In this document: one piece after another, positions 1 through 64,000 of the stretch
How positions within the stretch are numbered: position 1 is the stretch's first letter
Layout: each line of letters begins with the position of its first letter
Source of the DNA: an uncultured Candidatus Saccharibacteria bacterium
Lineage (GTDB): Bacteria > Patescibacteriota > Minisyncoccia > Phycocordibacterales > Phycocordibacteraceae
NCBI GenBank assembly: GCA_964391975.1
Contig: CAYMNZ010000001.1
Span: 132,465-196,464 of the forward strand
Direction of reading: 5' to 3'
DNA: 64,000 nucleotides
The notes under the pieces: model-generated
Told to the model about the DNA's origin: nothing
Databases searched by the model: none
Seen by the model: only the letters and a program-made list of their open reading frames with translations
Position numbers and translations under genes: made by a program

Positions 1-306
1 TCCTCAGGCACCGTGTATGTGGCGGACGGCAAAATGCGTGGAGACTTCACTACCGTGGTCGCAGCGCTCGGAGGCAAGATTGTGGAGTCGTACATGATTT
101 CAACTGACGGCTATGTCTACACCTGGAGCAACCTCTTGCCACAGGGAATGAAGATGCAGATAAGTACTTCAGGAGATACGGCGACGCAGGGCGGTATGGA
201 TGCATCTGCTGCCGTTGATTACCACTGCGCTCCCTGGAATGTCGATGCAAGCCGCTTCACTGTTCCTACGAACGTGAAGTTCACCACGGTCGGCGGCGTA
301 CAGTAG
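1..306 (+). CDS. C-terminal fragment of an unidentified protein (gene starts upstream of the window)
   Basis: Open frame running into the window start; stop at 304-306; no recognisable motif. Confidence 0.3.
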   Translation, partial: SSGTVYVADGKMRGDFTTVVAALGGKIVESYMISTDGYVYTWSNLLPQGMKMQISTSGDTATQGGMDASAAVDYHCAPWNVDASRFTVPTNVKFTTVGGVQ

Positions 307-344
307 TGCAGCGTACCGGACTACCTCCGGTATACTGAGAGGAA

Positions 345-1319
345 ATGCGGCGTACACTTTTCAAATGGATTGGCGGGACAGTGCTCGCAATTGTGCTTCT
401 CTCACTTGCCTACGCAGGATTATTCGGTCCAGATGGGAAATCCACAGAGTTCGAGGAATTTCTGATTGAGCCGGACGACTCGCTTGCAGAAGTGTCGGAA
501 GCACTGGCCTCGCGCGGGCTGATTCGAAACACCTTTGGGTTCAGTATCGCCTACGCGCGCATGGCCGGCACCATCGAAACGTATCCGGGAGGGTATGAAC
601 TCTCCACGTCTATGGATGCGTGGACCGTTGCAAAGATTCTTTCGGGTCCACCAAAGCTTGCGTGGGTGCGCATTCCGGAAGGGTATCGCAAGGAACAGAT
701 TGCGGAGCTCCTTATGAAGACCCTCGGATGGACGGAAGAGGAACGTGAACGTTGGGTTACGGTGGATACTGAAACTTCCGCAAACGAAAAGGAAGGAGTG
801 TATTTCCCAGACATCTACCTCATCCCAACTGATCAAAGCACGGCAGAAGTTGCTGCTCGTCTTAAGGAGCGGTTTACGCACGAGACCAAGTTGCTTCGAG
901 AGGAGGCTTTGGCTTCCGGTATTGATTGGGAGGAGGCGCTTATCATCGCGTCGTTAATTGAGAGGGAATCAAACGGAAGGGACGACCAAGAACTTATCGC
1001 TGGCATCATTATGAATCGACTCGAAGATGGCATGCCCCTTGGCATCGACGCGACGCTCCAGTACATACGTGGGGAAAGTGGTGCGTGGTGGCCGGTGCCG
1101 CAATCAGAAGACAAGTACCTTGAGTCTCCCTACAACACGTATTTCCGCCCAGGGCTTCCGCCGCACCCTATTGCAAACCCAAGTCTGGAATCAATTGCCG
1201 CAGCAATTCGTCCCTCAGCTACCTCCTGCCTCTACTATTTGCATGACTATGACGGCGAGATTCATTGCTCCACCAACTACCGTGCACACGTAGCGAACGT
1301 CAATCGATACCTCAAATAG
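345..1319 (+). CDS. mltG: Endolytic murein transglycosylase MltG (YceG-like)
   Basis: N-terminal TM helix followed by a YceG-like domain (IASLIERES, GLPPHPIANP); length 324 aa typical for MltG. Confidence 0.8.
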   Translation: MRRTLFKWIGGTVLAIVLLSLAYAGLFGPDGKSTEFEEFLIEPDDSLAEVSEALASRGLIRNTFGFSIAYARMAGTIETYPGGYELSTSMDAWTVAKILSGPPKLAWVRIPEGYRKEQIAELLMKTLGWTEEERERWVTVDTETSANEKEGVYFPDIYLIPTDQSTAEVAARLKERFTHETKLLREEALASGIDWEEALIIASLIERESNGRDDQELIAGIIMNRLEDGMPLGIDATLQYIRGESGAWWPVPQSEDKYLESPYNTYFRPGLPPHPIANPSLESIAAAIRPSATSCLYYLHDYDGEIHCSTNYRAHVANVNRYLK

Positions 1320-1341
1320 CGAGTGGTATAGTTAGAGCTTC

Positions 1342-3129
1342 ATGAAAAAGAAGCGCAATTTCAGAGTAAAAGAAGTACTGGCGGTCTACTTCGCGCATGC
1401 GAAGCGGTATCCCGTATCCGTATCGGCAGGCTTCATCTTTACGGCTGGTGCATTCGTTTTCAGCACGATTGTTCCGCTCATCTACAAGGAACTGATTGAT
1501 ACCGCAGCAGCAAACCCAGAACCAACCGCACTTGCGGCAAGCGCAATGCGGGCCATTCTAGCGACTGCAGTAATGTTCATGCTCTTGCGCTTCTGCTTGC
1601 GCCGGGGAGGAAGTGTCGCCAATACCTTCTTTCAGCCGCGCATTATGCGGGACCTTGGGAATACGGCGTTCTCTTATCTCATAGACCACTCCTACCGCTT
1701 CTTCGCGAACAACTTCACGGGTACCTTGGTGCGCCGGGTGACAAAGATTCAGTCTTCGTTCGAAGACTTTGCGGACCGTATGTTCTTCGACTTTGTGCCT
1801 ATTACCGTAACGCTCATTGGTGCCGGTGCGGTGCTGTTCTCTCGTCATTGGATTCTGGGAACTATGTTCAGCGTCTGGGTGGTCATCTTCCTTGCAGTGC
1901 AGTTCGGCATCGTCGCATGGAAGATGAAGTACAACGTTGCCGTCGCAGAGAAGGATTCTGAAGTAGTCGGAGTATTGTCTGATGCCGTCGCCAACGACGT
2001 TACCATCAAGACCTTTGCGAGCGAGGACCACGAGCGTGGCCTATTCGCGAAGGTGGCACAGCAGCTCTCGAAGCTACGCTTCAAGAGCTGGATGATTGAT
2101 GAGGCCATCAACATGGTGCAGGGCCTCCTCATGATTCTCATCGAGTTCCTGCTGTTTTTCGGCGTTATCTATCTCTGGCAGCAGGGAGAAGCGACGGTGG
2201 GAGACTTTATCCTGGTGCAGTCCTACGTCATTCTCGCCATTGACCGCCTCTGGGACCTCGGCCAAGCGTTGCGCCGCCTCTACTCTTCGTTTGCTGACGC
2301 GACTGAGATGGTTGAGATTATGCTTGAGCCTCATGAGATTACGGACGCTCCGAACGCAGGCACACTCAAGGTGAACGAGGGAGCCATCGCCTTCAATAAG
2401 GTTGAGTTCCGTTTCCACGAAGACCGGGCAATACTCAAGGATTTCGATCTTGCGATTAAGGGACACGAGAAGGTAGCGCTTGTGGGTCCATCGGGGGCAG
2501 GCAAAACCACCATCACCAAGCTCCTGCTTCGCTTCCATGACGTGAACGGCGGAGCGCTCACTATTGATGGGCAGGATATTAAGGAGGTAACGCAGCGAAG
2601 TCTTCGTGAGGCAATTGCCTTCGTGCCGCAGGAGCCTATTCTCTTCCACCGCACGCTCATGGAAAACATCCGCTACGGCCGTAAGGACGCTACCGATGAG
2701 GAGGTGGTGGCCGCCGCAGAGAAGGCACACTGTATGGATTTCATCAACAAAGCACCGGAAGGTTTCAAGACGTATGTGGGTGAGCGTGGCATCAAGCTCT
2801 CGGGAGGGGAGCGCCAGCGCATCGCCATTGCACGTGCCATCCTCAAGGACGCACCTATTCTCGTGCTCGATGAGGCAACCTCCTCGCTCGACTCAGAATC
2901 AGAGGCGCTCATTCAGGATGCACTCGCCAAGCTCATGGAAGGCAAGACGGTCATCGCCATTGCACACCGCCTCTCCACTGTTATGAAGATGGACCGCATC
3001 ATCGTGATTGAGGATGGAAAAGTAGTCACGACCGGTACGCACGATGACCTTCTTCAGCACGAGGGCGGACTCTACAAGAAGCTCTGGGAGATTCAGGCAG
3101 GAGGGTTTCTTACGGGAGAGTTGAAGTAG
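1342..3129 (+). CDS. ABC exporter, fused permease/ATPase (MsbA-like)
   Basis: N-terminal 6-TM domain; Walker A GPSGAGKTT; ABC signature LSGGERQRIAIARA; Walker B ILVLDEATS. Confidence 0.85.
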   Translation: MKKKRNFRVKEVLAVYFAHAKRYPVSVSAGFIFTAGAFVFSTIVPLIYKELIDTAAANPEPTALAASAMRAILATAVMFMLLRFCLRRGGSVANTFFQPRIMRDLGNTAFSYLIDHSYRFFANNFTGTLVRRVTKIQSSFEDFADRMFFDFVPITVTLIGAGAVLFSRHWILGTMFSVWVVIFLAVQFGIVAWKMKYNVAVAEKDSEVVGVLSDAVANDVTIKTFASEDHERGLFAKVAQQLSKLRFKSWMIDEAINMVQGLLMILIEFLLFFGVIYLWQQGEATVGDFILVQSYVILAIDRLWDLGQALRRLYSSFADATEMVEIMLEPHEITDAPNAGTLKVNEGAIAFNKVEFRFHEDRAILKDFDLAIKGHEKVALVGPSGAGKTTITKLLLRFHDVNGGALTIDGQDIKEVTQRSLREAIAFVPQEPILFHRTLMENIRYGRKDATDEEVVAAAEKAHCMDFINKAPEGFKTYVGERGIKLSGGERQRIAIARAILKDAPILVLDEATSSLDSESEALIQDALAKLMEGKTVIAIAHRLSTVMKMDRIIVIEDGKVVTTGTHDDLLQHEGGLYKKLWEIQAGGFLTGELK

Positions 3130-3131
3130 CT

Positions 3132-3677
3132 ATGAAAAACGCCATCATCCTGCATGGCACGGGGACGAAGAATACGGATTTCTGGTTTCCGTACCTCAAA
3201 GAAAAACTCGAAGCAAAAGGTTACGATGTCTGGCTTCCGCAACTTCCAAACGACGAAACACCAAACCTGAAAGACTGGCTTGGCTTTGTGCTTGAGAACG
3301 GGACGTTCACTGAGGAAACGGTGCTCGTGGGTCACTCGGCTGGCTCGCAATTTATCCTCAGTATTCTCGAGAACCTCACGACGCCTATCAAGAAAGCTAT
3401 TCTTGTATCCGGATATGCAAAGGTGCTTCGCGCCACTTCCGAAGCCCCGAAGAACACACAGGAGCCCAACTGGGCGGCTATCAAAGGCAAGGCGAAGGAA
3501 TTTGTTTTTATAAACTCTGATAACGACCCTTGGGGCTGTAATGACAAAGAAGGCGCAATTATGGTCGAACACTTAGGAGGCGAGCAGATTGTTATGGCAG
3601 GGGAAGGGCACATGGGCTCCACCACCTATAACCAGCCGTACAAGGAGTTCCCGCTCCTCAACGAGTTGGTTTCTTAG
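3132..3677 (+). CDS. Alpha/beta serine hydrolase, RBBP9/YdeN family
   Basis: GHSAG nucleophile elbow; ~180 aa; similar to YdeN-like esterases. Confidence 0.6.
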   Translation: MKNAIILHGTGTKNTDFWFPYLKEKLEAKGYDVWLPQLPNDETPNLKDWLGFVLENGTFTEETVLVGHSAGSQFILSILENLTTPIKKAILVSGYAKVLRATSEAPKNTQEPNWAAIKGKAKEFVFINSDNDPWGCNDKEGAIMVEHLGGEQIVMAGEGHMGSTTYNQPYKEFPLLNELVS

Positions 3678-4279
3678 AAGCTCACCTGTTCTTCGAACGG
3701 CTTTGTGCCATCAATGACAAGGTCTGCGTGACCCTTTGGGTTGTTACGCTCCATGTATTCCTGCTCTGATGCAATCCATCCTTTCCAAAGCGTGGTTATT
3801 TCGTCGAGCGGTTTTCCTGTAATCTTGTCGCGCTCAATCCCGCGTTCAAGACAAAGCTCTTTCGGTGTATCCACGAAGATGGAGAGGCTTATATAGTCTC
3901 TGAATTCCTTTCTCGACGAACTGACTCCTTCAAGAATCATGAGGTCAGTCACGGGCTGGTCGACGACTGGTCCCGGAACATTATTGTCCCACCACTGCGT
4001 ACGAGGATAGTTGAGCGTAGTCGCTCCGTTCTTGATTGGTTCGAACACGCGCTCAATAACCAGCGGCCACCAATCAAATGGATTCTCCCAGCTCGCAAAA
4101 TCGTCCTGCCGGACTATTTGAGCCCCTAGTTTCTCTGCGAGAAGTGTGGCGAACGTAGATTTACCAGACCCTCCATGCCCATCAACCGCTATGAAGCGAA
4201 CGTGCCCAACCTTCGGTTCCTTGGAAGCGATGAGCGCCGTCACATTTGTCATAGGGAGAGTATACCGTTGACGCACCAT
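3674..4279 (-). CDS. P-loop nucleoside/nucleotide kinase-like protein
   Basis: Walker A GHGGSGKST near the N-terminus; ~200 aa uridine-kinase-like fold. Confidence 0.55.
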   Translation of the reverse strand: MVRQRYTLPMTNVTALIASKEPKVGHVRFIAVDGHGGSGKSTFATLLAEKLGAQIVRQDDFASWENPFDWWPLVIERVFEPIKNGATTLNYPRTQWWDNNVPGPVVDQPVTDLMILEGVSSSRKEFRDYISLSIFVDTPKELCLERGIERDKITGKPLDEITTLWKGWIASEQEYMERNNPKGHADLVIDGTKPFEEQVSF

Positions 4280-4326
4280 ATATATACGGTATGGTAGGGA
4301 AGTAACGGCCGCGAGGCCGATTTTCT

Positions 4327-6132
4327 ATGGAAATCAGGAACATCGCTATCATCGCTCACGTGGACCACGGTAAGACCACCCTTACTGACGCCTTGCTGCG
4401 TCAGACGGGTGCTGTGGCAGACACCGCAGCCTCCATGGACTCCAACACGCTCGAGAAGGAGCGCGGCATCACCATCTACTCCAAGAACGCTTCGGTGGAG
4501 TACAAGGGCACCAAAATCAACATCGTCGATACCCCAGGACACGCGGACTTCGGTTCCGAGGTGGAGCGCGTGCTGCGCTCGATTGACTCCGTGCTCCTCA
4601 TCGTCGACGCCCAGGAAGGCCCAATGCCCCAGACCCGTTTCGTACTTAAGAAGTCCCTTGAGCTCGGACTTAAGCCAATCGTGGTGTTGAACAAGATTGA
4701 TAAGCCTGCTGCAGACCCTGCACGCGCAGAGGAGCAGGTGCTTGAGCTCTTCTTCGAGCTCGGTGCTAACGAGGAGCAGTCCAACTTCCCAGTGGTCTAC
4801 GCCATTGGTCGCGACGGTGTTGCCGCTAAGACGCTCGCAGACATGCCAAGTAATGGTGGAGCCGCTCGCGACCTCACCCAGCTTCTTGATGTCGTGCTTG
4901 AGCACGTACCACCAGCATCCACTCCAGACGCAGTCAGCAAGCCGCTTAAGCTTCAGGCTTTCAACCTTGGTTACGACAACTTCCTTGGTCGCCTTGCTAT
5001 CGCTCGCATCTACGAAGGCTCCGTACATCCAGGAGATAACGTTATCGAGAAGAACCCAGACGGCACGACCCGTACCGGCAAGCTCACCAAGATTTTCACC
5101 TTCAAGGGACTTGAGCGTGTTGAGGCAACCGTTGCAGAAGCAGGCGACATCGCCCTTATCGCAGGCCTTCCAGAGATTTACATCGGAGAGACCGTCACCA
5201 CCGACCCATCAGTCGAGCCAATGCCTGCAATTGCCATTGATGAGCCGACCATCAGCGTGAACTTCCTCGTGAACAACTCACCGTTTGCTGGTAAGGAAGG
5301 AAAGTACGTGACCAGTCGCCAGCTGCGCGAGTACCTTGAGCGCGAGCTCCAGGTGAACGTTGGACTTAAGGTTGATTTCAATTCAACGGACTCCTTCAAG
5401 ATTTCAGGACGTGGCGAGCTTCACATCGCGATTCTCCTTGAGAACATGCGCCGCGCAGGCTACGAAATGCAGGTCTCCCAGCCGCAGGTCATCATTCGCG
5501 AAGAGGAGGGCAAGAAGCTCGAGCCGTTTGAGGAGGTCATCATCGATATCCCAAGCGAGTACCAGGGTGCTGTTATCGAGCGCCTCGGCACCCGCGCCTT
5601 TGTGCTTCAGAACCTTGTGCAGCATGACAACAGCGTACGCCTCACACTTGAGGGCCCTACTCGTGGACTCCTTGGGTACAAGAACATTTTCGTCGTTGAT
5701 ACCAAGGGCGAAGGAATCCTCTCCTCCCGTGTTATCGGCTTCAAGCCACACGCAGGTGAAATCAAGAAGCGTCAGGTAGGTTCGATGATTTCCATGACCA
5801 CTGGCAAGTCGCTTGGCTACGCACTCTGGTACCTCCAGGAGCGCGGCGTCCTCTACATCAACCCAGCAACGGAAGTCTACGAGGGCATGGTGGTGGGCAA
5901 CACCTCTAAGGGCGAGGAAATGATGGTGAACCCAACTAAGGGTAAGAACCAGTCTAACGTCCGTTCTTCCGGTAACGATGAGGCCATTAACCTCTTTCCA
6001 CCGATTCTCCTTACGATTGAGCGCGGACTCGAGCTCATGGGCGAGGACGAGTATCTCGAGATTACGCCAGAGAGCGTGCGCCTACGCAAGCAGTTCTTGA
6101 CTGAGACTGACCGCGCTAAGGCTCGTCGCTAA
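4327..6132 (+). CDS. typA: Translational GTPase TypA/BipA
   Basis: AHVDHGKTTL, DTPGHADF, NKIDK GTPase motifs; 601 aa; BipA-type C-terminal domain. Confidence 0.9.
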   Translation: MEIRNIAIIAHVDHGKTTLTDALLRQTGAVADTAASMDSNTLEKERGITIYSKNASVEYKGTKINIVDTPGHADFGSEVERVLRSIDSVLLIVDAQEGPMPQTRFVLKKSLELGLKPIVVLNKIDKPAADPARAEEQVLELFFELGANEEQSNFPVVYAIGRDGVAAKTLADMPSNGGAARDLTQLLDVVLEHVPPASTPDAVSKPLKLQAFNLGYDNFLGRLAIARIYEGSVHPGDNVIEKNPDGTTRTGKLTKIFTFKGLERVEATVAEAGDIALIAGLPEIYIGETVTTDPSVEPMPAIAIDEPTISVNFLVNNSPFAGKEGKYVTSRQLREYLERELQVNVGLKVDFNSTDSFKISGRGELHIAILLENMRRAGYEMQVSQPQVIIREEEGKKLEPFEEVIIDIPSEYQGAVIERLGTRAFVLQNLVQHDNSVRLTLEGPTRGLLGYKNIFVVDTKGEGILSSRVIGFKPHAGEIKKRQVGSMISMTTGKSLGYALWYLQERGVLYINPATEVYEGMVVGNTSKGEEMMVNPTKGKNQSNVRSSGNDEAINLFPPILLTIERGLELMGEDEYLEITPESVRLRKQFLTETDRAKARR

Positions 6133-6152
6133 CGGGTGGTATTCTAGAGGGC

Positions 6153-6842
6153 ATGGGACTCTTCATTGAGATTGCCTTCCTCCTCATCATTGTGATGGTG
6201 AACCGTCTCGGGTTCATCTACGTCGTTAACCGCAGGCTCCACCTGACGCTTTCGAAGAATCCGCTCCTCACCTTCCTTTATTTCATCTTGATGACGGTGG
6301 TGCTTGCCGTCCTTTTTCCGCACTACGCGGCTGTTCTGTTCCAGTCAGGTTCAACCATGGCGATTTTGTTCTGTCTCTTTGTGCTCTTTATCATCAATCC
6401 TTGGGTGTACGCGCGCCTCAAGGAACTCCACCAAACCCCTTCAAAGCTTGCAGAAGCGTTCCCGGACCAGCAGTTCCTCCTCATTGATACACGCTTCCTG
6501 TTCTCCAAGACCTCAGACGTTATCTTCCAGCAGGTGGCGGTGGGCATCATGCTTCTCATTCTCTCCGAAGCAGGTATCCCAATGAGTGAGCTAGTGCCGC
6601 TCGCCGCACTTGTGTTTGCAATCATTCACCTCCACATGTTCTTCGCGACCAGAATACTGTGGGCTACGTACTTCACCATTAGCGCCACTCTTGGCGGCTT
6701 CATGCTCCCATTCCTTATCCTTGGTGTTCCGGGCGGTATCTATTACGCGATTGTGATTCACATGCTCTGGTATGTGGGCAGTGGTGCACTCTTTGGTGCA
6801 ATCGAAGCAGTTGAACGTGGGATTAACCGACGCAAGGCATGA
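6153..6842 (+). CDS. Polytopic membrane protein (possible CPBP/Abi-type intramembrane protease; weak)
   Basis: 6-7 predicted TM helices; FAIIH motif resembles FxxxH of CPBP proteases but EExxxR is not clear. Confidence 0.4.
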   Translation: MGLFIEIAFLLIIVMVNRLGFIYVVNRRLHLTLSKNPLLTFLYFILMTVVLAVLFPHYAAVLFQSGSTMAILFCLFVLFIINPWVYARLKELHQTPSKLAEAFPDQQFLLIDTRFLFSKTSDVIFQQVAVGIMLLILSEAGIPMSELVPLAALVFAIIHLHMFFATRILWATYFTISATLGGFMLPFLILGVPGGIYYAIVIHMLWYVGSGALFGAIEAVERGINRRKA

Positions 6843-7735
6843 ACTACGGTCCGCTCTTAATTTTCATTGCAGCAGTGCTGTGGGGCATTGATGGACTCTT
6901 GCGCCGTGCGCTCTTTGACCTGCCGCCGGCGACTATTGTCTTCTACGAACATTTGATTGGACTCATCCTTATCTCGCCGTTTTTGATTCGTGCATGGAAG
7001 ACGGAGAAACTCACAAAGCAGGAGTGGGGAGCAATGCTTTTGGTCGCGCTTCTTTCAGGCGTGCTCGGCACCATCTTCTTCACGAGCGCGCTCCTGGCGG
7101 TAGGGTTCATTCCGTTCTCGGTGGTGTTCTTGCTTCAGAAGCTCCAGCCAGTGTTTACGGTTGCCACTGCAGCGGTCGTACTTAAGGAGCGCGTACGCCC
7201 GCTTTACTTCCTATGGGCTGTCGTCGCACTTATCGCTGGATACTTTGTTACGTTCCCGAACGGACAAATAAACCTCATCGACGGCCAGGGACAAGTGGCT
7301 GCTGCACTCTTCGCGCTTCTTGCAGCAATTGCCTGGGGCTCCTCAACCGCTTTCTCTCGCTTCACACTGCTTTCGCACGACAACACGTTCATCACGGGTC
7401 TTAGATTCCTCCTCACGGTCCCCATCGCCCTCATCTTTGTATACGCACTTGGAGCAGGGGAATCCCTTGTGAATGTGACGCTCAACCACCTCCTTATTCT
7501 TGGATTGATTGCGGTTTCAACCGGCATGCTCGCTCTCTGGATTTACTATCGGGGACTGCGCACCACTCCCGCCAGTGTTTCGACCATCGTCGAGCTTGCG
7601 TTCCCACTCACCGCCATTGCCATCGACTTCTTTGTCTATGGCGTGACCTTGGCGCCAAGTCAGTACCTTGCAGCAGCCGTCCTGCTAGGCTCTATGTACG
7701 CGGTGGCACGGCTCCCCCTTGTGAAAGCAACGTAA
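6839..7735 (+). CDS. DMT/EamA family transporter
   Basis: 10-TM two-repeat architecture; start overlaps the previous stop by 4 nt. Confidence 0.7.
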   Translation: MNYGPLLIFIAAVLWGIDGLLRRALFDLPPATIVFYEHLIGLILISPFLIRAWKTEKLTKQEWGAMLLVALLSGVLGTIFFTSALLAVGFIPFSVVFLLQKLQPVFTVATAAVVLKERVRPLYFLWAVVALIAGYFVTFPNGQINLIDGQGQVAAALFALLAAIAWGSSTAFSRFTLLSHDNTFITGLRFLLTVPIALIFVYALGAGESLVNVTLNHLLILGLIAVSTGMLALWIYYRGLRTTPASVSTIVELAFPLTAIAIDFFVYGVTLAPSQYLAAAVLLGSMYAVARLPLVKAT

Positions 7736-7911
7736 GCGTGCTACGGTATTCCTACAACGTCACTCCAGTTTCCGTCTTGAGAGATACTCAAGACCCGGGA
7801 AGGAAAGTGTAAGCAATCTCGGAACTCTCAGGACGTTGCGGCCCCGCCCGAGCCCATCGAGCTCTATAACTCATTGCGCGACCGACCGTCGCGCGGAACA
7901 CATACATTCTT

Positions 7912-9363
7912 ATGAATCAGTCGCATTCAGGTAATACAAGTAACGGTAATAAATCAGGTGGTGCACGCCCTCGTCGCCCTATGGGCGGAGGTGGTGGACG
8001 TCCCTTCAACCGCCGTGGCCCAGCGCGCAGCAGCGCGTACGAGGCAGGCATGCGCTTTGCGCAGGAGGGATGGAAACCCCCAGTCACCGCATCAAGCTAT
8101 GACCTCAAGGAACATGGCATGGGCGGAGGCAGTCGTGGTCCTCGCACGAGCGCCCCTCGCAGCGGAGGAGCATCAGGAGGCTACCGCGGTAACAACAACA
8201 CCGGCCCTCGTGGAGGACGCGGCGGACCTCGCCGTGGCGGAGGTGGTCGCCGTGGCGCAGACCCCGTCTTCGACGTTTCTCGTTTCATTAACAAGGCAAC
8301 TCCCGTAGCGGACGTTGAGGTCTTCGTACCCACCACTGCATTTGTTGATCTTCCTATTAGCGAACAGCTCAAGGACAACATCATTGGTAAGGGCTACACC
8401 ACCCCAACTCCTATTCAGGACCAGGCTATCCCCCAGATTCTTATGGGCAAGGATGTCGTTGGACTTGCAAACACCGGTACCGGAAAGACCGGAGCCTTTC
8501 TTATTCCGCTTATTGAGAAGGTGATTAAGGACCGCACTGAGCGCGTTCTCATCATGGTGCCAACCCGTGAGCTCGCTATTCAGATTGAGCAGGAGTTCTT
8601 TGGCTTCGCGAAGATGCTTCGCATCGCTTCCGTCACTTGTGTGGGTGGCGCGAACATCGTGCCGCAGATTCGCACGCTTGCTCGTGATCCAGCATTTGTC
8701 ATTGGTACGCCAGGACGCCTTAAGGACCTTATGGAGCGCAGGAAGCTCGACCTCTCGAAGTTCCGCACCGTCGTGCTCGATGAGGCTGACCGCATGCTCG
8801 ACATGGGATTCATCGACGATATGCGCTTCATCCTTTCGCAGATGATTAGGGAGCGTCACACGCTTTTCTTCTCCGCCACCATGGGTCGTGAGATTGAGCG
8901 CCTTATTGGTGACTTCCTCAAAGATCCCGTCCAGATTTCGGTGAAGACTCGCGACACTGCAGCAACCATCGACCAGGACGTGGTGCGCGTTGAGCCGTCT
9001 CGCAAGTTCGATCGTCTCGTCGAGCTCCTTAAGGACCCTGAGTTCGATAAGGTACTCGTCTTCGGTAAGACCAAGCACGGTGTGGAGCGTCTTGCCCGTG
9101 ACCTTAAGCGCGCTGGGATTGAGGCTGACTCTATTCACGGCGACAAGACTCACGGTAGGCGCCAGCAGGCCCTCGGCCTCTTCAAGAAGGACCATGTCCA
9201 GGTGCTTGTGGCTACCGACGTGGCAGCACGCGGTCTCGACATCTCTGGGGTCTCCCACGTGATTAACTACGACCTTCCGCAGTCCTACGAGGACTATACC
9301 CACCGCATTGGCCGCACCGGCCGCGCAGGGAAGGCAGGACGCGCCCTCACGTTCATCTCGTAA
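7912..9363 (+). CDS. DEAD-box ATP-dependent RNA helicase with Gly/Arg-rich N-terminal extension
   Basis: Q motif TPTPIQ, motif I ANTGTGKT, DEAD (VLDEAD), SAT, HRIGRTGRAG; first ~125 aa RGG/GGR low complexity. Confidence 0.9.
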   Translation: MNQSHSGNTSNGNKSGGARPRRPMGGGGGRPFNRRGPARSSAYEAGMRFAQEGWKPPVTASSYDLKEHGMGGGSRGPRTSAPRSGGASGGYRGNNNTGPRGGRGGPRRGGGGRRGADPVFDVSRFINKATPVADVEVFVPTTAFVDLPISEQLKDNIIGKGYTTPTPIQDQAIPQILMGKDVVGLANTGTGKTGAFLIPLIEKVIKDRTERVLIMVPTRELAIQIEQEFFGFAKMLRIASVTCVGGANIVPQIRTLARDPAFVIGTPGRLKDLMERRKLDLSKFRTVVLDEADRMLDMGFIDDMRFILSQMIRERHTLFFSATMGREIERLIGDFLKDPVQISVKTRDTAATIDQDVVRVEPSRKFDRLVELLKDPEFDKVLVFGKTKHGVERLARDLKRAGIEADSIHGDKTHGRRQQALGLFKKDHVQVLVATDVAARGLDISGVSHVINYDLPQSYEDYTHRIGRTGRAGKAGRALTFIS

Positions 9364-9424
9364 CCCCCATTTGTTCAATTCCTCCCAGAGGGTATGCTAT
9401 AGGGCATTACCCCCTGGAAAGTAA

Positions 9425-10117
9425 TTGAGACATATGGATAACAAAACGTTTTTCGAGAAATACGGTACTGCGCTCGCCCTTTTGGTCGGGTTGGTACTCA
9501 TTGCAGGTGCACTCATGTACGGACGCGGCGCAAGCATGCCTACCGATGGTGCGGGAGGAGAGCCTGCGGCAGTTGATATCAAGGACGTGAAGACGGAGGG
9601 TTCGCCCTTTGTTGGAAGTGTAGACGCGCCAGTTACGATGGCAGTCTGGTTCGACTTCCAGTGCAGCTACTGCAAGTCTTACGAGAGCGGTACGTTGGCG
9701 AGCGTGACGGCCGACTATGTCGCCGACGGAAAGGTTCGCATTGTGTACAAGGATTTCCAGTTCCTCGGTCCAGCGTCCCTTGAAACCGCGCTCTACTCGC
9801 GCGCAGTTTGGGATGCGTATCCAGATAAGTGGGGCGGATGGTTCCATGCGGTTATGACGGGAGGTGGAGAAAACACTCTCGCTCGTGCCGGACTTGACGC
9901 AGCCGCTGTCGCACAGGGTATGGATGCCGCGCAAATCGCTACGCTCCTCACCAGCAACAAGGCAAAGTATGAGGCGGCAATTGAAGCCGACAGGACCGAA
10001 GGCGGTACCTTTGGCATCAACGGTACGCCAGGCTCAATCGTGGGTACCACACTCATCAGCGGCGCACAGCCGTACTCGATGGTGAAGCCTTTGATTGACG
10101 CAGAACTCGCGAAGTAA
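9425..10117 (+). CDS. DsbA-family thiol:disulfide oxidoreductase (membrane-anchored)
   Basis: N-terminal TM helix; thioredoxin-fold CxxC (FQCSYCKSYE). Confidence 0.75.
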   Translation: MRHMDNKTFFEKYGTALALLVGLVLIAGALMYGRGASMPTDGAGGEPAAVDIKDVKTEGSPFVGSVDAPVTMAVWFDFQCSYCKSYESGTLASVTADYVADGKVRIVYKDFQFLGPASLETALYSRAVWDAYPDKWGGWFHAVMTGGGENTLARAGLDAAAVAQGMDAAQIATLLTSNKAKYEAAIEADRTEGGTFGINGTPGSIVGTTLISGAQPYSMVKPLIDAELAK

Positions 10118-10205
10118 TCACACACTTCTTCAAAACACCGCCCAGCTGGGCGGTGTTTTGTTATACACACGTAGTGCTCATGACGTGTGTGCTAGACAGA
10201 GGTAT

Positions 10206-10745
10206 ATGAACATACTCGCTTTGTCAGGAAGTTTGAGAAAAGAATCGTTTAATAGCGCGTTGCTACGGGAGTTCGTGAAGCAAGCGCCGGAGGGAGTTAC
10301 CATCGACGTCGCCGACATAGGTGCTCTTCCGCTCTATAACCAAGATCGGGAGGCGAACTTCCCGGCGGAGGCTGCGGCGTTGAAGTCAAAGATAAAGGCG
10401 GCAGACGGTATCCTTATCTCAACGCCCGAGTACAACCGCTCAATACCGGGGGTACTCAAAAACGCAGTGGACTGGACCAGCCGTCCGTACGGGGACAGTG
10501 CGTGGGACGGGAAGCCCGTGTATATCGTCGGAGCTACTGGTGGGCAAATTGGAACGGCGGTAGGGCAGTACGCACTCAAACAATCAATGCTGTATCTCAA
10601 CACTCGCGTGCTGGGGCAGCCCGAGTTCTATCTTTCGTTTGCGACCGATAAGTTCGACGAGAAGGGGAATCTCACCGACGCTTCGACTGTAGAGCATGTC
10701 GAAAAGGCGCTTGCCGCTTTCATCGGGTTTATTGGCGAGCGTTAA
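10206..10745 (+). CDS. NAD(P)H-dependent FMN reductase-like flavoprotein
   Basis: MNILALSGSLR...NRSIPGVLKNAVDW flavodoxin-like reductase motifs; start moved to the internal ATG to avoid overlap with dsbA-like gene. Confidence 0.7.
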   Translation: MNILALSGSLRKESFNSALLREFVKQAPEGVTIDVADIGALPLYNQDREANFPAEAAALKSKIKAADGILISTPEYNRSIPGVLKNAVDWTSRPYGDSAWDGKPVYIVGATGGQIGTAVGQYALKQSMLYLNTRVLGQPEFYLSFATDKFDEKGNLTDASTVEHVEKALAAFIGFIGER

Positions 10746-11355
10746 GTTCTTTCTTTGCGTTCCAGACTTCGCGGGCGCTCACGAGTACGCTTATAAGTAC
10801 GATGACGCCGAGAATTGGGAGAAGATACTTATCAATGTCCGGGATGAGCGTGCCGAGGTAGTACCCCAGAAGGGTGACGGATATTCCCCAGAGCAATGCG
10901 CCGATGACGTTGAAGCGCAAGAAGGCGTTGTAGGGCATACGTCCCATGCCAGCAGCAATAGGCACCAGCGTGCGCAGCAGAGGAAGGAAGCGAGCCAGAA
11001 TAAGTGCAAGCCCTCCGTATTTGGTATAGAAACGCTCAGCGCGCTCAAGGTGCCGCTTGTTCATAAAGAGCGCGTCGTCTTTGGTGAAGAGCTTGGGGCC
11101 ATAGTGCGAGCCGAACCAATACCCAGCGCTGTCGCCCAAAATTGCTGCAACGACGATGGTGATGATAAGTGGTACCAGGTCGAAGGCATTACTTGCGGCA
11201 AGGAGTCCGGCAGAGAAGAGAAGGGTATCGCCCGGAAGCGGCAGCACCATACCAATGGGTACACCCGACTCCACAAACACTATGAGGAACACGCCTACGT
11301 ATCCCACCCCCTCGATGAGTTCGGGGAGGGTGGCGTTGAGGAAGGGAATATCCAT
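10729..11355 (-). CDS. DedA/SNARE-associated family membrane protein
   Basis: GVFLIVFVESGVPIGMVLPLPGDTLLF DedA signature; ~200 aa. Confidence 0.8.
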   Translation of the reverse strand: MDIPFLNATLPELIEGVGYVGVFLIVFVESGVPIGMVLPLPGDTLLFSAGLLAASNAFDLVPLIITIVVAAILGDSAGYWFGSHYGPKLFTKDDALFMNKRHLERAERFYTKYGGLALILARFLPLLRTLVPIAAGMGRMPYNAFLRFNVIGALLWGISVTLLGYYLGTLIPDIDKYLLPILGVIVLISVLVSAREVWNAKKELNARQ

Positions 11356-11377
11356 CGCGCTAGTATACTATTTCCTT

Positions 11378-11800
11378 ATGGAAGAAAGGGAATTTGAAGC
11401 ACTTGCGCTCTCTGAATGGGAAGGCATGCCGGAACGTTTTAAGGAGCGGGTAACGAATGTTGCCCTCTTGGTTGAAGACGAGCCGAGCGAGCAGATACGA
11501 AAGGAAGAGGGACTTCAGAAAGGAGAGACGCTTCTTGGGGTCTATCACGGCGTTCCTGCGACCGCGCGCGGAAGCGATTATGGTGTTGGAGGCACGCTTC
11601 CGGACACCATCACGCTCTTCCGCCTCCCGATACTGGCAGAGGCTTCCGAGCTTACGGATACCGAGACCAGTCAGTTTCGCGAAAATGTGAAGCGAGTGGT
11701 GCGGGAGACTATTTGGCACGAGGTGGGCCATTACTTCGGACTTGAGGAAGAGCCTATTAATGAGCGCGAGGGGGAAGGGACGAATAGGTTCGAATCCTAG
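11378..11800 (+). CDS. Small zinc metallopeptidase-like protein (HExxH)
   Basis: TIWHEVGHYFGL HExxH motif; start at MEEREF chosen to avoid the DedA overlap. Confidence 0.55.
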   Translation: MEEREFEALALSEWEGMPERFKERVTNVALLVEDEPSEQIRKEEGLQKGETLLGVYHGVPATARGSDYGVGGTLPDTITLFRLPILAEASELTDTETSQFRENVKRVVRETIWHEVGHYFGLEEEPINEREGEGTNRFES

Positions 11801-11828
11801 TCTGTCAGCACGTTGTAAGATATAGCCA

Positions 11829-12680
11829 ATGAGCTTCTGGCTAATTCTCACGCTCCTTAGCGTCCTTGTGGCTTCAGTTGCCACAATCCTTCAGAAGGTT
11901 CTGATGAGTGGGGAGAGAAGTGATCCGTATTCATATGCGGTCGTTTTCCACTTACTTATGGGGTTTGTGGCGCTTACGTTCGGCTTGGTGAGCGGAACTG
12001 ATTTTTCTCTATTCCAAGGAAATATCTGGATGCTTCTGCTTGCCGCTGCGCTATGGGGAACGTGTCAGGTTTTTCTCTTCAAGGCACTACAGCTGGCGGA
12101 AGCATCAGAGGTAACTATCGTCTCAGGAGTACGAGTAATAGTGACAATCCTTGCTTCCGTTATTTTCCTTAACGAGGTCTTTACCGGATGGAATGTAGTT
12201 GGGACGGTCCTCATTCTTGTTTCAACGGTACTCATAGCCAACAGGAAGAAAGGCTTTACGTTCGACAAGGGGCTCTTCTATACGCTTGCGATGGCGTTCT
12301 TCGGGGGACTCGCCATAGTCGCTGACTCTGCAAACGTGCAGCAGTATGAGGTGCTTGCCTACAGTACGTTTTCTAACGTACTGGCCGGACTGTTCATACT
12401 CGCCGTATATCCGAAGACGTTTACGCAATGGAAAACGTTCGTAAATCCAAGTTTCTTGCTAAAGATGCTGCCTGTTGCAGTCTTTAGCGTCACTCAGGGC
12501 ATGTTGTATCTTTTTGCGTTCACGTACGGAGAACATACCGCTGAGATAGGGACCATACGGCAGGCGTCAGTCATTGTGACGGTCTTGCTTGCTGTTCTCT
12601 TCCTTGGAGAGCGGGATAACCTTTGGAAGAAGTGTATTGCTGCGATTTTAGTGACCGTAGGAGTATTTTTCTTAAGCTAG
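11829..12680 (+). CDS. DMT/EamA family transporter
   Basis: 10 TM helices with two EamA-like repeats. Confidence 0.7.
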   Translation: MSFWLILTLLSVLVASVATILQKVLMSGERSDPYSYAVVFHLLMGFVALTFGLVSGTDFSLFQGNIWMLLLAAALWGTCQVFLFKALQLAEASEVTIVSGVRVIVTILASVIFLNEVFTGWNVVGTVLILVSTVLIANRKKGFTFDKGLFYTLAMAFFGGLAIVADSANVQQYEVLAYSTFSNVLAGLFILAVYPKTFTQWKTFVNPSFLLKMLPVAVFSVTQGMLYLFAFTYGEHTAEIGTIRQASVIVTVLLAVLFLGERDNLWKKCIAAILVTVGVFFLS

Positions 12681-12703
12681 GTTCCAACATCGTCCAGACA
12701 GCC

Positions 12704-13270
12704 ATGTACTTCGTCTACCTCCTAGAGTGCGACGACACGAGTATCTATACCGGCATTACCACCGACGTCGACCGCCGCTTTGACGAGCACAAGTCAGGTA
12801 AGGGCGGCCACTTCACTCGTTCGAGGAAGGTAAGGAAAGTTCTCTACAGCGAACCACAGCCTGACCGGAGCAAGGCGCTTAAGCGAGAAGCGGAGATTAA
12901 GGGATGGACGCGCGCCAAGAAACTAGCGCTCGTAAAAGGCTATACTGTCCCCATGGAACCCAAGAAGCCGGTAACCGAGGAGGAAGGAGACTACGAGCAC
13001 TACCACCAGGACGGCACGCTCTGGGCCAAGGGCAAGATTCTTGCAGGGAAGATGGAAGGACCGTGGGTGTGGTTTAGGAAGGACGGCAGCAAGATGCGCG
13101 CAGGTACGTTCAAGGCCGGGACCCAGAAAGGAATGTGGACTACCTACGACCGGAAGGGGAAGGTGGTGAAGGTAACTGACTTTGGCCAGGTGTGCACACG
13201 AGGACATCGATATAAGGGCACGGGCGCTTGCCCAGTTTGTTGGAAAGGTTCACGTAAGAAAAAAGCATAA
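12704..13270 (+). CDS. GIY-YIG nuclease domain fused to MORN-like repeats and a C-terminal zinc ribbon
   Basis: YFVYLLECDDTSIYTGITTDVDRRFDEHKSG (GIY-YIG, YhbQ-like); MORN-like G-x-W repeats; CTRGHRYKGTGACPVC. Confidence 0.6.
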   Translation: MYFVYLLECDDTSIYTGITTDVDRRFDEHKSGKGGHFTRSRKVRKVLYSEPQPDRSKALKREAEIKGWTRAKKLALVKGYTVPMEPKKPVTEEEGDYEHYHQDGTLWAKGKILAGKMEGPWVWFRKDGSKMRAGTFKAGTQKGMWTTYDRKGKVVKVTDFGQVCTRGHRYKGTGACPVCWKGSRKKKA

Positions 13271-13272
13271 CT

Positions 13273-13743
13273 ATGACTGAACAAGCACTATTTGCAGCGG
13301 GGTGTTTTTGGGGCGTGGAAGCCGCGTTCCTTGCGGTTCCGGGTGTCACTGACGCTGAGAGTGGCTACATTGGCGGACACACCGAGAACCCAACGTATGA
13401 ACAGGTGTGCACCGACACGACGGGGCACGCAGAGGCAGTGCGGGTCACCTTTGACCCTTCGAAGGTCACGTACGAAACCTTAGTGCGCAAGTTCTTCGAG
13501 CTCCATGACCCAACCCAACTGAACCGTCAGGGGCCAGACACAGGAACGCAATACCGCACTGGACTCTTCTACCTCACTGAGGAGCAGAAGGAAGTTGCAG
13601 AGAAGGTAAAGAAGGATTTGCAGCCCTCATTCCATCCAAAGACGATTGCAACAGAAATTACTGCAGCCACTCCGTTCTATCGCGCAGAAGAATACCACCA
13701 GCGGTATTTTGAGAAGCACCCGAACGCGGTCTGTCACCTCTAG
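13273..13743 (+). CDS. msrA: Peptide-methionine (S)-S-oxide reductase MsrA
   Basis: AGCFWGVEAAF active site; 156 aa. Confidence 0.9.
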   Translation: MTEQALFAAGCFWGVEAAFLAVPGVTDAESGYIGGHTENPTYEQVCTDTTGHAEAVRVTFDPSKVTYETLVRKFFELHDPTQLNRQGPDTGTQYRTGLFYLTEEQKEVAEKVKKDLQPSFHPKTIATEITAATPFYRAEEYHQRYFEKHPNAVCHL

Positions 13744-14138
13744 CCTTCCTTCTTCTCAAACGCAAGACACACGGAGTTGATGCAGTAACGCTTGCCACCC
13801 TTCTCGGTCGGTCCGTCATTAAAGACGTGGCCTAAATGCCCGCCACACTTCTTACAGAAGACTTCGGTGCGGTGCATGCCGTAGGTATCGTCAGGGCGTG
13901 TGCCGACATTCTCCGCAACGGCAGGGTCAGTGAAGGAGGGCCAACCAGTTCCTGAATCAAACTTCGCGTCCGACGAGAAGAGGGCAGTGCCGCATGCTTT
14001 GCATTTGTACATGCCGCTCTCGTGGTGGTCGACAAACTTTCCAGAGAAGGGAGCTTCGGTCTCCTGCTCGCGGAGCACCCGGTATTCCTCATCAGTGAGC
14101 TTTGCCTTCCACTGGTCGTTATCCGTGGTGGGTTCCAT
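13740..14138 (-). CDS. msrB: Peptide-methionine (R)-S-oxide reductase MsrB
   Basis: Two CxxC zinc pairs (CKACG, CKKCGGHLGHVF); SelR domain; convergent with msrA. Confidence 0.9.
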   Translation of the reverse strand: MEPTTDNDQWKAKLTDEEYRVLREQETEAPFSGKFVDHHESGMYKCKACGTALFSSDAKFDSGTGWPSFTDPAVAENVGTRPDDTYGMHRTEVFCKKCGGHLGHVFNDGPTEKGGKRYCINSVCLAFEKKEG

Positions 14139-14164
14139 ATCGAATAGTGTACTATGGCTCTACT

Positions 14165-14614
14165 ATGAACCGCACCACCGCTCTCTGGATACTCATTGTG
14201 ATTGCTGTTATTGGCCTTGCTGACGCGACGTATTTGTCGATGAACGCGCTCAACTCCACTCCGCTAGTCTGCGATATCCAGGGACTCGACGACTGTAATG
14301 CGGTAGCAGAGAGCCCCTACTCCCGCGTTATAGGCATTCCACTTGCCGTGTACGGTCTCGGCTTTTACGCCCTCGCCATTGTTCTTATCGGCTACCTTTT
14401 CGCGCGTCCGTCTCGTCTTGCCGCAAAGCTCTTGTTGCTCGTGACGGCGCTTGGTGTTCTCGCCTCTATCTACTTCCTTTACCTCCAGGTCTACGTCATT
14501 GAGGCCGTCTGCATCTACTGCCTAGGCTCTGCACTGGCCTCATTCCTCCTATGTGGCCTCTCTATTGCCGTCTGGAAGCGCCTCGTGCCACAGCCGCCAG
14601 CCGTGATACCATAA
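14165..14614 (+). CDS. Vitamin K epoxide reductase (VKOR) family protein
   Basis: 4-TM protein with loop cysteines CDIQGLDDC and TM CIYC (CxxC) typical of bacterial VKOR. Confidence 0.75.
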   Translation: MNRTTALWILIVIAVIGLADATYLSMNALNSTPLVCDIQGLDDCNAVAESPYSRVIGIPLAVYGLGFYALAIVLIGYLFARPSRLAAKLLLLVTALGVLASIYFLYLQVYVIEAVCIYCLGSALASFLLCGLSIAVWKRLVPQPPAVIP

Positions 14615-14618
14615 TTCA

Positions 14619-15770
14619 ATGATTACGAGGTCGGCCCTCATCGGTCTCATTCTTCTCTTCTCGCTTGTAGGCTATGGGGTAGCCTCCGCAGCTGAGGAGC
14701 CACTCCTTGTCTCCGATACCCCTTCAGACAACGCGTACCTCTTTGGTTCTGACGTTCGTGTCGCAACCAGTGTACCTAAGGATGTTGCTGCGCTCGCGGG
14801 CACCCTCGTCATTGCCGCACCAGTAGGAGGAGATGGTCTTTTTGGAGGAGGGAACATTGATGTTCGTGAAGCAATCGGTGGCGACCTTCGCGCGATAGGA
14901 GGGCGTCTTTTCATAGAGAAAGATGTTGCAGGCGACCTTATCGCAGCAGCAGGTTCAATCACCGTTTCGGGAAAGGCCACGGACGTGCGCCTTGCAGGAG
15001 GTAACGTCACGCTCACCGGTGGAGCAGGGGGTTCGGTCATCATTTACGGAGCCAACGTTACGCTCTCAGGCGAATACGCAGAAGATGTAACGGTCGTTGC
15101 TTCAGACCGCTTTGCACTCGGAGAAGGCGCGATTATTCACGGTGTCCTTAAATACAACGCTCCCCAGGAGGCGGCCATTCCAGCCTCAGCCACCATTGAT
15201 GGGGGCGTCACCTACACTGGTTCCTCGTCCTTCCTGCCGACCACTGAGGAGGCAGAGACCTTCGCACTTGCAGGCCTTGGCGTCTTCTTCTTGGTGCGAC
15301 TGGTGTCTGCTGCCGTTGCTGCCGGACTCATCGCTGGTCTCTTCCCAGCCTTCACACAGCGCATCGTTGACCGCACGCTCACGAAGTCGGCTGGACGCTT
15401 CGCGCTCCTCGCGCTCATTGGCTTTGCCGTCATGATTGCAACTCCCGTGCTGGTATTCGTCCTCATGATTTCGTTTGCAGGAATTGGCATTGGGCTTGTG
15501 GTGGGCGCTGCCTATGTACTCCTCATGCTTCTTGCCTACCTCTACGCGGGCGTTCTTGCCGGAAGCGCGATTATGACGGGCATCTTCAAGCGCGCACGCG
15601 TCACCTGGAAGCATGCAGTTCTTGGCATGCTCGTATTGAGGCTTGTGGGTATCATCCCAGGTATTGGGTTCCTGCTATCGGTCGTTCTTACTGCAGCTGC
15701 GCTCGGCGCCCTTGTCATCACCTGCTACAAGTTTGCATTCGCACGCGGCGTCGACCCGCTTTCTGAATAA
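14619..15770 (+). CDS. Bactofilin-like beta-helical repeat domain fused to a C-terminal polytopic membrane domain
   Basis: Signal/TM; ~170 aa of G-x-V/I-x-G repeats (GGDLRAIGGRLFIEKDVAGDLIAAAGSITVSGKATDVRLAGGNVTLTGG) resembling DUF583 bactofilin; then ~5 TM helices. Confidence 0.5.
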   Translation: MITRSALIGLILLFSLVGYGVASAAEEPLLVSDTPSDNAYLFGSDVRVATSVPKDVAALAGTLVIAAPVGGDGLFGGGNIDVREAIGGDLRAIGGRLFIEKDVAGDLIAAAGSITVSGKATDVRLAGGNVTLTGGAGGSVIIYGANVTLSGEYAEDVTVVASDRFALGEGAIIHGVLKYNAPQEAAIPASATIDGGVTYTGSSSFLPTTEEAETFALAGLGVFFLVRLVSAAVAAGLIAGLFPAFTQRIVDRTLTKSAGRFALLALIGFAVMIATPVLVFVLMISFAGIGIGLVVGAAYVLLMLLAYLYAGVLAGSAIMTGIFKRARVTWKHAVLGMLVLRLVGIIPGIGFLLSVVLTAAALGALVITCYKFAFARGVDPLSE

Positions 15771-16435
15771 TGCCTTCCAGTAGCAAGGAGCGCCGAGCGC
15801 GTGCGGCCCTGATTCTCCGCTACCTCAAGAAGGCGTATCCGAGTCCGGAAACGGAGCTCAATTTCTCTACGCCGTACCAGTTGGTTGCCTCAGTGATGCT
15901 CTCCGCCCAGACCACCGACAAACAGGTGAATAAGGTTACTGAGACTCTCTGGAAGAAGTACAAGACAGTCGCAGACTTCGCAAACGCAAAGTACGCAACC
16001 TTCGACAAGGAGATTTCCTCGGTCTCTTTCCATCGCCATAAGGCGAAGGCGATTATCGCCGCCGCAAAGCTCATACTGAAGATGCACAAAGGAAAGGTGC
16101 CAAAGACCGAAGCGGAGCTCGTTGCGCTCCCGGGTATTGGCTACAAGACTGCACACGTCATCCTCGGCGAGCTGCATGATATTTGGGAGGGAATACCCAC
16201 CGATACCCACGTCAGACGTTTTGCGCTCCGCTTCGACCTTACTGACAAAACGGACCTCACCAAGATTTCCAAAGACCTTGAGGAACTGGTCCCCAAGAAA
16301 GACTGGAAGTATGTGAACAATGGGTTCGTGCTCTATGGCCGATATATCTGCCCAGCACGCCCGCACCCTTGTGAGGACCATCCATTAACCAAGCTGTGGC
16401 CGCCGGCTGCTAAACGATGGCCCAAGGCGAAATGA
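15770..16435 (+). CDS. nth: Endonuclease III (Nth)-like HhH-GPD DNA glycosylase/lyase
   Basis: LPGIGYKTAHVIL helix-hairpin-helix, QTTDKQVN; C-terminus has only two Cys, so no full 4Fe-4S motif. Confidence 0.8.
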   Translation: MPSSSKERRARAALILRYLKKAYPSPETELNFSTPYQLVASVMLSAQTTDKQVNKVTETLWKKYKTVADFANAKYATFDKEISSVSFHRHKAKAIIAAAKLILKMHKGKVPKTEAELVALPGIGYKTAHVILGELHDIWEGIPTDTHVRRFALRFDLTDKTDLTKISKDLEELVPKKDWKYVNNGFVLYGRYICPARPHPCEDHPLTKLWPPAAKRWPKAK

Positions 16436-16447
16436 TAGGATAAGGCC

Positions 16448-17137
16448 ATGGATAAGCGTCCCGTAGCGGTATTTGATATCGATGGCACCATCTTCCGTGC
16501 CTCCTTGTTCCTCGAGCTCGTGGAGCGATTGATTGAGGAAGGCATCTTTCCTTCAGACTGCCGTGCGGACTATCAGGCCGAGCACGAGAAGTGGCTCAAC
16601 CGCGAAGGCGATTACGAAGCGTACCTCGAGAAGGTCATCAAGGTGTTCCAGGGCCACATCAAAGGCGCGCCGTACGACCGCGTGGAGCAGATTGCAACGG
16701 ATATCATCGAGCACAAGAAGAACCGCGTCTATCGCTACACTCGCGACCTCGTGAAGAAGCTAAAGAGCGAAGGCTACTTTCTGCTCGCTATCTCGCATTC
16801 GCCTCGCTTCATGGTCGACGCGTTTGGCTTCGAGCTTGGGTTCGACAAGGTCTACGGTTTCTTCTACGAGACAGGACCGTCAGGCGCACTGACCGGGAAT
16901 GTCGAGGACCTCGATCTCATTCGCAACAAGGCGGCGGTGCTCCAGCGCGCAGTACGGAAAGAGAACCTCGCGCTTGAAGGTTCCATTGGCATCGGTGACA
17001 CTGAAAGCGACATTCCAATGCTTGAGATGGTAGAGACCGCAATTGCGTTTAATCCCAACCGCAAGCTCTACGAGCACGCGAAGAAGCGTAACTGGAAGGT
17101 AGTCGTTGAGCGCAAGGATGTCATCTACGAGCTCTAA
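16448..17137 (+). CDS. HAD-IB family hydrolase (phosphoserine-phosphatase-like)
   Basis: DIDGTIF motif I; GIGDTESDIPM motif III. Confidence 0.7.
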   Translation: MDKRPVAVFDIDGTIFRASLFLELVERLIEEGIFPSDCRADYQAEHEKWLNREGDYEAYLEKVIKVFQGHIKGAPYDRVEQIATDIIEHKKNRVYRYTRDLVKKLKSEGYFLLAISHSPRFMVDAFGFELGFDKVYGFFYETGPSGALTGNVEDLDLIRNKAAVLQRAVRKENLALEGSIGIGDTESDIPMLEMVETAIAFNPNRKLYEHAKKRNWKVVVERKDVIYEL

Positions 17138-17927
17138 GATTGCCGCGTTCCGGAAGACGGTCTGGGACCACTATAAGAAACAGGGAAGACACGAACTCCC
17201 TTGGAGGAAAACCAAGGACCCCTATCGCATCCTCGTCTCCGAAGTGATGCTTCAGCAGACACAGGTGGAGCGCGTCATTCCGTATTACAAGGATTGGTTG
17301 CGTAAGTTCCCAACTGCAAAAGCTTTGGCAAAAGCATCACTGGCTGATGTGCTTCGCGCGTGGCAGGGACTCGGGTACAACCGCAGGGCGAAGAACCTGC
17401 AGGCGGCGGCAAGGGAAGTGGCGAAGCAGGGGAAGTTCCCTGAGGATCTAGAGTCACTTCCGGGCGTTGGTCCCTACACTGCTCGGGCGGTTAAGGCCTT
17501 CGCACATAATGAAGATGTTGTATTCATTGAAACCAACATTCGCACGGTCGTCACGCATCATTTCTTCTCGAACAAAGAGAAAGTAGAGGACAAGGAGATC
17601 CTACCTATACTCGAGAAAGCACTTCCGAAAGGTAAGAGCAGGGAATGGTACGGCGCCCTTATGGACTACGGTAGCTTCCTCAAGCGCTCGGGAGTGCGCA
17701 TCAACTCCAAAGCCAAGGCGTATAAGAAACAGGAAGCGTTCGAAGGCTCACGGAGGCAGGCGCGTGGCGCAATCCTGAAGGCGCTGGCGAAAGGACCCAG
17801 AACAGCATCGTTTCTTATCGAGATTATGGGACCGAAGCGCAGAGCACAGATGCGGGCACAGTTAGCTTCACTTACCAAGGAAGGGTTTATCGAGCTATCG
17901 AGACGGAGCTTTCGTCTGCTGCGCTAA
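17106..17927 (+). CDS. MutY-like HhH-GPD DNA glycosylase, Fe-S-less variant
   Basis: VSEVMLQQTQV, LPGVGPYTARAV HhH-GPD motifs of A/G-specific adenine glycosylase; lacks Cys cluster; exact start uncertain (overlaps HAD gene end). Confidence 0.65.
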   Translation: MSARMSSTSSKIAAFRKTVWDHYKKQGRHELPWRKTKDPYRILVSEVMLQQTQVERVIPYYKDWLRKFPTAKALAKASLADVLRAWQGLGYNRRAKNLQAAAREVAKQGKFPEDLESLPGVGPYTARAVKAFAHNEDVVFIETNIRTVVTHHFFSNKEKVEDKEILPILEKALPKGKSREWYGALMDYGSFLKRSGVRINSKAKAYKKQEAFEGSRRQARGAILKALAKGPRTASFLIEIMGPKRRAQMRAQLASLTKEGFIELSRRSFRLLR

Positions 17928-18602
17928 GGCAGATTCGACGACTCTTTGCATGACAATCCGTACCGGCATTGCCTTCGGATGGCCCTCAGGAGTACGTTCG
18001 AAAATAGACAGAGGACGGTAGCCACTGGTGTTGTCGTAATCGACGTAATATTTATCGGTTACGCCAACGTTGGCCATGATGTCTTCGTAGAGTTCTCGGC
18101 TTTCATCAGTAGGTTCGTACCCAAGCTTGTCGAGCCACTTCAGTACGTCGTACTGATCAAACTCGGCTGAAATAGTCATTGGCTGTCTTTGACGTTCTAC
18201 GAGCTGACGTGCAAAATCCTCGGTTTGGAGATAGAGCGCAGTTCCTGTGCCTTGGCCGTGTTCAATCTTCACCTCCCGATGGGAGAGAACGGCATCGTGG
18301 GCGTCGATAATGGTGAGGGTCATGGATGCGACATACTCCTCCTTTGCGCCTGGAAGATCAGCGATGTAATGGAACCATACGAGCCTTCCTGCGCCGACCC
18401 GTTCATGAATTACCAGAAGACGTGCAGGACCCTCTATACCCGGCACCTTCTCCGTCCGTTCATAATAGGTCTCACCCGAGGAATCTAGGAGAAGCCTCTC
18501 AAGGTCTTTTAAAGGAATGGGGGTTACGGTACGGGGGCCCTCGGGAGAGGAAATAGCGTCTTCTCGGTTCAGTGTCTCAGACATTAGTCCCACTATATAC
18601 AA
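17895..18602 (-). CDS. Hypothetical protein (weak GNAT-like Q-x-x-G-x-G motif)
   Basis: 235-aa ORF; HGQGTGTALY segment; no confident family. Confidence 0.4.
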   Translation of the reverse strand: MYIVGLMSETLNREDAISSPEGPRTVTPIPLKDLERLLLDSSGETYYERTEKVPGIEGPARLLVIHERVGAGRLVWFHYIADLPGAKEEYVASMTLTIIDAHDAVLSHREVKIEHGQGTGTALYLQTEDFARQLVERQRQPMTISAEFDQYDVLKWLDKLGYEPTDESRELYEDIMANVGVTDKYYVDYDNTSGYRPLSIFERTPEGHPKAMPVRIVMQRVVESALAQQTKAPSR

Positions 18603-18648
18603 AAACTGCTGCCCGTAAAATCGTCAAAAGCATTGCTATACTTTTCTC

Positions 18649-19188
18649 ATGTCTGACAAACGACCTAAATTACCAGGCGAGGTACGAAAACTGGACCGCA
18701 TTAGTATCGGCTATGATTGGGAACAAGTCACCGGTTCCGAAGCGCAGGCTGCCGAGTACTGGAGGGCACTCAACGAAGCATTTACACGAGCGGGAATCGA
18801 ATTTCCTAAGGACGGGAAGGTCGTTGAATTTGGGACGGGCGGCGGGCTCTTTCTCAAGCATCTTCTCAAGGAAGGTGTTGATGCCGTCGGTGTCGATGTA
18901 CGCCCTCGACATTCGGGAGATCTACCAGTTGCTCGGGCGCGTATCGAGGAACTGCCATTTGCAAATGGTCAATTCCGTTTGGCCGTATCGACCATGATAT
19001 TTGACGAGCGCGTTTACAAACAGAAAGTCTATAGGATGCTTTCGGAAATAGACCGCGTACTCGAACCAGGCGGCTTCTACGCCGCGCGTGAGTCGCACCT
19101 GAACAAGCACCTCCAACCTCCGTACCTCACCCGCATCGTACGTCCCCTGACGCAACACGAGTTCGCCCTATACCGTAAGGACACTTAG
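18649..19188 (+). CDS. Class I SAM-dependent methyltransferase
   Basis: VVEFGTGGGLF motif I; LPFANGQFRLAV. Confidence 0.65.
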   Translation: MSDKRPKLPGEVRKLDRISIGYDWEQVTGSEAQAAEYWRALNEAFTRAGIEFPKDGKVVEFGTGGGLFLKHLLKEGVDAVGVDVRPRHSGDLPVARARIEELPFANGQFRLAVSTMIFDERVYKQKVYRMLSEIDRVLEPGGFYAARESHLNKHLQPPYLTRIVRPLTQHEFALYRKDT

Positions 19189-21095
19189 ACTCCGATCAAG
19201 ACGGGAATCACCATCGGCGTCTTGTTGGTCCTCGTGAAGAGGAAGCCAGACATCGTGTCCGTAATGGTGTTCTTCACGTAGTCGAGGTCAACCGGGTTCA
19301 TTCCCTCAGTTGAGTCTTCCACGGTCTTCTTGATGAGAAGACGAGCCTGGTTTAAGAGGTCCTGGCTCTCACGAAGGTAGATGAACCCGCGAGAGATGAT
19401 ATCCGGAGACTTCCGGAGCTTTCCAGTCTTAAGGTTAATCGTCGCGATGATGACGAACATACCGTCCTTGGCGAGTGCCTGGCGGTCACGGATGACCACT
19501 TCCTGCATGTCGCCAATGGAGAAGCCGTCGACCACAAGTGGGGAAGACGGAACCTTCTGCTTGTGAACGTTAAGCGTCTTACCATCAATCATGTCGATAA
19601 CGGTACCGTTGTCAGCGATGATGATTGACTCGCGGTCGCGTCCAGCCTGTTCGACTGCCTTCGCGTGGCAGGCGGTCATCGAGTAGTAGCCGTAGGCAGG
19701 CATGAAGAACTTGGCGTTCACCTGCTTGTTAATCCACACAAGCTCTCCGGTGTTTCCGTGTCCGGTTGAGTGCACGTCCGAAGAGCGGTAGTGGATGAGG
19801 GAGGCACCGTTGCGGTAGAGGTTGTCCTTTAGCTTCTGGACGTTGATTTCGTTACCTGGAATAACCGAGGACGAGAGCACCACCGTGTCGCGAGGACTAA
19901 GGGTGATGTTCTTGTGCTGCTTGGTTGCGATACGCATAAGAGCAGCGAACTCCTCACCCTGGGCACCGGTTGCAAGCACCACAATCTTGTCAGCAGGGTA
20001 GTCACCAATCTCCTGTACGGGAATGACGGTGTCCTTAGCGACCTTGAGAAGACCCGTTTTCTGGGCAATCTCGAGGTTCACCTTCATAGAGCGGCCTTCG
20101 GTCACGACCTTCTTGCCGAGCTTCTCTGCCGTCTCGATGATGTGAATCATGCGCTCGAACTGGGAAGCGAAGGTACCGATGATAAGGCGGCCCTGCACGG
20201 TCTTCACAATGCCCTCGAGGGTCTCATGCACGCGGCGCTCAGGAATAGAGAAGCCGTCGCGCTCTGCGTTGGTTGAGTCCGCGATGAAGAGAAGGTTGTT
20301 GTCCTTACCAAGGTCACCCCACTTCTTCTTCTCGTGGTCCATAGGCTCGCCGTTCTCGTGGTCGAGCTTAAGGTCTCCCGTAATCACGACGTTACCGTAC
20401 GGACTCTGGATGGAAACACCCATGGAGTCAGGAATCGAGTGGGTCACGGGGAAGAACTTCACCTTGGTGTTGCCGATGGTCATGGTTGAGTTTGGCTCAA
20501 CGACGACGAGGTTCGGACGAGGCATCTCTGGATATTCCTCCTGGCGCTTCGCAATCATGACCGCCGTCAGGTTCTGGGTGTAGATAGGCGGGTTGCCCAT
20601 GCGACCGATGAGGAACGGGATACCACCGATGTGGTCGAGGTGACCGTGTGTGATGATGATGCCGCGGATGCGGTCAACGTTCTTTTCTAGGTACTTGGTA
20701 TTCGGAAGTACGTAGTCGAGACCTGGAGCATCGGTCTCAGACATAAACTGGAAGCCCACGTCGAGCACGAAGATGTCGCCGTTAGCTTCAATGGCACACA
20801 TGTTGCGTCCCACCTCTTCGACGCCGCCGAGTGGAATCACGCGGACAACGTTCTCGGCTGGTTTCTCCGGATAATATTCGGGCACGGTTTTTGTAGGAGC
20901 GCTTCCTCCGTTTGAAGGGGAGCGGTGCATCGGGCGACGAGAGTCCCGTCCCCGACCTCCTCCGGCTCCGCCGCGTCCACGGCCACCGCGGAAGGCGGGG
21001 CGTGCGTCACGAGGGCGCTCGCCTCCTTGGCGAGGCTCTGGAGAGGGTCCTGGGCCGTGTGAGGGCGCCGGGGCAGGTGCTGGTGCTGAAGTCAT
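19185..21095 (-). CDS. rnj: Ribonuclease J with Pro/Ala- and Gly/Arg-rich N-terminal extension
   Basis: Metallo-beta-lactamase HGHLDHIGG; beta-CASP and RNase J C-terminal domain; first ~65 aa APAPAP + RGG low complexity. Confidence 0.9.
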   Translation of the reverse strand: MTSAPAPAPAPSHGPGPSPEPRQGGERPRDARPAFRGGRGRGGAGGGRGRDSRRPMHRSPSNGGSAPTKTVPEYYPEKPAENVVRVIPLGGVEEVGRNMCAIEANGDIFVLDVGFQFMSETDAPGLDYVLPNTKYLEKNVDRIRGIIITHGHLDHIGGIPFLIGRMGNPPIYTQNLTAVMIAKRQEEYPEMPRPNLVVVEPNSTMTIGNTKVKFFPVTHSIPDSMGVSIQSPYGNVVITGDLKLDHENGEPMDHEKKKWGDLGKDNNLLFIADSTNAERDGFSIPERRVHETLEGIVKTVQGRLIIGTFASQFERMIHIIETAEKLGKKVVTEGRSMKVNLEIAQKTGLLKVAKDTVIPVQEIGDYPADKIVVLATGAQGEEFAALMRIATKQHKNITLSPRDTVVLSSSVIPGNEINVQKLKDNLYRNGASLIHYRSSDVHSTGHGNTGELVWINKQVNAKFFMPAYGYYSMTACHAKAVEQAGRDRESIIIADNGTVIDMIDGKTLNVHKQKVPSSPLVVDGFSIGDMQEVVIRDRQALAKDGMFVIIATINLKTGKLRKSPDIISRGFIYLRESQDLLNQARLLIKKTVEDSTEGMNPVDLDYVKNTITDTMSGFLFTRTNKTPMVIPVLIGV

Positions 21096-21183
21096 AGTTG
21101 ATTAGTTAGTAGAGATAAGTAGTTAGTAAGAGAATACCGCAAACAGTAGGAAGTGGGCAAAGTGTTGATATACCCACTACCTT

Positions 21184-22905
21184 CTACTTACGGGAAAACA
21201 CACTCCACACGAGCTCGGTCCGACGATACCAATGTGCCACCGTGGCAAGTCGGTCCGAGGGTGCCGCAACCCGTGAGAGCACCACGCCCTGCAACCCCTC
21301 TGGCACCGCGTAGAGGAAGTCCGGCGCGTGCGTGAAGGCCGCTGGGTAATCAGCCTTGATGAGTGCATTCAACTTCGCTAGGTCCTCCGAACGTGCTGCC
21401 TGGTCGGTCTCCTCGCGGATTTGCACCAGAAGAGCGTCAACGGCCGGGTTAGTGTACATAGCGATGTTGAGTCCCGGGTCATTGCGCTCGGATGAGTTCC
21501 AGAACGCAAAGAGGTCCTGATCGCGACCCACCACCATGCCAAACAGGAGCGCCTCATACTTGCGAGGACGAATGACGCTCTGTGTGAGATCTCCTGGCTC
21601 GTAAAGTTCGATGGAAACCGGAACCCCAAGACGCTCCCAATCGTCTTTCACTGCAGAGGCCACCGCCTTGAGCTCAGGGACGTTTGAGGTCTTCACGGTT
21701 ACCGTGAGCTCAAGCTTCTGCTTTGCTTGCTTCCAAAGTCTTGCTTCCTCGTCATACTCCCATCCTCCGTCTTCAAGAACCCCAGACGCCGCTGCGAGGC
21801 GCTCCTCCGGGGTAAGGGAAGTTGCCTCACTCGGTGCAAGACTTCCCGGAGGAACAGGGCCCTCGGCAGGAGTTGCATATCCTCCGAGAATGTTTTCGAT
21901 GAGTGCGTCGCGGTCGGTGGCAATGGAGAGCGCCTTCCGTACCTCGAGGCGATTGAAGAGCGGATTCTCATTTCCATTAAAGAACACACCGAAGACCCTG
22001 GAGTAGGGAGCCGAGAGCGCGTCCTTGGTTGGAATGCCGTAAGCGCTCTCTACACGACCGTTGCGAAGCGCGTTCTCAAGGTCCTCCTTTTGTGCGAAGA
22101 ACACGAAGGTAATCTGGTCGAGGTACGGGCGCCCGAGCGTGTAGTGAGGATTTGCAGTGAGTACATATTTTTCAATCGTTCCATTGCCGCCACGAACGAC
22201 GTTTGACACCTTGAACGGTCCGGCACCCACCGGCTTCTCCATTCTTGGAGAGAAGGGGAACTGCTCGGTCGCGACATCGCGCCACAAGTTCGCCGGGAGG
22301 ATGCCCAACGTTGCATCTTCAAGGAACGGAGCATACGGCTTTGGGAGTGTGAAGGAGACGGTGCGAGAATCTATGACCTCCACCAGCACATTCGCCCAGT
22401 TGGCGAGCTCAGGACTCTTGAGTGCAGGGTCCTGTGCCTTAGCTACGGTGAATGCGATATCTTCGGCGGTGACATTCTTTCCGTCGGAGAACTTTGCGTT
22501 CTCACGAAGCGTGAAGGTGTAGGTTTTACCGTCTTCAGAGACAAGGTAGGACTCGGCAAGTACGGGAATAAGCTCACCGTTCTCTCCGATTCCCATGAGC
22601 CCAGCGTAGGTAAGGCGCGCAAGATCACGGTCAGCATCAGAGAGCGCAAGCAGCGGATTTACAAAGCGCGGGCTCCCGAGCACTCCTTCGGTGAGGGAGC
22701 CTCCATTGGAGGGCTCTTCTATGAGAAATGAGCGCTCAAGCGCATAGAGACCGGCAAGACCGGAAAGGATAACGAGGCAGCCGAGCGTCGTTGCAATAAA
22801 ACGGTCGCCTGGGGTAAGGCGATTGATACGTGACGAAAGGGCCGCTATCGGCGGAGTAACGAAACGCTTAACGCTCGAAAAGAGACGTGAAAGCCAATGG
22901 GGCAT
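21184..22905 (-). CDS. ABC transporter substrate-binding protein, family 5 (oligopeptide/nickel type), orphan
   Basis: N-terminal TM anchor; SBP_bac_5-like body; start at MPHWL avoids overlap with secG. Confidence 0.7.
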   Translation of the reverse strand: MPHWLSRLFSSVKRFVTPPIAALSSRINRLTPGDRFIATTLGCLVILSGLAGLYALERSFLIEEPSNGGSLTEGVLGSPRFVNPLLALSDADRDLARLTYAGLMGIGENGELIPVLAESYLVSEDGKTYTFTLRENAKFSDGKNVTAEDIAFTVAKAQDPALKSPELANWANVLVEVIDSRTVSFTLPKPYAPFLEDATLGILPANLWRDVATEQFPFSPRMEKPVGAGPFKVSNVVRGGNGTIEKYVLTANPHYTLGRPYLDQITFVFFAQKEDLENALRNGRVESAYGIPTKDALSAPYSRVFGVFFNGNENPLFNRLEVRKALSIATDRDALIENILGGYATPAEGPVPPGSLAPSEATSLTPEERLAAASGVLEDGGWEYDEEARLWKQAKQKLELTVTVKTSNVPELKAVASAVKDDWERLGVPVSIELYEPGDLTQSVIRPRKYEALLFGMVVGRDQDLFAFWNSSERNDPGLNIAMYTNPAVDALLVQIREETDQAARSEDLAKLNALIKADYPAAFTHAPDFLYAVPEGLQGVVLSRVAAPSDRLATVAHWYRRTELVWSVFSRK

Positions 22906-22915
22906 GGGTGTGGAT

Positions 22916-23167
22916 TCAGATGAGGAATCCAGCGATAGCCGAAAGTACGAACAGTACTGCAATCACAATAGTCGCGTTGAAAAGGAATTTCTCCGCGCCA
23001 CGGCGTTTGTAGAACGTCGCTGCGAAATTGTCCCCTCCGAATGCTCCTCCGAGTCCGGCGCCGCGCTGTTGAAGCACGATGCCGATAATGAGGAGAAGGG
23101 AGAGGGTTATCTCGATATAGGGCAATGTCGCCTTGAGTGTCTCCATCTGTAGCCCCGAGGATACCAC
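22916..23167 (-). CDS. secG: Preprotein translocase subunit SecG
   Basis: 83 aa, two TM helices, LLIIGIVLQQRGAGLGGAFGG motif. Confidence 0.8.
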   Translation of the reverse strand: MVSSGLQMETLKATLPYIEITLSLLLIIGIVLQQRGAGLGGAFGGDNFAATFYKRRGAEKFLFNATIVIAVLFVLSAIAGFLI

Positions 23168-23175
23168 CCGGGAGG

Positions 23176-23367
23176 CTAGGCGGCAAGCTGGTTTGAGCAG
23201 CGCTTCACGGCGTCAATAAAGACGTTTAGGAGCGAGAGGTAGGCCTTCGGGTCCTTCTCGCGCATGATGCGCAGTTCCGACTCAAGCTGGAGCGCCATCT
23301 GCTGGCGTTCTTCTTGGGTCAGGTTCTCACCGTCCCGTATCTTGTCGATAAGTCTCTGGAGTTCCAT
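23176..23367 (-). CDS. Small hypothetical helical protein
   Basis: 63-aa ORF tightly packed between secG and the next ORF; coiled-coil-like. Confidence 0.35.
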   Translation of the reverse strand: MELQRLIDKIRDGENLTQEERQQMALQLESELRIMREKDPKAYLSLLNVFIDAVKRCSNQLAA

Positions 23368-23368
23368 A

Positions 23369-23899
23369 TCAGGTGTTCTTGGCCTGGCGCTCTACCTGCC
23401 CAGCCTTGCGCTGGAACTCGAGGTCATTAGCAAGTCCTCGAAGCGCAAAAATGAGCGCAATGACGCCAGCGACGGCCGCGAGCGAGGTCGGACCGGAGAG
23501 TGCGGACAGTGCCTCCTCCGGCTTCTCGAGCGCCTGCCGCACCCCCACGAGCTCGACGCCTCCTCCGGTAAGGAGAGCGGTGATGATGCCGAGCACGTTC
23601 TGGACGTTCACGTTGCTGTGCTTCTCTTTCTGCGCATCAAGCGTCGTCTCGAGTTCCTTGAGTGCGGCCAGTTTGCGCTCCTGCTCCTCGGGCGTAAGGT
23701 CCGCCGCCTTAATCGCTGCCACCTGTTCGGAGAGTGCGGTAATGGCCGCGAGCATCTGTCGCTCGGTTTCCTTGACGTCCCCGCGCTCGTGCGAGTCCTT
23801 GATTTTGTCGAGCACCTCGTTGAGTCCCATACCCGCATTGTACCCCGGACTTGCGGTGGGTTGTGCACGCGAATATACTGCGAGCAACTCCGGGGGCAC
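23369..23899 (-). CDS. Hypothetical coiled-coil protein with C-terminal hydrophobic segments
   Basis: 176-aa ORF; no recognisable domain; exact start uncertain. Confidence 0.4.
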   Translation of the reverse strand: MPPELLAVYSRAQPTASPGYNAGMGLNEVLDKIKDSHERGDVKETERQMLAAITALSEQVAAIKAADLTPEEQERKLAALKELETTLDAQKEKHSNVNVQNVLGIITALLTGGGVELVGVRQALEKPEEALSALSGPTSLAAVAGVIALIFALRGLANDLEFQRKAGQVERQAKNT

Positions 23900-23946
23900 C
23901 GGACTGGGCGTTCAAAAACACAGGTTATTAGCTAAGCCTTTTCACT

Positions 23947-25898
<1,952 letters not shown>

Positions 25899-25902
25899 AC
25901 CA

Positions 25903-25930
25903 AAAGCCCCACGGAAGTGGGGTTTTTGCT
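25903..25930 (+). terminator. Rho-independent terminator after groEL
   Basis: GC-rich hairpin AGCCCCAC-GGAA-GTGGGGTT followed by a T-run. Confidence 0.7.
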
Positions 25931-25957
25931 ATAATAAAAGGACTAACCCACACAGAC

Positions 25958-26518
25958 ATGACTATCCTTTGGATTGTGCTCGGAATTGTTGCCCTTATCG
26001 TTATTTGGGTCATCGCCGCTTTCAACGGCTTTATTACGCTCGTTAACCGCGCCAAGGAAGCGTGGAGCGACATCGAAGTGCAGATGAAGCGTCGCTACGA
26101 TCTTATCCCGAACCTTATTGAGACGGTGAAGGGATATGCTGCACACGAGAAGCAGGCGTTTGAGAACGTCAGCAACGCGCGCGCTGCCGCTATGGGTGCT
26201 CAGTCAGTTGAAGAGCACGGCAAGGCAGAGAACATGCTCACCGGTGCCCTCAAGTCCATCTTCGCTATTGCTGAAGCGTATCCAGACCTCAAAGCGAACA
26301 CCAACTTCCTTGAGCTCCAGCGCGAACTCTCTGACACTGAGAACAAGATTCAGGCTGCACGCCGCTTCTACAACCAGACGGTGATGGCGCTCAACACTGG
26401 ACTCCAGCAGTTCCCAGGTAACATCGTCGGCGGAATGTTTGGCTTCAAGGAGCGCGAGTTCTTCGAGCTTGCTGAGGATGAGCAGGCAGCAAAGAACCCG
26501 GTAAAAGTCGCGTTCTAA
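25958..26518 (+). CDS. lemA: LemA family protein
   Basis: N-terminal TM; RRYDLIPNL, EAYPDLKAN LemA motifs. Confidence 0.85.
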   Translation: MTILWIVLGIVALIVIWVIAAFNGFITLVNRAKEAWSDIEVQMKRRYDLIPNLIETVKGYAAHEKQAFENVSNARAAAMGAQSVEEHGKAENMLTGALKSIFAIAEAYPDLKANTNFLELQRELSDTENKIQAARRFYNQTVMALNTGLQQFPGNIVGGMFGFKEREFFELAEDEQAAKNPVKVAF

Positions 26519-26520
26519 GG

Positions 26521-27426
26521 ATGTCGAACCTTTACCAGGAGCGAAGTAATAACGTTGCGAGAACCTGGGCACTCATGCTCGGGTTCTTCCTGGTGGTCAT
26601 AGCTATCGGTTGGGCTATCTCCTGGTACTACGGGGATGTTTCTATCCTCTATATAGCGGTAGGGCTCGCGCTCGTTATGAACGTAGGAAGCTACTGGTTC
26701 TCCGACAAGATTGTGCTCTCGATGACGGGAGCCAAGCCAGCGAGCCGTGAAGAATACTTTGACCTCTACACGATCACCGAAAACCTCTCTATCACCGCAG
26801 GCATCCCAATGCCGAAGCTCTATGTCGTCGAGGACCCAGCTCCGAATGCATTTGCTACCGGTCGCGATGAGAAGCATGCGGTAGTTGCCGCAACGACGGG
26901 ACTTCTTGCAGCGCTCAATCGCACGGAGCTTGAGGGCGTGATTGCGCACGAACTCTCACACATCCAGAACAAAGACATGCTCGTCATGACGGTTGCGGTG
27001 GTGCTTGCGGGAGTGGTCGCCATTGTCGCGGACATTTTCCTTCGCATGTCATTGCATGGTGGCGGTAATCGAGACAACGGGAAGGCGGGCATTATTTTTG
27101 CAGTACTCGCGATTGTTGCAATTATCCTTGCACCAATTGCAGCGCAGCTCATCAAGCTCGCCATCTCCCGCAGACGCGAATATCTTGCCGACGCTTCAGG
27201 CGCGCTCCTCACTCGCTACCCAGATGGTCTCGCGTCAGCACTCCAGAAGATAAGTGCGTACGCTGGTCCCATGAAGAAAGCTAATCACGCCACTGCGCAC
27301 CTCTTTATAGCTAATCCCTTTGGGGCTCAGGCAGGGAAGTTCGTAAACAAGCTTTTTGCCACCCACCCTCCAGTGGAAGACCGCGTTCTACGCCTGCTTG
27401 GTAGCAGGCCTGCAGAAGTGGTATAA
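26521..27426 (+). CDS. htpX: M48 zinc metalloprotease HtpX homolog
   Basis: HELSHIQNKD HExxH in a 4-TM framework; paired with lemA. Confidence 0.85.
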   Translation: MSNLYQERSNNVARTWALMLGFFLVVIAIGWAISWYYGDVSILYIAVGLALVMNVGSYWFSDKIVLSMTGAKPASREEYFDLYTITENLSITAGIPMPKLYVVEDPAPNAFATGRDEKHAVVAATTGLLAALNRTELEGVIAHELSHIQNKDMLVMTVAVVLAGVVAIVADIFLRMSLHGGGNRDNGKAGIIFAVLAIVAIILAPIAAQLIKLAISRRREYLADASGALLTRYPDGLASALQKISAYAGPMKKANHATAHLFIANPFGAQAGKFVNKLFATHPPVEDRVLRLLGSRPAEVV

Positions 27427-27435
27427 CGGCTCTAC

Positions 27436-27523
27436 GGAGGCGTCGCATAGTGGTCTAGTGCGCACGCTTGGAAAGCGTGTGAACCGCAAGGTTCCGAGAG
27501 TTCGAATCTCTCCGCCTCCGCCA
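27436..27523 (+). tRNA. tRNA-Ser (anticodon GGA), CCA encoded
   Basis: Cloverleaf: acceptor GGAGGCG/CGCCTCC, anticodon arm CACGC-TTGGAAA-GCGTG, long variable arm, T-arm GAGAG-TTCGAAT-CTCTC. Confidence 0.85.
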
Positions 27524-27945
27524 TGAACATCACGGGAATCATCATTCTCATTCTCGCGGCTGTATTCTTTTTCAGTATCTACGCAGGTTCGGCCCCACAG
27601 GTAGCACCGGAGCAGGTAGCGCCGGAGAATGTAGAACAACCGTCTCCTACGCAGGAGACGCCCGTCGTGACCCAGGACCGGAACGTCTTTACAGGAACGC
27701 TCGAATCAATTCATGAGGGATGTTATTACGATGCGTCTTGCTATGCGGTGGTCAGCGGAGTACAGGTGACCGTACTTACGGGCCGTCGACAGGAAGAGGT
27801 CGGATCGGTAGTTGGTGTCGCATCTTTTGGTGACTTGAAAAAGTACATCGGTAGCCAAGTGGAGGTGTATGCGAAACCCACAGAGAAGGGATACACCCTC
27901 TATGGGAGCAAGGACTATTACCTACGCCTCAAATTTGGTACTTAG
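27523..27945 (+). CDS. Hypothetical membrane-anchored small protein
   Basis: N-terminal TM helix, Pro/Glu-rich linker, Cys-containing C-terminal domain; ATG starts on the last base of the tRNA CCA. Confidence 0.4.
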   Translation: MNITGIIILILAAVFFFSIYAGSAPQVAPEQVAPENVEQPSPTQETPVVTQDRNVFTGTLESIHEGCYYDASCYAVVSGVQVTVLTGRRQEEVGSVVGVASFGDLKKYIGSQVEVYAKPTEKGYTLYGSKDYYLRLKFGT

Positions 27946-27982
27946 CTCGAGTAGCCCGTTCTTTGAATGTTAGGATTGGACT

Positions 27983-29788
27983 ATGAGCACGCCTACTCGT
28001 ACCTGGTGGTTTCTCCTCGGTGTTGCCGTAGTGCTGGGTGTTTTGGTGTTTTTCGGCGTTAGTTCTATCGTGCCGGGGGAACACTTGGGTGCACAGCTTC
28101 TAAAGACGCTCTTCGCTGGACCAGGCGGCTGGTTGTTCCTGGTTCCGGGCGTTCTGTTAGCGTTTGTGTTCACGCGCATTAGTTTGCACAGAGGAAAAAA
28201 ACTCTTCTCAGAAGAACTCAAACCTATTGAGGCGTTTATTTTTGCTTGTGCAGTGTATCTCTTTCTCGTATACGCGTCGTACCTCATTCTGACGGGGGTA
28301 CTCTACTTTGCAGCAAGTGGCGCTGGTAGTGCTGGTTTTGTATTCGGATTGTTATTTGCATACGCAGTGACTGGGGCATTACCAACGCTATATCTGGGGT
28401 TCCTCGTAACGATGGCACTGATGCTTGTGGCGTTCCGGTCGCCGAGGCAGGAGCCCGGCACCGTGCGATCATCGTTGCTGCGTCGGGGATTCATCATTGC
28501 AGTCTTCCTCGTTTCTCTGTATGCACTGAACGCATTTGTTCCGATTGGTATGGCGCTGAACCAACCCTGGCTCTGCAACCTGGCCTATAGCAGCCGCGCC
28601 AAGGCTGAGTGTTTCCTTGATGCCCAATCACAAAGTACTGCTTCCTCTAAGTACACCGTCATCCAAACTGACTACAAACAAATTAAAAATCTCAAGGATG
28701 TTGGTGGCAAGTTGGCGTACGCTTTTGAGCGACATGACGGCACATCAGGTGTTGTGTACGACGGCCAGCTAGTGAGTGGGGCGTATGAAAAAGTAGGTAT
28801 TCTTCCTATCGCAGAGGTTGGCGGCACACTGGCATACGAAGCGTATAAGGACGGAAAACAGATTATCGTCTGGGACGGTAAGGAGTATGGGAACGAGTAC
28901 GACATAGCACTCAGCCCGACCGATGTCGGCGGAAAGCTCGCATTTCTCGCGCGGAGGGGCACGCGAGAAACCGGACTGCACCAATTCGTCGTCTGGGACG
29001 GCAAAGAGTATGGAACTCAGTTTCAGCAAGCTAACGATATTCGCGATTTTTCTGGCCAACCGCTATTCAAAGCGAAAGGAGCAAACGGCGATTATGTTGT
29101 CGTTGGCGATACAAGCTACGGCCCCTACGGCTATGTCAGTTCTCTGGTAGTACAAGACGGACACTGGGTAGCCAAAGGCGGCAACAATCCCACGTACTAC
29201 ATCGTTGACGGTGTGCTATCTGCGGTTCCCACAAACGATATCGGTCAGGGAGTCTTTGTGAACGATGAGTTCGCGTACGGAGCCGCATCTTTAGAGCACC
29301 CATTAATCATGTACCAGGGCAAAGAGGTTGGCAGAGCCGTTAACTCTGAAGGAGGACCCTTTGAGATTAATGGAAAGGTAGGGTATGTGGCTCTGCTCCC
29401 AGACAATAGAGCGCAGCTTATGGTAGACGGACAGCCGGTTGGTCCGGCCATAGCAGGCAGGGTTCATAACATAGCGGTTTCGGAAGGAGGGAGAGTAGCA
29501 ATCCAAGTCGAAGACGGTTCAAAGTGTAGTGCTGTTGGCGGAGCGGTATACCTTGATGGTGAAAAAGTGTATGAAGGCTGCACCAGCAATCCGTACGGCT
29601 TTTATGGGGAAAAGCTCTTGTTCTGGATAAAAGAAAACGGCATGTCGTTGCTATGGTACGACGGAGAGAAAATCGGTCATGGATTCTACGGCTTCAACTA
29701 CATCGAGCTTATAAACGGCAAGATCGCCATCGCTGCATTCGCATCAACGAACAAGGGCATAGAATATTCGTTGCTGCTTGAGCAATAG
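27983..29788 (+). CDS. Membrane-anchored tandem-repeat protein (~38-aa W-D-G-K-E-Y-G / WG-like repeats)
   Basis: ~6 N-terminal TM helices then ~10 repeats of form VGGKLAY...DGK..VVWDGKEYG..YD. Confidence 0.5.
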   Translation: MSTPTRTWWFLLGVAVVLGVLVFFGVSSIVPGEHLGAQLLKTLFAGPGGWLFLVPGVLLAFVFTRISLHRGKKLFSEELKPIEAFIFACAVYLFLVYASYLILTGVLYFAASGAGSAGFVFGLLFAYAVTGALPTLYLGFLVTMALMLVAFRSPRQEPGTVRSSLLRRGFIIAVFLVSLYALNAFVPIGMALNQPWLCNLAYSSRAKAECFLDAQSQSTASSKYTVIQTDYKQIKNLKDVGGKLAYAFERHDGTSGVVYDGQLVSGAYEKVGILPIAEVGGTLAYEAYKDGKQIIVWDGKEYGNEYDIALSPTDVGGKLAFLARRGTRETGLHQFVVWDGKEYGTQFQQANDIRDFSGQPLFKAKGANGDYVVVGDTSYGPYGYVSSLVVQDGHWVAKGGNNPTYYIVDGVLSAVPTNDIGQGVFVNDEFAYGAASLEHPLIMYQGKEVGRAVNSEGGPFEINGKVGYVALLPDNRAQLMVDGQPVGPAIAGRVHNIAVSEGGRVAIQVEDGSKCSAVGGAVYLDGEKVYEGCTSNPYGFYGEKLLFWIKENGMSLLWYDGEKIGHGFYGFNYIELINGKIAIAAFASTNKGIEYSLLLEQ

Positions 29789-29789
29789 T

Positions 29790-30125
29790 ATGGAATTCAT
29801 CGGTGTCGTCGCAGGAGGAAGCGCCAAAGCTAATGCGCTTGGCTACCCCACAGCCAACATCCCACTTACCGATACAAGTGTATCGGGCATCTTTGCAGCG
29901 AGCGTTCGTCTCGATGATACGGACTACCCTTCAGTCGCATTCGCGGACCCAGCACGCTCTGTGCTCGAAGCACACCTTTTTGATTTCTCTGGAAATCTCT
30001 ACGGAAAGGAAATCACTATCTCGCTCGTGAAGAAAATTCGCGAGACCAAGGAATTCACTGATGACGAGTCTCTCAAGGCAGCTATGAAGGAAGATGCCGA
30101 GGAAGCGAAGAAGATTCTTTTGTAA
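29790..30125 (+). CDS. Stand-alone riboflavin kinase domain protein
   Basis: GYPTANI flavokinase motif; ~110 aa; no FAD-synthetase domain. Confidence 0.65.
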   Translation: MEFIGVVAGGSAKANALGYPTANIPLTDTSVSGIFAASVRLDDTDYPSVAFADPARSVLEAHLFDFSGNLYGKEITISLVKKIRETKEFTDDESLKAAMKEDAEEAKKILL

Positions 30126-30128
30126 TCC

Positions 30129-30752
30129 ATGTTTACCGGCATCATCGAGCAAACAGGAACGGTGAAGAATGTTGCAATGCGTGGGCGTGCAAAAGTAGTA
30201 ACGCTCTCAAAGCCTGCGAGCTGGAAACTGAAGAAAGGGCAGAGTGTGAACGTTAGCGGCATCTGTTCCACTGTCGTTTCTTCCGGTGCCACGAGCCTCA
30301 CTGTTGAGTACATGCCGGAGACGCTGCGTGTCACGACGGCTGCATCTCTTATAAAAGGAACGAAGGTGAATCTTGAACGTTCGCTCAAATACGGAGACCG
30401 TATGGATGGACATCTGGTATCGGGACACATAGAAGGAGTGGGGAAAGTGGGAAAGGTAGAGAAAGAAGGCCGTTCACTTCTTCTCTCGATTAAGGTCCCG
30501 GCTCTTCTTGGTCGCTACGCACTAGAGCGCGGCTCAATTACTATCGACGGTGTTTCGCTCACTGTCGCCCGCAGGCATGGGCCCTGGGTCACGGTCGCGC
30601 TGGTGCCGCACACGCTTTCACACACCACGCTTGGGCAGCTTTCTGTTGGAGACAGCATCAACCTAGAGACCGATATCCGTCATCGTGCGCTCATAAAGCC
30701 CCGTGCTAGAGTGAAATCCTATGCAACGAAGCCACTACGAAAAGGCCGCTAA
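30129..30752 (+). CDS. ribE: Riboflavin synthase alpha subunit
   Basis: MFTGIIE N-terminus; two lumazine-binding repeats; LVSGHIEGVG. Confidence 0.85.
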   Translation: MFTGIIEQTGTVKNVAMRGRAKVVTLSKPASWKLKKGQSVNVSGICSTVVSSGATSLTVEYMPETLRVTTAASLIKGTKVNLERSLKYGDRMDGHLVSGHIEGVGKVGKVEKEGRSLLLSIKVPALLGRYALERGSITIDGVSLTVARRHGPWVTVALVPHTLSHTTLGQLSVGDSINLETDIRHRALIKPRARVKSYATKPLRKGR

Positions 30753-31185
30753 GACCCAGGACGCCTCGAGGCTCACGGTGGGAATCGTCGTCTCAAGCTT
30801 TAATACCGACATCACGGAGAAGATGCTCACGGGAGCAGTGACGACGCTCCGGCAGTGGGGCGTGAAGGAGAAGCAGATTCGCATCGTGCGCGTGCCAGGG
30901 AGCTTCGAGATTACCTACGGTTGTATGAAGCTTCTCAAAAACAAGAAGATGGATGCCATCGTCGCACTCGGCTGCATTATTAAAGGAGAGACTGACCACG
31001 ATAAGTACCTTGCGCATGCGGTTGCAGCAGGCATCACCAACCTCACGATTGCGTCTGGCGTTCCTATTTCCTTCGGCGTCATTACGCCCAACTCACTCGC
31101 ACAGGCGCGCGTGCGGTCAAAAGGGAAGCACAACAAGGGCGTTGAGGCAGCCATTGCTGCCATGAGCTCGGCGCTTCTTCCCTAA
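30721..31185 (+). CDS. ribH: 6,7-dimethyl-8-ribityllumazine synthase
   Basis: GIVVSSFN, RVPGSFEI, LGCIIKGETDH signature. Confidence 0.85.
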   Translation: MQRSHYEKAAKTQDASRLTVGIVVSSFNTDITEKMLTGAVTTLRQWGVKEKQIRIVRVPGSFEITYGCMKLLKNKKMDAIVALGCIIKGETDHDKYLAHAVAAGITNLTIASGVPISFGVITPNSLAQARVRSKGKHNKGVEAAIAAMSSALLP

Positions 31186-31637
31186 TGCCACTTCCTACAC
31201 GACTGGTAGCTGCCATTGGACTTGCGGTGGTCTCCATCGTTGGGCTCGTGTGGTACATGCATTCGTTGCCGCAGGAATCTGAAGAAGAATTGAGTGTTGT
31301 AGCTCAGTCGGTTACCTTTGAGCTTGCTGATACAGACGAGGAGCGCGGACGCGGCCTTTCAGGACGCGCGGAAATCCCTCATAACTACGCAATGCTCTTT
31401 GTCTTTGATACTCCTGGCCGATACGGCTTCTGGATGAAGGATATGCGCACCTCTATCGATATTATCTGGCTCGATGAGAATCATGTGGTAACAAAGGTAG
31501 ACGAAGCGGTTCTTCCAAGCACGTTCCCAACCCTCTTCTATCCACCGACCCCAACGCGCTACGTGCTTGAGACTGCTGCAGGGCAGGCGAAGGTCCTCGG
31601 ATGGGTGCCAGGCACTTCAGTCGCACTGCCACTGTAG
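31185..31637 (+). CDS. DUF192 domain protein
   Basis: N-terminal TM; ...NYAMLFVF...MKDMRTSIDIIWLD... typical of COG1430/DUF192. Confidence 0.65.
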   Translation: MPLPTRLVAAIGLAVVSIVGLVWYMHSLPQESEEELSVVAQSVTFELADTDEERGRGLSGRAEIPHNYAMLFVFDTPGRYGFWMKDMRTSIDIIWLDENHVVTKVDEAVLPSTFPTLFYPPTPTRYVLETAAGQAKVLGWVPGTSVALPL

Positions 31638-31649
31638 CCGTGCTATAGT

Positions 31650-31966
31650 CCTCCCGGACCGATACAGGCAATCGCTCTGAGTTTCTCAGAGAGGAAAGTC
31701 CGAACACAGGCAGCGAAAGCTGCAGAAAGGTAGCGGGTAACGCCCGTCCGCAGCAATGCGCGAGGTGCGAACAGTGACGTCAACGACGAAAGTCCGCGAC
31801 ATCCTTCGGGATGAACTTCATCGTAAGGTGAAGATGAAACGGCAAAATCCTTACCCCTGTGCAAGGCCGTGCCCCGCAAGAGGAGTGCCGCTTGAGGGCG
31901 TCGGTAACGACGCTCCCAGATAAATGATTGTCCGCGACAGAATTCGGCTTACCGTATCGATCCAAC
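31650..31966 (+). ncRNA. rnpB: RNase P RNA (bacterial type)
   Basis: P4 halves GAGGAAAGTCCGAAC and ACAGAATTCGGCTTA; GGGTAACGCCC loop; P1 pairing GGACCGATAC/GTATCGATCC; lies in a 440-nt gap and is covered only by short spurious ORFs. Confidence 0.7.
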
Positions 31967-31971
31967 AACAT

Positions 31972-32000
31972 GCGAAACCCGCCCTCGAGGCGGGTTTCGC
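31972..32000 (+). terminator. Hairpin terminator after rnpB
   Basis: GCGAAACCCGCC-CTCGAG-GCGGGTTTCGC perfect stem; no strong T-run. Confidence 0.5.
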
Positions 32001-32081
32001 CTATCCACGTTAGAAGTAAAGGGACAGAAGGACTACGGTATACTCAAAAGGTATTACTAGGGGTAGTTAGGTACATTTACT

Positions 32082-34427
32082 ATGCACGATTCAACAACCG
32101 GCATTCGCCGTCTTTCGCTCGACAGTGCTGCGGCATGGGTGCTGACCGCAACTGCAGTCATTGCCATTCTTATTTTCCTTCCGTTCAGTTGGGCGCCATT
32201 CGTCCACACCAAAGTGCTGGTACTCACGCTCGGCGTGTTGCTCACGCTCGTGCTCTTTGTGCTCAGCGCACTCAAGCGCGGAAGTATCACGCTCCCGCAT
32301 CTTCCGCTTGTCGGTTCTCTCTGGTTGGTGCCACTGGCGTACCTTCTCTCCACACTCTTCTCCGGCACTAACCCTGCAGCTGCGTTCTTCGGCACCGGCT
32401 TCTCCCCTGACAGTTTCGGGCTCTTCCTCCTTCTCGCCCTTCTTGCAACACTGGCTTCCTTCGTTCTCTCGACACTTCAGTTCCAGAAGCGCTTTGTGAA
32501 GGGACTGATAGGTGCGTTCCTCCTCCTGCTTGTTTCGGAGATTGTGTTCCTTCTGGGTGGAAAATTCTTCCCAGCGCTGGTTTCTCCGACCGGAAACCTC
32601 ATTGGTTCTTTCGTTGACCTCGGCTTCTTCGTAGGTCTTGGTGTCTCGTTGGCGCTTCTCTGGGCTCGGTTCATGGTCGTGAAGCGCAAGGTAGTCTTAT
32701 ATGTCGCGGTCGTTCTTGGGCTTATCGTTCTTGCTCTCGCTAACTCCATCATTGCCTGGGCCCTCGTATCTCTCGTTGCGTTTGGTCTCTTTGTAGAGGC
32801 GGTGATGTACATGCAGTCGCGCACCGAGAGTCCGGTACGCCGCTCGCTCGCCCTGCCACTACTCACGCTTGCTGCAGGCCTCCTCTTCATGCTCGGAAGC
32901 TCAACAGTAGGAAGCGCTCTCTCGACGCTTGCTGGCACTACCTATATAGATGCTCGTCCTTCATTGCAGTCGACCTTCCAGGTAGGTACGCACACGTACG
33001 CTTCCTCACCACTCTTTGGCACCGGACCAGGTACCTTCGGAAGGGAGTGGCTCGAGCACCGTGACCGCTCAATTAACGACAGCATCTTCTGGAGCGTCGA
33101 CTTCACCTCGGGCATCGGGCACGTGCCAACGTCCTTTGTGACCACTGGCGTCATCGGCGTTCTTGCCTGGATTGCCTTCTTCGCACTCTTCCTGTTCTTC
33201 GGTCTTCGCTCGCTTCTCATGCGCTTACCGACTGAACCATGGCCGCGCTTCATCTCGATTGCTTCCTTCACGGGCGCACTCTATGTGCTTATACTCGCGA
33301 TAGCTGCGCTGCCGGGCCCCGTTACCCTCGGTATAGGATTCTTGCTGCTCGGCCTCTTCATTGCTTCGAGACCTGAAGCAGAGGGACGAATGCTTACGTT
33401 CTCGCAGAATCCGCGCATAGGGTTCGCGCTGGTATTCACGCTTACGTTACTTCTTATTGCATCGCTTGCATACGGTTACGTGGTGGTCAGCCGCTATGTT
33501 GCTGACGTCTCGTTCAATCAAGCAGGAACTGCACTGTCTGCAGGAAACTTCGATGCTGCACAGAGCGCCGTCACTCGCTCGATTGCATTGGCTCCTGAAA
33601 GCCGTACGTACCGTCTTGCAGCGCTTATTGGGTATGCACGCATGAGCCAGGTAGTGAATAACTCTTCGCTCACCCAGACTGAAGCACGTGACCAGTTCCA
33701 AACTGCCGTTGGTAGTGCCATCACGTCTGCACTTCAAGCAACCACACTTGACCAGAACGATTACCAAAACTGGGCAATGCTTGGAAACATCTACGGCAGC
33801 TTGGTGCCGCTTAAGATTGAAGGTGCGTATGAGAACGCGAAGGGCGCGTACGAGAAGGCAGTAGCGCTTGCTCCTACCAACCCGAGCCTACCGTACGTTC
33901 TGGGGCAACTTGAGATTGCGCGCGGTAACACAGAAGCGGCGGAAGCGTATCTTATTGAAGCTATTAACTTGAAGCGCGATTACACGCAGGCAATCCTTCT
34001 CTTCGCGCAAACAGAAGTCTCAAGCGGCAAGACCGCGCAGGCGCTCCAGGCAGCTGAAGCAGCTGCGTACTTCGCTCCAAACGACCCAGGCGTGCTCTTG
34101 CAGGTGGGTCTACTTCGTTCGGCGGCTGGCGAGACGGCCGGCGCTATACAGGCCCTTGCGCGTGCGTCTGAGATTAACCCTCAGTTCGCCAACGCTCGTT
34201 TCTTCCTCGGCGTTATGTATGCCGTCTCAGGAGAGTATGAGAAGGCGGTTGCAGAGATTAGCGCTGTTGCAAGCTTCTCTCCGGAGAACGCTACGGCAGT
34301 GGCGGCAGACCTCGAGACCTTGAAGCAAGGGAAGAATCCGTTCCCAGCATCCCGGCTCGCAGCCTTCGGCATTCCGTACGCTCCACTAGCTGAGCCACGT
34401 CCCGCAGGTGTCGTGCCGGCGCAGTAG
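32082..34427 (+). CDS. O-antigen ligase (Wzy_C)-like polytopic membrane protein with C-terminal TPR repeats
   Basis: ~12 TM helices, large periplasmic loop, ~250-aa TPR region (YEKAVALAP, AIQALARASEINP). Confidence 0.7.
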   Translation: MHDSTTGIRRLSLDSAAAWVLTATAVIAILIFLPFSWAPFVHTKVLVLTLGVLLTLVLFVLSALKRGSITLPHLPLVGSLWLVPLAYLLSTLFSGTNPAAAFFGTGFSPDSFGLFLLLALLATLASFVLSTLQFQKRFVKGLIGAFLLLLVSEIVFLLGGKFFPALVSPTGNLIGSFVDLGFFVGLGVSLALLWARFMVVKRKVVLYVAVVLGLIVLALANSIIAWALVSLVAFGLFVEAVMYMQSRTESPVRRSLALPLLTLAAGLLFMLGSSTVGSALSTLAGTTYIDARPSLQSTFQVGTHTYASSPLFGTGPGTFGREWLEHRDRSINDSIFWSVDFTSGIGHVPTSFVTTGVIGVLAWIAFFALFLFFGLRSLLMRLPTEPWPRFISIASFTGALYVLILAIAALPGPVTLGIGFLLLGLFIASRPEAEGRMLTFSQNPRIGFALVFTLTLLLIASLAYGYVVVSRYVADVSFNQAGTALSAGNFDAAQSAVTRSIALAPESRTYRLAALIGYARMSQVVNNSSLTQTEARDQFQTAVGSAITSALQATTLDQNDYQNWAMLGNIYGSLVPLKIEGAYENAKGAYEKAVALAPTNPSLPYVLGQLEIARGNTEAAEAYLIEAINLKRDYTQAILLFAQTEVSSGKTAQALQAAEAAAYFAPNDPGVLLQVGLLRSAAGETAGAIQALARASEINPQFANARFFLGVMYAVSGEYEKAVAEISAVASFSPENATAVAADLETLKQGKNPFPASRLAAFGIPYAPLAEPRPAGVVPAQ

Positions 34428-34436
34428 AATACGTAA

Positions 34437-36116
34437 ATGGTACAGCGCCTTTTCGGAACCCTGACGGCGCCGATACGCGGCCTCCACCAGGCCGCGTATC
34501 TCTTAGCGGGACTCACCTTCGCGTCTCAGCTCTTAGCGCTTCTTCGTGACCGCATCTTTGCGGGCGCCTTTGGCGCAGGGGAGACCTTGGACCTCTATTA
34601 CGCCGCCTTCAAAATTCCGGACCTGGTGTTTGCGCTCGTCGCCTCGCTCGTCTCGGCCTACGTCATCATTCCCCGAATTGCCGGGGACAAGGGAGAGAAT
34701 GCACGGGCGCTTCTGTCGCAGGCCACCTCCTTCCTCATTATTGGCGGGGGAGTCGTATGCACCGCACTGTTCTTTGTGATGCCACAGGCGCTTTTCCTTG
34801 CGTTTCCGAATTTTGCAGATTCTCCACGCGCTGATGAGTTCGTAGCACTTGCGCGGCTGCTCCTCATACAGCCCATTCTGCTTGGAGTCTCAGGAATACT
34901 TGCGAGCGTGACGCAGGTACATCGCCGGTTCCTGTTGTTTGCGCTCTCGCCAATCCTCTACAACATCGGCATCATCGTTGGCGCGCTCTTCCTCTACCCA
35001 ATTATGGGGCTGCCGGGTATCGGTGTAGGCGTCGTCATAGGAAGCATTGCGCATCTTCTTATCAACGTGCCGGTGGTAGTAGGCGCCAAGGTGTTCCCAC
35101 GATTTGTTCTTCCATCGTTCGCCGTGCTTCTCGGTCTTATGAAGGACTCAGTCCCACGCTCACTTGCGCTATCGATGGGGGCTGCAACGACGTTTGTTCT
35201 TGCTGCCCTTGCTGCCTTCACAGGTACTGGTGGTATTTCTATTTTTTCACTTGCAAGCAACCTTGAGGCAGTGCCACTCGCGCTCATTGGTGCGTCCTAC
35301 GCCACCGCGGCATTCCCAGTTCTTGCAAAGGAAATGAATGACGGACATCTGCAAGCCTTTGCTGCGACTCTGGCAGCTGCAGCGCGCCACCTTATTTTCT
35401 GGTCTGCCATTCTTGCGGTACTGACTATTGTGTTGCGCGCCCACATTGTGCGTATCGTGTTGGGTACCGGCGCGTTCAACTGGGACGACACACGTCTTAC
35501 CGCTGCAGTGTTGGGAATACTCGCCCTCGCCCTCGTTGCGCAGTGCATCGTTCTGTTGGCTGCACGTGCGTTTTATGCGGCAGGTCGCTCGTGGATGCCG
35601 TTTCTTATACAAATTATTGGACTCGTCATTTCCATTGGTGCTGCAGCGGGTACGCTCGCGCTCGCACACACCTATCCGTTTGCTCGCGACTTCATAGAGG
35701 CGTTGATGCGCGTTGAAGGAGTGCCGGGCTCTGACATTCTCTTCATTGCGCTCGGTGCTGCCCTTGGGCAGCTCGTGATGGGAGCGATTGCCATTGCCAC
35801 GCTACAGACGGTTGCGCCCGGGGTGGCGGGCTCGCTTGCGCGTCCCATACTTGAGGGAACAGGGGCAGCAATTGTGGGCGGTGCCGTTGCCTACGGCGCT
35901 CTCGTTCTTATGGGCAACATCGCCCCGCTCTCCACACTCCTCGTCGTGCTTGCACAGGGCGTTGCGGCTGGTATGGTGGGAGTCGTAGCTGCGGCGGGCG
36001 TCCTCTTCCTCCTCGAGAACAAGGAATTCAAGGACCTTTGCAGGTCTTTCTCCCGCATCATGCTCCCGAAGACCCCGCTGTACAGCCCGACTCTCAATGA
36101 CCGCACCGATTCGTAA
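34437..36116 (+). CDS. murJ: Lipid II flippase MurJ/MviN
   Basis: 14-TM MOP-family protein; N-terminal ASQLLALLRDRIFAGAFGAG. Confidence 0.8.
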   Translation: MVQRLFGTLTAPIRGLHQAAYLLAGLTFASQLLALLRDRIFAGAFGAGETLDLYYAAFKIPDLVFALVASLVSAYVIIPRIAGDKGENARALLSQATSFLIIGGGVVCTALFFVMPQALFLAFPNFADSPRADEFVALARLLLIQPILLGVSGILASVTQVHRRFLLFALSPILYNIGIIVGALFLYPIMGLPGIGVGVVIGSIAHLLINVPVVVGAKVFPRFVLPSFAVLLGLMKDSVPRSLALSMGAATTFVLAALAAFTGTGGISIFSLASNLEAVPLALIGASYATAAFPVLAKEMNDGHLQAFAATLAAAARHLIFWSAILAVLTIVLRAHIVRIVLGTGAFNWDDTRLTAAVLGILALALVAQCIVLLAARAFYAAGRSWMPFLIQIIGLVISIGAAAGTLALAHTYPFARDFIEALMRVEGVPGSDILFIALGAALGQLVMGAIAIATLQTVAPGVAGSLARPILEGTGAAIVGGAVAYGALVLMGNIAPLSTLLVVLAQGVAAGMVGVVAAAGVLFLLENKEFKDLCRSFSRIMLPKTPLYSPTLNDRTDS

Positions 36117-37896
36117 CTTTTCCATAATTGCCCATATTGACCACGGGAAATCCACCCTGGCTGACCGTATGCTCGAGCGTACGGGCACTATCGAGGCACG
36201 CAAGATGCGGGATCAGGTCCTCGACAAGATGGACCTTGAGCGGGAGCGCGGCATCACCATCAAGATGCAGCCAGCACGCATGAATTACACCGCTAAGGAT
36301 GGTCAGAAGTACATTTTGAACCTCATCGATACCCCGGGGCACATCGACTTTGCCTATGAGGTTTCTCGCGCACTGACGGCGGTAGAAGGAGTGATTCTGT
36401 TGGTGGACTCCACCCAAGGTGTGCAAGCGCAGACACTCACCACGCTTTCTATGGCGAAGGCTGCGGGCTGCGTCATCATCCCAGCTGTCTCGAAGATTGA
36501 TTCTCCTTACGCACGTGTTGATGAGGTATCAATTGAGCTTGCAGCACTTCTGTCGGTTGCTCCCGAGTCTGTGCTCGCAGTTTCAGGCAAGAGTGGGGCA
36601 GGAGTCGAAGAACTCCTTGAAGCCATCATCGAGCGCATACCAGCTCCGAGAGCACCGGAGGCGGATGAGGCGCGTGCCACTATCTTCGACTTCTCCTTCT
36701 CCACGCATCGCGGCATCGCGGTGTACGTGCGTGTGTTTGACGGCAAACTCAAGAAAGGCGACCTTCTGACGTTCCGTGCAGCTGACAAGAAGTTCACCGC
36801 GCTTGAGACCGGTATTTTCATACCTGACGAAACACCATCGGACTCACTCTCAGCGGGTGAGATTGGCTACGTGGTCACCGGCATTAAGGAACCGGGGGTG
36901 GTTGCGGTGGGAGACACGATTGCACTTGAACGCGGAACGCTTCCCGCGCTCCCAGGCTTTGCTCGTCCGCGCCCAGTTGTCTGGGCCTCCGTCTATCCTG
37001 AAAGCCAGGACGACCTCTCTGACCTCAAGCAATCACTTGAGCGTCTCAGGCTTTCCGATTCCTCGCTTTCATTTGAGGAGGAGTCTTCCGGTGTGCTCGG
37101 ACGCGGATTCCGTTGCGGATTCCTCGGTATGCTTCACCTTGAGATTGTGACTGAGCGACTCAAGCGCGAGTTCTCGATTTCGCTCATTGTTACCATTCCA
37201 ACCATTGCGTACATCGTCACCGCAAAGGGGAAGCGTGAGACCGTCTACACGCCCTCAAAGTTTCCAGCCTATGGAGACATCGAGCTTATCGAGGAGCCGT
37301 GGGTGAAAGCCATACTCATCACACCACCAGATTCGCTCTCTAACCTCATCCAGCTCTTCCATGACCATGAGGGGGTCATACAGCACACTGAGACGTATAG
37401 CGATGGCCGCATTGAGCTTTCGGCTGAGATGCCGCTTCGTGAGCTTATGCGCGGCTTCTTTGACCGCGTCAAAAACGCCTCCTCAGGCTACGCGTCACTT
37501 TCCTACGAGTTTCTTGATGAGCGTATCGCAGATGTGGTGCGCCTCAACATCCTTGTTGCTGATGAGGAGGTGCCCGCCTTCGCTCGCATCGTCTCGCGCC
37601 GCAGGGTGCAGGAGGAAGGGGAGCGCATGGTAGAGCGACTTGCAGGCTTGCTGCCACGCCAGCTCCAGGTCACGAAAATTCAAGCAGAGGCGCTGGGCCG
37701 CATCATCTCCTCGAAGTCTCTCTCCGCGCTTCGCAAAGACGTGACTGGCTATCTCTACGGAGGCGACGTTACTCGCAAGAAGAAACTTCTTGAGAAGCAG
37801 AAGAAGGGAAAGAAGCACCGTTCCCAGTTCGAGAAGAACCGCGTGGATATTCCCGAGGAAGTGTTCATGAAGATGGTGCAGGAGAGCGAGCGGTAG
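36097..37896 (+). CDS. lepA: Elongation factor 4 (LepA)
   Basis: IRNFSIIAHIDHGKSTLADR, DTPGHIDF; LepA C-terminal domain; 599 aa. Confidence 0.95.
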   Translation: MTAPIRNFSIIAHIDHGKSTLADRMLERTGTIEARKMRDQVLDKMDLERERGITIKMQPARMNYTAKDGQKYILNLIDTPGHIDFAYEVSRALTAVEGVILLVDSTQGVQAQTLTTLSMAKAAGCVIIPAVSKIDSPYARVDEVSIELAALLSVAPESVLAVSGKSGAGVEELLEAIIERIPAPRAPEADEARATIFDFSFSTHRGIAVYVRVFDGKLKKGDLLTFRAADKKFTALETGIFIPDETPSDSLSAGEIGYVVTGIKEPGVVAVGDTIALERGTLPALPGFARPRPVVWASVYPESQDDLSDLKQSLERLRLSDSSLSFEEESSGVLGRGFRCGFLGMLHLEIVTERLKREFSISLIVTIPTIAYIVTAKGKRETVYTPSKFPAYGDIELIEEPWVKAILITPPDSLSNLIQLFHDHEGVIQHTETYSDGRIELSAEMPLRELMRGFFDRVKNASSGYASLSYEFLDERIADVVRLNILVADEEVPAFARIVSRRRVQEEGERMVERLAGLLPRQLQVTKIQAEALGRIISSKSLSALRKDVTGYLYGGDVTRKKKLLEKQKKGKKHRSQFEKNRVDIPEEVFMKMVQESER

Positions 37897-37912
37897 TTGC
37901 TATACTGGCGAG

Positions 37913-38266
37913 ATGTCTCGCCGTTCACGCCCCACACTTCGGGAGTGCCTCATCATTGGGGCTCTCTCATTGGCACTTATTTGGCTCCTGTGGCTTCTCT
38001 GGGGCATCGCCCATAAGGAAGAGAAGGCGCGCAATGCCGCAGAGGAGGCTAAGGCGGAGCTTGCAACGCTTATGGTGCGCAAAGAGACCCTTGAAGAGAA
38101 TATTGCAGAGCTCTCTACTTCGCGCGGAGAGGAAGCCACACTTCGTGAGGCATACGGCGTTGCACGTCCCGGGGAAGAGGTTATTATCGTGGTGCCGGAC
38201 GACGGCAGGGAGAAGGGACCTCCACTGCCATGGTGGAGGAAGTTTCTGGGCTGGTTTGGATTGTAA
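37913..38266 (+). CDS. FtsB/DivIC-like septum formation initiator (tentative)
   Basis: Single N-terminal TM helix followed by a coiled coil; 117 aa. Confidence 0.4.
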   Translation: MSRRSRPTLRECLIIGALSLALIWLLWLLWGIAHKEEKARNAAEEAKAELATLMVRKETLEENIAELSTSRGEEATLREAYGVARPGEEVIIVVPDDGREKGPPLPWWRKFLGWFGL

Positions 38267-38338
38267 GCGGGATTAGTTTAGTGGCAGGACGATTGCTTCC
38301 CAAGCAATAAGCACGAGTTCGATTCTCGTATCCCGCAC
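38267..38338 (+). tRNA. tRNA-Gly (anticodon CCC)
   Basis: Acceptor GCGGGAT/ATCCCGC; anticodon arm ATTGC-TTCCCAA-GCAAT; T-arm ACGAG-TTCGATT-CTCGT; no encoded CCA. Confidence 0.8.
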
Positions 38339-38406
38339 TGAAAATAGGCCGATAATGGCTGTGGATAACTACAGATGATATAATTGGCCTACCTAACGAA
38401 ACACAC

Positions 38407-38661
38407 ATGGATAAGCAAGTCACTATTTACAGCACCCCAACTTGTCACTTCTGCCAGATGAGCAAGGAGTACTTCAAGGAGCACGGTATTCAGTACACTG
38501 AATTCGATGTTGCTGGAGACCAGGCAAAGCGCCAGGAGATGATTGAGAAGTCCGGTCAGATGGGCGTTCCGGTCATATTCGTCGGCGAGGAGATGATTAT
38601 CGGCTTCGACAAGCGTCGTTTTGACGAGTTGTTCGGCGTCGCGACTGAGCCGGGAATGTAG
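38407..38661 (+). CDS. Glutaredoxin-like (NrdH/Grx) small redoxin
   Basis: TCHFC CxxC active site; 84 aa; GVPVIF. Confidence 0.75.
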   Translation: MDKQVTIYSTPTCHFCQMSKEYFKEHGIQYTEFDVAGDQAKRQEMIEKSGQMGVPVIFVGEEMIIGFDKRRFDELFGVATEPGM

Positions 38662-38673
38662 TTCCCTTCTACA

Positions 38674-38706
38674 AAACCCCGAGGCTTAAGTGCCTCGGGG
38701 TTTTGT
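38674..38706 (+). terminator. Rho-independent terminator
   Basis: CCCCGAGGC-TTAAGT-GCCTCGGGG followed by TTTTGTG. Confidence 0.75.
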
Positions 38707-38722
38707 GCTACTCTCCCCGTAC

Positions 38723-38797
38723 GCCCTCGTAGTTCAATGGATAGAACGTCTCACTCCTAACGAGATAATGTAGGTTCGATTCCTGCCGAGGGCACCA
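38723..38797 (+). tRNA. tRNA-Arg (anticodon CCT), CCA encoded
   Basis: Acceptor GCCCTCG/CGAGGGC; anticodon loop CTCCTAA; T-loop TTCGATT. Confidence 0.75.
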
Positions 38798-38804
38798 CAC
38801 ACCA

Positions 38805-39347
38805 ATGAAGATTTACGTCATTCGGCACGGAGAGACTACCTACAACAAAGAACGCCGCGTTGCCGGTCAGGTGGATGTACCACTGAACGAAGAAGGTTTA
38901 GCGCAGGCAAAGGAAGCGGCCAGCACCGTTCCTCTCGACTGCACGAGGATACTTTCCTCAGATCTCATTCGCTGTCGTCAGACGAGCGAGATACTGAACG
39001 AAGGCAGGAACCTAGAGGTCACGTATGATGCGCGGTTGCGCGAACGGGACTTCGGTTCTCTCGCGGGGAAGTCCTACGATGACGAGGCGTTCAGCGGGGA
39101 TTTTTGGGAAACGGACCGTCGGCAAGATTTTGACTATCGGGCCTTTGGCGGGGAGGCGGTCCAGGATGTGTTCGCTCGACTCTCCGCTTGTTTGGAGGAA
39201 GTGCGTAAGACGGGAGGAGTGCCACTTCTCGTGACCTCGGCAGGAATAATTAAACTGCTACAAAAGCGCTTACATGGAGAGGCAAAAGGTCACATTCCCA
39301 ACAGCTCCATACACGAGTTTGATATACCCGATACTTTTGGCGCATGA
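38805..39347 (+). CDS. Histidine phosphatase family protein (phosphoglycerate-mutase-like)
   Basis: VIRHGETTYN catalytic RHG motif. Confidence 0.75.
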   Translation: MKIYVIRHGETTYNKERRVAGQVDVPLNEEGLAQAKEAASTVPLDCTRILSSDLIRCRQTSEILNEGRNLEVTYDARLRERDFGSLAGKSYDDEAFSGDFWETDRRQDFDYRAFGGEAVQDVFARLSACLEEVRKTGGVPLLVTSAGIIKLLQKRLHGEAKGHIPNSSIHEFDIPDTFGA

Positions 39348-40045
39348 TTACTCACGACGAACAGAAGGAGCGATGGGATCAGGAGCACGCTAAACCGTTT
39401 GCGCTCACCCAAATGGATTCGCACGAGCCTTCAAACGCCCTCGCGCCCTTTGTGGTGTTCCTGGAGAAGGAAGGGAGGACGAGGCTTAGCGGCGTTGAAA
39501 TGGGATGTGGCAAGGGACGCAACGTCATTTGGCTTGCAAAACAACCTATCGTCTCACAGATGAACGGCTTTGATTTCTCGACTGTTGCGATAGAAGAGGC
39601 ACGAAGGCGCGCACTAGAGCAGGGCGTTGCGGAGAAGGCGGTGTTCGATGTCATGGACGCCACACTCCCATGGTCCTACGACGCTGAATCATTTGATTTC
39701 GGTATTGATTGCACAGCCTCGGTAGATATTGAGAGCCCAGAAGGAAGAGCCACTGCCATCCGCGAGATGCGTCGCGTTCTTAAGAAAGAAGGCCTCTTGC
39801 TGGTGTATGTGATGTCCACTGACGACGAGTACCATAAGGAGCTCATTGCCAAGTCGCCAGCAGAGGAATCAAACGCCTTCATTCATCCGCAGACAGGGAA
39901 GTTTGAGAAAGTATTCTCTGAAGAGGAACTCGATCGCATGTATGCTGAGTTCTCCCTTGTCGAGGCGCGCAGGATTCCTAAGGTAACGGAGTTCTTTGGA
40001 AAGCCGTATCAATGCCTCCTCCATTGGAGGGTCTACCGAAAGTAG
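39344..40045 (+). CDS. Class I SAM-dependent methyltransferase
   Basis: VEMGCGKGRN motif I; FDFGIDC. Confidence 0.65.
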   Translation: MITHDEQKERWDQEHAKPFALTQMDSHEPSNALAPFVVFLEKEGRTRLSGVEMGCGKGRNVIWLAKQPIVSQMNGFDFSTVAIEEARRRALEQGVAEKAVFDVMDATLPWSYDAESFDFGIDCTASVDIESPEGRATAIREMRRVLKKEGLLLVYVMSTDDEYHKELIAKSPAEESNAFIHPQTGKFEKVFSEEELDRMYAEFSLVEARRIPKVTEFFGKPYQCLLHWRVYRK

Positions 40046-40063
40046 GGTGCTATAATTCCATCA

Positions 40064-40329
40064 TGTACGAACAGGAATCCATCAGCGACATGCTCAAGGA
40101 GAGCCTTGCGCTCGCAAAGGAAAATAACAAACTCCTCAAGGCCATGCGCCGTGATGCGTTTATAGGCGGGTTCCTACGCATTGTCCTCTGGCTCGTGGTG
40201 CTTGGCGGCAGTTACTACCTCGCCATGCAGTACCTGCAGCCTATCCTCAGTACGTTGAGTGGCATGCAAGGAGGCGAGGGGATGGATTTCAAAGCACTTC
40301 TCGAACAATATCGCAGCCTTGGTGAGTAG
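40064..40329 (+). CDS. Small hypothetical membrane protein
   Basis: 88 aa with one central TM helix (start MYEQES chosen to avoid overlap). Confidence 0.35.
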
Positions 40330-40357
40330 TGCGTTTTAGGGTAAAGTAGCCCGTATT

Positions 40358-40433
40358 GCTTGGATAGCTCAGTTGGTAGAGCACTTCCCTGAAGAGGAAG
40401 GGGTCCCCGGTTCGAGCCCGGGTCCAAGCACCA
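40358..40433 (+). tRNA. tRNA-Phe (anticodon GAA), CCA encoded
   Basis: Acceptor GCTTGGA/TCCAAGC; anticodon arm CTTCC-CTGAAGA-GGAAG; T-arm CCCGG-TTCGAGC-CCGGG. Confidence 0.85.
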
Positions 40434-40440
40434 AAAAGTA

Positions 40441-41520
40441 ATGACTTTGTCGAATAAGCTCATTGCCTGGGCGGCCCGAAACGAACGTAAACTTGGTGCC
40501 GCACTCTTTGGCTTTGGCTTCCTCACTGATGTCCTTACCTACGCACTGTTGCCCGTAGGGCTCGCCACACTGGCGTTTACGGCCTTCTTGGTGCTCGCAG
40601 GAGCTGCCATGCTTGGCGCACACATAACCGCTGCGTGGCACGAAGCAGAGCACCCAAGGAAGAGAGCCATTTCTGTCCTCTTCCCGTTAGTTGCACTCTA
40701 CGCGCTCGGTAACCTGTTCTCCGGGTTCGTCATTTTCTATGCCAAGAACTCGGTCATTGGTGTCTCCTGGCCCTTCATCGTCATCCTTATTCTTCTGTAC
40801 GCGGGGAGTGAATACTTTCGGATGTATAAGCACTACCTTGTTTTCCAGACCACGCTGTTTTTCTTCGCTCTCTACGCCTACGCAATTTTTGCCCTTCCGC
40901 TTGTAACTGGAACGATAGGCCCCTGGACCTTCGCCGGAAGCACACTTGCAGCAGGTCTCGTCTTCAGCCTCTACCTTCTTATTCTCTGGGCGGCAAATCA
41001 ACGACGCTTCCAGGAGAACGCTCGGAATACGATAGCCGCAAGTGGTGTCGTCATTACGGTGGTGGTCGTCTCATATTTCTCAGGCCTCATTCCTCCTATT
41101 CCGCTTGCGCTTAAGGACACAGGCGTCTATCACTCTCTCGTTCGTACAGCGGACGGTTACCGCGTGACTGGCGAAACCGCAAAGCCATGGTTCGACGTTA
41201 CGCCAACGCGTGTGCACACCGTTCCGGGTGAGACGCTCTATGCCTACAGCGCGGTGGCAGCGCCTGGAAACCTCACTGGCACCATTGTGCATCGCTGGGA
41301 GCACCACAACGATGGTGCGTGGATGACAGAGAGTAAGATTTCGTTTCCAATCTCTGGAGGACGCGAAGGAGGATATCGTGGCTACTCTGCAAAAGAGAGC
41401 CTTGCTCCGGGAAGGTGGAGGGTATCGGTAGAAACGCCTGGAGGACAGGTGGTTGGTCGGTTGCACTTCACTATAGAAAACACGGGCACAATGCCCGTGC
41501 TTATAGAGCAGCTGCTCTAA
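40441..41520 (+). CDS. Hypothetical polytopic membrane protein with C-terminal soluble beta-rich domain
   Basis: ~8 TM helices then ~130-aa domain; no family recognised with confidence. Confidence 0.45.
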   Translation: MTLSNKLIAWAARNERKLGAALFGFGFLTDVLTYALLPVGLATLAFTAFLVLAGAAMLGAHITAAWHEAEHPRKRAISVLFPLVALYALGNLFSGFVIFYAKNSVIGVSWPFIVILILLYAGSEYFRMYKHYLVFQTTLFFFALYAYAIFALPLVTGTIGPWTFAGSTLAAGLVFSLYLLILWAANQRRFQENARNTIAASGVVITVVVVSYFSGLIPPIPLALKDTGVYHSLVRTADGYRVTGETAKPWFDVTPTRVHTVPGETLYAYSAVAAPGNLTGTIVHRWEHHNDGAWMTESKISFPISGGREGGYRGYSAKESLAPGRWRVSVETPGGQVVGRLHFTIENTGTMPVLIEQLL

Positions 41521-41648
41521 CCTACGAGTGCTTGGGAGGCGCTAACGACGCGTGCGAGTGCCTCGCTGCGCTCCTGGTCGTTCTGTGCGGCCTTGTGCGC
41601 CTCAAGTGCATCTGAAAGCGCAGCGATAAGTTCTGGGGAACTCATAGA

Positions 41649-42137
41649 TTAGCCAACGCGCACGCGAAGCTTAGTCTGACGTGCCTTGTCGAGCTTCGGA
41701 AGTACAAGCGTCAAGAGACCGTCTTTTGCGGTTGCGGTGCAGGCATCAACGTCTACTTCCTCCGGAAGCAGGATGGTGCGTGAGAAAGAGCCCCAGAAGA
41801 GTTCGCGGCTGAAATAGTTGGTGTCTACCACCTGCTCGCGTTCCTCACGGGAGCCCTCGATAACCACCATATCCCGACTAATGGAAACATTCATTTCGTC
41901 AGGGCGCACACCTGCGGTAAAGGTGCGAATCACAATCTCGTCTGGGGTCTGATACATGTCGATAGGAAGCTGGCCTTCACTCGGCTCCTCCTCGCCGTAG
42001 GAAAGGACCTTGTTAGCGCCCATCTCGCGGCCCGGCACTTTCTGCTGCACTGGTGCCTCATCCTCGAAGTCATCGTAGTCGTCTGAGAGCGGGACGCCGC
42101 CGGTCAGTTTCTGAAAGAATGAGCGTTTTTTCATCAT
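41649..42137 (-). CDS. Hsp20/alpha-crystallin small heat-shock protein
   Basis: Alpha-crystallin domain (PIDMYQT...GLLTLVLPK). Confidence 0.85.
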   Translation of the reverse strand: MMKKRSFFQKLTGGVPLSDDYDDFEDEAPVQQKVPGREMGANKVLSYGEEEPSEGQLPIDMYQTPDEIVIRTFTAGVRPDEMNVSISRDMVVIEGSREEREQVVDTNYFSRELFWGSFSRTILLPEEVDVDACTATAKDGLLTLVLPKLDKARQTKLRVRVG

Positions 42138-42847
42138 GTATCGCAGGTGTTGGCTGGTAAATTTCGGTAGCGGAAGTATTTCAGAATCTCAAATACCGCA
42201 AAGAAGACGACTGCTCCAGTCCAGACCGTGAAGAACGCGAGGAGGGTGTGGGAGCCATCTTCTTGGATTATAAAGAAGTTAAATACGGCATGCAATGCGA
42301 TTGCAAGGATAAGACCGAGGGAGGCAGCCGCTGCCCGAACCGGACGACTGGCCTTGTAGGAGAAGGCAAGCGCAAATCCAATGGCCGAGGAGGCAACGAC
42401 ATGGAGTAACGTAGCGCCAACGAAGCGTAGGTTTCCAGTCACGAGTCCGCTCATAAACTGCCCATTAGAGATGGGGTCGATGAGAAAGAATGCATTCTCC
42501 ATCGCAGCAAACCCAAGCGCCACTGTAATCATGGAGGTTACGAGGTGGGTCGATTGTCTCGCAGCCTTATGGGTAAGAACAAAAATGGCAGCAAGGAGGT
42601 ACTTGGCCGTTTCCTCGATAGTGGCCCAGGCAATGATGGTAGGGAGGCCGGAAGCGAATGCGCTGAAGGCCCAGTGTTCAAGTGGGATGACCAGTGGCAC
42701 GCAGAGCATACCAACCAGAAACGCGATGGCGACGAGCCAGCGAGGCTCCGGGCAACGACGGTCTTCCTGGAGAAGGAAGTCGAGCCATACCAGAGCGGGC
42801 AAGAGCCCGCCTATGAGCGCATAGGCGAATGACTCGACTGAGGGCAT
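42134..42847 (-). CDS. PrsW-family intramembrane metalloprotease-like protein
   Basis: 7 TM helices with EETAK (EExxK) and FAAMEN (FxxxE) motifs. Confidence 0.55.
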   Translation of the reverse strand: MPSVESFAYALIGGLLPALVWLDFLLQEDRRCPEPRWLVAIAFLVGMLCVPLVIPLEHWAFSAFASGLPTIIAWATIEETAKYLLAAIFVLTHKAARQSTHLVTSMITVALGFAAMENAFFLIDPISNGQFMSGLVTGNLRFVGATLLHVVASSAIGFALAFSYKASRPVRAAAASLGLILAIALHAVFNFFIIQEDGSHTLLAFFTVWTGAVVFFAVFEILKYFRYRNLPANTCDT

Positions 42848-42876
42848 GCCTCCATTCTAGCAGGCCGGAAAGGCCT

Positions 42877-45036
42877 CTAGGTGGTCGGCCACTGGGCAAC
42901 CATGAGGAGCCCCTGATCTGGTGCAGCACTCGTCCAAACCTCCTCTGTAATGAATGGCATGAACGGATGAAGGAGTTTGAGGGAGTCCACAAGAAGAGCG
43001 TGTAGGAGCGTCTTACGGGAGGCTTTTGCCGCCTCGTCATTGCCCATAAGAATGGGCTTCGATTCCTCGAGGATGACGTCAGCAAAACGGTGCCAGATGT
43101 AATGGTAAATCTTCTCAGCCGCCATATACATGCGGTATTCCTCCATATCTCGCGTGATGCTTGCGACTTCTTCGGAAAGTTCAGCACGCAGTGCGGCGTC
43201 AGTTTCGTTGAGAGGAGCAGTGAGGTCAGCACCCTCAGTATTCTCAAGGACAAAGCGCGCGATGTTCCAGACTTTGTTTGCAAAATGCTTGTAGCCCTTA
43301 ATCTTGTCTTCGGCGAGGCGGAAGTCGGTACCAGGAGTATTTCCCACAATAAGACTCATGCGTGCCGCGTCCGCTCCATACTTGGCAAGCACGTCGATAG
43401 GGTCGATGCCGTTACCAAGTGACTTCGAGAACTTACGACCCTGTGCGTCACGGACGATGCCGTGCAGGTAGACGGTACGGAAGGGAACCTGCCCAAGCGC
43501 AAATCCGCTCATGAGAATCATGCGGGCAATCCAGAAGAAGAGAATGTCGTAGCCGGTTTCAAGTACGTTGGTCGGATGGAAGCGGCGCAGGTCGCCTGTT
43601 ATCTCCGGCCAGCCAAGCGTTGTAAAGGTCCAGGCGCCCGAGGAGAACCAGGTATCAAGCGTATCCTCGTCCTGTACCCAACCCTCGCCCTCTGGGGCGT
43701 TTCCGACCGCTATCTCTTCGCCCTTGTACCACACCGGCACGCGGTGTCCGTACCAAATCTGACGAGAGATACACCAGTCCCTGAGGTTATCTATCCAGTG
43801 GAAGTAGGTTTTATCAAAATGCTCAGGCACGATGCTTACACCCTTCTCTGCAACGGCAGCACGCAGCAGTTCCTTGAGCGTAATGGAACTTCCAGACTCA
43901 ACGCCTGGAATTTCTGAGTGGTCGATAGCAAAGGGCTTGTTCACGCTGATGAACCACTGAAGCTTAATCTGCGGCTCAATGACGCCACCAGTACGCTCGG
44001 CCGTCGCCACGTTGTGGGTGTAGTCTTCTTCCTTCTCAACAAGTCCCTTTGCACGCAGTTTCTCGATAATCTTTTCGCGAGCCTCAGCAATCTTCATGCC
44101 GGCGAACTCGCCTGCGATAGGGAGGAGCTTCCCGCGCTCATCGATAATCTGCTCCTTCTCCAGGTTATGTCGTTCAGCAATATCAAAGTCGGTGACATCA
44201 TGCCAGGGAGTGATGGTCATGACGCCAGTACCAAACTCCATATCAATAGCCTCATCCTTCACCACGGTTGCGGTGATAGGACCGTTTATCCATTCAAGGT
44301 CAATCTGCTGGCCATCAGTGTAGGCAGCGTAGCGAGGGTCAGCAGGGTGCATCACAACGTACTTGTCGCCGAACTTAGTTTCTGGACGCGATGTACCAAT
44401 AACGAAAGGACCATACTTAAGGTAGTAGAATTTCTCCTTGCGTTCGTCGTACACAATCTCGTCATCCGAGATGGTGGTTTGTCCTTTAGTGTCCCAGTTC
44501 ACGATGCGGTGTCCGCGATAAATGAGACCGGCGTCATACATGCGCTTGAAAAGCTCGTTCACTGCCTTGTTCCGGTTCGCATCAAGCGTGAAGGCTTCGC
44601 GTGACCAATCGCAGGAAGCTCCCATGGCACGAATCTGTCCTTCGATGGTCTTTCGGCTTTCTTCAACGAATTCACCAATACGTTTCAAGAGCTCATCACG
44701 GCCGAGGTCATGGCGGCTCTTCTTCTCCGCTTTCATAATGTCCTTCTCTACCTTTGACTGTGTCGCGATGGCGGCGTGGTCGGTTCCTGGGAGCCAGAGG
44801 GTGGCCTTACCGCGCATGCGGTTGTAACGAATGAGAATGTCTTCAATGGTGAGGCCAAGCGCATGACCCATGTGGAGCACTCCCGTCGCGTTTGGCGGCG
44901 GCATTATGATGGTGTAAGTCTCGCTTCGCTCCCCAGGAAGCTCATCCGGGTTGAAATACCCACTCTTCTCCCAAACCGCATAGATACGGCCTTCTGTGGC
45001 GGAGGAATCGTAGGGCTTCTTAAACTTCTCGTCCAT
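42877..45036 (-). CDS. valS: Valine--tRNA ligase (short form, no C-terminal coiled coil)
   Basis: HIGH-type PPPNATGVLHMGH, KMSKS-type KFSKSLGN, CP1 editing domain; 719 aa. Confidence 0.9.
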   Translation of the reverse strand: MDEKFKKPYDSSATEGRIYAVWEKSGYFNPDELPGERSETYTIIMPPPNATGVLHMGHALGLTIEDILIRYNRMRGKATLWLPGTDHAAIATQSKVEKDIMKAEKKSRHDLGRDELLKRIGEFVEESRKTIEGQIRAMGASCDWSREAFTLDANRNKAVNELFKRMYDAGLIYRGHRIVNWDTKGQTTISDDEIVYDERKEKFYYLKYGPFVIGTSRPETKFGDKYVVMHPADPRYAAYTDGQQIDLEWINGPITATVVKDEAIDMEFGTGVMTITPWHDVTDFDIAERHNLEKEQIIDERGKLLPIAGEFAGMKIAEAREKIIEKLRAKGLVEKEEDYTHNVATAERTGGVIEPQIKLQWFISVNKPFAIDHSEIPGVESGSSITLKELLRAAVAEKGVSIVPEHFDKTYFHWIDNLRDWCISRQIWYGHRVPVWYKGEEIAVGNAPEGEGWVQDEDTLDTWFSSGAWTFTTLGWPEITGDLRRFHPTNVLETGYDILFFWIARMILMSGFALGQVPFRTVYLHGIVRDAQGRKFSKSLGNGIDPIDVLAKYGADAARMSLIVGNTPGTDFRLAEDKIKGYKHFANKVWNIARFVLENTEGADLTAPLNETDAALRAELSEEVASITRDMEEYRMYMAAEKIYHYIWHRFADVILEESKPILMGNDEAAKASRKTLLHALLVDSLKLLHPFMPFITEEVWTSAAPDQGLLMVAQWPTT

Positions 45037-45056
45037 AATCTGGAAAGTGTAGCAGG

Positions 45057-46217
45057 TTATCGCTCTAGGGCGAGGTTGCCGTCTGCTCGCATGCTGCCCG
45101 CCTCCATGAACTCGCCCTCCTGTGCGCGGTAGAAGCCTGCGATGCCTATCATGACGGCATTGTCGCCCGTGAAGCCCTCGGGAGGGAAGTAGACCTGCAC
45201 GTGGGGGTGCTCCTGTGCAAGGCGTTCGCTGAAATAGGTTTTGAGGTGCCTATTTGCAGAAACACCACCACCAACTGCAAGTGTTTTTGCCTCACTCTCT
45301 TCGAGTGCTTTTGCAGTTTTCGCATATAGCACCTCTACCGCTGCATCTTCAAACTCACGAGCTACCTCGCACTTGTCGGTATCCGTAAGCTCGCGGTCTT
45401 TCACCAAATACATGACTGCAGTCTTAAGACCGCTGAAAGAAAAATCAAAATCAGGTGAACTAATCATCGGACGGGGGAGCTTCACAGCTGAGTCGCTGGC
45501 ACGCATCGGGTGCGCAAGTCGTGAAATCTCAGGACCACCTGGGTACGGGAGCCCAAGCATGCGCGCAACTTTATCAAACGCTTCTCCCACTGCGTCGTCG
45601 CGAGTTCGTCCGACGAGTGCATAGGAGTGCCATCCGCCCATAAGAATAAGTTCAGTGTGTCCGCCGGAAATGAGAAGTGCCAAGGCGGGGAACTGAAGAT
45701 CTGAGATGGAGAAGGACCGTGCGTCGCCTTTTACCAAGGAAGCAAGCAGGTGTCCTTCCATGTGGTCAACAGGAACCAATGGCTTCTCCCATACGAGTGA
45801 AAGCGCCTGTGCAAAGTTAACACCCACCCAGAGCGCAGGCTCAAGGCCAGGACCGCGGGTAACCGCGATGGCGTCGATATCAGGAACAACTACTCCAGAT
45901 AGAAACTCCACCAACTGTTCTTTTAGGTCGTGCTCGCGGTCGAGGAGTGCGCCGATTTTCTTCTCTACGTTGAGGGTAGGTCCATCAACATACATTCCCG
46001 CCTCAATAAGAGCCGCGCGCAGAAGCGGCGTGAGGTTCTTTGCGTGCTCGCGCTTAGCAACTGCCGGGAAGACTCCACCAAACTCTCGGTGCACGTCTAT
46101 CTGGGAATAGAGGGCGTTTCCAAGAATAGTAAAGCGGGCAGATTCTTTAGAACCTGTGGCTTCGAGGATAGCGACTGCAGTCTCGTCGCAGCTTGTCTCT
46201 ATGGAAAGGACTTTCAT
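45057..46217 (-). CDS. tsaD: tRNA N6-adenosine threonylcarbamoyltransferase TsaD (Kae1/Gcp family) with an internal insertion
   Basis: MKVLSIETSCDET N-terminus, His pair HMEGHL, GGGVSAN; ~45-aa insert relative to canonical TsaD. Confidence 0.85.
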   Translation of the reverse strand: MKVLSIETSCDETAVAILEATGSKESARFTILGNALYSQIDVHREFGGVFPAVAKREHAKNLTPLLRAALIEAGMYVDGPTLNVEKKIGALLDREHDLKEQLVEFLSGVVVPDIDAIAVTRGPGLEPALWVGVNFAQALSLVWEKPLVPVDHMEGHLLASLVKGDARSFSISDLQFPALALLISGGHTELILMGGWHSYALVGRTRDDAVGEAFDKVARMLGLPYPGGPEISRLAHPMRASDSAVKLPRPMISSPDFDFSFSGLKTAVMYLVKDRELTDTDKCEVAREFEDAAVEVLYAKTAKALEESEAKTLAVGGGVSANRHLKTYFSERLAQEHPHVQVYFPPEGFTGDNAVMIGIAGFYRAQEGEFMEAGSMRADGNLALER

Positions 46218-47050
46218 CCGTCTAATTGTTCCCAAGGAATTGGAGAACCCCAAGGAAGGGAGAAGGCGGCGGCGTTAGGGTGCCCATTGCCGCCGTACTT
46301 CTGTGCAATTTTAGCGACATCGACCGAGCCGTCACCCCGCAGCGATACGCGCAGTCCATCAGGGCGTGCCTGCACACACAAAGCGAGCGGCGCCTTCTTT
46401 CGTGCAAGGCGGTTCCCAAGATCAGAAGAGAAGATGCTGATGGTTGCGGCGAAATAGCATTCATAGCCCTCAAACCGCACGAGCTTCGCGTCTTCTGCCA
46501 GTTCAGCAACGATGGAATCAGAGTGCGTGCGGTAGATTTCTCCACGCTCAATCATCTTTGCGCGTATTGCGGGGTCTTCAATTTCTCCGGCAATCCTGTC
46601 CCATGCCTCGAAGGTAAAGGGCTGGGTATAGATAGAGGCGAGGAGTTCGCGGGAATGAGGGAGCGCGAAACGGTAGAGGTCACCTTCCTGCACATAGGTA
46701 AGGAGTGTGGGCACGGCAGTGTCAGGATGGAAATATTCCCAGGCGATGACCGCGCCGGAACGACTCGCGTCATATACATGGTTTTTCATGCTCTCGACGA
46801 CGTCCTTCACTCCTTCGTGGTGGTCAAGCACGACCAGAGAAGCTGCTTCCTCCTCTAGCCGATTCATATCTTCCTGGTGGTAGATGAAATCGATGAAATA
46901 CAGGTGCGCACCCGAAAGACCTTCAGGCACCGGCCGGCCGTGTTTAACCGGCAGGTACTCCGCAGCGTCTCCAAACTTCTTCCAGGCTGCGTACGCGCCC
47001 CCGAAGCCGTCGGGGCAGTCACCATGGAAGAGAATGACGGTACGTTCCAT
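46214..47050 (-). CDS. DHH/DHHA1 phosphoesterase (NrnA-like nanoRNase/pAp phosphatase)
   Basis: DCPDGFGG, VLDHHEG (DHH), GGNGHPNAAA (GGGH of DHHA1); stop overlaps tsaD start by 4 nt. Confidence 0.7.
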   Translation of the reverse strand: MERTVILFHGDCPDGFGGAYAAWKKFGDAAEYLPVKHGRPVPEGLSGAHLYFIDFIYHQEDMNRLEEEAASLVVLDHHEGVKDVVESMKNHVYDASRSGAVIAWEYFHPDTAVPTLLTYVQEGDLYRFALPHSRELLASIYTQPFTFEAWDRIAGEIEDPAIRAKMIERGEIYRTHSDSIVAELAEDAKLVRFEGYECYFAATISIFSSDLGNRLARKKAPLALCVQARPDGLRVSLRGDGSVDVAKIAQKYGGNGHPNAAAFSLPWGSPIPWEQLDG

Positions 47051-47053
47051 ATC

Positions 47054-48049
47054 CTAGGTTTTCGCTTTGGCTCGCTCCTTAAGCGAGGACCAGAGTGCTG
47101 CGGCAACGAAGGCGATACCGATGAGACCCGTAATCGCTTCAGGGACACGGAAGAAGAGGGACATGAGCATGGTGGCTGCGAGTCCGAGAATTGCCCAATG
47201 CGCACCGTGTTCAAGGTAGACGAGAGTATCAAGCGTCTTCTGGCGCACCATATAGACGGTGAGCGACCTCACGAAATACGCACCGACACCAAGACCTATC
47301 ACGATAGATATGAGCTCGTTGGTGATAGCAAACGCACCAATCACACCGTCAAGCGAGAAAGCGGCGTCGAGAATGTTGAGGTAGATAAAGAGCGCAAACC
47401 CGCTTGCAGCAGCCCCTGCTTCTACAGTGAAGGCGTTTGCGATTCCCTGCATAAGGATGAAAAGCACGATGCCAACAATACCCGAGAAGAGGATGGTAGC
47501 GGCGTGTGCTGGTACAACGAACGCGATTCCTGCGATGACAGCAAGAGAAATACCAATCTCAAGCGCTTCAATACGGCCCCAACGAGAAATGTGCTTCTCG
47601 ATGACATGCAGCCAATGCACCTCCTTCGCTTCATCAAAGAAGTATTTGAGTGACACCATAAGAAGGAAGATACCGCCGAAAGAAGAGATGGCCATGTGTG
47701 CGCCCTCGAGCAGGTGACCATAGGCTTCCGGGTCATTAAAGGCGAGTTGTGCTACTACCCACGGAGACACTGATACCGAAAGGGCAACGATAAGTATCGG
47801 GAGCACGAAGCGTGTGAGGAATACCGCAATCAGGATGCCCCAGGTAAGGAAGCGGCCCTGCCACTTCTCGCTCATCTGGGCGAGGATTTTGGCGTTCACC
47901 ACCGCGTTATCAAACGACAACGTCACCTCAAGCAGGGTAAGGAGAAGCGTAATAAGGAAGGCGTGGAAGCCGCCCCAGAGGTAGACGCCGACAAGTGCCG
48001 CTATCCAAATAAGAACGGGAAACGCGAAGGTGCGAATGGCAGGGTTCAT
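47054..48049 (-). CDS. TerC/DUF475 family integral membrane protein
   Basis: ~9 TM helices; TLLLTLLEVTLSFDNAVVNA TerC-like motif. Confidence 0.65.
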   Translation of the reverse strand: MNPAIRTFAFPVLIWIAALVGVYLWGGFHAFLITLLLTLLEVTLSFDNAVVNAKILAQMSEKWQGRFLTWGILIAVFLTRFVLPILIVALSVSVSPWVVAQLAFNDPEAYGHLLEGAHMAISSFGGIFLLMVSLKYFFDEAKEVHWLHVIEKHISRWGRIEALEIGISLAVIAGIAFVVPAHAATILFSGIVGIVLFILMQGIANAFTVEAGAAASGFALFIYLNILDAAFSLDGVIGAFAITNELISIVIGLGVGAYFVRSLTVYMVRQKTLDTLVYLEHGAHWAILGLAATMLMSLFFRVPEAITGLIGIAFVAAALWSSLKERAKAKT

Positions 48050-48056
48050 GTTTTTG

Positions 48057-48129
48057 TGCGCGGTGCAAGATTCGAACTTGCGACCCTCTCAACGTCAATG
48101 AGATGCTCTACCAACTGAGCTAACCGCGC
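48057..48129 (-). tRNA. tRNA-Val (anticodon GAC)
   Basis: Reverse-strand cloverleaf: GCGCGGT acceptor, anticodon arm TCTCA-TTGACGT-TGAGA, T-arm GCAAG-TTCGAAT-CTTGC; no encoded CCA. Confidence 0.8.
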
Positions 48130-48172
48130 AGTTCTCGCACAATATCGCACTTTCATGTAGGATTCAAACCGC

Positions 48173-48796
48173 ATGAAAATCGTTGTTCTCGAAGACGGTA
48201 ACCTCGACGCGGTAGCAAAGGAGGCGGCAGACGCCCTTAAAAAGGGCGGTATTGTCATCTACCCAACCGACACTCTCTACGGTATCGGGGTGAACGCACT
48301 TGATGAAACTGCGCTTACCAAACTCCGCCGACTTAAGGTCAGGGAACAGAAGAAGCCCATGAGCATTCTTGTTCCTTCGGTTGCGCATATCTCTCGCTAC
48401 GGCCACATGACGAATGCTGCCCAAGAGATTGCCGAGCGACACCTCCCCGGCGGTCTCACCCTTATCCTCCCAGCGACCGAGCACGCACCCCGTGATATCT
48501 CACTTAATGATGCTATCGGCATCCGTGTGCCGGGAGATGAGTTTTGTCGTGCACTCTCAGAGGCGTTTGATGGCCCTATTACTGCAACCAGCGCCAATCG
48601 TGCCGGTCTCCAGACTCCGTGCGATATCCGCAGCATCATTGAGCATTTCGGTCCAGACATTGAACATCTTTCAATTGTTGTTGATGGCGGTGAGCGCGCA
48701 GGCGGCACTCCCTCGACGGTGGTGTCGTTCGTCCACGGAGAGATTCCTAGAATACTTCGCGAGGGGGTAATTACGCGCGAGGAGCTTGGATTATAA
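48173..48796 (+). CDS. tsaC: L-threonylcarbamoyladenylate synthase TsaC/YrdC
   Basis: YPTDTLYGIG YrdC motif; single-domain (no Sua5 C-terminal domain). Confidence 0.85.
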   Translation: MKIVVLEDGNLDAVAKEAADALKKGGIVIYPTDTLYGIGVNALDETALTKLRRLKVREQKKPMSILVPSVAHISRYGHMTNAAQEIAERHLPGGLTLILPATEHAPRDISLNDAIGIRVPGDEFCRALSEAFDGPITATSANRAGLQTPCDIRSIIEHFGPDIEHLSIVVDGGERAGGTPSTVVSFVHGEIPRILREGVITREELGL

Positions 48797-48838
48797 GGTT
48801 CGAATCCTAGGCGGCCAGCAATGTGATAGCATTTCTCT

Positions 48839-49279
48839 ATGTCCACTGAAGATCCAACACGTAAGGTAGAAACTCACGAAAAGGGAGATGATAAGCTCGG
48901 CGAAATAGTCGAGCTGATGAGGCCGTCATACCAGGTTATAGATACCGGTGTTCTTAACGATAAGCATCGCGAGACGCTCTATAACTTTGAATTCGGAAAT
49001 TTTAATGGAGAATCACTTTCCTTGGTGCGTTTCGAGAAAGGGGCGCTTCGCCCTCCACATATCCACGATACTTCAGCAGCCAAGTTCTACTTCATCGAAG
49101 GTAATGGATTTGTAATCCTAAACGGCGAGAAGATACCGTATGCAAAAGGCACGTATGTAGAGGTTCCCGCAGGAGCACCGCATGGGTTTGAAGTTACGGA
49201 GGACACCTTGATGTTCTCGATTCAGGACAATGGCGGGATTATAAAAGAAGATAAGTCTATAGATTTTAGGTACGAATAG
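48839..49279 (+). CDS. Cupin domain protein
   Basis: PPHIHD...YVEVPAGAPHGF two-motif cupin signature. Confidence 0.6.
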   Translation: MSTEDPTRKVETHEKGDDKLGEIVELMRPSYQVIDTGVLNDKHRETLYNFEFGNFNGESLSLVRFEKGALRPPHIHDTSAAKFYFIEGNGFVILNGEKIPYAKGTYVEVPAGAPHGFEVTEDTLMFSIQDNGGIIKEDKSIDFRYE

Positions 49280-49336
49280 TGCCTAAAGCGAAAACGGTTC
49301 CAATATCGTCCCAGCCAGCTACGATATACTCTCCAT

Positions 49337-49735
49337 ATGACCTGGGAGACTCTTGAACAAGAAGTACGCGAACTCGCACAGAAAGTTGATTACAGGCCTG
49401 ACTACATTGTGGGCGTTGTGCGTGGGGGTCTCATCCCGGCGCGCCTCCTTTCTTCGTATCTTGGCATCAAAGATATGTATTGCCTCACGGTTAAAAAGAC
49501 CGAAGAGGGACGAATGGTAACGACGGAGATTTCTGCAGACCTTGCTGGCAAAAAAGTCTTGCTAGTTGAAGACATGCTTGAGACAGGGAAGAGCCTCGTG
49601 GTGGCGAAAGAGTATCTTGAAAGCAAGGGGGCAGAAGTAAAAAGCGCTTGTCTTTACACCATGCCAATTTCAGAGGTCACTCCCGATTTCTCACTACGCC
49701 AAGTGGAGGAAGTGGCTACGTTCCCTTGGGAATAG
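49337..49735 (+). CDS. Purine phosphoribosyltransferase (Gpt/XPRT-like)
   Basis: VLLVEDMLETGKS PRPP-binding motif; 132 aa. Confidence 0.7.
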   Translation: MTWETLEQEVRELAQKVDYRPDYIVGVVRGGLIPARLLSSYLGIKDMYCLTVKKTEEGRMVTTEISADLAGKKVLLVEDMLETGKSLVVAKEYLESKGAEVKSACLYTMPISEVTPDFSLRQVEEVATFPWE

Positions 49736-49759
49736 GGTTTCAATTAAACCAGCGACAGC

Positions 49760-51016
49760 TTAGGTGCCACCCTCCCAGGCAGAAAGGTATTTCTTCTGCT
49801 CCTCCGTAAGCTGCTCGAGCGAGAGGCCCATGGCGGTCAACTTGAGTGCTGCAACGTAGTTCTCGAGTTCCTCAGGAACATCATAGACAGCGGCTGAAAG
49901 AGGGGTTGGCTGTGTTGCCATCCACGCGCAGGCAAGCGCCTGGGTTGAGAAGCTCATGTCCATGACGGAAGCAGGATGTCCCTCAGCTGCTGCGAGGTTA
50001 ACCAGCCTTCCATCAGCGAGGAGGTTGATGCGGTTTCCACCAAGCAGGTACTCATCAACTGACGAGCGCACGTTCATGCGAACAGAAGACGCTTCCTTCT
50101 TAAGGGTTGCGACATCTATCTCCACATCGAAGTGTCCGGTGTTGCAGACAATCGCGCCGTCTTTCATCTTCCTGAGGTGCTCAATGCGGATGACATGGAT
50201 GTTGCCGGTTGCGGTGCAGAAGATATCACCTACCGGAGCGGCCTCTTCCATGGTTGCGACGCGGAAGCCATCCATTGAAGCCTCAAGCGCCTTGATAGGG
50301 TCTATTTCGGTGACGATGACCTGTGCGCCCATACCGCGTGCGCGCATAGCAAGCCCACGCCCACACCAACCATAGCCAGCGACGACAAACACCTTGCCGG
50401 CAAGGAGAATATCAGTTGCGCGAATGATGCCGTCGAGCGTGGACTGTCCAGTGCCGTAGCGGTTATCAAAAAGGTTCTTGGTCTTCGCATCGTTGACTGC
50501 AACGATAGGGAACTTGAGTGCACCGTCCTTACTCATGGCGCGCAGGCGTATGACACCCGTAGTTGTCTCTTCTGTTCCTCCCACAATTGAGGGAAGAAGG
50601 TCAGGGTGTTCCTTATGAATGGTTGAGACGAGGTCGGCGCCGTCATCCATGGTGAGGTGCGGCTTGGCGGCAATAACGCTCTTGAGGTGTTTGAAAAAGG
50701 TATCGCGGTCTTCTCCTTTCTTTGCGAAGACTGGAATGCCATGGTCAATGACAAGTGTCGCAGCGATATCGTCCTGGGTGGAGAGGGGATTGGATGCACA
50801 GAGAATGACGTTAGCGCCACCTTCCTTAAGGGTACGCATCAGGTTTCCAGTCTCGGCCGTCACATGGAGGCATGCTCCTACGGTCATGCCCTTCAAAGGC
50901 TGCTCCTTCTTGAACTTCTCGCGAACAGCCCGAAGCACTGGCATGTCGTTATCAGCCCAGGCGAGGCGCTTGGCACCCTCAGGAGCGAGGTTCTTGTCAG
51001 TAATGTCGTAGTCCAT
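49760..51016 (-). CDS. ahcY: Adenosylhomocysteinase
   Basis: N-terminal substrate domain ([23 protein letters not shown]), NAD-binding GYGWCGRG; 418 aa. Confidence 0.9.
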
Positions 51017-51018
51017 GG

Positions 51019-51957
51019 TCAGAGCGGGAAAGGTGATTGGTAAGTGGATTCGTAACGTGCGGTCAGCTCATCAAGCGTGAAGCGGTGGTTTTGCGTACCA
51101 TAGCACTCCACTGCATAGGTGGCTACCGTGCTCGCAAGACGCAACGACTCTTCAAGTGAAATGCCTGAGGAGAGTCCGTGAAGGAGGCCTGCGCGGAATG
51201 CATCTCCTGCGCCGGTGGGGTCAACTACCTCATTTGCAGGAACGGCCGGAACGGTGAGCTCATCGTTTCCTGTACGCACACGAGAACCCTGCTCGCCAAG
51301 CGTGACGATAAGTGTTTGGCACGCATCAATGATGTCTTGCTCGCTCCATCCGGTCTTCTCGAGTACAAGCGCGAGTTCGTAGTCATTAACGATAAGTCCC
51401 AGAGCTCCTGTAATAGCGCTCCTCAAATCTTCTCCGGAGAGCATGGGAATCTGCTGGCCGGGGTCAAAGAGATAGGGAACACCAGCTTCCCGGAAGCGTT
51501 CAGGGAAACGGCGCATGTCTTCGATTCCCGTAGGAGAAACAATGGCGAGCGAGGCTCGTGCGGTTTCAAACGGAAGCGTGTAGCCCTGCTCGTCAGCTCC
51601 GGCAGAGAAGGCAGTAATTTGGTTGTCTGCTTTATCGGTAGTGATGTAACAGGACGCAGTAGGGAGGTCATTGATGATTTCAATGCCGGTAGTTGCAATG
51701 CCATTTTCTTTCAGGTGTTCTTCGTAGTCGGCAAAATCATTACCTGCGGTTGCAAGAATCTCTGGAGAACCGCCGAGAAGTGCGAGGCTGTACCCGATGT
51801 TGCCTGCGCATCCGCCGAACACTATTTTAGGAGTAGAGACCGAGAATGAGACGTTGATGTTATGGAGCCCTTCCGGTAAGAAATGCTCCTTGAAAAGGCC
51901 AGGGAAGACCATGATGCGGTCGTAGGCAAGAGATCCAATGAGAAGGATGCGGTTCAT
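51019..51957 (-). CDS. PfkB-family carbohydrate/nucleoside kinase (adenosine-kinase-like)
   Basis: [15 protein letters not shown] and [14 protein letters not shown] PfkB motifs; translationally coupled to ahcY. Confidence 0.8.
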
Positions 51958-52781
51958 GACGTGAGGTCCTTGGTCATCTCGATACCGAGGAGAAAGGAAG
52001 GTCGCACGCCGTAGCGCATGCGCAACACCTTGAATTTCGACATAATCGCAAGATCCGGGTCTCCGACAAGGTGGTCGGGCATGAGGGTGTAGTTGCTAGC
52101 CTTGTCTCCGGCGAACTTCGCTTTGTCGATAATCACATCATCGCGCTCAAGCTCGTCCATCGCCTGGCCGTTCTCATCAAGCAGAATGAGCTTCACGCGC
52201 AGAAAGGAAGGGAGCTCGCCCCGCTCCTTGTACGCCGCCTGGTTTGCGGGGTCGTTCGACTCGTCCTGGAAGCGGTCCCAGGTCTCCCTGTCCGCGTCCG
52301 AGATTTCATACCCGTTGGTGAGGCCGAGCTTGATGACGGATGGCATGGAGGCACGCAGGTGCATGACATGCGGGACGGTGTCGGGATTGCGCGCGTGGAG
52401 TGCATGCGCGTAGTTTTCGGCAGTCGCGAGCAGGAAGCTGCCTACACCTTTTTTTCGTGTACCGAAGACAAAGCGGTGATAGACGTACCACATACCCTTC
52501 TGTGGGTCCATCGAAAGTTCCGCGACCTTCTCTCCCGTCGCGGTGTCGGTGAAGGTCAGGTAGCCATCCGTGGCACCACGCTCGGGCACGAAATGACTCT
52601 TCCATTCGCACTCTACTTGCCCGGGAGCGAAGCTCGGGAGGTCTATCTTCTCTTTCCACTCGAAGGAGAACTCGGATTGCTCCAACCGTTTCTGTCCTGC
52701 CTCGGAGAGGAGGGCACCAGGGACAGGAGGAGCGGGAGGGCTTTCTGCAGGGCTCATACGCGCATAGTACCAGTTGTGCAA
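51954..52781 (-). CDS. Hypothetical protein (weak GNAT-like motif), first gene of the kinase–ahcY operon
   Basis: 275 aa; RKKGVGSFLL resembles acetyl-CoA-binding motif A; stop overlaps kinase start (ATGA). Confidence 0.45.
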   Translation of the reverse strand: MHNWYYARMSPAESPPAPPVPGALLSEAGQKRLEQSEFSFEWKEKIDLPSFAPGQVECEWKSHFVPERGATDGYLTFTDTATGEKVAELSMDPQKGMWYVYHRFVFGTRKKGVGSFLLATAENYAHALHARNPDTVPHVMHLRASMPSVIKLGLTNGYEISDADRETWDRFQDESNDPANQAAYKERGELPSFLRVKLILLDENGQAMDELERDDVIIDKAKFAGDKASNYTLMPDHLVGDPDLAIMSKFKVLRMRYGVRPSFLLGIEMTKDLTS

Positions 52782-52842
52782 TCTTCACTCTAGCCTAAGG
52801 GATGAGGTGTACTATTTATAGGTACCCCCTAACCAGCTATCC

Positions 52843-53283
52843 ATGACTCTTCCATTCCTTACCCGTCCGTATGAACGTTGGGCACCTGTCGTCGGTCGCG
52901 TGCTGTTCGGTCTCTTATTCCTCAATGGTGCATTCTGGAAAATCCCTGGCACCGATATGTTTGCCATGCAGGTAGCGGGTGCTGAGGCGGTTGGCATCCC
53001 ATTTGCAACGGTGGCAGTGACTCTCGCCTTTATTCTTGAACTTGTCGCGGGAATCATGCTCGTCGTTGGATGGAATACCCGCTTGGCGGCATTCGCACTC
53101 ATCCTCTTCGTTATTCTCATTGCCGCCTTCTACGGAAGGAATCTTGCTGACATGCAGCAGATGACCACCTTCTTCACCTGCCTCCAGATTATCGCGGGCC
53201 TTCTTTACGTTTCCACGTATGGTGCGCAGCGCGCAGCAATTGCTACCTGCCCGCTGCCGGACGGACTGACAAAGTCAGTGTGA
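52843..53283 (+). CDS. DoxX family membrane protein
   Basis: 4 TM helices; RVLFGLLFLNGAFWKI DoxX motif. Confidence 0.75.
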   Translation: MTLPFLTRPYERWAPVVGRVLFGLLFLNGAFWKIPGTDMFAMQVAGAEAVGIPFATVAVTLAFILELVAGIMLVVGWNTRLAAFALILFVILIAAFYGRNLADMQQMTTFFTCLQIIAGLLYVSTYGAQRAAIATCPLPDGLTKSV

Positions 53284-53996
53284 AGCAGGTAACAATCCTA
53301 AGCCAAGGGCAACAGATGGAAGGCACGCTCTGCGTGCCTTCCGGCGGACAGGGACCATATCCGGGGGTCGTTCTTTTTCACGGCATGACCGGCAGCCAGA
53401 AAAAATACGTTCCCTTTGCAGAGGCCTTAGCTGATAACGGTATTGTGGGTCTTGCAGTAAGTATCAGAGGTCATGGCGGAAGTGAGAGGACCTTAGATAC
53501 CACCACTCCGGCGGAAGGGTATGCAGACGCGCTTGCGGCCTATGACTTCCTTGCAGAGCAGGGTGAGGTGGACTCGGGAAGAATTGGGTTATTCGGAAGC
53601 AGTTTCGGCGGTATGTTGAGTGCGCTCATTGCAAAAGACCGTGCGACTAAGAGCATTCTACTTCGTGTCCCTGCTGCGTATACCGAAGACATGATGCGTA
53701 TGACGTACCAGCAGACCATGGATAGTGAATCTAATATGTTTTTCAACATAGAAGATATTTCAGCGTGTCCCGCTCTCAGGTCTCTTCAGGGATATACCGG
53801 AAGCTTGCTCGTCATAGCGGCAGAGAAGGATGCCATCATCCCGCTGAGGATTCCCGAAGCGTATGTTTCCAGCGCAGCGTCCGCTGTTAAGAAAGAATTG
53901 CAGGTAGATGCTGGAGCGCTACACCCTCTGACTGACGAAAGATCACTTCAAGACCTATGTGCTCGCATGGTCGGGTGGTTTAGGGAAACGTTGTAA
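53280..53996 (+). CDS. Alpha/beta hydrolase (dienelactone-hydrolase-like)
   Basis: GVVLFHGMTG and GSSFGG (GxSxG). Confidence 0.7.
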   Translation: MKQVTILSQGQQMEGTLCVPSGGQGPYPGVVLFHGMTGSQKKYVPFAEALADNGIVGLAVSIRGHGGSERTLDTTTPAEGYADALAAYDFLAEQGEVDSGRIGLFGSSFGGMLSALIAKDRATKSILLRVPAAYTEDMMRMTYQQTMDSESNMFFNIEDISACPALRSLQGYTGSLLVIAAEKDAIIPLRIPEAYVSSAASAVKKELQVDAGALHPLTDERSLQDLCARMVGWFRETL

Positions 53997-54040
53997 TCTC
54001 AGTAAGAGGGAGAATGTGAGGGGCTTGGTATAGTACATTC

Positions 54041-54412
54041 ATGATTAAAGAAAAAAGTCTTGCAGCCTTTTACAAGGCATTGCCGAAAACACATGCGCCC
54101 GCGCTGAAGAAACTACGCGCACAGATAAAGAAGCTCTATCCCACCGCCGTCGAGCAAATCAGCTACGGCATGCCGCTCTTCAAGCTTGATGGTAAGCCGC
54201 TCGGTGGCGTACAGGCTGCTAAGAATCATTCGGCAATCTTTGTGTGGAGTGGCACCGCCCTGCGACCGCTAAAAAAGATGCTTGCTGGTTACGACACCTC
54301 CACAGGCACTGTGCGCTTTCCTCCTCAGAAGCCCCCTCCTCTTAAAGTGGTCAAAGCAATCCTCGCTTCCCGGGAGAAAGAAATTCGGAAGGCTCTGGGC
54401 ACGAAAAAATAA
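54041..54412 (+). CDS. DUF1801 (YdhG-like) domain protein
   Basis: ISYGMPLFKLDGKPLGGVQAAKNHSAIF characteristic of DUF1801. Confidence 0.6.
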   Translation: MIKEKSLAAFYKALPKTHAPALKKLRAQIKKLYPTAVEQISYGMPLFKLDGKPLGGVQAAKNHSAIFVWSGTALRPLKKMLAGYDTSTGTVRFPPQKPPPLKVVKAILASREKEIRKALGTKK

Positions 54413-54414
54413 CT

Positions 54415-54489
54415 TGGTGACCCCACGGGGAATCGAACCCCGATTTACGCCGTGAAAGGGCGCTGTCCTAACCGTTAGACGATAGGGCC
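54415..54489 (-). tRNA. tRNA-Glu (anticodon TTC), CCA encoded
   Basis: Reverse strand: GGCCCTA acceptor (two G-U pairs), anticodon arm GCGCC-CTTTCAC-GGCGT nearly identical to E. coli tRNA-Glu, T-arm CGGGG-TTCGATT-CCCCG. Confidence 0.75.
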
Positions 54490-54547
54490 TTTTGCTGCCT
54501 GGCTATCCTAGCATTTTGACCCCCTAGAATGCTAGGATGCGCCTTAC

Positions 54548-54634
54548 GGAGAGGTGGCTGAGTGGTCGAAGGCGCCGCACTCGAAATGCGGTGTAGGGGA
54601 AACCTTACCGTGGGTTCGAATCCCACCCTCTCCG
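54548..54634 (+). tRNA. tRNA-Ser (anticodon CGA)
   Basis: GGAGAGG acceptor, anticodon arm CCGCA-CTCGAAA-TGCGG, long variable arm, T-arm GTGGG-TTCGAAT-CCCAC; no encoded CCA. Confidence 0.8.
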
Positions 54635-54743
54635 CTCTGGTAAGATAGGGAAATGAGCACCAAAGCTCTTCTACTCCTCTCAATTGTGCTCGGGCTTATC
54701 ATCATCGCGCTCATCGTCGCGCATTTCGTCGTACCTCTCTAGT

Positions 54744-56222
54744 ATGGAAGGCCACCAGGAACTAAAAGCATACATACGGGACCGGCTTGCTGCGGGGGCG
54801 TCGCGTGCCGTTATCGAACAGGAACTCCTCAACGTTGGATGGAAACCGGAGATAGTCCGGGCAGTACTTCGACCCAAACGTAACCTCCGCAAGCCCCTTC
54901 TTATCGCTGCGGGAGTACTGTTCCTTGTCGTCGCTAGTACGGTTTTGGCAGTCTGGGGACCCACTACCCAAGGCGCACGCCTTCCGATTCCTGCGGAGTG
55001 GACGCAACCACCACTCTCGCACGGAGAAGAGCCCGCGCTCGCGAACCCTGAGTTCTTTGCGAAGGTGAAGCAGGACTTCATCGACAAGAAGTCTGACCTC
55101 ATCGAGGCCGACCTCTCAACGATGACACTTAACGTTTATAAAGCAGGGGAGTTGGCGCTCACCGTTCCTATTAAAACTAAGGGACGTGAAGGCTCATGGT
55201 GGGAGACCCCCGCTGGGCTCTATTCAATACAAACAAAAGAGGATTCACACTTCTCAAGTTTTGGCCGTGTCTACCAACCCTACTCCATGGCCTTCCAAGG
55301 AAACTTTTTCATTCATGGCTGGCCGTATTATCCAGGCGGGGAACCGGTAGCAAGTACGTATTCAGGCGGATGCATCAGGCTTGCTGACGAAGACGCGAAA
55401 AAGGTCTTCGATATGGTAGATGTGGGCACCCCGGTGCTCGTCTTTGAGCACGATTTCTCCTCTGACCAATTCTCTTACGCAGACCTCAACAAAGACTCCC
55501 TTTCTGCCGGCAGCTATCTTGCAGCAGATATCCGCAACAACGAAGTCTTTTTCTCAAAGAGTCCAAAGAAACAAGTGCCCATCGCTTCCATCACGAAGCT
55601 CATGACGGCGCTTATTGCGACTGAATATCTCAACCTCGACACCGTTACGACGGTGCCGCGCGAAGCTATCGTCTACACCTCGCTCCCACGTCTGCGAGCC
55701 GGACAAGAAATAAGCATCTACCAGCTTCTCTTCCCGCTCTTGACTGAATCCTCAAACGAAGCCGCTGAGACTATTGCGCGCCACTATGGTCGTGACAGCT
55801 TCGTCGCCCATATGAATGAGAAGGCCAAAGCTATCGGCATGACCGACACCACGTTCGTTGACCCCTCTGGCGCTTCAGCAGAGAACGTCTCGACGGCAGA
55901 AGATCTCTTCATGCTCGCCAAGTACGTCTACAACAACCGTAGTTTCGTTTTCAACATCACCTCCGGAGACCTGAAGGGGAGTGCGTATGGCGCGAGCGTC
56001 TTCACGGACCTCAGGAACCTCAACCACCTCATCACCAGCAAGTACTTCATCGGAGGCAAGGTAGGCCAGACGCTGGCTGCAAAGGAAACTGACCTTATAG
56101 TTCTTGAGATTCCTATTGGTTCAACGACGCGCCCTATTGTTCTTGTGGTACTCGGCTCGGAGGATTCAGAGTCAGATTCTCAAGCGTTGCTTGACCGCGT
56201 GCTCGACCGCTACGCGAGGTAG
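54744..56222 (+). CDS. Fusion protein: L,D-transpeptidase (YkuD) domain + serine D,D-carboxypeptidase (S11/PBP5-like) domain
   Basis: N-terminal TM; YkuD catalytic HGWPYYPGG...SGGCIRL; then SITKLM (SxxK), SSNEAA (SxN), GGKVGQT (KTG-like). Confidence 0.7.
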   Translation: MEGHQELKAYIRDRLAAGASRAVIEQELLNVGWKPEIVRAVLRPKRNLRKPLLIAAGVLFLVVASTVLAVWGPTTQGARLPIPAEWTQPPLSHGEEPALANPEFFAKVKQDFIDKKSDLIEADLSTMTLNVYKAGELALTVPIKTKGREGSWWETPAGLYSIQTKEDSHFSSFGRVYQPYSMAFQGNFFIHGWPYYPGGEPVASTYSGGCIRLADEDAKKVFDMVDVGTPVLVFEHDFSSDQFSYADLNKDSLSAGSYLAADIRNNEVFFSKSPKKQVPIASITKLMTALIATEYLNLDTVTTVPREAIVYTSLPRLRAGQEISIYQLLFPLLTESSNEAAETIARHYGRDSFVAHMNEKAKAIGMTDTTFVDPSGASAENVSTAEDLFMLAKYVYNNRSFVFNITSGDLKGSAYGASVFTDLRNLNHLITSKYFIGGKVGQTLAAKETDLIVLEIPIGSTTRPIVLVVLGSEDSESDSQALLDRVLDRYAR

Positions 56223-56242
56223 CGCGTGCTAGCATAGCTTCC

Positions 56243-57106
56243 ATGATCGCAACTGGTGTCCTCCTTGCACTTCTCGCTCTGGTTGGTTGGGGAGTAGGGG
56301 ATTTCCTCATTCAGCGCACTACGAGGCTCGTCGGAAGTGCTAAGGCACTGTTTTTCATAGGACTTGTTGGCTTCCTCGCTCTCTCACCCTTTGTCCTCCC
56401 AGACCTTGGGCAGATTTCCTTTGCTGATATTGCGCTTCTCTCTGTCCTCTCGATTATCGTGATGGCAGGAGCGGCCTTCGACTTCGAGGCACTGCGGCAA
56501 GGAAAGATTGCGGTGGTTGAGCCAGTGGTGGGTCTCGAACTTCCAATGGCGGTAGGCATCAGCGTTCTCTTTATCGGTGAATCCCTTGGGACCACTCAAT
56601 TCCTCTTCATGCTCCTGGTGTTCGCTGGCACCGTGCTCGTGGTGATGCGAAGCTTCCACCACGTGTCACTTCGTCTTCTTGAGAAAGGCGTGTGGCTCGC
56701 CTTCGCTGCGGCAATTGGCACCGCGCTGACTTCAGTGCTTATTGGTGTATCGAGCCAGGCAATCTCACCACTTGTTGCTGTGTGGTTCTCGCATGGCGCG
56801 CTCGCGCTTGTTGCCTTCCTCGTCATCCTTCGTGATGGCACGCTCCACACCACCTGGAAGCAAATCAAGAAGCATCCGGTTACCATCGCTGCACACAGTA
56901 TCTCTGACAACGTCGCGTGGGTGGCGTTTGCAACTGCAGTGACCTTCGTGCCGATTTCGGTGGCTAACACCATCAGCGGAGGATATATCGCGCTTGCCGT
57001 GCTGCTCGGCCTCTTCCTTAATAAGGAGAAGGTGAAGCCCCATCAGCTGCTCGGTATCTTTTTGGTGGCCATAGGCGTCATAGCCCTCTCGTATTTCTAC
57101 GGATGA
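56243..57106 (+). CDS. DMT/EamA family transporter
   Basis: 10-TM two-repeat protein. Confidence 0.7.
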   Translation: MIATGVLLALLALVGWGVGDFLIQRTTRLVGSAKALFFIGLVGFLALSPFVLPDLGQISFADIALLSVLSIIVMAGAAFDFEALRQGKIAVVEPVVGLELPMAVGISVLFIGESLGTTQFLFMLLVFAGTVLVVMRSFHHVSLRLLEKGVWLAFAAAIGTALTSVLIGVSSQAISPLVAVWFSHGALALVAFLVILRDGTLHTTWKQIKKHPVTIAAHSISDNVAWVAFATAVTFVPISVANTISGGYIALAVLLGLFLNKEKVKPHQLLGIFLVAIGVIALSYFYG

Positions 57107-57137
57107 TGCAGAAGGACGGAACGGGTATACTAGCCTG

Positions 57138-58328
57138 ATGAAACCAGCGGATTGCGAGGAGTGTGGCGGAGACGGTATCTACCACCGCCTGACCTATATC
57201 ACGGTGGCGCTTGATGACCTCCTGCGCCCCTTCTTCACCCCTAATGCCTTCCTGAAGCCGATTACTTCCTGGATGTATGCGGTGGAGAAGGATCTCACCC
57301 CAAAACTCCTCAATTGGTTCGTGAAGCGCGGTTGGGCGAAGAAGGTTACTGACTGGGACGATGAGACCCCGCTTTTGGCTCGCATGCTCTGGGAGGAGGG
57401 AAAGGCGCGGGGGATAGAAATCTGGGAGTTCCGTCTCTTCGGGCTGGCACGCAATATTTACGTCGCGAAGCTTACAGACGGCACTGAGATAGCGTATGAA
57501 GGCATCCCGCTGCCGCCGGCCGGACTCACACAAGCATGGTGGCTCGACAACAAAGGCATACTCAAGAAGAAATTTCGTGAGCTCGGTATTCCAGTAGCAA
57601 AAGGTGCAGCTGCATTCACCCGTACGCAAGCAAAGGAGCTCTACAACAAACTTTCAGCTCCCGTCATAGCCAAGCCACACTCAGGCTCAGCCTCTCGCCA
57701 CACTACACTCCACATCACTGACGAACGTGACCTCATTCGCGGGTTTGAGATAGCGAAAGAAGTCGCTCCCTTTGCGGTCATCGAAGAGGAGCTTGTGGGA
57801 GGTGTTTACCGCGCAACCGTGGTCAACGGGAAGCTTGCAGCAACGCTTAGGCGCGACCAGCCGCATGTGATAGGCGACGGGAAGTCGAGTGTCCGGAAGC
57901 TTATGCTCAAGGCCAACGAGCACCCTGCTCGCCAAGGACCCTTCTTCCACCGCATGTACGTCACCACCCCAACGGCATTCCGTGAACTTGAGTGGCAGGG
58001 GCACCAACTCTCTGATATCCCTAAGAAAGGGGAGCGGGTCATCCTCCACCCGAAAATTAACTGGAGCGTGGGCGGCACCACCACCGATGTTACGGACGAA
58101 GTGCATCCGGACAACCAGGAACTCTTTGAGCGCATTGCAAAGGTGCTCGCCGCTCCGGTGGTCGGCATTGATTTCATTATTGGAGATATGAACCAGTCCT
58201 GGAAGGAACAGGACCGCTGCGGCGTCATTGAGTGCAACTCAATGCCATTCTTTGATAACCATCACCTGCCGTTTGAGGGGAAGCCTCGAAACGTAGCGGG
58301 GGATATTTGGGAGATGGTACTTAAGTAG
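57138..58328 (+). CDS. Stand-alone ATP-grasp enzyme, cyanophycin-synthetase-like
   Basis: ATP-grasp core (PVIAKPHSGSASRHT, GGTTTDVTDEVHPDN..VGIDFIIGD resembling CphA N-terminal ATP-grasp); N-terminal CEECGG. Confidence 0.6.
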   Translation: MKPADCEECGGDGIYHRLTYITVALDDLLRPFFTPNAFLKPITSWMYAVEKDLTPKLLNWFVKRGWAKKVTDWDDETPLLARMLWEEGKARGIEIWEFRLFGLARNIYVAKLTDGTEIAYEGIPLPPAGLTQAWWLDNKGILKKKFRELGIPVAKGAAAFTRTQAKELYNKLSAPVIAKPHSGSASRHTTLHITDERDLIRGFEIAKEVAPFAVIEEELVGGVYRATVVNGKLAATLRRDQPHVIGDGKSSVRKLMLKANEHPARQGPFFHRMYVTTPTAFRELEWQGHQLSDIPKKGERVILHPKINWSVGGTTTDVTDEVHPDNQELFERIAKVLAAPVVGIDFIIGDMNQSWKEQDRCGVIECNSMPFFDNHHLPFEGKPRNVAGDIWEMVLK

Positions 58329-58330
58329 AT

Positions 58331-58828
58331 ATGGACAACCCGGACAAGAAATTCGGAAGGTTTCCTTTCTTCAAGTCCAAAGAAGCGCGTCTCACGGAAA
58401 AGCTCGAGCGCTCCTTTAACCGTATCAACCTGCAGTATCAGCGAGTGAAGGCGCATCATGCAAACTTTCTCGTTAACACCGACTATGACGGCGTACGCGA
58501 GGAACTCCTAAACCGCGCTGGTACGTTTACCAGTGAGTCAGATGAACTTCTAAACCGGGAAGGAAAAGAATTCATCGCTGACATCCATCAGCGTGTACAT
58601 GAAGTAGATACCTACCAAGGAGACATAGAACGGCACATGGTCTCCGTCCTCCTCCTTTTGCGTATCCCACCCGAGTATATGCAGAACCCAGATGCGCTCA
58701 TGCAGGAGTATCCGCTGCTGGGACACTACTATCGTGCTATGCAGTCACTCGTTACCGCATGCGAAGCTTTCATCGCTGAGTACGACCAGGTATTCCCAGG
58801 GCGCACTGAGAGACCTACCGAGCCTTAA
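58331..58828 (+). CDS. Hypothetical protein translationally coupled to the ATP-grasp gene
   Basis: 165-aa ORF starting 3 nt after the ATP-grasp stop; no recognisable domain. Confidence 0.4.
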   Translation: MDNPDKKFGRFPFFKSKEARLTEKLERSFNRINLQYQRVKAHHANFLVNTDYDGVREELLNRAGTFTSESDELLNREGKEFIADIHQRVHEVDTYQGDIERHMVSVLLLLRIPPEYMQNPDALMQEYPLLGHYYRAMQSLVTACEAFIAEYDQVFPGRTERPTEP

Positions 58829-59735
58829 GCCAGAGGTAGATATCCTCAAGCGCCTTCACAGCGTCGCCTGCAGCGATGTTGTTCTGGTGGTAGAGCTCGT
58901 CGGTGCAGTCTCCTGCGGCCCATACGCCCTCAATGGGGGTGCGCTGATTGCGAGGGTCTGCGGTGACGCGCTTGAACTTGTCCATAGGAAGGAAGCCGTC
59001 GGCGAAGTCAGTGTTTGGAATCACACCAATTTCAACGAAGACACCGGTGACCGGAAGCGTGGTCTTCTCCTTCGTAACAGAGTCTTCAACCACCACACCC
59101 GAGACAAACTTCTCGCCCAAAATTTCTACGGGCTGCGAGTTAGGCATACCCTTCATGTTTGGGTGTGCGAGCACCTTGTTGACCGTAATAGCATCGGCAC
59201 CATACTCGGCGCTGCGATGAAGAAGGGTAACGGTCTTCGCATACGCAAGGAGCTGCGCAGCAGTCTCAAAGCCTGCATTGCCACCACCCACCACCACGAC
59301 ATCTTGTCCGGAGAAGAGAGGACCATCGCAGGAAGCACAGTACACGACACCTTTGTTTTCAAACTGCGCTGCCCCTGGGATATCAAGCTTGCGACGACCT
59401 GCACCGGAAGCGACGAGAACTGCACGGGCGACGTATTCCTTTTCTCCCGCAGTAACAGCAAAGCCCTCACCTGATTTACCAATCTTAGTGACGCGCACTC
59501 CTTCAACAACCTCAACGAACTCTCCCTTGTACGCAAAGAGGTGCTCTTTGAGCACTTTGGCAAGCTCACTTCCTGGAATCTTGATAGTACCAATCCAGTT
59601 CTCGACGCCCTCAGAGACGGTGGACTGTCCGCCGAACTCCTCGGTGATGAGAATAGTTTTTAATTGTTTGCGAGCGGCATAGACGCCTGCAGCAACTCCT
59701 GCTGGTCCGCCGCCGATGATGATGAGGTCATGCAT
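58815..59735 (-). CDS. trxB: Thioredoxin-disulfide reductase
   Basis: IIGGGPAGVAAGVYAAR FAD motif; redox-active CASCDG; NADPH GGGNAGFE. Confidence 0.9.
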   Translation of the reverse strand: MHDLIIIGGGPAGVAAGVYAARKQLKTILITEEFGGQSTVSEGVENWIGTIKIPGSELAKVLKEHLFAYKGEFVEVVEGVRVTKIGKSGEGFAVTAGEKEYVARAVLVASGAGRRKLDIPGAAQFENKGVVYCASCDGPLFSGQDVVVVGGGNAGFETAAQLLAYAKTVTLLHRSAEYGADAITVNKVLAHPNMKGMPNSQPVEILGEKFVSGVVVEDSVTKEKTTLPVTGVFVEIGVIPNTDFADGFLPMDKFKRVTADPRNQRTPIEGVWAAGDCTDELYHQNNIAAGDAVKALEDIYLWLKAR

Positions 59736-59785
59736 AGTCGAGAGAGTATAGCAGAAACCCCGCTTTCGCGGGGCTCTGGATAACG

Positions 59786-61003
59786 TTATTTATTCTTGTT
59801 CCTTCGAAGGAAGGAAGGGATGACGCCGAAACCGTTGTCGTCTTCCTCGACAATCGGGGTGACAGGCTTCTCCTCACGGCGCTGGGGCTGTGCAGTAACC
59901 ACAGGCTCCTCCTTCTTGCGAGGGGCGTCCTCTTCAGGCTCCTTGCGCTCAAGGACGTCGTTGTAAATCTTGCCGCGGGTGTCGGTCTGCTCCTTAGGCG
60001 TAAGGGAGAAGAGAGAGCGCTCGCCCATAGTCGTCTCGCCAGTGCCCTCTGGGAAGCCCGTAGCGATGACGATGATGCGAATCTGGCCCTTCTTGAGCTT
60101 CTCGTCGCGCATGATACCGAAGATGACCTTGGCAGTCTTGTCGACGGACTCGGAGACGACCTTGGCTGCCTCCTGCACTTCGAGGATGCCGAGGTCTTCG
60201 TTGCCTGCGACCACGAAGAGCACGCCCTTGGCTCCTGCGATAGAGACATCGAGGAGTGGGGAATTGACGGCCTGCGTTGCTGCATCCTTGGCGCGGTTGT
60301 CGCCCTCGGAAATACCAATACCCATGAGTGCAGGACCTGCACCTTCCATGATGGCCTTAATGTCGTTGAAGTCGGTGTTGATTTCACCGGGAGTGACGAT
60401 GATGTCAGAGACACCTTCCACTGCCTGGCGAAGAATCTCGTCACAGAGTGCAAACGCGCTCTTGGCTGAGGTGTTTGGCTCAACAATGGCGAGGAGCTTG
60501 TCGTTGGGAATGATGATGAACGCATCTACCTCCTTCTTGAGTTCAGCAAGACCGCGGTCAGCAATATCCTTGCGCTGTGCGCCCTCAAACGAGAACGGAC
60601 GAGTGACTACGGCGACCGTAAGTGCTCCCATCTCCTTGGCAATCTTTGCAATTACTGCAGAAGCGCCGGTGCCAGTACCACCGCCCATACCACAGGTGAT
60701 GAACACCATGTCGGAACCCTGGAGTCCTTCCTGAATTTCCTGGCGGGTTTCTTCTGCTGCGCGACGTCCGAGGTCGGGGTTCATGCCGGCACCAAGACCG
60801 CGGGTGAGGTTCTTGCCGATGTGAATCTTGCGCTTGGCGAGGGAGCGGTGAAGGTCCTGCGCATCGGTGTTGATGGCGATGAACTCAACTCCCTTCACTT
60901 TGGAGTTGATCATGTGGTTCACGGCGTTTAAGCCCGAACCGCCCACACCGACGACCCGTATCCGGGCAAACGTCTCGATTTCAGGCACGATGCGCTTAGA
61001 CAT
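59786..61003 (-). CDS. ftsZ: Cell division protein FtsZ
   Basis: GVGGSGLNAV, tubulin signature GGGTGTGA, NTDAQ. Confidence 0.95.
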   Translation of the reverse strand: MSKRIVPEIETFARIRVVGVGGSGLNAVNHMINSKVKGVEFIAINTDAQDLHRSLAKRKIHIGKNLTRGLGAGMNPDLGRRAAEETRQEIQEGLQGSDMVFITCGMGGGTGTGASAVIAKIAKEMGALTVAVVTRPFSFEGAQRKDIADRGLAELKKEVDAFIIIPNDKLLAIVEPNTSAKSAFALCDEILRQAVEGVSDIIVTPGEINTDFNDIKAIMEGAGPALMGIGISEGDNRAKDAATQAVNSPLLDVSIAGAKGVLFVVAGNEDLGILEVQEAAKVVSESVDKTAKVIFGIMRDEKLKKGQIRIIVIATGFPEGTGETTMGERSLFSLTPKEQTDTRGKIYNDVLERKEPEEDAPRKKEEPVVTAQPQRREEKPVTPIVEEDDNGFGVIPSFLRRNKNK

Positions 61004-61113
61004 ATGAATAGAGTAAGACTGCTAACAACCTAGCCCCCGCTAGACTGGCGGTAATCATAACAGGGTATGACGCCTTGCAAAGATTGACGCCTTGTCAATA
61101 CCGTATCGTAATT

Positions 61114-62289
61114 TTAAGGGAGAAACTGACGGAAAAAGCGTGTGAGGGAGGTCTTCATGCCAGCAAGTGAGGCTTTGCCGCTACTTGGGCCACCACTCAT
61201 CTCTCCAGTGAGCCCCCAGAGCGCGAGTCCGTAGGCAACTGCCCAGGTTGCGTCCTTTATTTTGGCATCTGGAGCAACGCGAATATCTGCAATGCGCGAA
61301 GGAAGTGAAAGCGAACCTTTTGCGATGTCGCTTATCGAACCTTGGCCGGCGCCACCACCTGAAAGAATGATGCCAGCAGGAAGCGCACCGCGCTTGCCGA
61401 TAGCTTTGAGGTGCTTGTCGATTAAATCAAACATGCCTTTGAAGCGCGCGCCCATAATGTCGTCAACGCGCTTGCGCGGATACATGGCGCCTGAGAGTCG
61501 CCCAAGCTTAATGCGCTCTGCATCCTCCAAGGAGACCTTGAATCCAAGTGCAAGATCATCCGTGATGCTGCTTGAGCCTGAAGGGAAGACCTTGAGCGAA
61601 ATAGGAACACCTTCGTCGTAGACCACGATAGAGACAGTCTCGGCACCAATGTTAGCCAGCACACAACCTTTCATCTTCTGGTCTTTGGCGAGCGTCACGT
61701 AGGAGCCAGCGAGTGGAGAAGCCATACAGTCGATGACTTCCACATCCGCATTCTCAACTGCGTTGGTGAGCGCATCAGCGTGGCTCTCAAGGCAGGTAAT
61801 AAAAAGGAAGTCGCCCTCAAGTCGTGTGCCCTTCATACCAAGCGGCTCGCCCAAACTCTTCACCCCATCAACGCTCCAGCCAAGCGGAATCTCGTGGAGG
61901 ATGCGGCGGTTCAAAAATGCAGGAGAGGCGGCCTGACGTGCAGACTCCTGTGCCTTCTCAATATCGAGCTCAGTAATCTCTGCGTCTGCGCGCGAAATAA
62001 TGGCAGTACCTGTGCCGCGCGTCTCATCAAGTGAGATACCGCCGATGGCAAGAAAGCCGCTCTTAATAGGGAGGCGAGCTACCTGCTCTGCCTGACGCTT
62101 AGCGCGCCGTATGCTCTCAGCCACGTCGTCTACATCAACGACGTACCCATGCCGCATGCCTGCGGTCTCTGCTATGCCGGTGCCAATGATGCGGAGCCCG
62201 GGGCCTTCGCTATCGCGTACCTCCTCGACGACTACCACCTTTACTTGGTGACTTCCGATGTCGATTCCCGTTGCGATTCTTCGTGCCAT
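61114..62289 (-). CDS. ftsA: Cell division protein FtsA
   Basis: Actin-fold IATGIDIGSHQVKVVVV N-terminus, GGGAGQG; start placed at MARRIATG. Confidence 0.85.
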   Translation of the reverse strand: MARRIATGIDIGSHQVKVVVVEEVRDSEGPGLRIIGTGIAETAGMRHGYVVDVDDVAESIRRAKRQAEQVARLPIKSGFLAIGGISLDETRGTGTAIISRADAEITELDIEKAQESARQAASPAFLNRRILHEIPLGWSVDGVKSLGEPLGMKGTRLEGDFLFITCLESHADALTNAVENADVEVIDCMASPLAGSYVTLAKDQKMKGCVLANIGAETVSIVVYDEGVPISLKVFPSGSSSITDDLALGFKVSLEDAERIKLGRLSGAMYPRKRVDDIMGARFKGMFDLIDKHLKAIGKRGALPAGIILSGGGAGQGSISDIAKGSLSLPSRIADIRVAPDAKIKDATWAVAYGLALWGLTGEMSGGPSSGKASLAGMKTSLTRFFRQFLP

Positions 62290-62671
62290 TGTGTAGAGAT
62301 ACGAACCGGGCAAGCAGTGCCCGCTCTCGTTTCTCCATTGTAGGGCCATGAGGCATTCCCTTCAAATGCAGGAGTGCGTGGATAAACAAGAATGCGACGA
62401 ATTGAGGGTACGAAAGGTCGTAGTCAGGAGCTTGGGACTTGGCTACTTGAAGGCAGATGATGACCTCACCGCTCTTGGTATCAGAGGCATACGAGAGCAC
62501 GTTCGGAACGTAGCTCTTCTTTCTGAGGCTTTGGTTAAGACGCTTAGCCTCGGTTGGTCCAACAAACGCAAGAGACACTTCCCATGAAGGAAGTAGTGCT
62601 TTCGCTATGCGTGTAAAAGGAACACCCGGCACAGGGCGCCGGGTGAGGTTTCGAATACTGACTGCAGGCAT
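62210..62671 (-). CDS. ybeY: rRNA maturation endoribonuclease YbeY
   Basis: HALLHLKGMPHG (H-x3-H-x5-H zinc motif); 3' end overlaps ftsA start by ~80 nt. Confidence 0.65.
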   Translation of the reverse strand: MPAVSIRNLTRRPVPGVPFTRIAKALLPSWEVSLAFVGPTEAKRLNQSLRKKSYVPNVLSYASDTKSGEVIICLQVAKSQAPDYDLSYPQFVAFLFIHALLHLKGMPHGPTMEKRERALLARFVSLHNGTKNRNGNRHRKSPSKGGSRRGGTR

Positions 62672-62676
62672 TTAGG

Positions 62677-62934
62677 CTACTTGCGGCGACCGCGGGCGAG
62701 AGCTGCTGGGTCAATCTTGCCGAGCTTCACGTCCTCGTTGTACTTGGAACGGCGAGCGCTCTTTATCATGGCGCGGGCGTGGTCAACGTTCTTGGACTTC
62801 TGGCGGGCGTAGTAGCGGCGCTTGCGGAGAGCACGGACAAGACCCAGGGTCTGGGCCCGGCGGGAGAAACGGCGGATAAGCGACGCAGAACTCTCGTTCT
62901 TGCTGCGCTTCACCTCTACGCGTATTGCATCCAT
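62677..62934 (-). CDS. rpsU: 30S ribosomal protein S21
   Basis: VEVKRSKNESSASLIRRFSRRAQTLGLVRALRKRRYYARQKSK matches S21 pattern (V-x-V..E..AL-RF-R...G...E-RRR-FYE-P); basic C-terminal tail. Confidence 0.7.
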   Translation of the reverse strand: MDAIRVEVKRSKNESSASLIRRFSRRAQTLGLVRALRKRRYYARQKSKNVDHARAMIKSARRSKYNEDVKLGKIDPAALARGRRK

Positions 62935-62965
62935 AGTCCCGGGATACTAGCACGGGGGTTGCCGA

Positions 62966-63460
62966 CTAGGCAACTCCCTTTGAAACGGCGGCGAACACCG
63001 TCCCATCAAACCAGGCCTCTCCGTATCCTTCGCGGCGGTCCGTCAGTATGCGCAGCGACCGTTTACCGCCCTCCTTGGTGATGGCGAATACGTAGTTGTG
63101 TCCTGCAAGCTTAATCTGGGTCCCGAGTGCTAATCCTTCGGCTTCGGTATTTGCGAGCGCTGAGGCGAGAAGCTGGCGAATAGTTGCGGGCGCGAGTCCT
63201 TCCTGTTTCAGACGCTCTATAGCCGCTTCGCTCGTGAGGCGGACATCGTAACGTTTCTCAATGGGTACAAAGGGTTCGGTTGATTCTGGAAGCGAGGTGA
63301 CGCGCCCCTCGTTGTACACGTCCATGAGTGTTGTCAGCTCGATTTTGAGCCCATGGGTTTTATCAAGCTTCCGTATAAGTTCCGGTACCGCGTCGCGTGG
63401 GTCAACGCGTACCGTCTCCGGTTGAGTCGTGCTAGGTGAAGGCGTCGTCTCCGGTCCCAT
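62966..63460 (-). CDS. Hypothetical protein
   Basis: 164-aa ORF, Pro/Thr-rich N-terminus, no recognisable domain. Confidence 0.35.
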   Translation of the reverse strand: MGPETTPSPSTTQPETVRVDPRDAVPELIRKLDKTHGLKIELTTLMDVYNEGRVTSLPESTEPFVPIEKRYDVRLTSEAAIERLKQEGLAPATIRQLLASALANTEAEGLALGTQIKLAGHNYVFAITKEGGKRSLRILTDRREGYGEAWFDGTVFAAVSKGVA

Positions 63461-63462
63461 GT

Positions 63463-64000
63463 TTACGCAACGGCACGAAGCCTATCTACCAACGTATCAA
63501 ACGGAATGAAGGTTTCTGTGTGGGTAGCGCGCTCACGAAGAATGACCGAGCGCTCAAGTGCCTCTTTGCGACCCATGATGATGAGGTAGCGAGGGTTAGA
63601 AATCTCAGCAAGGCGCATCTGTTCAGTGAGGGACTCAACGCCAATGGACTGCATCATAGGAATGCGGGCACGCCTGAGGTGGTCAGCCATCTTCATGCTC
63701 TCGCGCTTTGCTTCGTCTCCGATGTGCACGAACACGAAGCGAGGCGCTCCACGCTCTTTGTGCGGAGGGATGGTGGCCTTCGTGTCCATAGTGATGCGCA
63801 CCACAGCACCCACTGACGGCATCGCGCTCTTGAAGAAGGACTTGCCCATATCGTTGTAGCGAGAGCCCCAGGCCTTGATGCGCCCGTCTGCCGTCTCAAT
63901 AGAGAAACAGGTTTCCGTCCATGCGTTGCCCCGAGACAGAAGCTGCGGCGTGAGTTCGTACGGAGTATCGGTAGATTCTAGATACTCAAGCACCGCCTCA
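63463..64000 (-). CDS. hisS: 3' fragment of a class II aminoacyl-tRNA synthetase, histidyl-tRNA-synthetase-like (gene continues beyond the window)
   Basis: Degenerate motif 3 (AWGSRYNDMG, compare GGGRYD) followed by PSVGAVVRI and a class IIa anticodon-binding domain (RYLIIMGRKEALERSVILRE). Confidence 0.5.
   Translation of the reverse strand, partial: EAVLEYLESTDTPYELTPQLLSRGNAWTETCFSIETADGRIKAWGSRYNDMGKSFFKSAMPSVGAVVRITMDTKATIPPHKERGAPRFVFVHIGDEAKRESMKMADHLRRARIPMMQSIGVESLTEQMRLAEISNPRYLIIMGRKEALERSVILRERATHTETFIPFDTLVDRLRAVA

Follow-up and report, generated by a model that had tools for sequence, protein, structure and literature searches.

A predicted ten-bladed β-propeller on a five-helix membrane anchor in a Candidatus Saccharibacteria genome

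Introduction

β-Propellers with ten blades are seldom seen, and those studied in depth are the eukaryotic Vps10p receptors. In sortilin and SorLA (Protein Data Bank 3f6k, 5nmt, 3wsz), ten four-stranded blades form a single closed, non-enzymatic ring outside the membrane; the sortilin chains run to ~650 residues, carry 10CC modules and are anchored by one C-terminal helix. Propellers of the PD40/TolB type, which include TolB, the β6 and β7 propellers of tricorn and the N-terminal propellers of the S9 peptidases, have six to eight blades. TolB has six and carries a separate N-terminal domain. A further point of comparison is TmcD (NF045725), which is encoded by DVU_0266 and is subunit D in the TmcABCD complex of Desulfovibrio. 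TmcD is predicted to be cytoplasmic and is part of a redox complex; our literature search on it yielded nothing beyond its listing as subunit D. Finally, membrane-bound PQQ glucose dehydrogenase joins an N-terminal five-helix anchor to a periplasmic propeller of eight blades.

Here we analyze a protein of 601 residues encoded in a 64,000-nucleotide stretch of DNA (the window) from an uncultured Candidatus Saccharibacteria bacterium. Its ectodomain is modeled as a propeller, probably of ten blades, behind five predicted transmembrane (TM) helices. The protein belongs to a known fold class, with blades remotely related to PD40; unusual features are the blade number, the ~37 residues spent on each blade, the CPR-specific five-helix anchor and a repeat family of at least 469 sequence clusters that no curated model covers. 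If the model is correct, the protein would be a much more compact prokaryotic counterpart of the Vps10p ten-bladed propellers. The result is the structural annotation of a "hypothetical protein" rather than a new mechanism. For CPR biology, it adds a conserved and abundant-looking surface or envelope protein that has a defined predicted fold and could be expressed for ligand tests.

Results and Discussion

A sequence-only reading of the window had proposed a membrane-anchored protein of 601 residues, and the open reading frame was found at exactly the position it gave (Table 1). A plausible Shine–Dalgarno sequence, AGGA, precedes the ATG by 8 nt. Records of 10 public contigs, up to 742 kb in length, contain an identical protein. 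The closest named homolog (P0004, from Candidatus Adlerbacteria) is annotated as a hypothetical protein and places the organism among the Patescibacteria (CPR), as the sequence-only reading had surmised.

Table 1. Features of the propeller gene and of its surroundings, in window coordinates.
Feature	Residues	Position	Strand	Basis
Whole gene (601-residue protein, stop codon included)		27983..29788	+	ORF list
N-terminal polytopic membrane module	1-192	27983..28558	+	hydropathy, AF2 helices, loop charges, module HMM
Juxtamembrane linker with the Cys198...Cys210 pair (WLCNLxYSSRAKAxC)	193-221	28559..28645	+	alignments A1 and A2
Two N-terminal β strands, putative half of blade 10	222-240	28646..28702	+	DSSP strands, register table
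Nine complete four-strand units (blades)	241-577	28703..29713	+	repeat HMM matches, strands, pLDDT
Blades 1 to 9 individually	241-279, 280-315, 316-356, 357-391, 392-426, 427-462, 463-502, 503-541, 542-577			repeat units and strands
C-terminal half unit, two strands, ending in conserved SLLLEQ	578-601	29714..29785	+	alignment, register, model
tRNA-Ser(GGA)		27436-27523	+	
140-aa ORF		27523-27945	+	
Riboflavin genes, then DUF192		29778-31637	+	
RNase P RNA, bacterial class A		31656-31967	+	
781-aa protein		32082-34427	+	

The sequence-only reading had described the ectodomain as about ten tandem repeats of ~38 residues and had staked this on an internal repeat score and a structure prediction, both of which bear it out. 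In a gapped Smith–Waterman self-alignment, residues 226–601 scored 146, against 40.5 ± 7.1 (maximum 59) in 30 shuffles, and the top alignment corresponds to a register shift of one unit (237–495 versus 276–523). When the repeat HMM was derived solely from P0011 and P0012, two unrelated proteins, the ectodomain reached 89.4 bits, while 500 shuffles reached 8.8 at most. Iteration of the repeat HMM recovered nine to ten units of 35–41 residues, typically ~37, with the consensus EIGGKLAYAAEKGGKSFVVYDGKEVGKEYDYVKDPT.

The proposed string of W-D-G-K-E-Y-G repeats thus holds as a series of periodic units, but only three of them are strong (239–272, 278–313 and 314–353) and two are moderate (426–452 and 461–488); the remainder are degenerate and recognizable mainly through their predicted strands. 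The recurrence of glycine and aromatic positions every ~36–40 residues fares similarly: the unit lengths agree with it, but a fixed-lag autocorrelation of either kind of position does not rise above shuffles, because unit length varies. BLASTP comparison of the repeat domain with itself gave no off-diagonal matches, and no tandem repeat was detected in the gene at the DNA level. As judged from sequence, the repeats are real, yet old and diverged.

Each unit is predicted to run in the order GG, strand A, turn, strand B, DG, strand C, loop, strand D. In the AlphaFold2 (AF2) model, ~40 predicted strands fall into 10 groups of four that are in register with the sequence repeats. The full-length model has a pLDDT of 79.9 overall, with about 85–94 in the all-β C-terminal domain and a helical membrane region. 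The model of the ectodomain (residues 222–601) reaches a pLDDT of 89.3 and a pTM of 0.84, with residues 241–577 mostly at 88–97; these models rest on family alignments of only 9–10 sequences. All fold matches in the PDB, for the full-length and ectodomain models, are propellers, and the prediction fits four-strand antiparallel blades in a closed ring. The suggestion that the repeats are propeller blades is therefore upheld by a confident model, and the β-solenoid offered as the other possible fold is rejected.

The number of blades is best addressed by comparison with propellers of known size. Foldseek searches with the ectodomain model ranked the ten-bladed sortilin/SorLA Vps10p domains first (E ~1e-6, TMq 0.56–0.61), compared with a TMq of 0.32–0.41 for eight-bladed Fbw7/BamB and 0.26–0.34 for seven-bladed acylaminoacyl peptidase. 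DSSP assigns strands to 224–228 and 233–240 in the AF2 models, ahead of the first complete unit. The strand count and the sortilin match lead us to infer that the ring is closed by residues 222–240 pairing with 578–601 as blade 10, such that nine full units and the two terminal halves would make ten blades in one ring.

This resemblance to the Vps10p receptors is one of architecture. Sortilin is the best global structural match and would share with the predicted protein a single closed ring displayed outside a membrane and a lack of enzymatic function, but sequence identity in the structural alignments is only 11–13%. The blades here have about 37 residues, the sortilin chains ~650, and the TMt is only 0.37–0.42. 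The protein lacks 10CC modules and is anchored by its N-terminal five-helix module rather than by a C-terminal helix. Neither Sortilin-Vps10 nor BNR appeared in a Pfam scan at E<=10, and a sequence search of the PDB returned chance-level matches only (Fab chains and catalase, E>=0.03). Because the protein is bacterial and sortilin is eukaryotic, the shared blade number is more likely convergence than homology.

In blade type, the nearest recognizable propellers are those of the PD40/TolB class. The modeled blades appear PD40/TolB-like, with the geometry of TolB, tricorn and the S9 peptidases, and would here be assembled as a ring of ten. At the sequence level the kinship is visible only in the most distant relatives: PD40 (PF07676) does not match the protein itself at E<=10, but it does match P0013–P0018, the weakest hits of the word-indexed search, in which "FSPDGRRLVF" stands where the unit has "EIGGKLAYAA". 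The precomputed annotation of P0013–P0018 lists PF26549 alongside PD40. The layout of roughly five N-terminal TM helices followed by a presumably extracytoplasmic propeller is that of PQQ glucose dehydrogenase. The likeness extends to layout only, as the protein has ten predicted blades, no PQQ repeat match and no cofactor-binding motifs.

No significant family was found for the protein in Pfam, NCBIfam, PHROGs or PADLOC; the only Pfam match at E<=10 is a sub-threshold one to Tmemb_14. The earlier observation that no catalytic motif is visible agrees with the lack of any catalytic family or domain in these four collections. The repeat families that had been put forward, WG_beta_rep, PQQ and YVTN, can be set aside, as none of them matches the protein at E<=10 or the more regular relatives P0011 and P0012 at E<=1. 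A peptidase-gating propeller was rejected for want of a catalytic domain, and the reading as a defence or phage protein was rejected too.

The family is nevertheless large. An exhaustive phmmer search with the ectodomain gave 469 representative clusters at E<=1e-3, 191 of them at <=1e-10, and a three-unit profile search matched only unnamed short fragments. Most members have 350–500 residues, beginning with a signal peptide, a lipobox or one TM helix and continuing with 8–12 units. In four relatives (P0029, P0031, P0062 and P0048) PG_binding_1 precedes the repeats. Among species-representative genomes, the full-length form is present only in Patescibacteria MAGs (Adlerbacteria, Paceibacterota and some labelled Saccharibacteria), and propeller-only relatives occur in Altiarchaeia and Euryarchaeota MAGs. 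A literature search for propeller surface proteins of CPR yielded nothing pertinent.

Several members depart from the common plan. P0066 is a giant of 4025 residues with 39 repeat units, and in another giant, P0106 (1374 residues), the repeats occur together with weak matches to Carmo_coat_C, BACON_2 and a transglutaminase-like domain. One contig of a Euryarchaeota MAG (CAIYYO010000255.1, locus L010, 1337-5101) encodes three or more paralogs of the repeat protein in tandem, and a Paceibacterota locus (L007) has two adjacent matches.

Hydropathy and the AF2 model agree on five TM helices, at about 8–30, 49–66, 82–113, 115–150 and 168–192, one fewer than the approximately six first counted. Two of the connecting loops are strongly basic, 65–81 (RISLHRGKKLFSEELKP, net +3) and 151–167 (RSPRQEPGTVRSSLLRR, net +4). 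By the positive-inside rule, these loops suggest an N-in/C-out topology with five TM helices, which would place the propeller outside the cell. This orientation fits the extracytoplasmic location expected for the repeats, as do the cysteine pairs and the signal peptides and lipoboxes of relatives. Cys198, Lys207 and Cys210 of the linker are conserved in >=90% of the sequences of alignment A1 and are invariant in A2, and Cys198 and Cys210 probably form a disulfide. In blade 8, Cys515 and Cys533 are either both present or both absent across orthologs. In P0007, TM1 is joined directly to the propeller and the other four helices are missing; because this is an even number, the propeller should lie on the same side as in the window protein.

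The membrane module itself recurs by HMM in about 18 of 159 family proteins (150 representatives of the repeat search plus earlier homologs), always N-terminal of the propeller. Its invariant residues in alignment A2 (P55, P81, F85, Y92, L123, Y137, R167 and Y180) include no acidic residue and no histidine. Most orthologs carry an extra helical domain of ~45 residues and a Pro/Ser/Thr-rich linker ahead of TM1, which is likewise compatible with the N-in/C-out topology. This domain (…LDYVRQQL.aG.S.EQI...L...GW...DI.eAF…) forms the N-termini of P0002, P0003, P0005, P0006 and P0008, and a domain of the same type is found in the repeat-family members P0075, P0114 and P0149. It has no Pfam match and is absent from the window protein.

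Taken together, the predicted fold and topology favor, at a probability of roughly 0.6, a non-enzymatic binding platform of the envelope, in which a compact ten-bladed propeller would be held on the outer face of the cytoplasmic membrane. The propeller would bind an envelope or extracellular partner such as a cell-wall polymer, a peptide or a protein. Conservation among orthologs differs by sector, at 0.74–0.85 for blades 9, 10, 1 and 2 and 0.53–0.56 for blades 4–5. We therefore propose that blades 9-10-1-2, near the membrane exit and the ring closure, may form a constant interaction surface and that blades 4–5, in the opposite sector, may form a variable one. The five-helix module would serve mainly as an anchor, given its lack of conserved acidic or histidine residues; against a role confined to anchoring, the module is itself conserved (majority fraction 0.52–0.63) and could do more. 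"Binding platform" is an argument by fold and exclusion, because no ligand, partner or conserved neighbor gene was found.

Two more specific versions of this platform differ in what the propeller would bind, and our data do not separate them. One is a TolB-like scaffold that binds the cell's own peptidoglycan or a wall protein and couples wall to membrane, for example in division or wall turnover. The PD40 domains of the most distant relatives, which also match the TolB model, speak for such a scaffold, as do the four PG_binding_1 fusions and the anchoring of the family by lipoprotein signals or TM helices. A fusion, however, is co-location and not peptidoglycan binding by the propeller. The window protein lacks the N-terminal domain of TolB and is not matched by the TolB model TIGR02800, its gene has no tol-pal neighbors, and ten blades are predicted where TolB has six. 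With the PD40/TolB class the protein would share an envelope location. We regard the scaffold as unlikely in this specific form.

In the other version, an episymbiotic CPR cell would use the propeller as an adhesin or receptor for a surface structure of its host bacterium, with variable blades that track host diversity. A non-catalytic domain predicted to be extracytoplasmic, the confinement of the full-length form to Patescibacteria MAGs, the variability of blades 4–5 and the tandem paralogs in an archaeal MAG, a common arrangement for surface proteins, would all suit an adhesin. On the other hand, a linker of 29 residues ties the propeller to the cytoplasmic membrane, so that it may not pass the cell's own wall or S-layer. 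Among its relatives, the most regular ones are plain lipoproteins from archaea and other lineages, and the propeller gene shows no linkage to genes for pili, secretion or other host interaction. Nothing in the data singles out a host ligand, and the fusions of relatives to a peptidoglycan-binding domain are at least as suggestive of the organism's own cell wall. We consider the adhesin doubtful, somewhat more so than the scaffold. A bolder proposal, to which we give long odds, is that the ~37-residue "GGKLAY...VVYDGKEYG..YD" unit defines an undescribed compact ten-bladed family of ultra-small prokaryotes (CPR, Altiarchaeota and other archaea). Its CPR-specific five-helix form would then be a dedicated receptor whose wide central tunnel takes up a host-derived or environmental ligand, much as sortilin takes up peptides, and which hands the ligand or a signal on to the membrane module.

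TmcD weighs against the binding platform in one respect, as no other named family shows recurrent sequence similarity to the repeats and this one is a redox-complex subunit predicted to be cytoplasmic. The corresponding alternative, in which the protein would act like TmcD within a membrane redox or electron-transfer complex and the five-helix module would replace the membrane partner, draws on partial NF045725 matches that recur across the repeat family (P0013, 5e-22; P0011, 6e-9; window protein, 0.018). The length of the TmcD model, 412 residues, would also fit about ten units of the present type. These matches score 14–78 bits against a cutoff of 440, so only the repeat type is shared with TmcD; the window protein itself reaches 13.9 bits over 72 residues, where membership calls for >=440 bits at full length. 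Haem-binding and Fe–S motifs are absent, conserved His and Cys residues are missing from the membrane module, the gene has no cytochrome or Fe–S genes as neighbors, and the propeller, unlike TmcD, is predicted to face the outside. A redox role is accordingly very improbable.

The gene lies in a co-directional run of groES, groEL, lemA, htpX, tRNA-Ser, a 140-residue TM-anchored ORF, the propeller gene, flavokinase, ribE, ribH, DUF192 and the RNase P RNA. None of the 10 window neighbors recurs beside homologs in the 11 loci fetched, some of which are duplicate regions; context therefore offers no functional clue. The tRNA-Ser(GGA) gene sits between htpX and the 140-residue ORF, which begins at the tRNA 3′ end and encodes one N-terminal TM helix. 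This ORF has no Pfam or PHROGs match and is not found beside homologs of the propeller gene.

Downstream, the riboflavin genes encode a flavokinase, a riboflavin synthase (Lum_binding x2) and a lumazine synthase, followed by DUF192; CPR genomes do not commonly carry genes for cofactor biosynthesis. The flavokinase-only protein has 115 residues, and its likely ATG at 29790 lies one base past the propeller stop codon. The RNase P RNA comes directly after the DUF192 gene and scores 120 bits against a gathering score of 100. Further on, a protein of 781 residues combines a long polytopic membrane region with C-terminal TPR repeats, its Pfam matches being to TPR only.

The homolog P0004 has a different setting. 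On the Adlerbacteria contig MEWY01000002.1 (locus L001, 1-13713), the ribosomal protein operon ends after L5 and P0004 follows, with Phage_rep_O, a serine recombinase and an OLD-family nuclease downstream of it. The arrangement looks like a mobile-element insertion into or beside the ribosomal operon.

Follow-up and report, generated by a model that had tools for sequence, protein, structure and literature searches.

The locus described here raises the question of whether one gene encodes two peptidoglycan enzymes in a single chain and, if so, what the pair might do together. The coding sequence lies on the + strand at 54744..56222 of the window, the whole 64-kb stretch of DNA that was analyzed, and specifies 492 amino acids plus a stop codon. 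The longest frame at the locus in the open reading frame list runs from a TTG codon at 54684 to 56222 on the + strand. The TTG was rejected as the start codon in favor of the ATG at 54744 because a 95%-identical protein (P0001) is also 492 amino acids long, because homologue alignments give 99-100% coverage, and because a tRNA-Ser gene ends just upstream, at 54635. An earlier note on this DNA had proposed one polypeptide with an L,D-transpeptidase-type and an S11-type domain. Pfam matches to PF03734 (YkuD) and PF00768 (Peptidase_S11) bear this out, and the five motifs that the note quoted (HGWPYYPGG, YSGGCIRL, SITKLM, SSNEAA, and GGKVGQT) were all found in their places.

The chain was modeled with AF2 from an 89-sequence alignment, giving a mean pLDDT of 85 and a pTM of 0.72. 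It begins with a three-helix domain to which no family was assigned (aa 3-42; 54750..54869, +), with predicted helices at residues 3-16, 21-30, and 35-42 (pLDDT 92-96). The sole Pfam match to this domain, RecX_HTH2, was non-significant (E 0.16). The domain is present in homologues of ∼500 amino acids and missing from shorter ones. It is followed by a single transmembrane anchor (aa 49-71; 54888..54956, +), recognized as the hydrophobic stretch PLLIAAGVLFLVVASTVLAVW and as a predicted helix over the same residues. The basic stretch RPKRNLRK directly precedes this helix, which suggests a topology in which the N-terminal domain would face the cytoplasm and both catalytic domains would lie outside the membrane. 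A disordered spacer (aa 72-100, pLDDT <50) and a conserved helix (aa 101-114) then lead into the YkuD domain (54957..55094, +); across the 89 sequences, residues Gly-94, Leu-99, Ser-100, Pro-102, Phe-104, Phe-105, Lys-109, and Phe-112 of this region are nearly invariant. The model shows a β-rich YkuD domain (aa 118-234) and an α/β penicillin-binding fold (aa 250-491), joined by a 16-residue linker (aa 234-249; 55443..55490, +). Linker residues 239-244 are modeled with low confidence (pLDDT <50). Asp-241 and Tyr-245 of the linker are invariant in the same alignment, and Phe-238 and Phe-243 are nearly so. A Foldseek search of solved structures returned none that spans the YkuD and S11 halves together.

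The YkuD catalytic domain (aa 118-233; 55095..55442, +) matches positions 2-146 of the 146-position PF03734 profile, scoring 64.5 bits where the cutoff is 23.4 (E 2e-17). It has the required His, here His-191 (55314-55316) in HGWPYYPGG, followed by the Cys-containing motif [S/T]-x-G-C-h-[R/N], here YSGGCIRL with Cys-210 (55371-55373) and Arg-212 (55377-55379; all on the + strand). His-191 and Cys-210 align on the catalytic His and Cys (SHGCIN) of Enterococcus faecium Ldtfm (PDB 1zat and 3zg4). His-191, Gly-192, Cys-210, and Arg-212 are all invariant in 121 close family sequences. Judged by its sequence, the YkuD active site is complete and strongly conserved, and is of a kind in which L,D-transpeptidases and L,D-carboxypeptidases are not separable by sequence.

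The second catalytic domain is a serine DD-peptidase (penicillin-binding) domain of family S11 (aa 250-491; 55491..56216, +). The PF00768 match covers residues 250-449 and scores 114 bits, well above its cutoff of 27.6 (E 1e-32), and the fold reaches residue 491; Foldseek confirmed the S11 fold, with an E value of 4e-18 to 6muq. The three motifs are S282-I-T-K285 (55587-55598) in ASITKLM, S336-S-N338 (55749-55757) in ESSNEAA, and K439-V440-G441 (56058-56066) in GGKVGQT, all on the + strand. When aligned with the PBP7-like DD-endopeptidase 6muq, they fall on SITK, S-E-N, and KTG, respectively. Among the 121 close members Lys-285, Ser-336, and Ser-337 are invariant, Asn-338 is present in 120, Ser-282 in 119, and Lys-439 in 117, and Gly-441 is kept.

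The catalytic residue sets of both domains are therefore complete, as judged by Pfam, a motif check, and alignment to Ldtfm and 6muq. Loss of the catalytic Ser/Lys of the C-terminal domain, which the earlier note had named as the finding that would count against it, is not what is seen here or across the 120 nearest relatives. Relative to the closest genome match (L001, a Paceibacterota metagenome-assembled genome with 95% identity), dN/dS is 0.03 for the whole gene. It is lowest in the YkuD part (0.006) and low also in the S11 part (0.02), with 0.13 in the first 100 residues. The conserved catalytic residues and the low values for the two domains argue that both are functional and under constraint.

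The same note had called the C-terminal domain a PBP5-type D,D-carboxypeptidase, and the PBP5-type label did not hold. No PBP5_C domain was matched by Pfam at E ≤ 1, and the S11 half scores only ∼24 bits against Escherichia coli PBP5 versus 94 bits against 6muq, 91 bits against 6azi, and 82 bits against Bacillus subtilis DacB (3mfd). Foldseek also places 6muq, 6azi, and 3mfd first. The best-scoring NCBIfam family is PbpG (PRK11669), but the score of 119 bits is well below the equivalog cutoff of 294, so that the protein is not a PbpG orthologue. Nor does the protein reach the equivalog cutoff of DacA, DacC, or DacD; the DacA and DacD models score 23 bits (cutoff 694) and 39 bits (cutoff 610). 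The chain has nothing beyond the final helix (aa 475-491) of its PBP fold and lacks a PBP5-style C-terminal amphipathic anchor, its anchor being N-terminal. The domain is accordingly classed, from its sequence matches, as a short form nearest to PBP7/PbpG and DacB, a class in which carboxypeptidase, endopeptidase, and transpeptidase are not separable by sequence. Because its closest relatives are the PBP7/PbpG endopeptidases together with DacB, the term D,D-carboxypeptidase says more than the evidence does.

At the third S11 motif the canonical KTG is not matched; the Lys and Gly are kept and the Thr is replaced by Val-440. This substitution, also remarked on in the earlier note, is real and family-wide. 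Among the 121 close members the motif is KNG in 81 and KVG in 36, which makes 117 with K-[N/V]-G, and it is never KTG. Species-level fusions at 79 loci have KVG (36), KNG (23), or KIG (9), which together account for 68 of the 79, and KTG once. In some of the same loci a stand-alone S11 paralogue is encoded a few genes away, and these paralogues have KTG in 14 of 14 cases, which ties the change to the fused state. A Thr downstream of the motif (Thr-443 in K-V-G-Q-T) is kept in >90% of sequences. The Thr hydroxyl of KTG normally helps to hold the carboxylate of the substrate or of a β-lactam. With Val, Asn, or Ile in its place, the grip on the terminal carboxylate of a substrate or β-lactam is probably altered, with no direction of change implied, and since the Thr is missing ordinary handling of D-Ala-D-Ala is not guaranteed.

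The combination of YkuD and S11 domains is far from unique to this locus. A protein search, from which the best 120 matches among 5.8 billion proteins were taken, found PF03734 together with PF00768 in all 120; those with a named source are all from Patescibacteria. Relatives with the same architecture are 49-95% identical over 99% of the length of the protein. The present protein has every feature by which the family was defined, namely a transmembrane anchor, a YkuD domain, a conserved short linker, a short-form S11 domain, and usually K-[V/N/I]-G. A scan of GTDB, with one genome per species, gave 252 matching stretches. The best 80 of the 252 are all from Patescibacteria, the named sources belonging to the Paceibacteria/Parcubacteria (Paceibacterota and Nomura-, Taylor-, Colwell-, Lipton-, Wolfe-, Kaiser-, and Vogelbacteria). 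As the closest of them is the Paceibacterota genome L001, the window is assigned to an organism of that kind. An exhaustive search of representatives yielded 534 clusters (50% identity) at E ≤ 1e-30, and a separate search begun from a divergent KTG-type member changed neither the architecture nor the phylum. Some relatives carry an added PGA_cap domain at either end of an intact YkuD-S11 pair. The recurrence of the pair in all of these proteins, stretches, and clusters, in the divergent branch, and in the PGA_cap variants marks the fusion as a stable evolutionary unit. We regard it as an old and stable module that is, going by the available names, lineage-restricted. Hundreds of independent assemblies contain the uninterrupted architecture, and some linker residues are invariant; an assembly or frameshift artefact joining two genes was therefore rejected.

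YkuD and S11 are textbook families, and proteins with this fusion have been public for years (for example, a 2016-style Kaiserbacteria entry) under the generic names “L,D-transpeptidase family protein” and “D-alanyl-D-alanine carboxypeptidase.” Searches of a limited literature collection turned up no account of a YkuD-S11 fusion and only passing mention of L,D-transpeptidases in Patescibacteria. The fusion has apparently never been studied.

In the wider family, 135 cluster representatives of full length were surveyed for site loss. Both sites are kept in 78 of these. About 43 keep the YkuD His and Cys and have lost Ser-282, Lys-285, Ser-336, or Lys-439, and 14 have Gly or Ser at the position of Cys-210 with the S11 site kept. 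At the species level, the fused S11 site is degenerate in 11 of 79 loci. Pairwise alignment illustrates both kinds of loss: P0139 has AISRLM, GSR, and GMFG in place of the S11 motifs, and P0170 has SSGGIRL at the YkuD Cys motif. Pfam still detects both folds in proteins with a dead site. Since members with one dead site exist, the family as a whole does not depend on a strict coupling of the two steps inside each molecule, and the retention of both folds suggests that the two-domain body is useful with a single working site. The variants are scattered and do not form one clade, which does not support their being a single old subfamily. Compensation of a dead fused S11 domain by a nearby stand-alone KTG paralogue was also rejected; the stand-alone genes adjoin fusions with an intact S11 site. 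Site loss concerns the wider family and not the protein encoded at 54744..56222.

What might the two domains do in one chain? The reading that we favor, at a probability of about one-half, is of a membrane-anchored extracytoplasmic enzyme whose two predicted active sites would work on peptidoglycan stem peptides in a tetrapeptide relay leading to 3-3 cross-links. Near the membrane, the S11 serine peptidase would cut the D-Ala4-D-Ala5 bond of a stem, or the bond from D-Ala4 to residue 3 in a 4-3 cross-link, and in either case would leave a tetrapeptide. The YkuD cysteine enzyme would take this tetrapeptide as acyl donor, releasing D-Ala4, and would join the tripeptide to another stem through the side-chain amine of its residue 3, making the 3-3 cross-link. 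The fusion would thereby hold the maker and the user of tetrapeptides at one place. Substrate channeling, a wall rich in 3-3 cross-links, and β-lactam tolerance, all proposed in the earlier note, are conjectural. Gene fusion is “Rosetta stone” evidence for a functional link between the two activities, and a relay of substrate within the fusion is a plausible, and the best-supported, reading by analogy with E. coli. There, members of the same enzyme families divide the work in the same way, the class C S11 protein PBP5 (DacA) making tetrapeptides and the YkuD enzyme YcbB (LdtD) using them; YcbB can use tetrapeptides as donors but cannot use pentapeptides, and PBP5 is both necessary and sufficient as supplier (PMC5089857). 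The E. coli enzymes are two separate proteins, whereas the fusion is one N-terminally anchored chain.

The main rival to this relay, though an unlikely one, is that the two sites trim stems in two steps, the S11 domain removing D-Ala5 and the YkuD domain, as an L,D-carboxypeptidase, removing D-Ala4, so that pentapeptides would become tripeptides and cross-linking would be limited. Enzymes with the YkuD fold that act solely as L,D-carboxypeptidases are known, namely Csd6 (PMC4599014) and ElsL (PMC8649774), and bona fide L,D-transpeptidases such as YcbB also have L,D-carboxypeptidase activity in vitro (PMC5089857). The NCBIfam ElsL model does match the protein weakly (E 0.003), but its 17.5 bits are far under the cutoff of 270, and the solved structures that the YkuD domain matches best are those of true transpeptidases (Ldtfm, 1zat/3zg4, and 6fj1) and of one ErfK-family protein. 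That last protein, 5bmq, is the top match and is named an “ErfK/YbiS/YcfS/YnhG family protein.” With the weak NCBIfam matches to LdtE-type enzymes, it is what could be cited for a YkuD domain whose role would be to anchor a protein to peptidoglycan and not to cross-link stems, in the manner of E. coli ErfK/YbiS/YcfS with Braun lipoprotein. No conserved neighboring gene at 80 loci is a candidate substrate for such anchoring. Moreover, we know of no Lpp-like substrate in Patescibacteria, a phylum thought to lack an outer membrane, and we consider this explanation the most improbable of all.

The remaining doubts concern the S11 domain. With KVG in place of KTG it might mainly bind stems and target the YkuD domain to new wall, or it might have a changed specificity. 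Nearly all fusions, but 0 of 14 stand-alone paralogues, have another residue in place of the KTG Thr, and the ∼43 representatives and 11 of 79 species-level fusions that have lost Ser-282, Lys-285, or Lys-439 keep His-191, Cys-210, and the S11 fold, which shows that the fold can be useful without catalysis. Against this stand the retention of Ser-282, Asn-338, and Lys-439 (119, 120, and 117 of 121) and of Lys-285, Ser-336, and Gly-441 in close relatives, and a dN/dS of 0.02, a constraint typical of an active site rather than of a binding scaffold; a chiefly binding or re-specified S11 domain thus seems decidedly unlikely for this protein. It is very unlikely that the S11 domain is instead a D,D-transpeptidase, which would make the protein a double cross-linker producing 4-3 and 3-3 links. 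Streptomyces K15 DD-transpeptidase and Staphylococcus aureus PBP4 are S11 members and appear among both the sequence and the fold matches, and multifunctional enzymes would presumably be economical in the small genomes of Patescibacteria. However, K15 and PBP4 score only 38 and 41 bits, against 82-94 bits for the PBP7-like and DacB hydrolases, and most members of the S11 family are hydrolases. Somewhere between trimming and a binding role in likelihood, and thus quite doubtful, is a further reading in which the fusion would be a lineage-specific machine of Paceibacteria dedicated to cross-linking and remodeling. The change from KTG to K-V/N/I-G would have adapted its S11 domain to function solely in tandem with the L,D-transpeptidase to which it is joined, and the domains would form an obligate structural pair, one binding a stem while the other acts, as the repeated independent loss of single sites might indicate.

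Comparison with characterized or solved proteins places the fusion among known enzymes. PBP5 differs from the S11 half in its C-terminal β-sandwich, in being anchored to the membrane at its C terminus, and in its canonical KTG, where the fusion has the short form and KVG. PBP7/PbpG (6muq, 6azi; PRK11669) is the closest solved and curated relative of the S11 half; at ∼31% identity and 91-94 bits, it shares the short form with one domain, and the motifs align. Unlike the fusion, it consists of that domain alone, is soluble in the periplasm, and has KTG. B. subtilis DacB (PBP5*, 3mfd), an S11 DD-carboxypeptidase, gives the best superposition (rmsd 2.9 Å) at 82 bits; it has KTG and lacks a YkuD domain. 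On the YkuD side, E. faecium Ldtfm shares the domain and the aligned catalytic His and Cys, although the similarity amounts to only ∼27-31 bits and its N-terminal domain is different. Ldtfm relies on a separate DD-carboxypeptidase, the metallo-enzyme DdcY. By its depositors' name alone, 4xxt would have a DD-carboxypeptidase-family module and an ErfK-type domain on one chain, and its YkuD part matches the present protein at E 3e-4; its partner module, however, is named as a Zn-dependent amidase/peptidase and not as a serine S11 PBP.

The fusion reveals no new chemistry or system; it is an uncharacterized variant of known enzymes and a useful lead. It provides independent genomic evidence tying a DD-peptidase to an enzyme of the L,D-transpeptidase fold, a partnership that genetics and biochemistry had established only in E. 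coli and enterococci, where the proteins are separate. To our knowledge there is almost no experimental work on the cell wall of Patescibacteria, a phylum that makes up a large share of bacterial diversity, and a widespread bifunctional wall enzyme is a concrete, expressible target for learning their type of cross-link. The altered KTG and the variants with one dead site amount to a natural experiment on how PBP-fold domains bind stem peptides. If the tandem-only machine were real, most of the reliance of these ultra-small bacteria would be on 3-3 cross-links from a single bifunctional enzyme, and they would have an unusual profile of β-lactam sensitivity.

The surroundings of the gene point to a peptidoglycan-producing organism, since MltG/YceG, MurJ, FtsZ, and FtsA are encoded in the window; no class B PBP was detected among the 38 open reading frames scanned there. 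The search for other Ldt genes that the earlier note had suggested for the genome was run within the 64-kb window, where tblastn found no second YkuD or S11 sequence. Upstream of the fusion gene lie genes for a DoxX protein, an α/β hydrolase, and a DUF1801 protein and a divergent tRNA-Glu/tRNA-Ser pair; downstream are genes for an EamA transporter and a stand-alone ATP-grasp protein, an unknown ORF, and a thioredoxin-reductase-like gene. No conserved operon partner emerged across 80 loci, the commonest neighbor cluster occurring in 15 of them. Two candidate partners were discarded: a 29-residue hydrophobic ORF immediately upstream (54653-54742) is present only in the closest relative, and the downstream ATP-grasp gene is cyanophycin-synthetase-like and is not conserved beside the fusion. 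The order fusion, scpA, scpB, stand-alone S11, mraY is limited to 14 loci, and the stand-alone S11 gene beside scpA-scpB in these loci resembles the dacB-scpAB neighborhood of B. subtilis.

Loss of one catalytic site is a recurrent feature among relatives of the fusion protein. The S11 site is dead in 43 of the 135 full-length representatives of the wider fusion family, and the YkuD cysteine is replaced by glycine or serine in 14 of the 135. In many relatives, one domain no longer has its catalytic residues while the other retains them (database proteins P0139, P0170, and others; matching loci L030, L031, L032, L034, L037, L042, L043, L044, L049, L054, and L060). These single-site losses are scattered over the family and do not form one clade. 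Other relatives, encoded outside the window, have an extra PGA_cap/CapA domain (PF09587; P0181, P0193, P0253, P0302, P0321, and P0330), which is C-terminal in the YkuD-S11 forms of ∼780 amino acids and N-terminal in P0253. The YkuD-S11 pair is intact in the proteins with this addition.

Residues 3-42 of the fusion protein (window positions 54750-54869, + strand) are confidently predicted to form a three-helix domain, which would lie in the cytoplasm. No family match was found for this segment, the only hit being RecX_HTH2 at an E value of 0.16. The domain is common to the fusion homologues of ∼500 amino acids and is absent from shorter homologues.

In a subgroup of loci (L035, L036, L039, L041, L046, L050-L052, L063, L065, L067, L069, L070, and L075) the fusion gene is followed by scpA, scpB, a stand-alone S11 PBP gene, and mraY. 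The stand-alone PBP has the canonical KTG motif and shows ∼33% identity to the fused S11 domain. An S11 gene adjoining scpAB is reminiscent of the neighborhood of dacB in B. subtilis.

Immediately upstream of the fusion gene, a 29-codon ORF (54653-54742, + strand) encodes a very hydrophobic peptide, MSTKALLLLSIVLGLIIIALIVAHFVVPL, and stops 1 nt before the fusion-gene ATG. This ORF may be due to chance, because its conservation is limited to L001, the locus with 95% identity, and does not extend to the 38 other loci checked. A divergent tRNA pair, tRNA-Glu(UUC) (54415-54489, − strand) and tRNA-Ser(CGA) (54548-54635, + strand), also lies directly upstream.

Two genes downstream of the fusion gene is a gene for a 396-amino acid ATP-grasp protein (57138-58328, + strand), retained only in the closest relatives. 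The protein has no Pfam match at E 1e-3. Its match is to cyanophycin synthetase, in the ATP-grasp (G) domain (E = 5e-39 to 7lgn; 196 bits to TIGR02068, cutoff 850), and it lacks the remainder of that enzyme. It is a stand-alone, amino acid ligase-like protein.

Elsewhere in the window, four sizeable ORFs had no Pfam match at E ≤ 1e-5: 601 (27983-29785, + strand), 383 (14619-15767, + strand), 274 (51954-52778, − strand), and 223 amino acids (23264-23932, + strand). Three EamA-family transporters are encoded at 6839-7732, 11829-12677, and 56243-57103. Cell-envelope and division genes comprise MltG/YceG (345-1316), MurJ (34437-36113), preceded by a 781-amino acid TPR protein (32082-34424), FtsZ (59789-61003, − strand), and FtsA (61117-62349, − strand).

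Follow-up and report, generated by a model that had tools for sequence, protein, structure and literature searches.

A probable stand-alone ATP-grasp amide ligase of a large Patescibacteria family, related to the CphA G domain and GshF and encoded beside a lineage-specific ORF

The window analysed here (the whole 64,000-nucleotide stretch of DNA; GC ~54%; annotated over 18-40 kb and 52-64 kb) encodes a 396-aa protein. It belongs to a large family in Patescibacteria, whose members are ~400 aa long, have an N-terminal CxxC...H extension of their own and are sister both to the CphA (cyanophycin synthetase) G domain and to the glutathione-synthetase module of GshF. Judging by its sequence, we regard the protein as probably a stand-alone ATP-grasp amide ligase that would make a small peptide or conjugate and that has no conserved link to the 165-aa ORF following it (ORF165). 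Both ORFs lie where the preliminary description had placed them (Table 1), and its recognition of a stand-alone CphA-like ATP-grasp ligase is borne out: residues 138-394 match the CphA-G/GshF clade. The two-component system that it had proposed for the ligase and ORF165 found no support in a comparison of the ligase loci, as detailed below.

Table 1. Coordinates of the ligase, its domains and the neighbouring features in the window.
Feature	Position	Strand	Basis or remark
Divergent tRNA-Glu(-)/tRNA-Ser(+) pair	54415..54635	.	Syntenic anchor
Single gene, YkuD (L,D-transpeptidase) + Peptidase_S11 (DD-carboxypeptidase)	54684..56222	+	Pfam
EamA-family transporter gene	56243..57106	+	Pfam; 31 nt upstream of the ligase, co-directional
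396-aa stand-alone ATP-grasp ligase, CphA-G/GshF clade	57138..58328	+	ORF list
Ligase residues 1-65, N-terminal extension: C6-x2-C9...H16 knuckle, then two long helices	57138..57332	+	
Ligase residues 66-137, conserved alpha/beta region before the ATP-grasp core	57333..57548	+	
Ligase residues 138-394, ATP-grasp core including the lid and an omega-like insert	57549..58319	+	SuCphA1 alignment
ORF165, 165-aa lineage-specific ORF, fast-evolving	58331..58828	+	Open in L001; dN 0.32
Thioredoxin-reductase-like gene (trxB)	58815..59735	-	NCBIfam TRX_reduct 265.6 bits, cut-off 343

The 396-aa ORF is far from a chance reading frame. A set of 5.8 billion proteins contained 718 homologues; the enzyme is widespread in small genomes, where the preliminary description had called truncated CphA-like enzymes a recurring feature. 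The window ligase shares 93% identity with its counterpart in the nearest genome (L001), at a dN/dS of 0.029, comparable to that of housekeeping neighbours. The best 120 of the 718 homologues are 384-422 aa long (nearly all 394-414 aa); most share 57-64% identity along the full length, and their source names are "hypothetical", "cyanophycin synthetase" or "D-Ala-D-Ala ligase-like". An exhaustive search gave 412 cluster representatives at E<=1e-30. In our literature search, no account of a stand-alone CphA-like ligase from Patescibacteria came up.

The two motifs quoted in the preliminary description, GGTTTDVTDEVHPDN and VGIDFIIGD, were both found in the 396-aa protein. Its residues 138-394 aligned with positions 213-470 of the 862-position cyanophycin synthetase model of NCBIfam (E 9e-58), and solved CphA1 chains matched the same residues at E 5e-39 in a search of PDB sequences, where CphA1, CphA2 and GshAB were the structures with matches. 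The likeness to CphA spans about two thirds of the protein and not only the C-terminal half described before. Weaker NCBIfam matches were GshAB, through its ATP-grasp module (1e-35; model positions 486-751 of 756), and N-acetylglutaminylglutamine synthetase (9e-27), and those of RimK, LysX and Ddl were marginal. Against full-length models the ligase scored 196 bits for cyanophycin synthetase (cut-off 850), 123 bits for GshAB (cut-off 425), so that it lacks the GshF/GshAB architecture, and 31.6 bits for RimK TIGR00768 (cut-off 143.4), which leaves it outside the RimK family; it also did not reach the family threshold and full-length alignment of a D-Ala-D-Ala ligase. Pfam returned ATP-grasp_3 alone, below threshold, and no Mur-ligase domain, as the preliminary description had stated of the second CphA domain.

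Comparison with solved enzymes places the ligase more closely. The G domain of CphA1 (PDB 7LG5, 7WAC) has the same ATP-grasp fold with lid and omega-like inserts, and is ~35% identical over 255 residues. However, CphA1 consists of N, G and Mur-like M domains (~870 aa), whereas the ligase lacks N and M and instead has its own 65-residue extension. CphA2 (PDB 7TA5, 8FXH), of ~630 aa with an N domain and a truncated M domain, polymerises beta-Asp-Arg; the ligase corresponds to its G-like part alone (chain residues 217-476 of 642) and has a different pocket. In GshF/GshAB (PDB 3LN7), an N-terminal gamma-glutamylcysteine ligase (GshA) is fused to the ATP-grasp module, whereas the window ligase is unfused. 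RimK, LysX and ArgX act on protein C-termini, and the ligase is far below the RimK threshold.

Active-site residues were mapped with the ligase-CphA1 sequence alignment in SuCphA1 numbering, with residue roles taken from the structural work (PMC9427784). The register of the alignment was accepted because K261 and H267 fall where the structural paper puts them. The ligase carries the conserved Lys, Arg and Asp/Glu/Asn Mg2+ site of the ATP-grasp superfamily. Specifically, the catalytic residues K139, K179, R225, D345, E365 and N367 are present, five of them equivalent to CphA1 K261 (K179), R309 (R225), D431 (D345), E450 (E365) and N452 (N367). By its aligned residues, the enzyme is catalytically intact, with the ATP, Mg and acyl-phosphate machinery complete.

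The substrate pocket is another matter. In CphA1, the incoming Asp is bound at its side-chain carboxylate by Arg323 and Asn394 and clamped at its alpha-carboxylate by Arg458, and Glu215 binds the primer Arg (PMC9427784). The two side-chain binders are kept in the ligase as R239 and N308; both are invariant in the close subfamily and variable in distant members, suggesting that the close Paceibacteria subfamily has its own specificity. The P-loop residue His267 of CphA1 aligns with A185 of the ligase, a position that is Ala or Gly in 118 of 120 close members, and Arg458 is replaced by D373, which is Asp in 120/120 close homologues. Glu215 falls on a variable ligase position, placed by ungapped extension of the alignment alone. 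In GshF the P-loop residue is Tyr or Phe, and Leu and Met/Tyr occupy the positions of E215 and R458 (PMC9427784); in the fusion forms described below, the P-loop position is Arg. Given Ala and Asp at positions where CphA1 has His and Arg, and GshF has Tyr/Phe and Met/Tyr, the pocket appears to be neither CphA-like nor GshF-like.

The catalytic core and the C6-x2-C9...H16 knuckle are also kept in 90 distant representatives and six fusion proteins. C6, C9 and H16 themselves are conserved in the alignment of close members, distant members and fusion forms, and this CxxC...H knuckle is a putative zinc site. In the predicted ligase structure, helices follow at residues 16-33 and 40-64. The extension (residues 1-65) was unmatched in Pfam, NCBIfam and PDB sequence searches, and residues 66-137 are probably a pre-ATP-grasp subdomain.

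The conserved feature of the ligase locus is its convergent synteny with trxB, ftsZ and ftsA. Of the 80 ligase-bearing genome loci compared, 56 have trxB downstream of and convergent to the ligase; the members of this comparison set are mutually related, so that its counts are not independent events. Neighbour clustering places ftsZ within the next three genes of at least 27 loci, and ftsA comes after ftsZ wherever it is annotated. The slot between the ligase and trxB usually measures ~310-350 bp, and 18 loci have assorted genes inserted into it. Other recurrent upstream or downstream neighbours, identified by inspection, were RpoD-like, DnaG, DsbA-like, PurF, Prs, MGMT and TsaC proteins; these clusters appear to be unrelated housekeeping genes with no shared functional theme. 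The upstream genes vary among loci. The EamA gene is next to the ligase in the window, L001 and L015 only, and a YkuD and Peptidase_S11 gene near the ligase is common to the window and L001 only. In many relatives, among them L023, L027, L038, L040 and L053, a divergent tRNA pair is directly upstream of the ligase, and in the window both genes are inserted between the tRNA pair and the ligase. A promoter and terminator scan of window positions 54300-59900 gave nothing that clearly exceeded shuffle expectation, and Rfam at gathering thresholds returned only tRNAs and RNase P RNA for the window, with no match in the ligase-trxB slot. A small glutaredoxin-like gene is present elsewhere in the window.

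Some relatives of the ligase have companions that may be informative on its function. Six cluster representatives are 721-860-aa proteins in which the complete ligase unit, including the CxxC knuckle, forms the C-terminus; their N-terminal ~430 aa had no Pfam or NCBIfam match. This fusion partner is a BshC-like, class-I-aaRS-like module, in contrast to GshA in GshF, and BshC (PDB 4WBD) serves as a comparison for the relatives' module, not for the window gene. As a separate gene, the module occurs in many Patescibacteria lineages and abuts the ligase in L039. In L087 and L213 its neighbours are a ligase homologue and a gene for a CntK/DapF-like racemase, and in L214 the module, a racemase-like gene and the ligase follow one another co-directionally with overlapping or abutting ends. 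In L212, a single protein joins the module to a racemase-like domain and is encoded next to a glutamate-cysteine-ligase-like gene (258 bits) and a second ATP-grasp gene. For three further module genes in other genomes, the surrounding 5 kb contain no ligase. His racemase models matched the racemase-like protein at a sub-threshold E of 2e-20, and by inspection it has both DapF-type Cys motifs. Our literature search found nothing on fusions of BshC-like and ATP-grasp proteins. The 64-kb window contains no copy of the module or of the racemase-like gene, and among the module homologues listed none lies on a contig of 742 kb, the length of the JGI metagenome contig that holds the window, so that this context may not apply to the window's genome.

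Among the alternatives to a ligase for a small peptide or conjugate, we judge a glutathione-synthetase-like step toward a Cys-containing low-molecular-weight thiol peptide, with a link to thiol redox, to be unlikely, although several observations fit it. The ATP-grasp module of GshF/GshAB is the second-best structural and family match of the ligase, the fusions of the BshC-like module with the ligase mimic the layout of GshF, BshC and MshC are cysteine-adding enzymes in thiol synthesis, and the L212 fusion adjoins the glutamate-cysteine-ligase-like gene; the trxB synteny in 56 loci and the glutaredoxin-like gene would also suit a thiol role. However, trxB is always convergent and hence not co-transcribed with the ligase, and its constant position may simply be an ancestral gene order. 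Furthermore, the Ala/Gly P-loop of the ligase lacks the Tyr/Phe of GshF, a glutamate-cysteine ligase and a BshC-like gene are both absent from the window, and the module has no detectable sequence similarity to BshC models, the activity of BshC itself being putative.

ORF165 is a real gene. It was also called by the source pipeline, and it is open in L001, where it has 61% nucleotide identity and one in-frame indel. As the preliminary description had noted, the ligase stop (TAG, 58326-58328) lies 3 nt from the ORF165 start (ATG, 58331), with two bases between them, and ORF165 is probably co-transcribed and translationally coupled with the ligase; its 3' end overlaps that of the convergent trxB by 14 bp. 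This arrangement had suggested a two-component system; that ORF165 serves the ligase as an obligate partner, carrier or substrate we now find quite improbable. Of the 80 genome loci, tblastn and an iterated profile picked out just two with relatives of ORF165, L001 and L008, which makes 3/81 ligase loci with the window included, and in L008 a PRPP-synthetase-like gene (by inspection) sits between the ORF165 relative and the ligase. The 5.8 billion proteins contained no homologue besides ORF165 itself. Between the window and L001, dN is 0.32 for ORF165 and 0.009-0.041 for five neighbours, so that ORF165 changes about ten times faster than its surroundings, and the ligases of genomes without ORF165 keep every family-invariant residue.

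The sequence of ORF165 did not point to a ligation acceptor either. The Pfam check suggested earlier for both ORFs gave no match to ORF165 in Pfam or NCBIfam, PHROG and PADLOC had no match for ORF165 or its two relatives, and PADLOC had none for the ligase. The conserved C-terminal Glu/Asp of a carrier protein or S6-type acceptor, also proposed for inspection, was not found in the three members: their C-termini (TEP, QES and TGS) are neither conserved nor acidic, their pI values are 5.5-7.1, and ORF165 is hydrophilic. The preliminary description had itself named two observations that would speak against it. One, a full-length alignment of the ligase with a characterised ligase, was not obtained; the other, a downstream ORF that is not conserved next to the ligase, is what the loci show. 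Sitting in the variable ligase-trxB slot, ORF165 has no conserved link to the ligase and is a lineage-specific extra, not a conserved partner. The tight 2-nt coupling could still reflect a lineage-specific functional link.

In relatives, a different element occupies the slot or lies beside the ligase. A cassette on the ligase strand was found in 45 of the 80 mutually related genome loci, and in L213 too. It starts with a promoter-like pair (TTGCCT, ~17 nt, TAnAcT), followed by a ~95-nt leader with an invariant GGTCGA..TTGCCAGCC block. In the long helix of the leader, GGAUGGCUUU pairs with AAAGCC.AUUC, and GGACGG is accompanied by CCGUUC in seven sequences. Covariation supports this helix: the cells are paired in 91% of cases, compared with 42-61% for slid partners, double changes number 16, compared with 1-6 in controls, and 0/500 shuffles reached the observed value. 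The fold of a single leader had a z of -3.8. Note that a C for U in the 3' arm is compensated within the CCATTC motif and not in the 5' arm. A hairpin and T-run 3' of the ligase in relatives was considered as an intrinsic terminator and rejected: the T-run pairs with an A-rich stretch downstream of it, with compensatory changes. At Rfam gathering thresholds, ten related loci gave tRNAs only, with no family match for the leader. A leader-motif scan of metagenome contigs gave at least 120 matches; among those listed, one had the full hairpin, and none had the ligase or trxB alongside.

The third element of the cassette is an ORF that begins at the leader-terminal ATG and is open in 43/43 complete loci, whereas in shuffled sequence a frame of >=30 codons was open in 27% per locus. 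It has 30-64 codons, with a median of 35% Asp+Glu and 0% Lys/Arg/His over 41 distinct sequences. Its C-termini are EEAA or EAAA in 24/43 and end with Ala in 33/43; the last residue varies among A, E, V and G. In L025, L042 and L044 the whole cassette precedes the ligase, whereas in the other loci it follows it. In a simple neighbour-joining tree of the ligases, the cassette is restricted to one crown clade, and the lineage of the window and L001 lies outside this clade, among relatives without the cassette. Consistently, the covariance model of the leader gave a best hit of 11 bits (E 0.5, filters off) in the window, where we take it to be absent, and nothing in L001 and L008; motif, HMM and composition scans for the cassette in the window were all negative.

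The ligase might be supposed to modify or extend this ribosomally made, hyper-acidic peptide as scaffold, carrier or tail substrate, the peptide being encoded elsewhere or lost in the window's lineage. RimK-S6, LysX-LysW, TTL-tubulin and the CphA primer are analogues, the same-strand cassette occurs on either side of the ligase, the frame is open in all complete loci and often ends in Ala, and a peptide C-terminus is the site of CphA-G chemistry. We nevertheless hold this explanation to be improbable: the cassette is absent from the window and from deeper branches of the ligase, it comes with a promoter-like element and a leader of its own, and the last residue of the peptide varies. The relatives' acidic peptide also lacks a LysW-like zinc domain. 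Moreover, the cassette is always near trxB as well, so that its link to the ligase is not exclusive.

A role in the cell wall, either as a Ddl-like dipeptide ligase or as a ligase of stem-peptide side chains, is very unlikely in our assessment. In the window, the ligase follows on the same strand the gene for YkuD and DD-carboxypeptidase domains and the transporter gene, ftsA and ftsZ are close to the ligase, and the DapF-fold racemase paired with the ligase in relatives would fit D-amino-acid or DAP chemistry. Finally, a minimal cyanophycin or poly-aspartate synthetase is almost certainly not encoded here, even though the CphA G domain is the best sequence match and R239 and N308 are kept, because the ligase has neither the M nor the N domain of CphA, scores far below the model cut-off, and does not conserve H267 and R458, and perhaps not E215 either; with no Mur-like domain and a pocket unlike that of CphA1, it cannot add Arg and so cannot make cyanophycin.

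Returning to the stand-alone amide ligase, the chemistry would be that of the CphA-G/GshF clade. Using ATP, the enzyme would convert a carboxylate into an acyl-phosphate; a short peptide or an amino-acid derivative, phosphorylated at its alpha or C-terminal carboxylate, is the most likely substrate. An incoming amino acid would then attack the acyl-phosphate through its amino group to form one new amide bond. The altered pocket, with D373 and the Ala/Gly P-loop, makes a small peptide or an amino-acid conjugate the most likely product, as opposed to a polymer; this view of substrates and pocket derives from the ligase-CphA1 alignment. In the window's genome, the ligase apparently stands alone.

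The fusions and operons of relatives with the BshC-like enzyme and the racemase suggest stepwise, non-ribosomal assembly of a short peptide. We tentatively raise the possibility, less likely than not, of an undescribed Patescibacteria pathway in which a BshC-like ligase, a CntK/DapF-fold racemase and the ATP-grasp ligase make a short peptide without an NRPS, a large clade adding the EEAA acidic peptide and the window lineage being reduced to the last ligase. Such a peptide might contain Cys or a D-amino acid, and it might be assembled on or attached to the acidic peptide (30-64 aa), which would be expressed behind the leader RNA beside thioredoxin reductase.

For the window alone, the outcome is a well-defined enzyme from which ORF165 is removed as a misleading partner. 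The family is ~60% identical class-wide with a dN/dS of 0.03, and such strong conservation of a ~400-aa enzyme in the small genomes of Patescibacteria indicates that it is probably important to them. Databases name its members "cyanophycin synthetase" or "hypothetical protein", and by our analysis the cyanophycin label is wrong. The candidate true context is the BshC-like enzyme, the racemase and the acidic peptide behind a covarying leader RNA. If this context holds, the leader would be a previously uncatalogued cis-regulatory RNA motif, and the ligase would be part of a new route, either independent of the ribosome or based on a scaffold peptide, by which this uncultivated radiation makes a small peptide metabolite.

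We compared the interval between the stop codon of the 396-aa stand-alone ATP-grasp ligase gene and that of the convergent, thioredoxin-reductase-like trxB gene across 56 related loci. The interval was approximately 310–350 bp in the majority of loci, and in 18 loci it was occupied by unrelated genes, including a PRPP-synthetase-like gene, a BshC-like module, the family of ORF165 (the 165-aa ORF just 3' of the ligase gene in the window) and further orphan ORFs, indicating that this slot is a hot spot of gene turnover.

A cassette adjoining the ligase gene was conserved in 45 of the 80 ligase-carrying genomes compared, and consisted of a promoter-like element, a leader RNA of ~95 nt and a hyper-acidic ORF of 30–64 aa, whose C-terminus was usually EEAA or EAAA. 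The leader RNA has a long covarying helix as well as an invariant block, GGTCGA..TTGCCAGCC, and matches no Rfam family. The cassette was not found within the 64-kb window. Furthermore, a second conserved small ORF (50–61 aa; ...LSIIWEKLVHDL...EEEERLHTE...) was located 3' of the ligase gene in four loci; the acidic cassette lies upstream of the ligase gene in three of these (L025, L042 and L044), and L019 is without it.

The tRNA-Glu/tRNA-Ser pair of the window corresponds to a divergent tRNA pair found directly upstream of the ligase gene in many relatives. In the lineage of the window, the tRNA pair and the ligase gene are separated by two genes, YkuD+S11 and EamA, which were apparently inserted there, and the YkuD+S11 gene was common only to the window and the nearest genome, L001. 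A TATACT sequence, not called by a consensus promoter scan, is present 6 nt 5' of the ligase ATG. No Shine-Dalgarno sequence was seen ahead of this ATG, and this arrangement may reflect a leaderless or near-leaderless ligase mRNA.

Elsewhere in the window, the RNase P RNA is a compact version, because the match covers 312 nt as against the 367 positions of the model. The 601-aa protein, for which no Pfam match is on record, is encoded between the gene of an M48 peptidase and the riboflavin genes. The 84-aa glutaredoxin-family protein could be NrdH-like, and may have a bearing on the hypothesis that the ligase acts in low-molecular-weight thiol peptide synthesis.

Positions of features in the window and in related loci (L-numbers)
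Feature	Location	Strand	Remark
Ligase–trxB slot	window 58329-58814
Acidic cassette (examples)	L010:6637-6869; L053:7214-7420
Acidic cassette (example)	L213:4687-4929	-
Second small ORF	L019:7223-7408; L025:3142-3327; L042:5146-5301; L044:2450-2602
Divergent tRNA-Glu/tRNA-Ser pair	window 54415-54489 and 54548-54635	- and +
Same kind of divergent tRNA pair	L023, L027, L038, L040, L053
YkuD+S11 gene	window 54684-56222	+	YkuD L,D-transpeptidase and Peptidase_S11 (DD-carboxypeptidase)/beta-lactamase-like domains in a single polypeptide
TATACT	window 57126-57131
RNase P RNA, bacterial class A	window 31656-31967	+	120 bits (gathering score 100)
84-aa glutaredoxin-family protein	window ~38407-38661	+	position from L091:20425-20679
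601-aa protein	window 27983-29788	+
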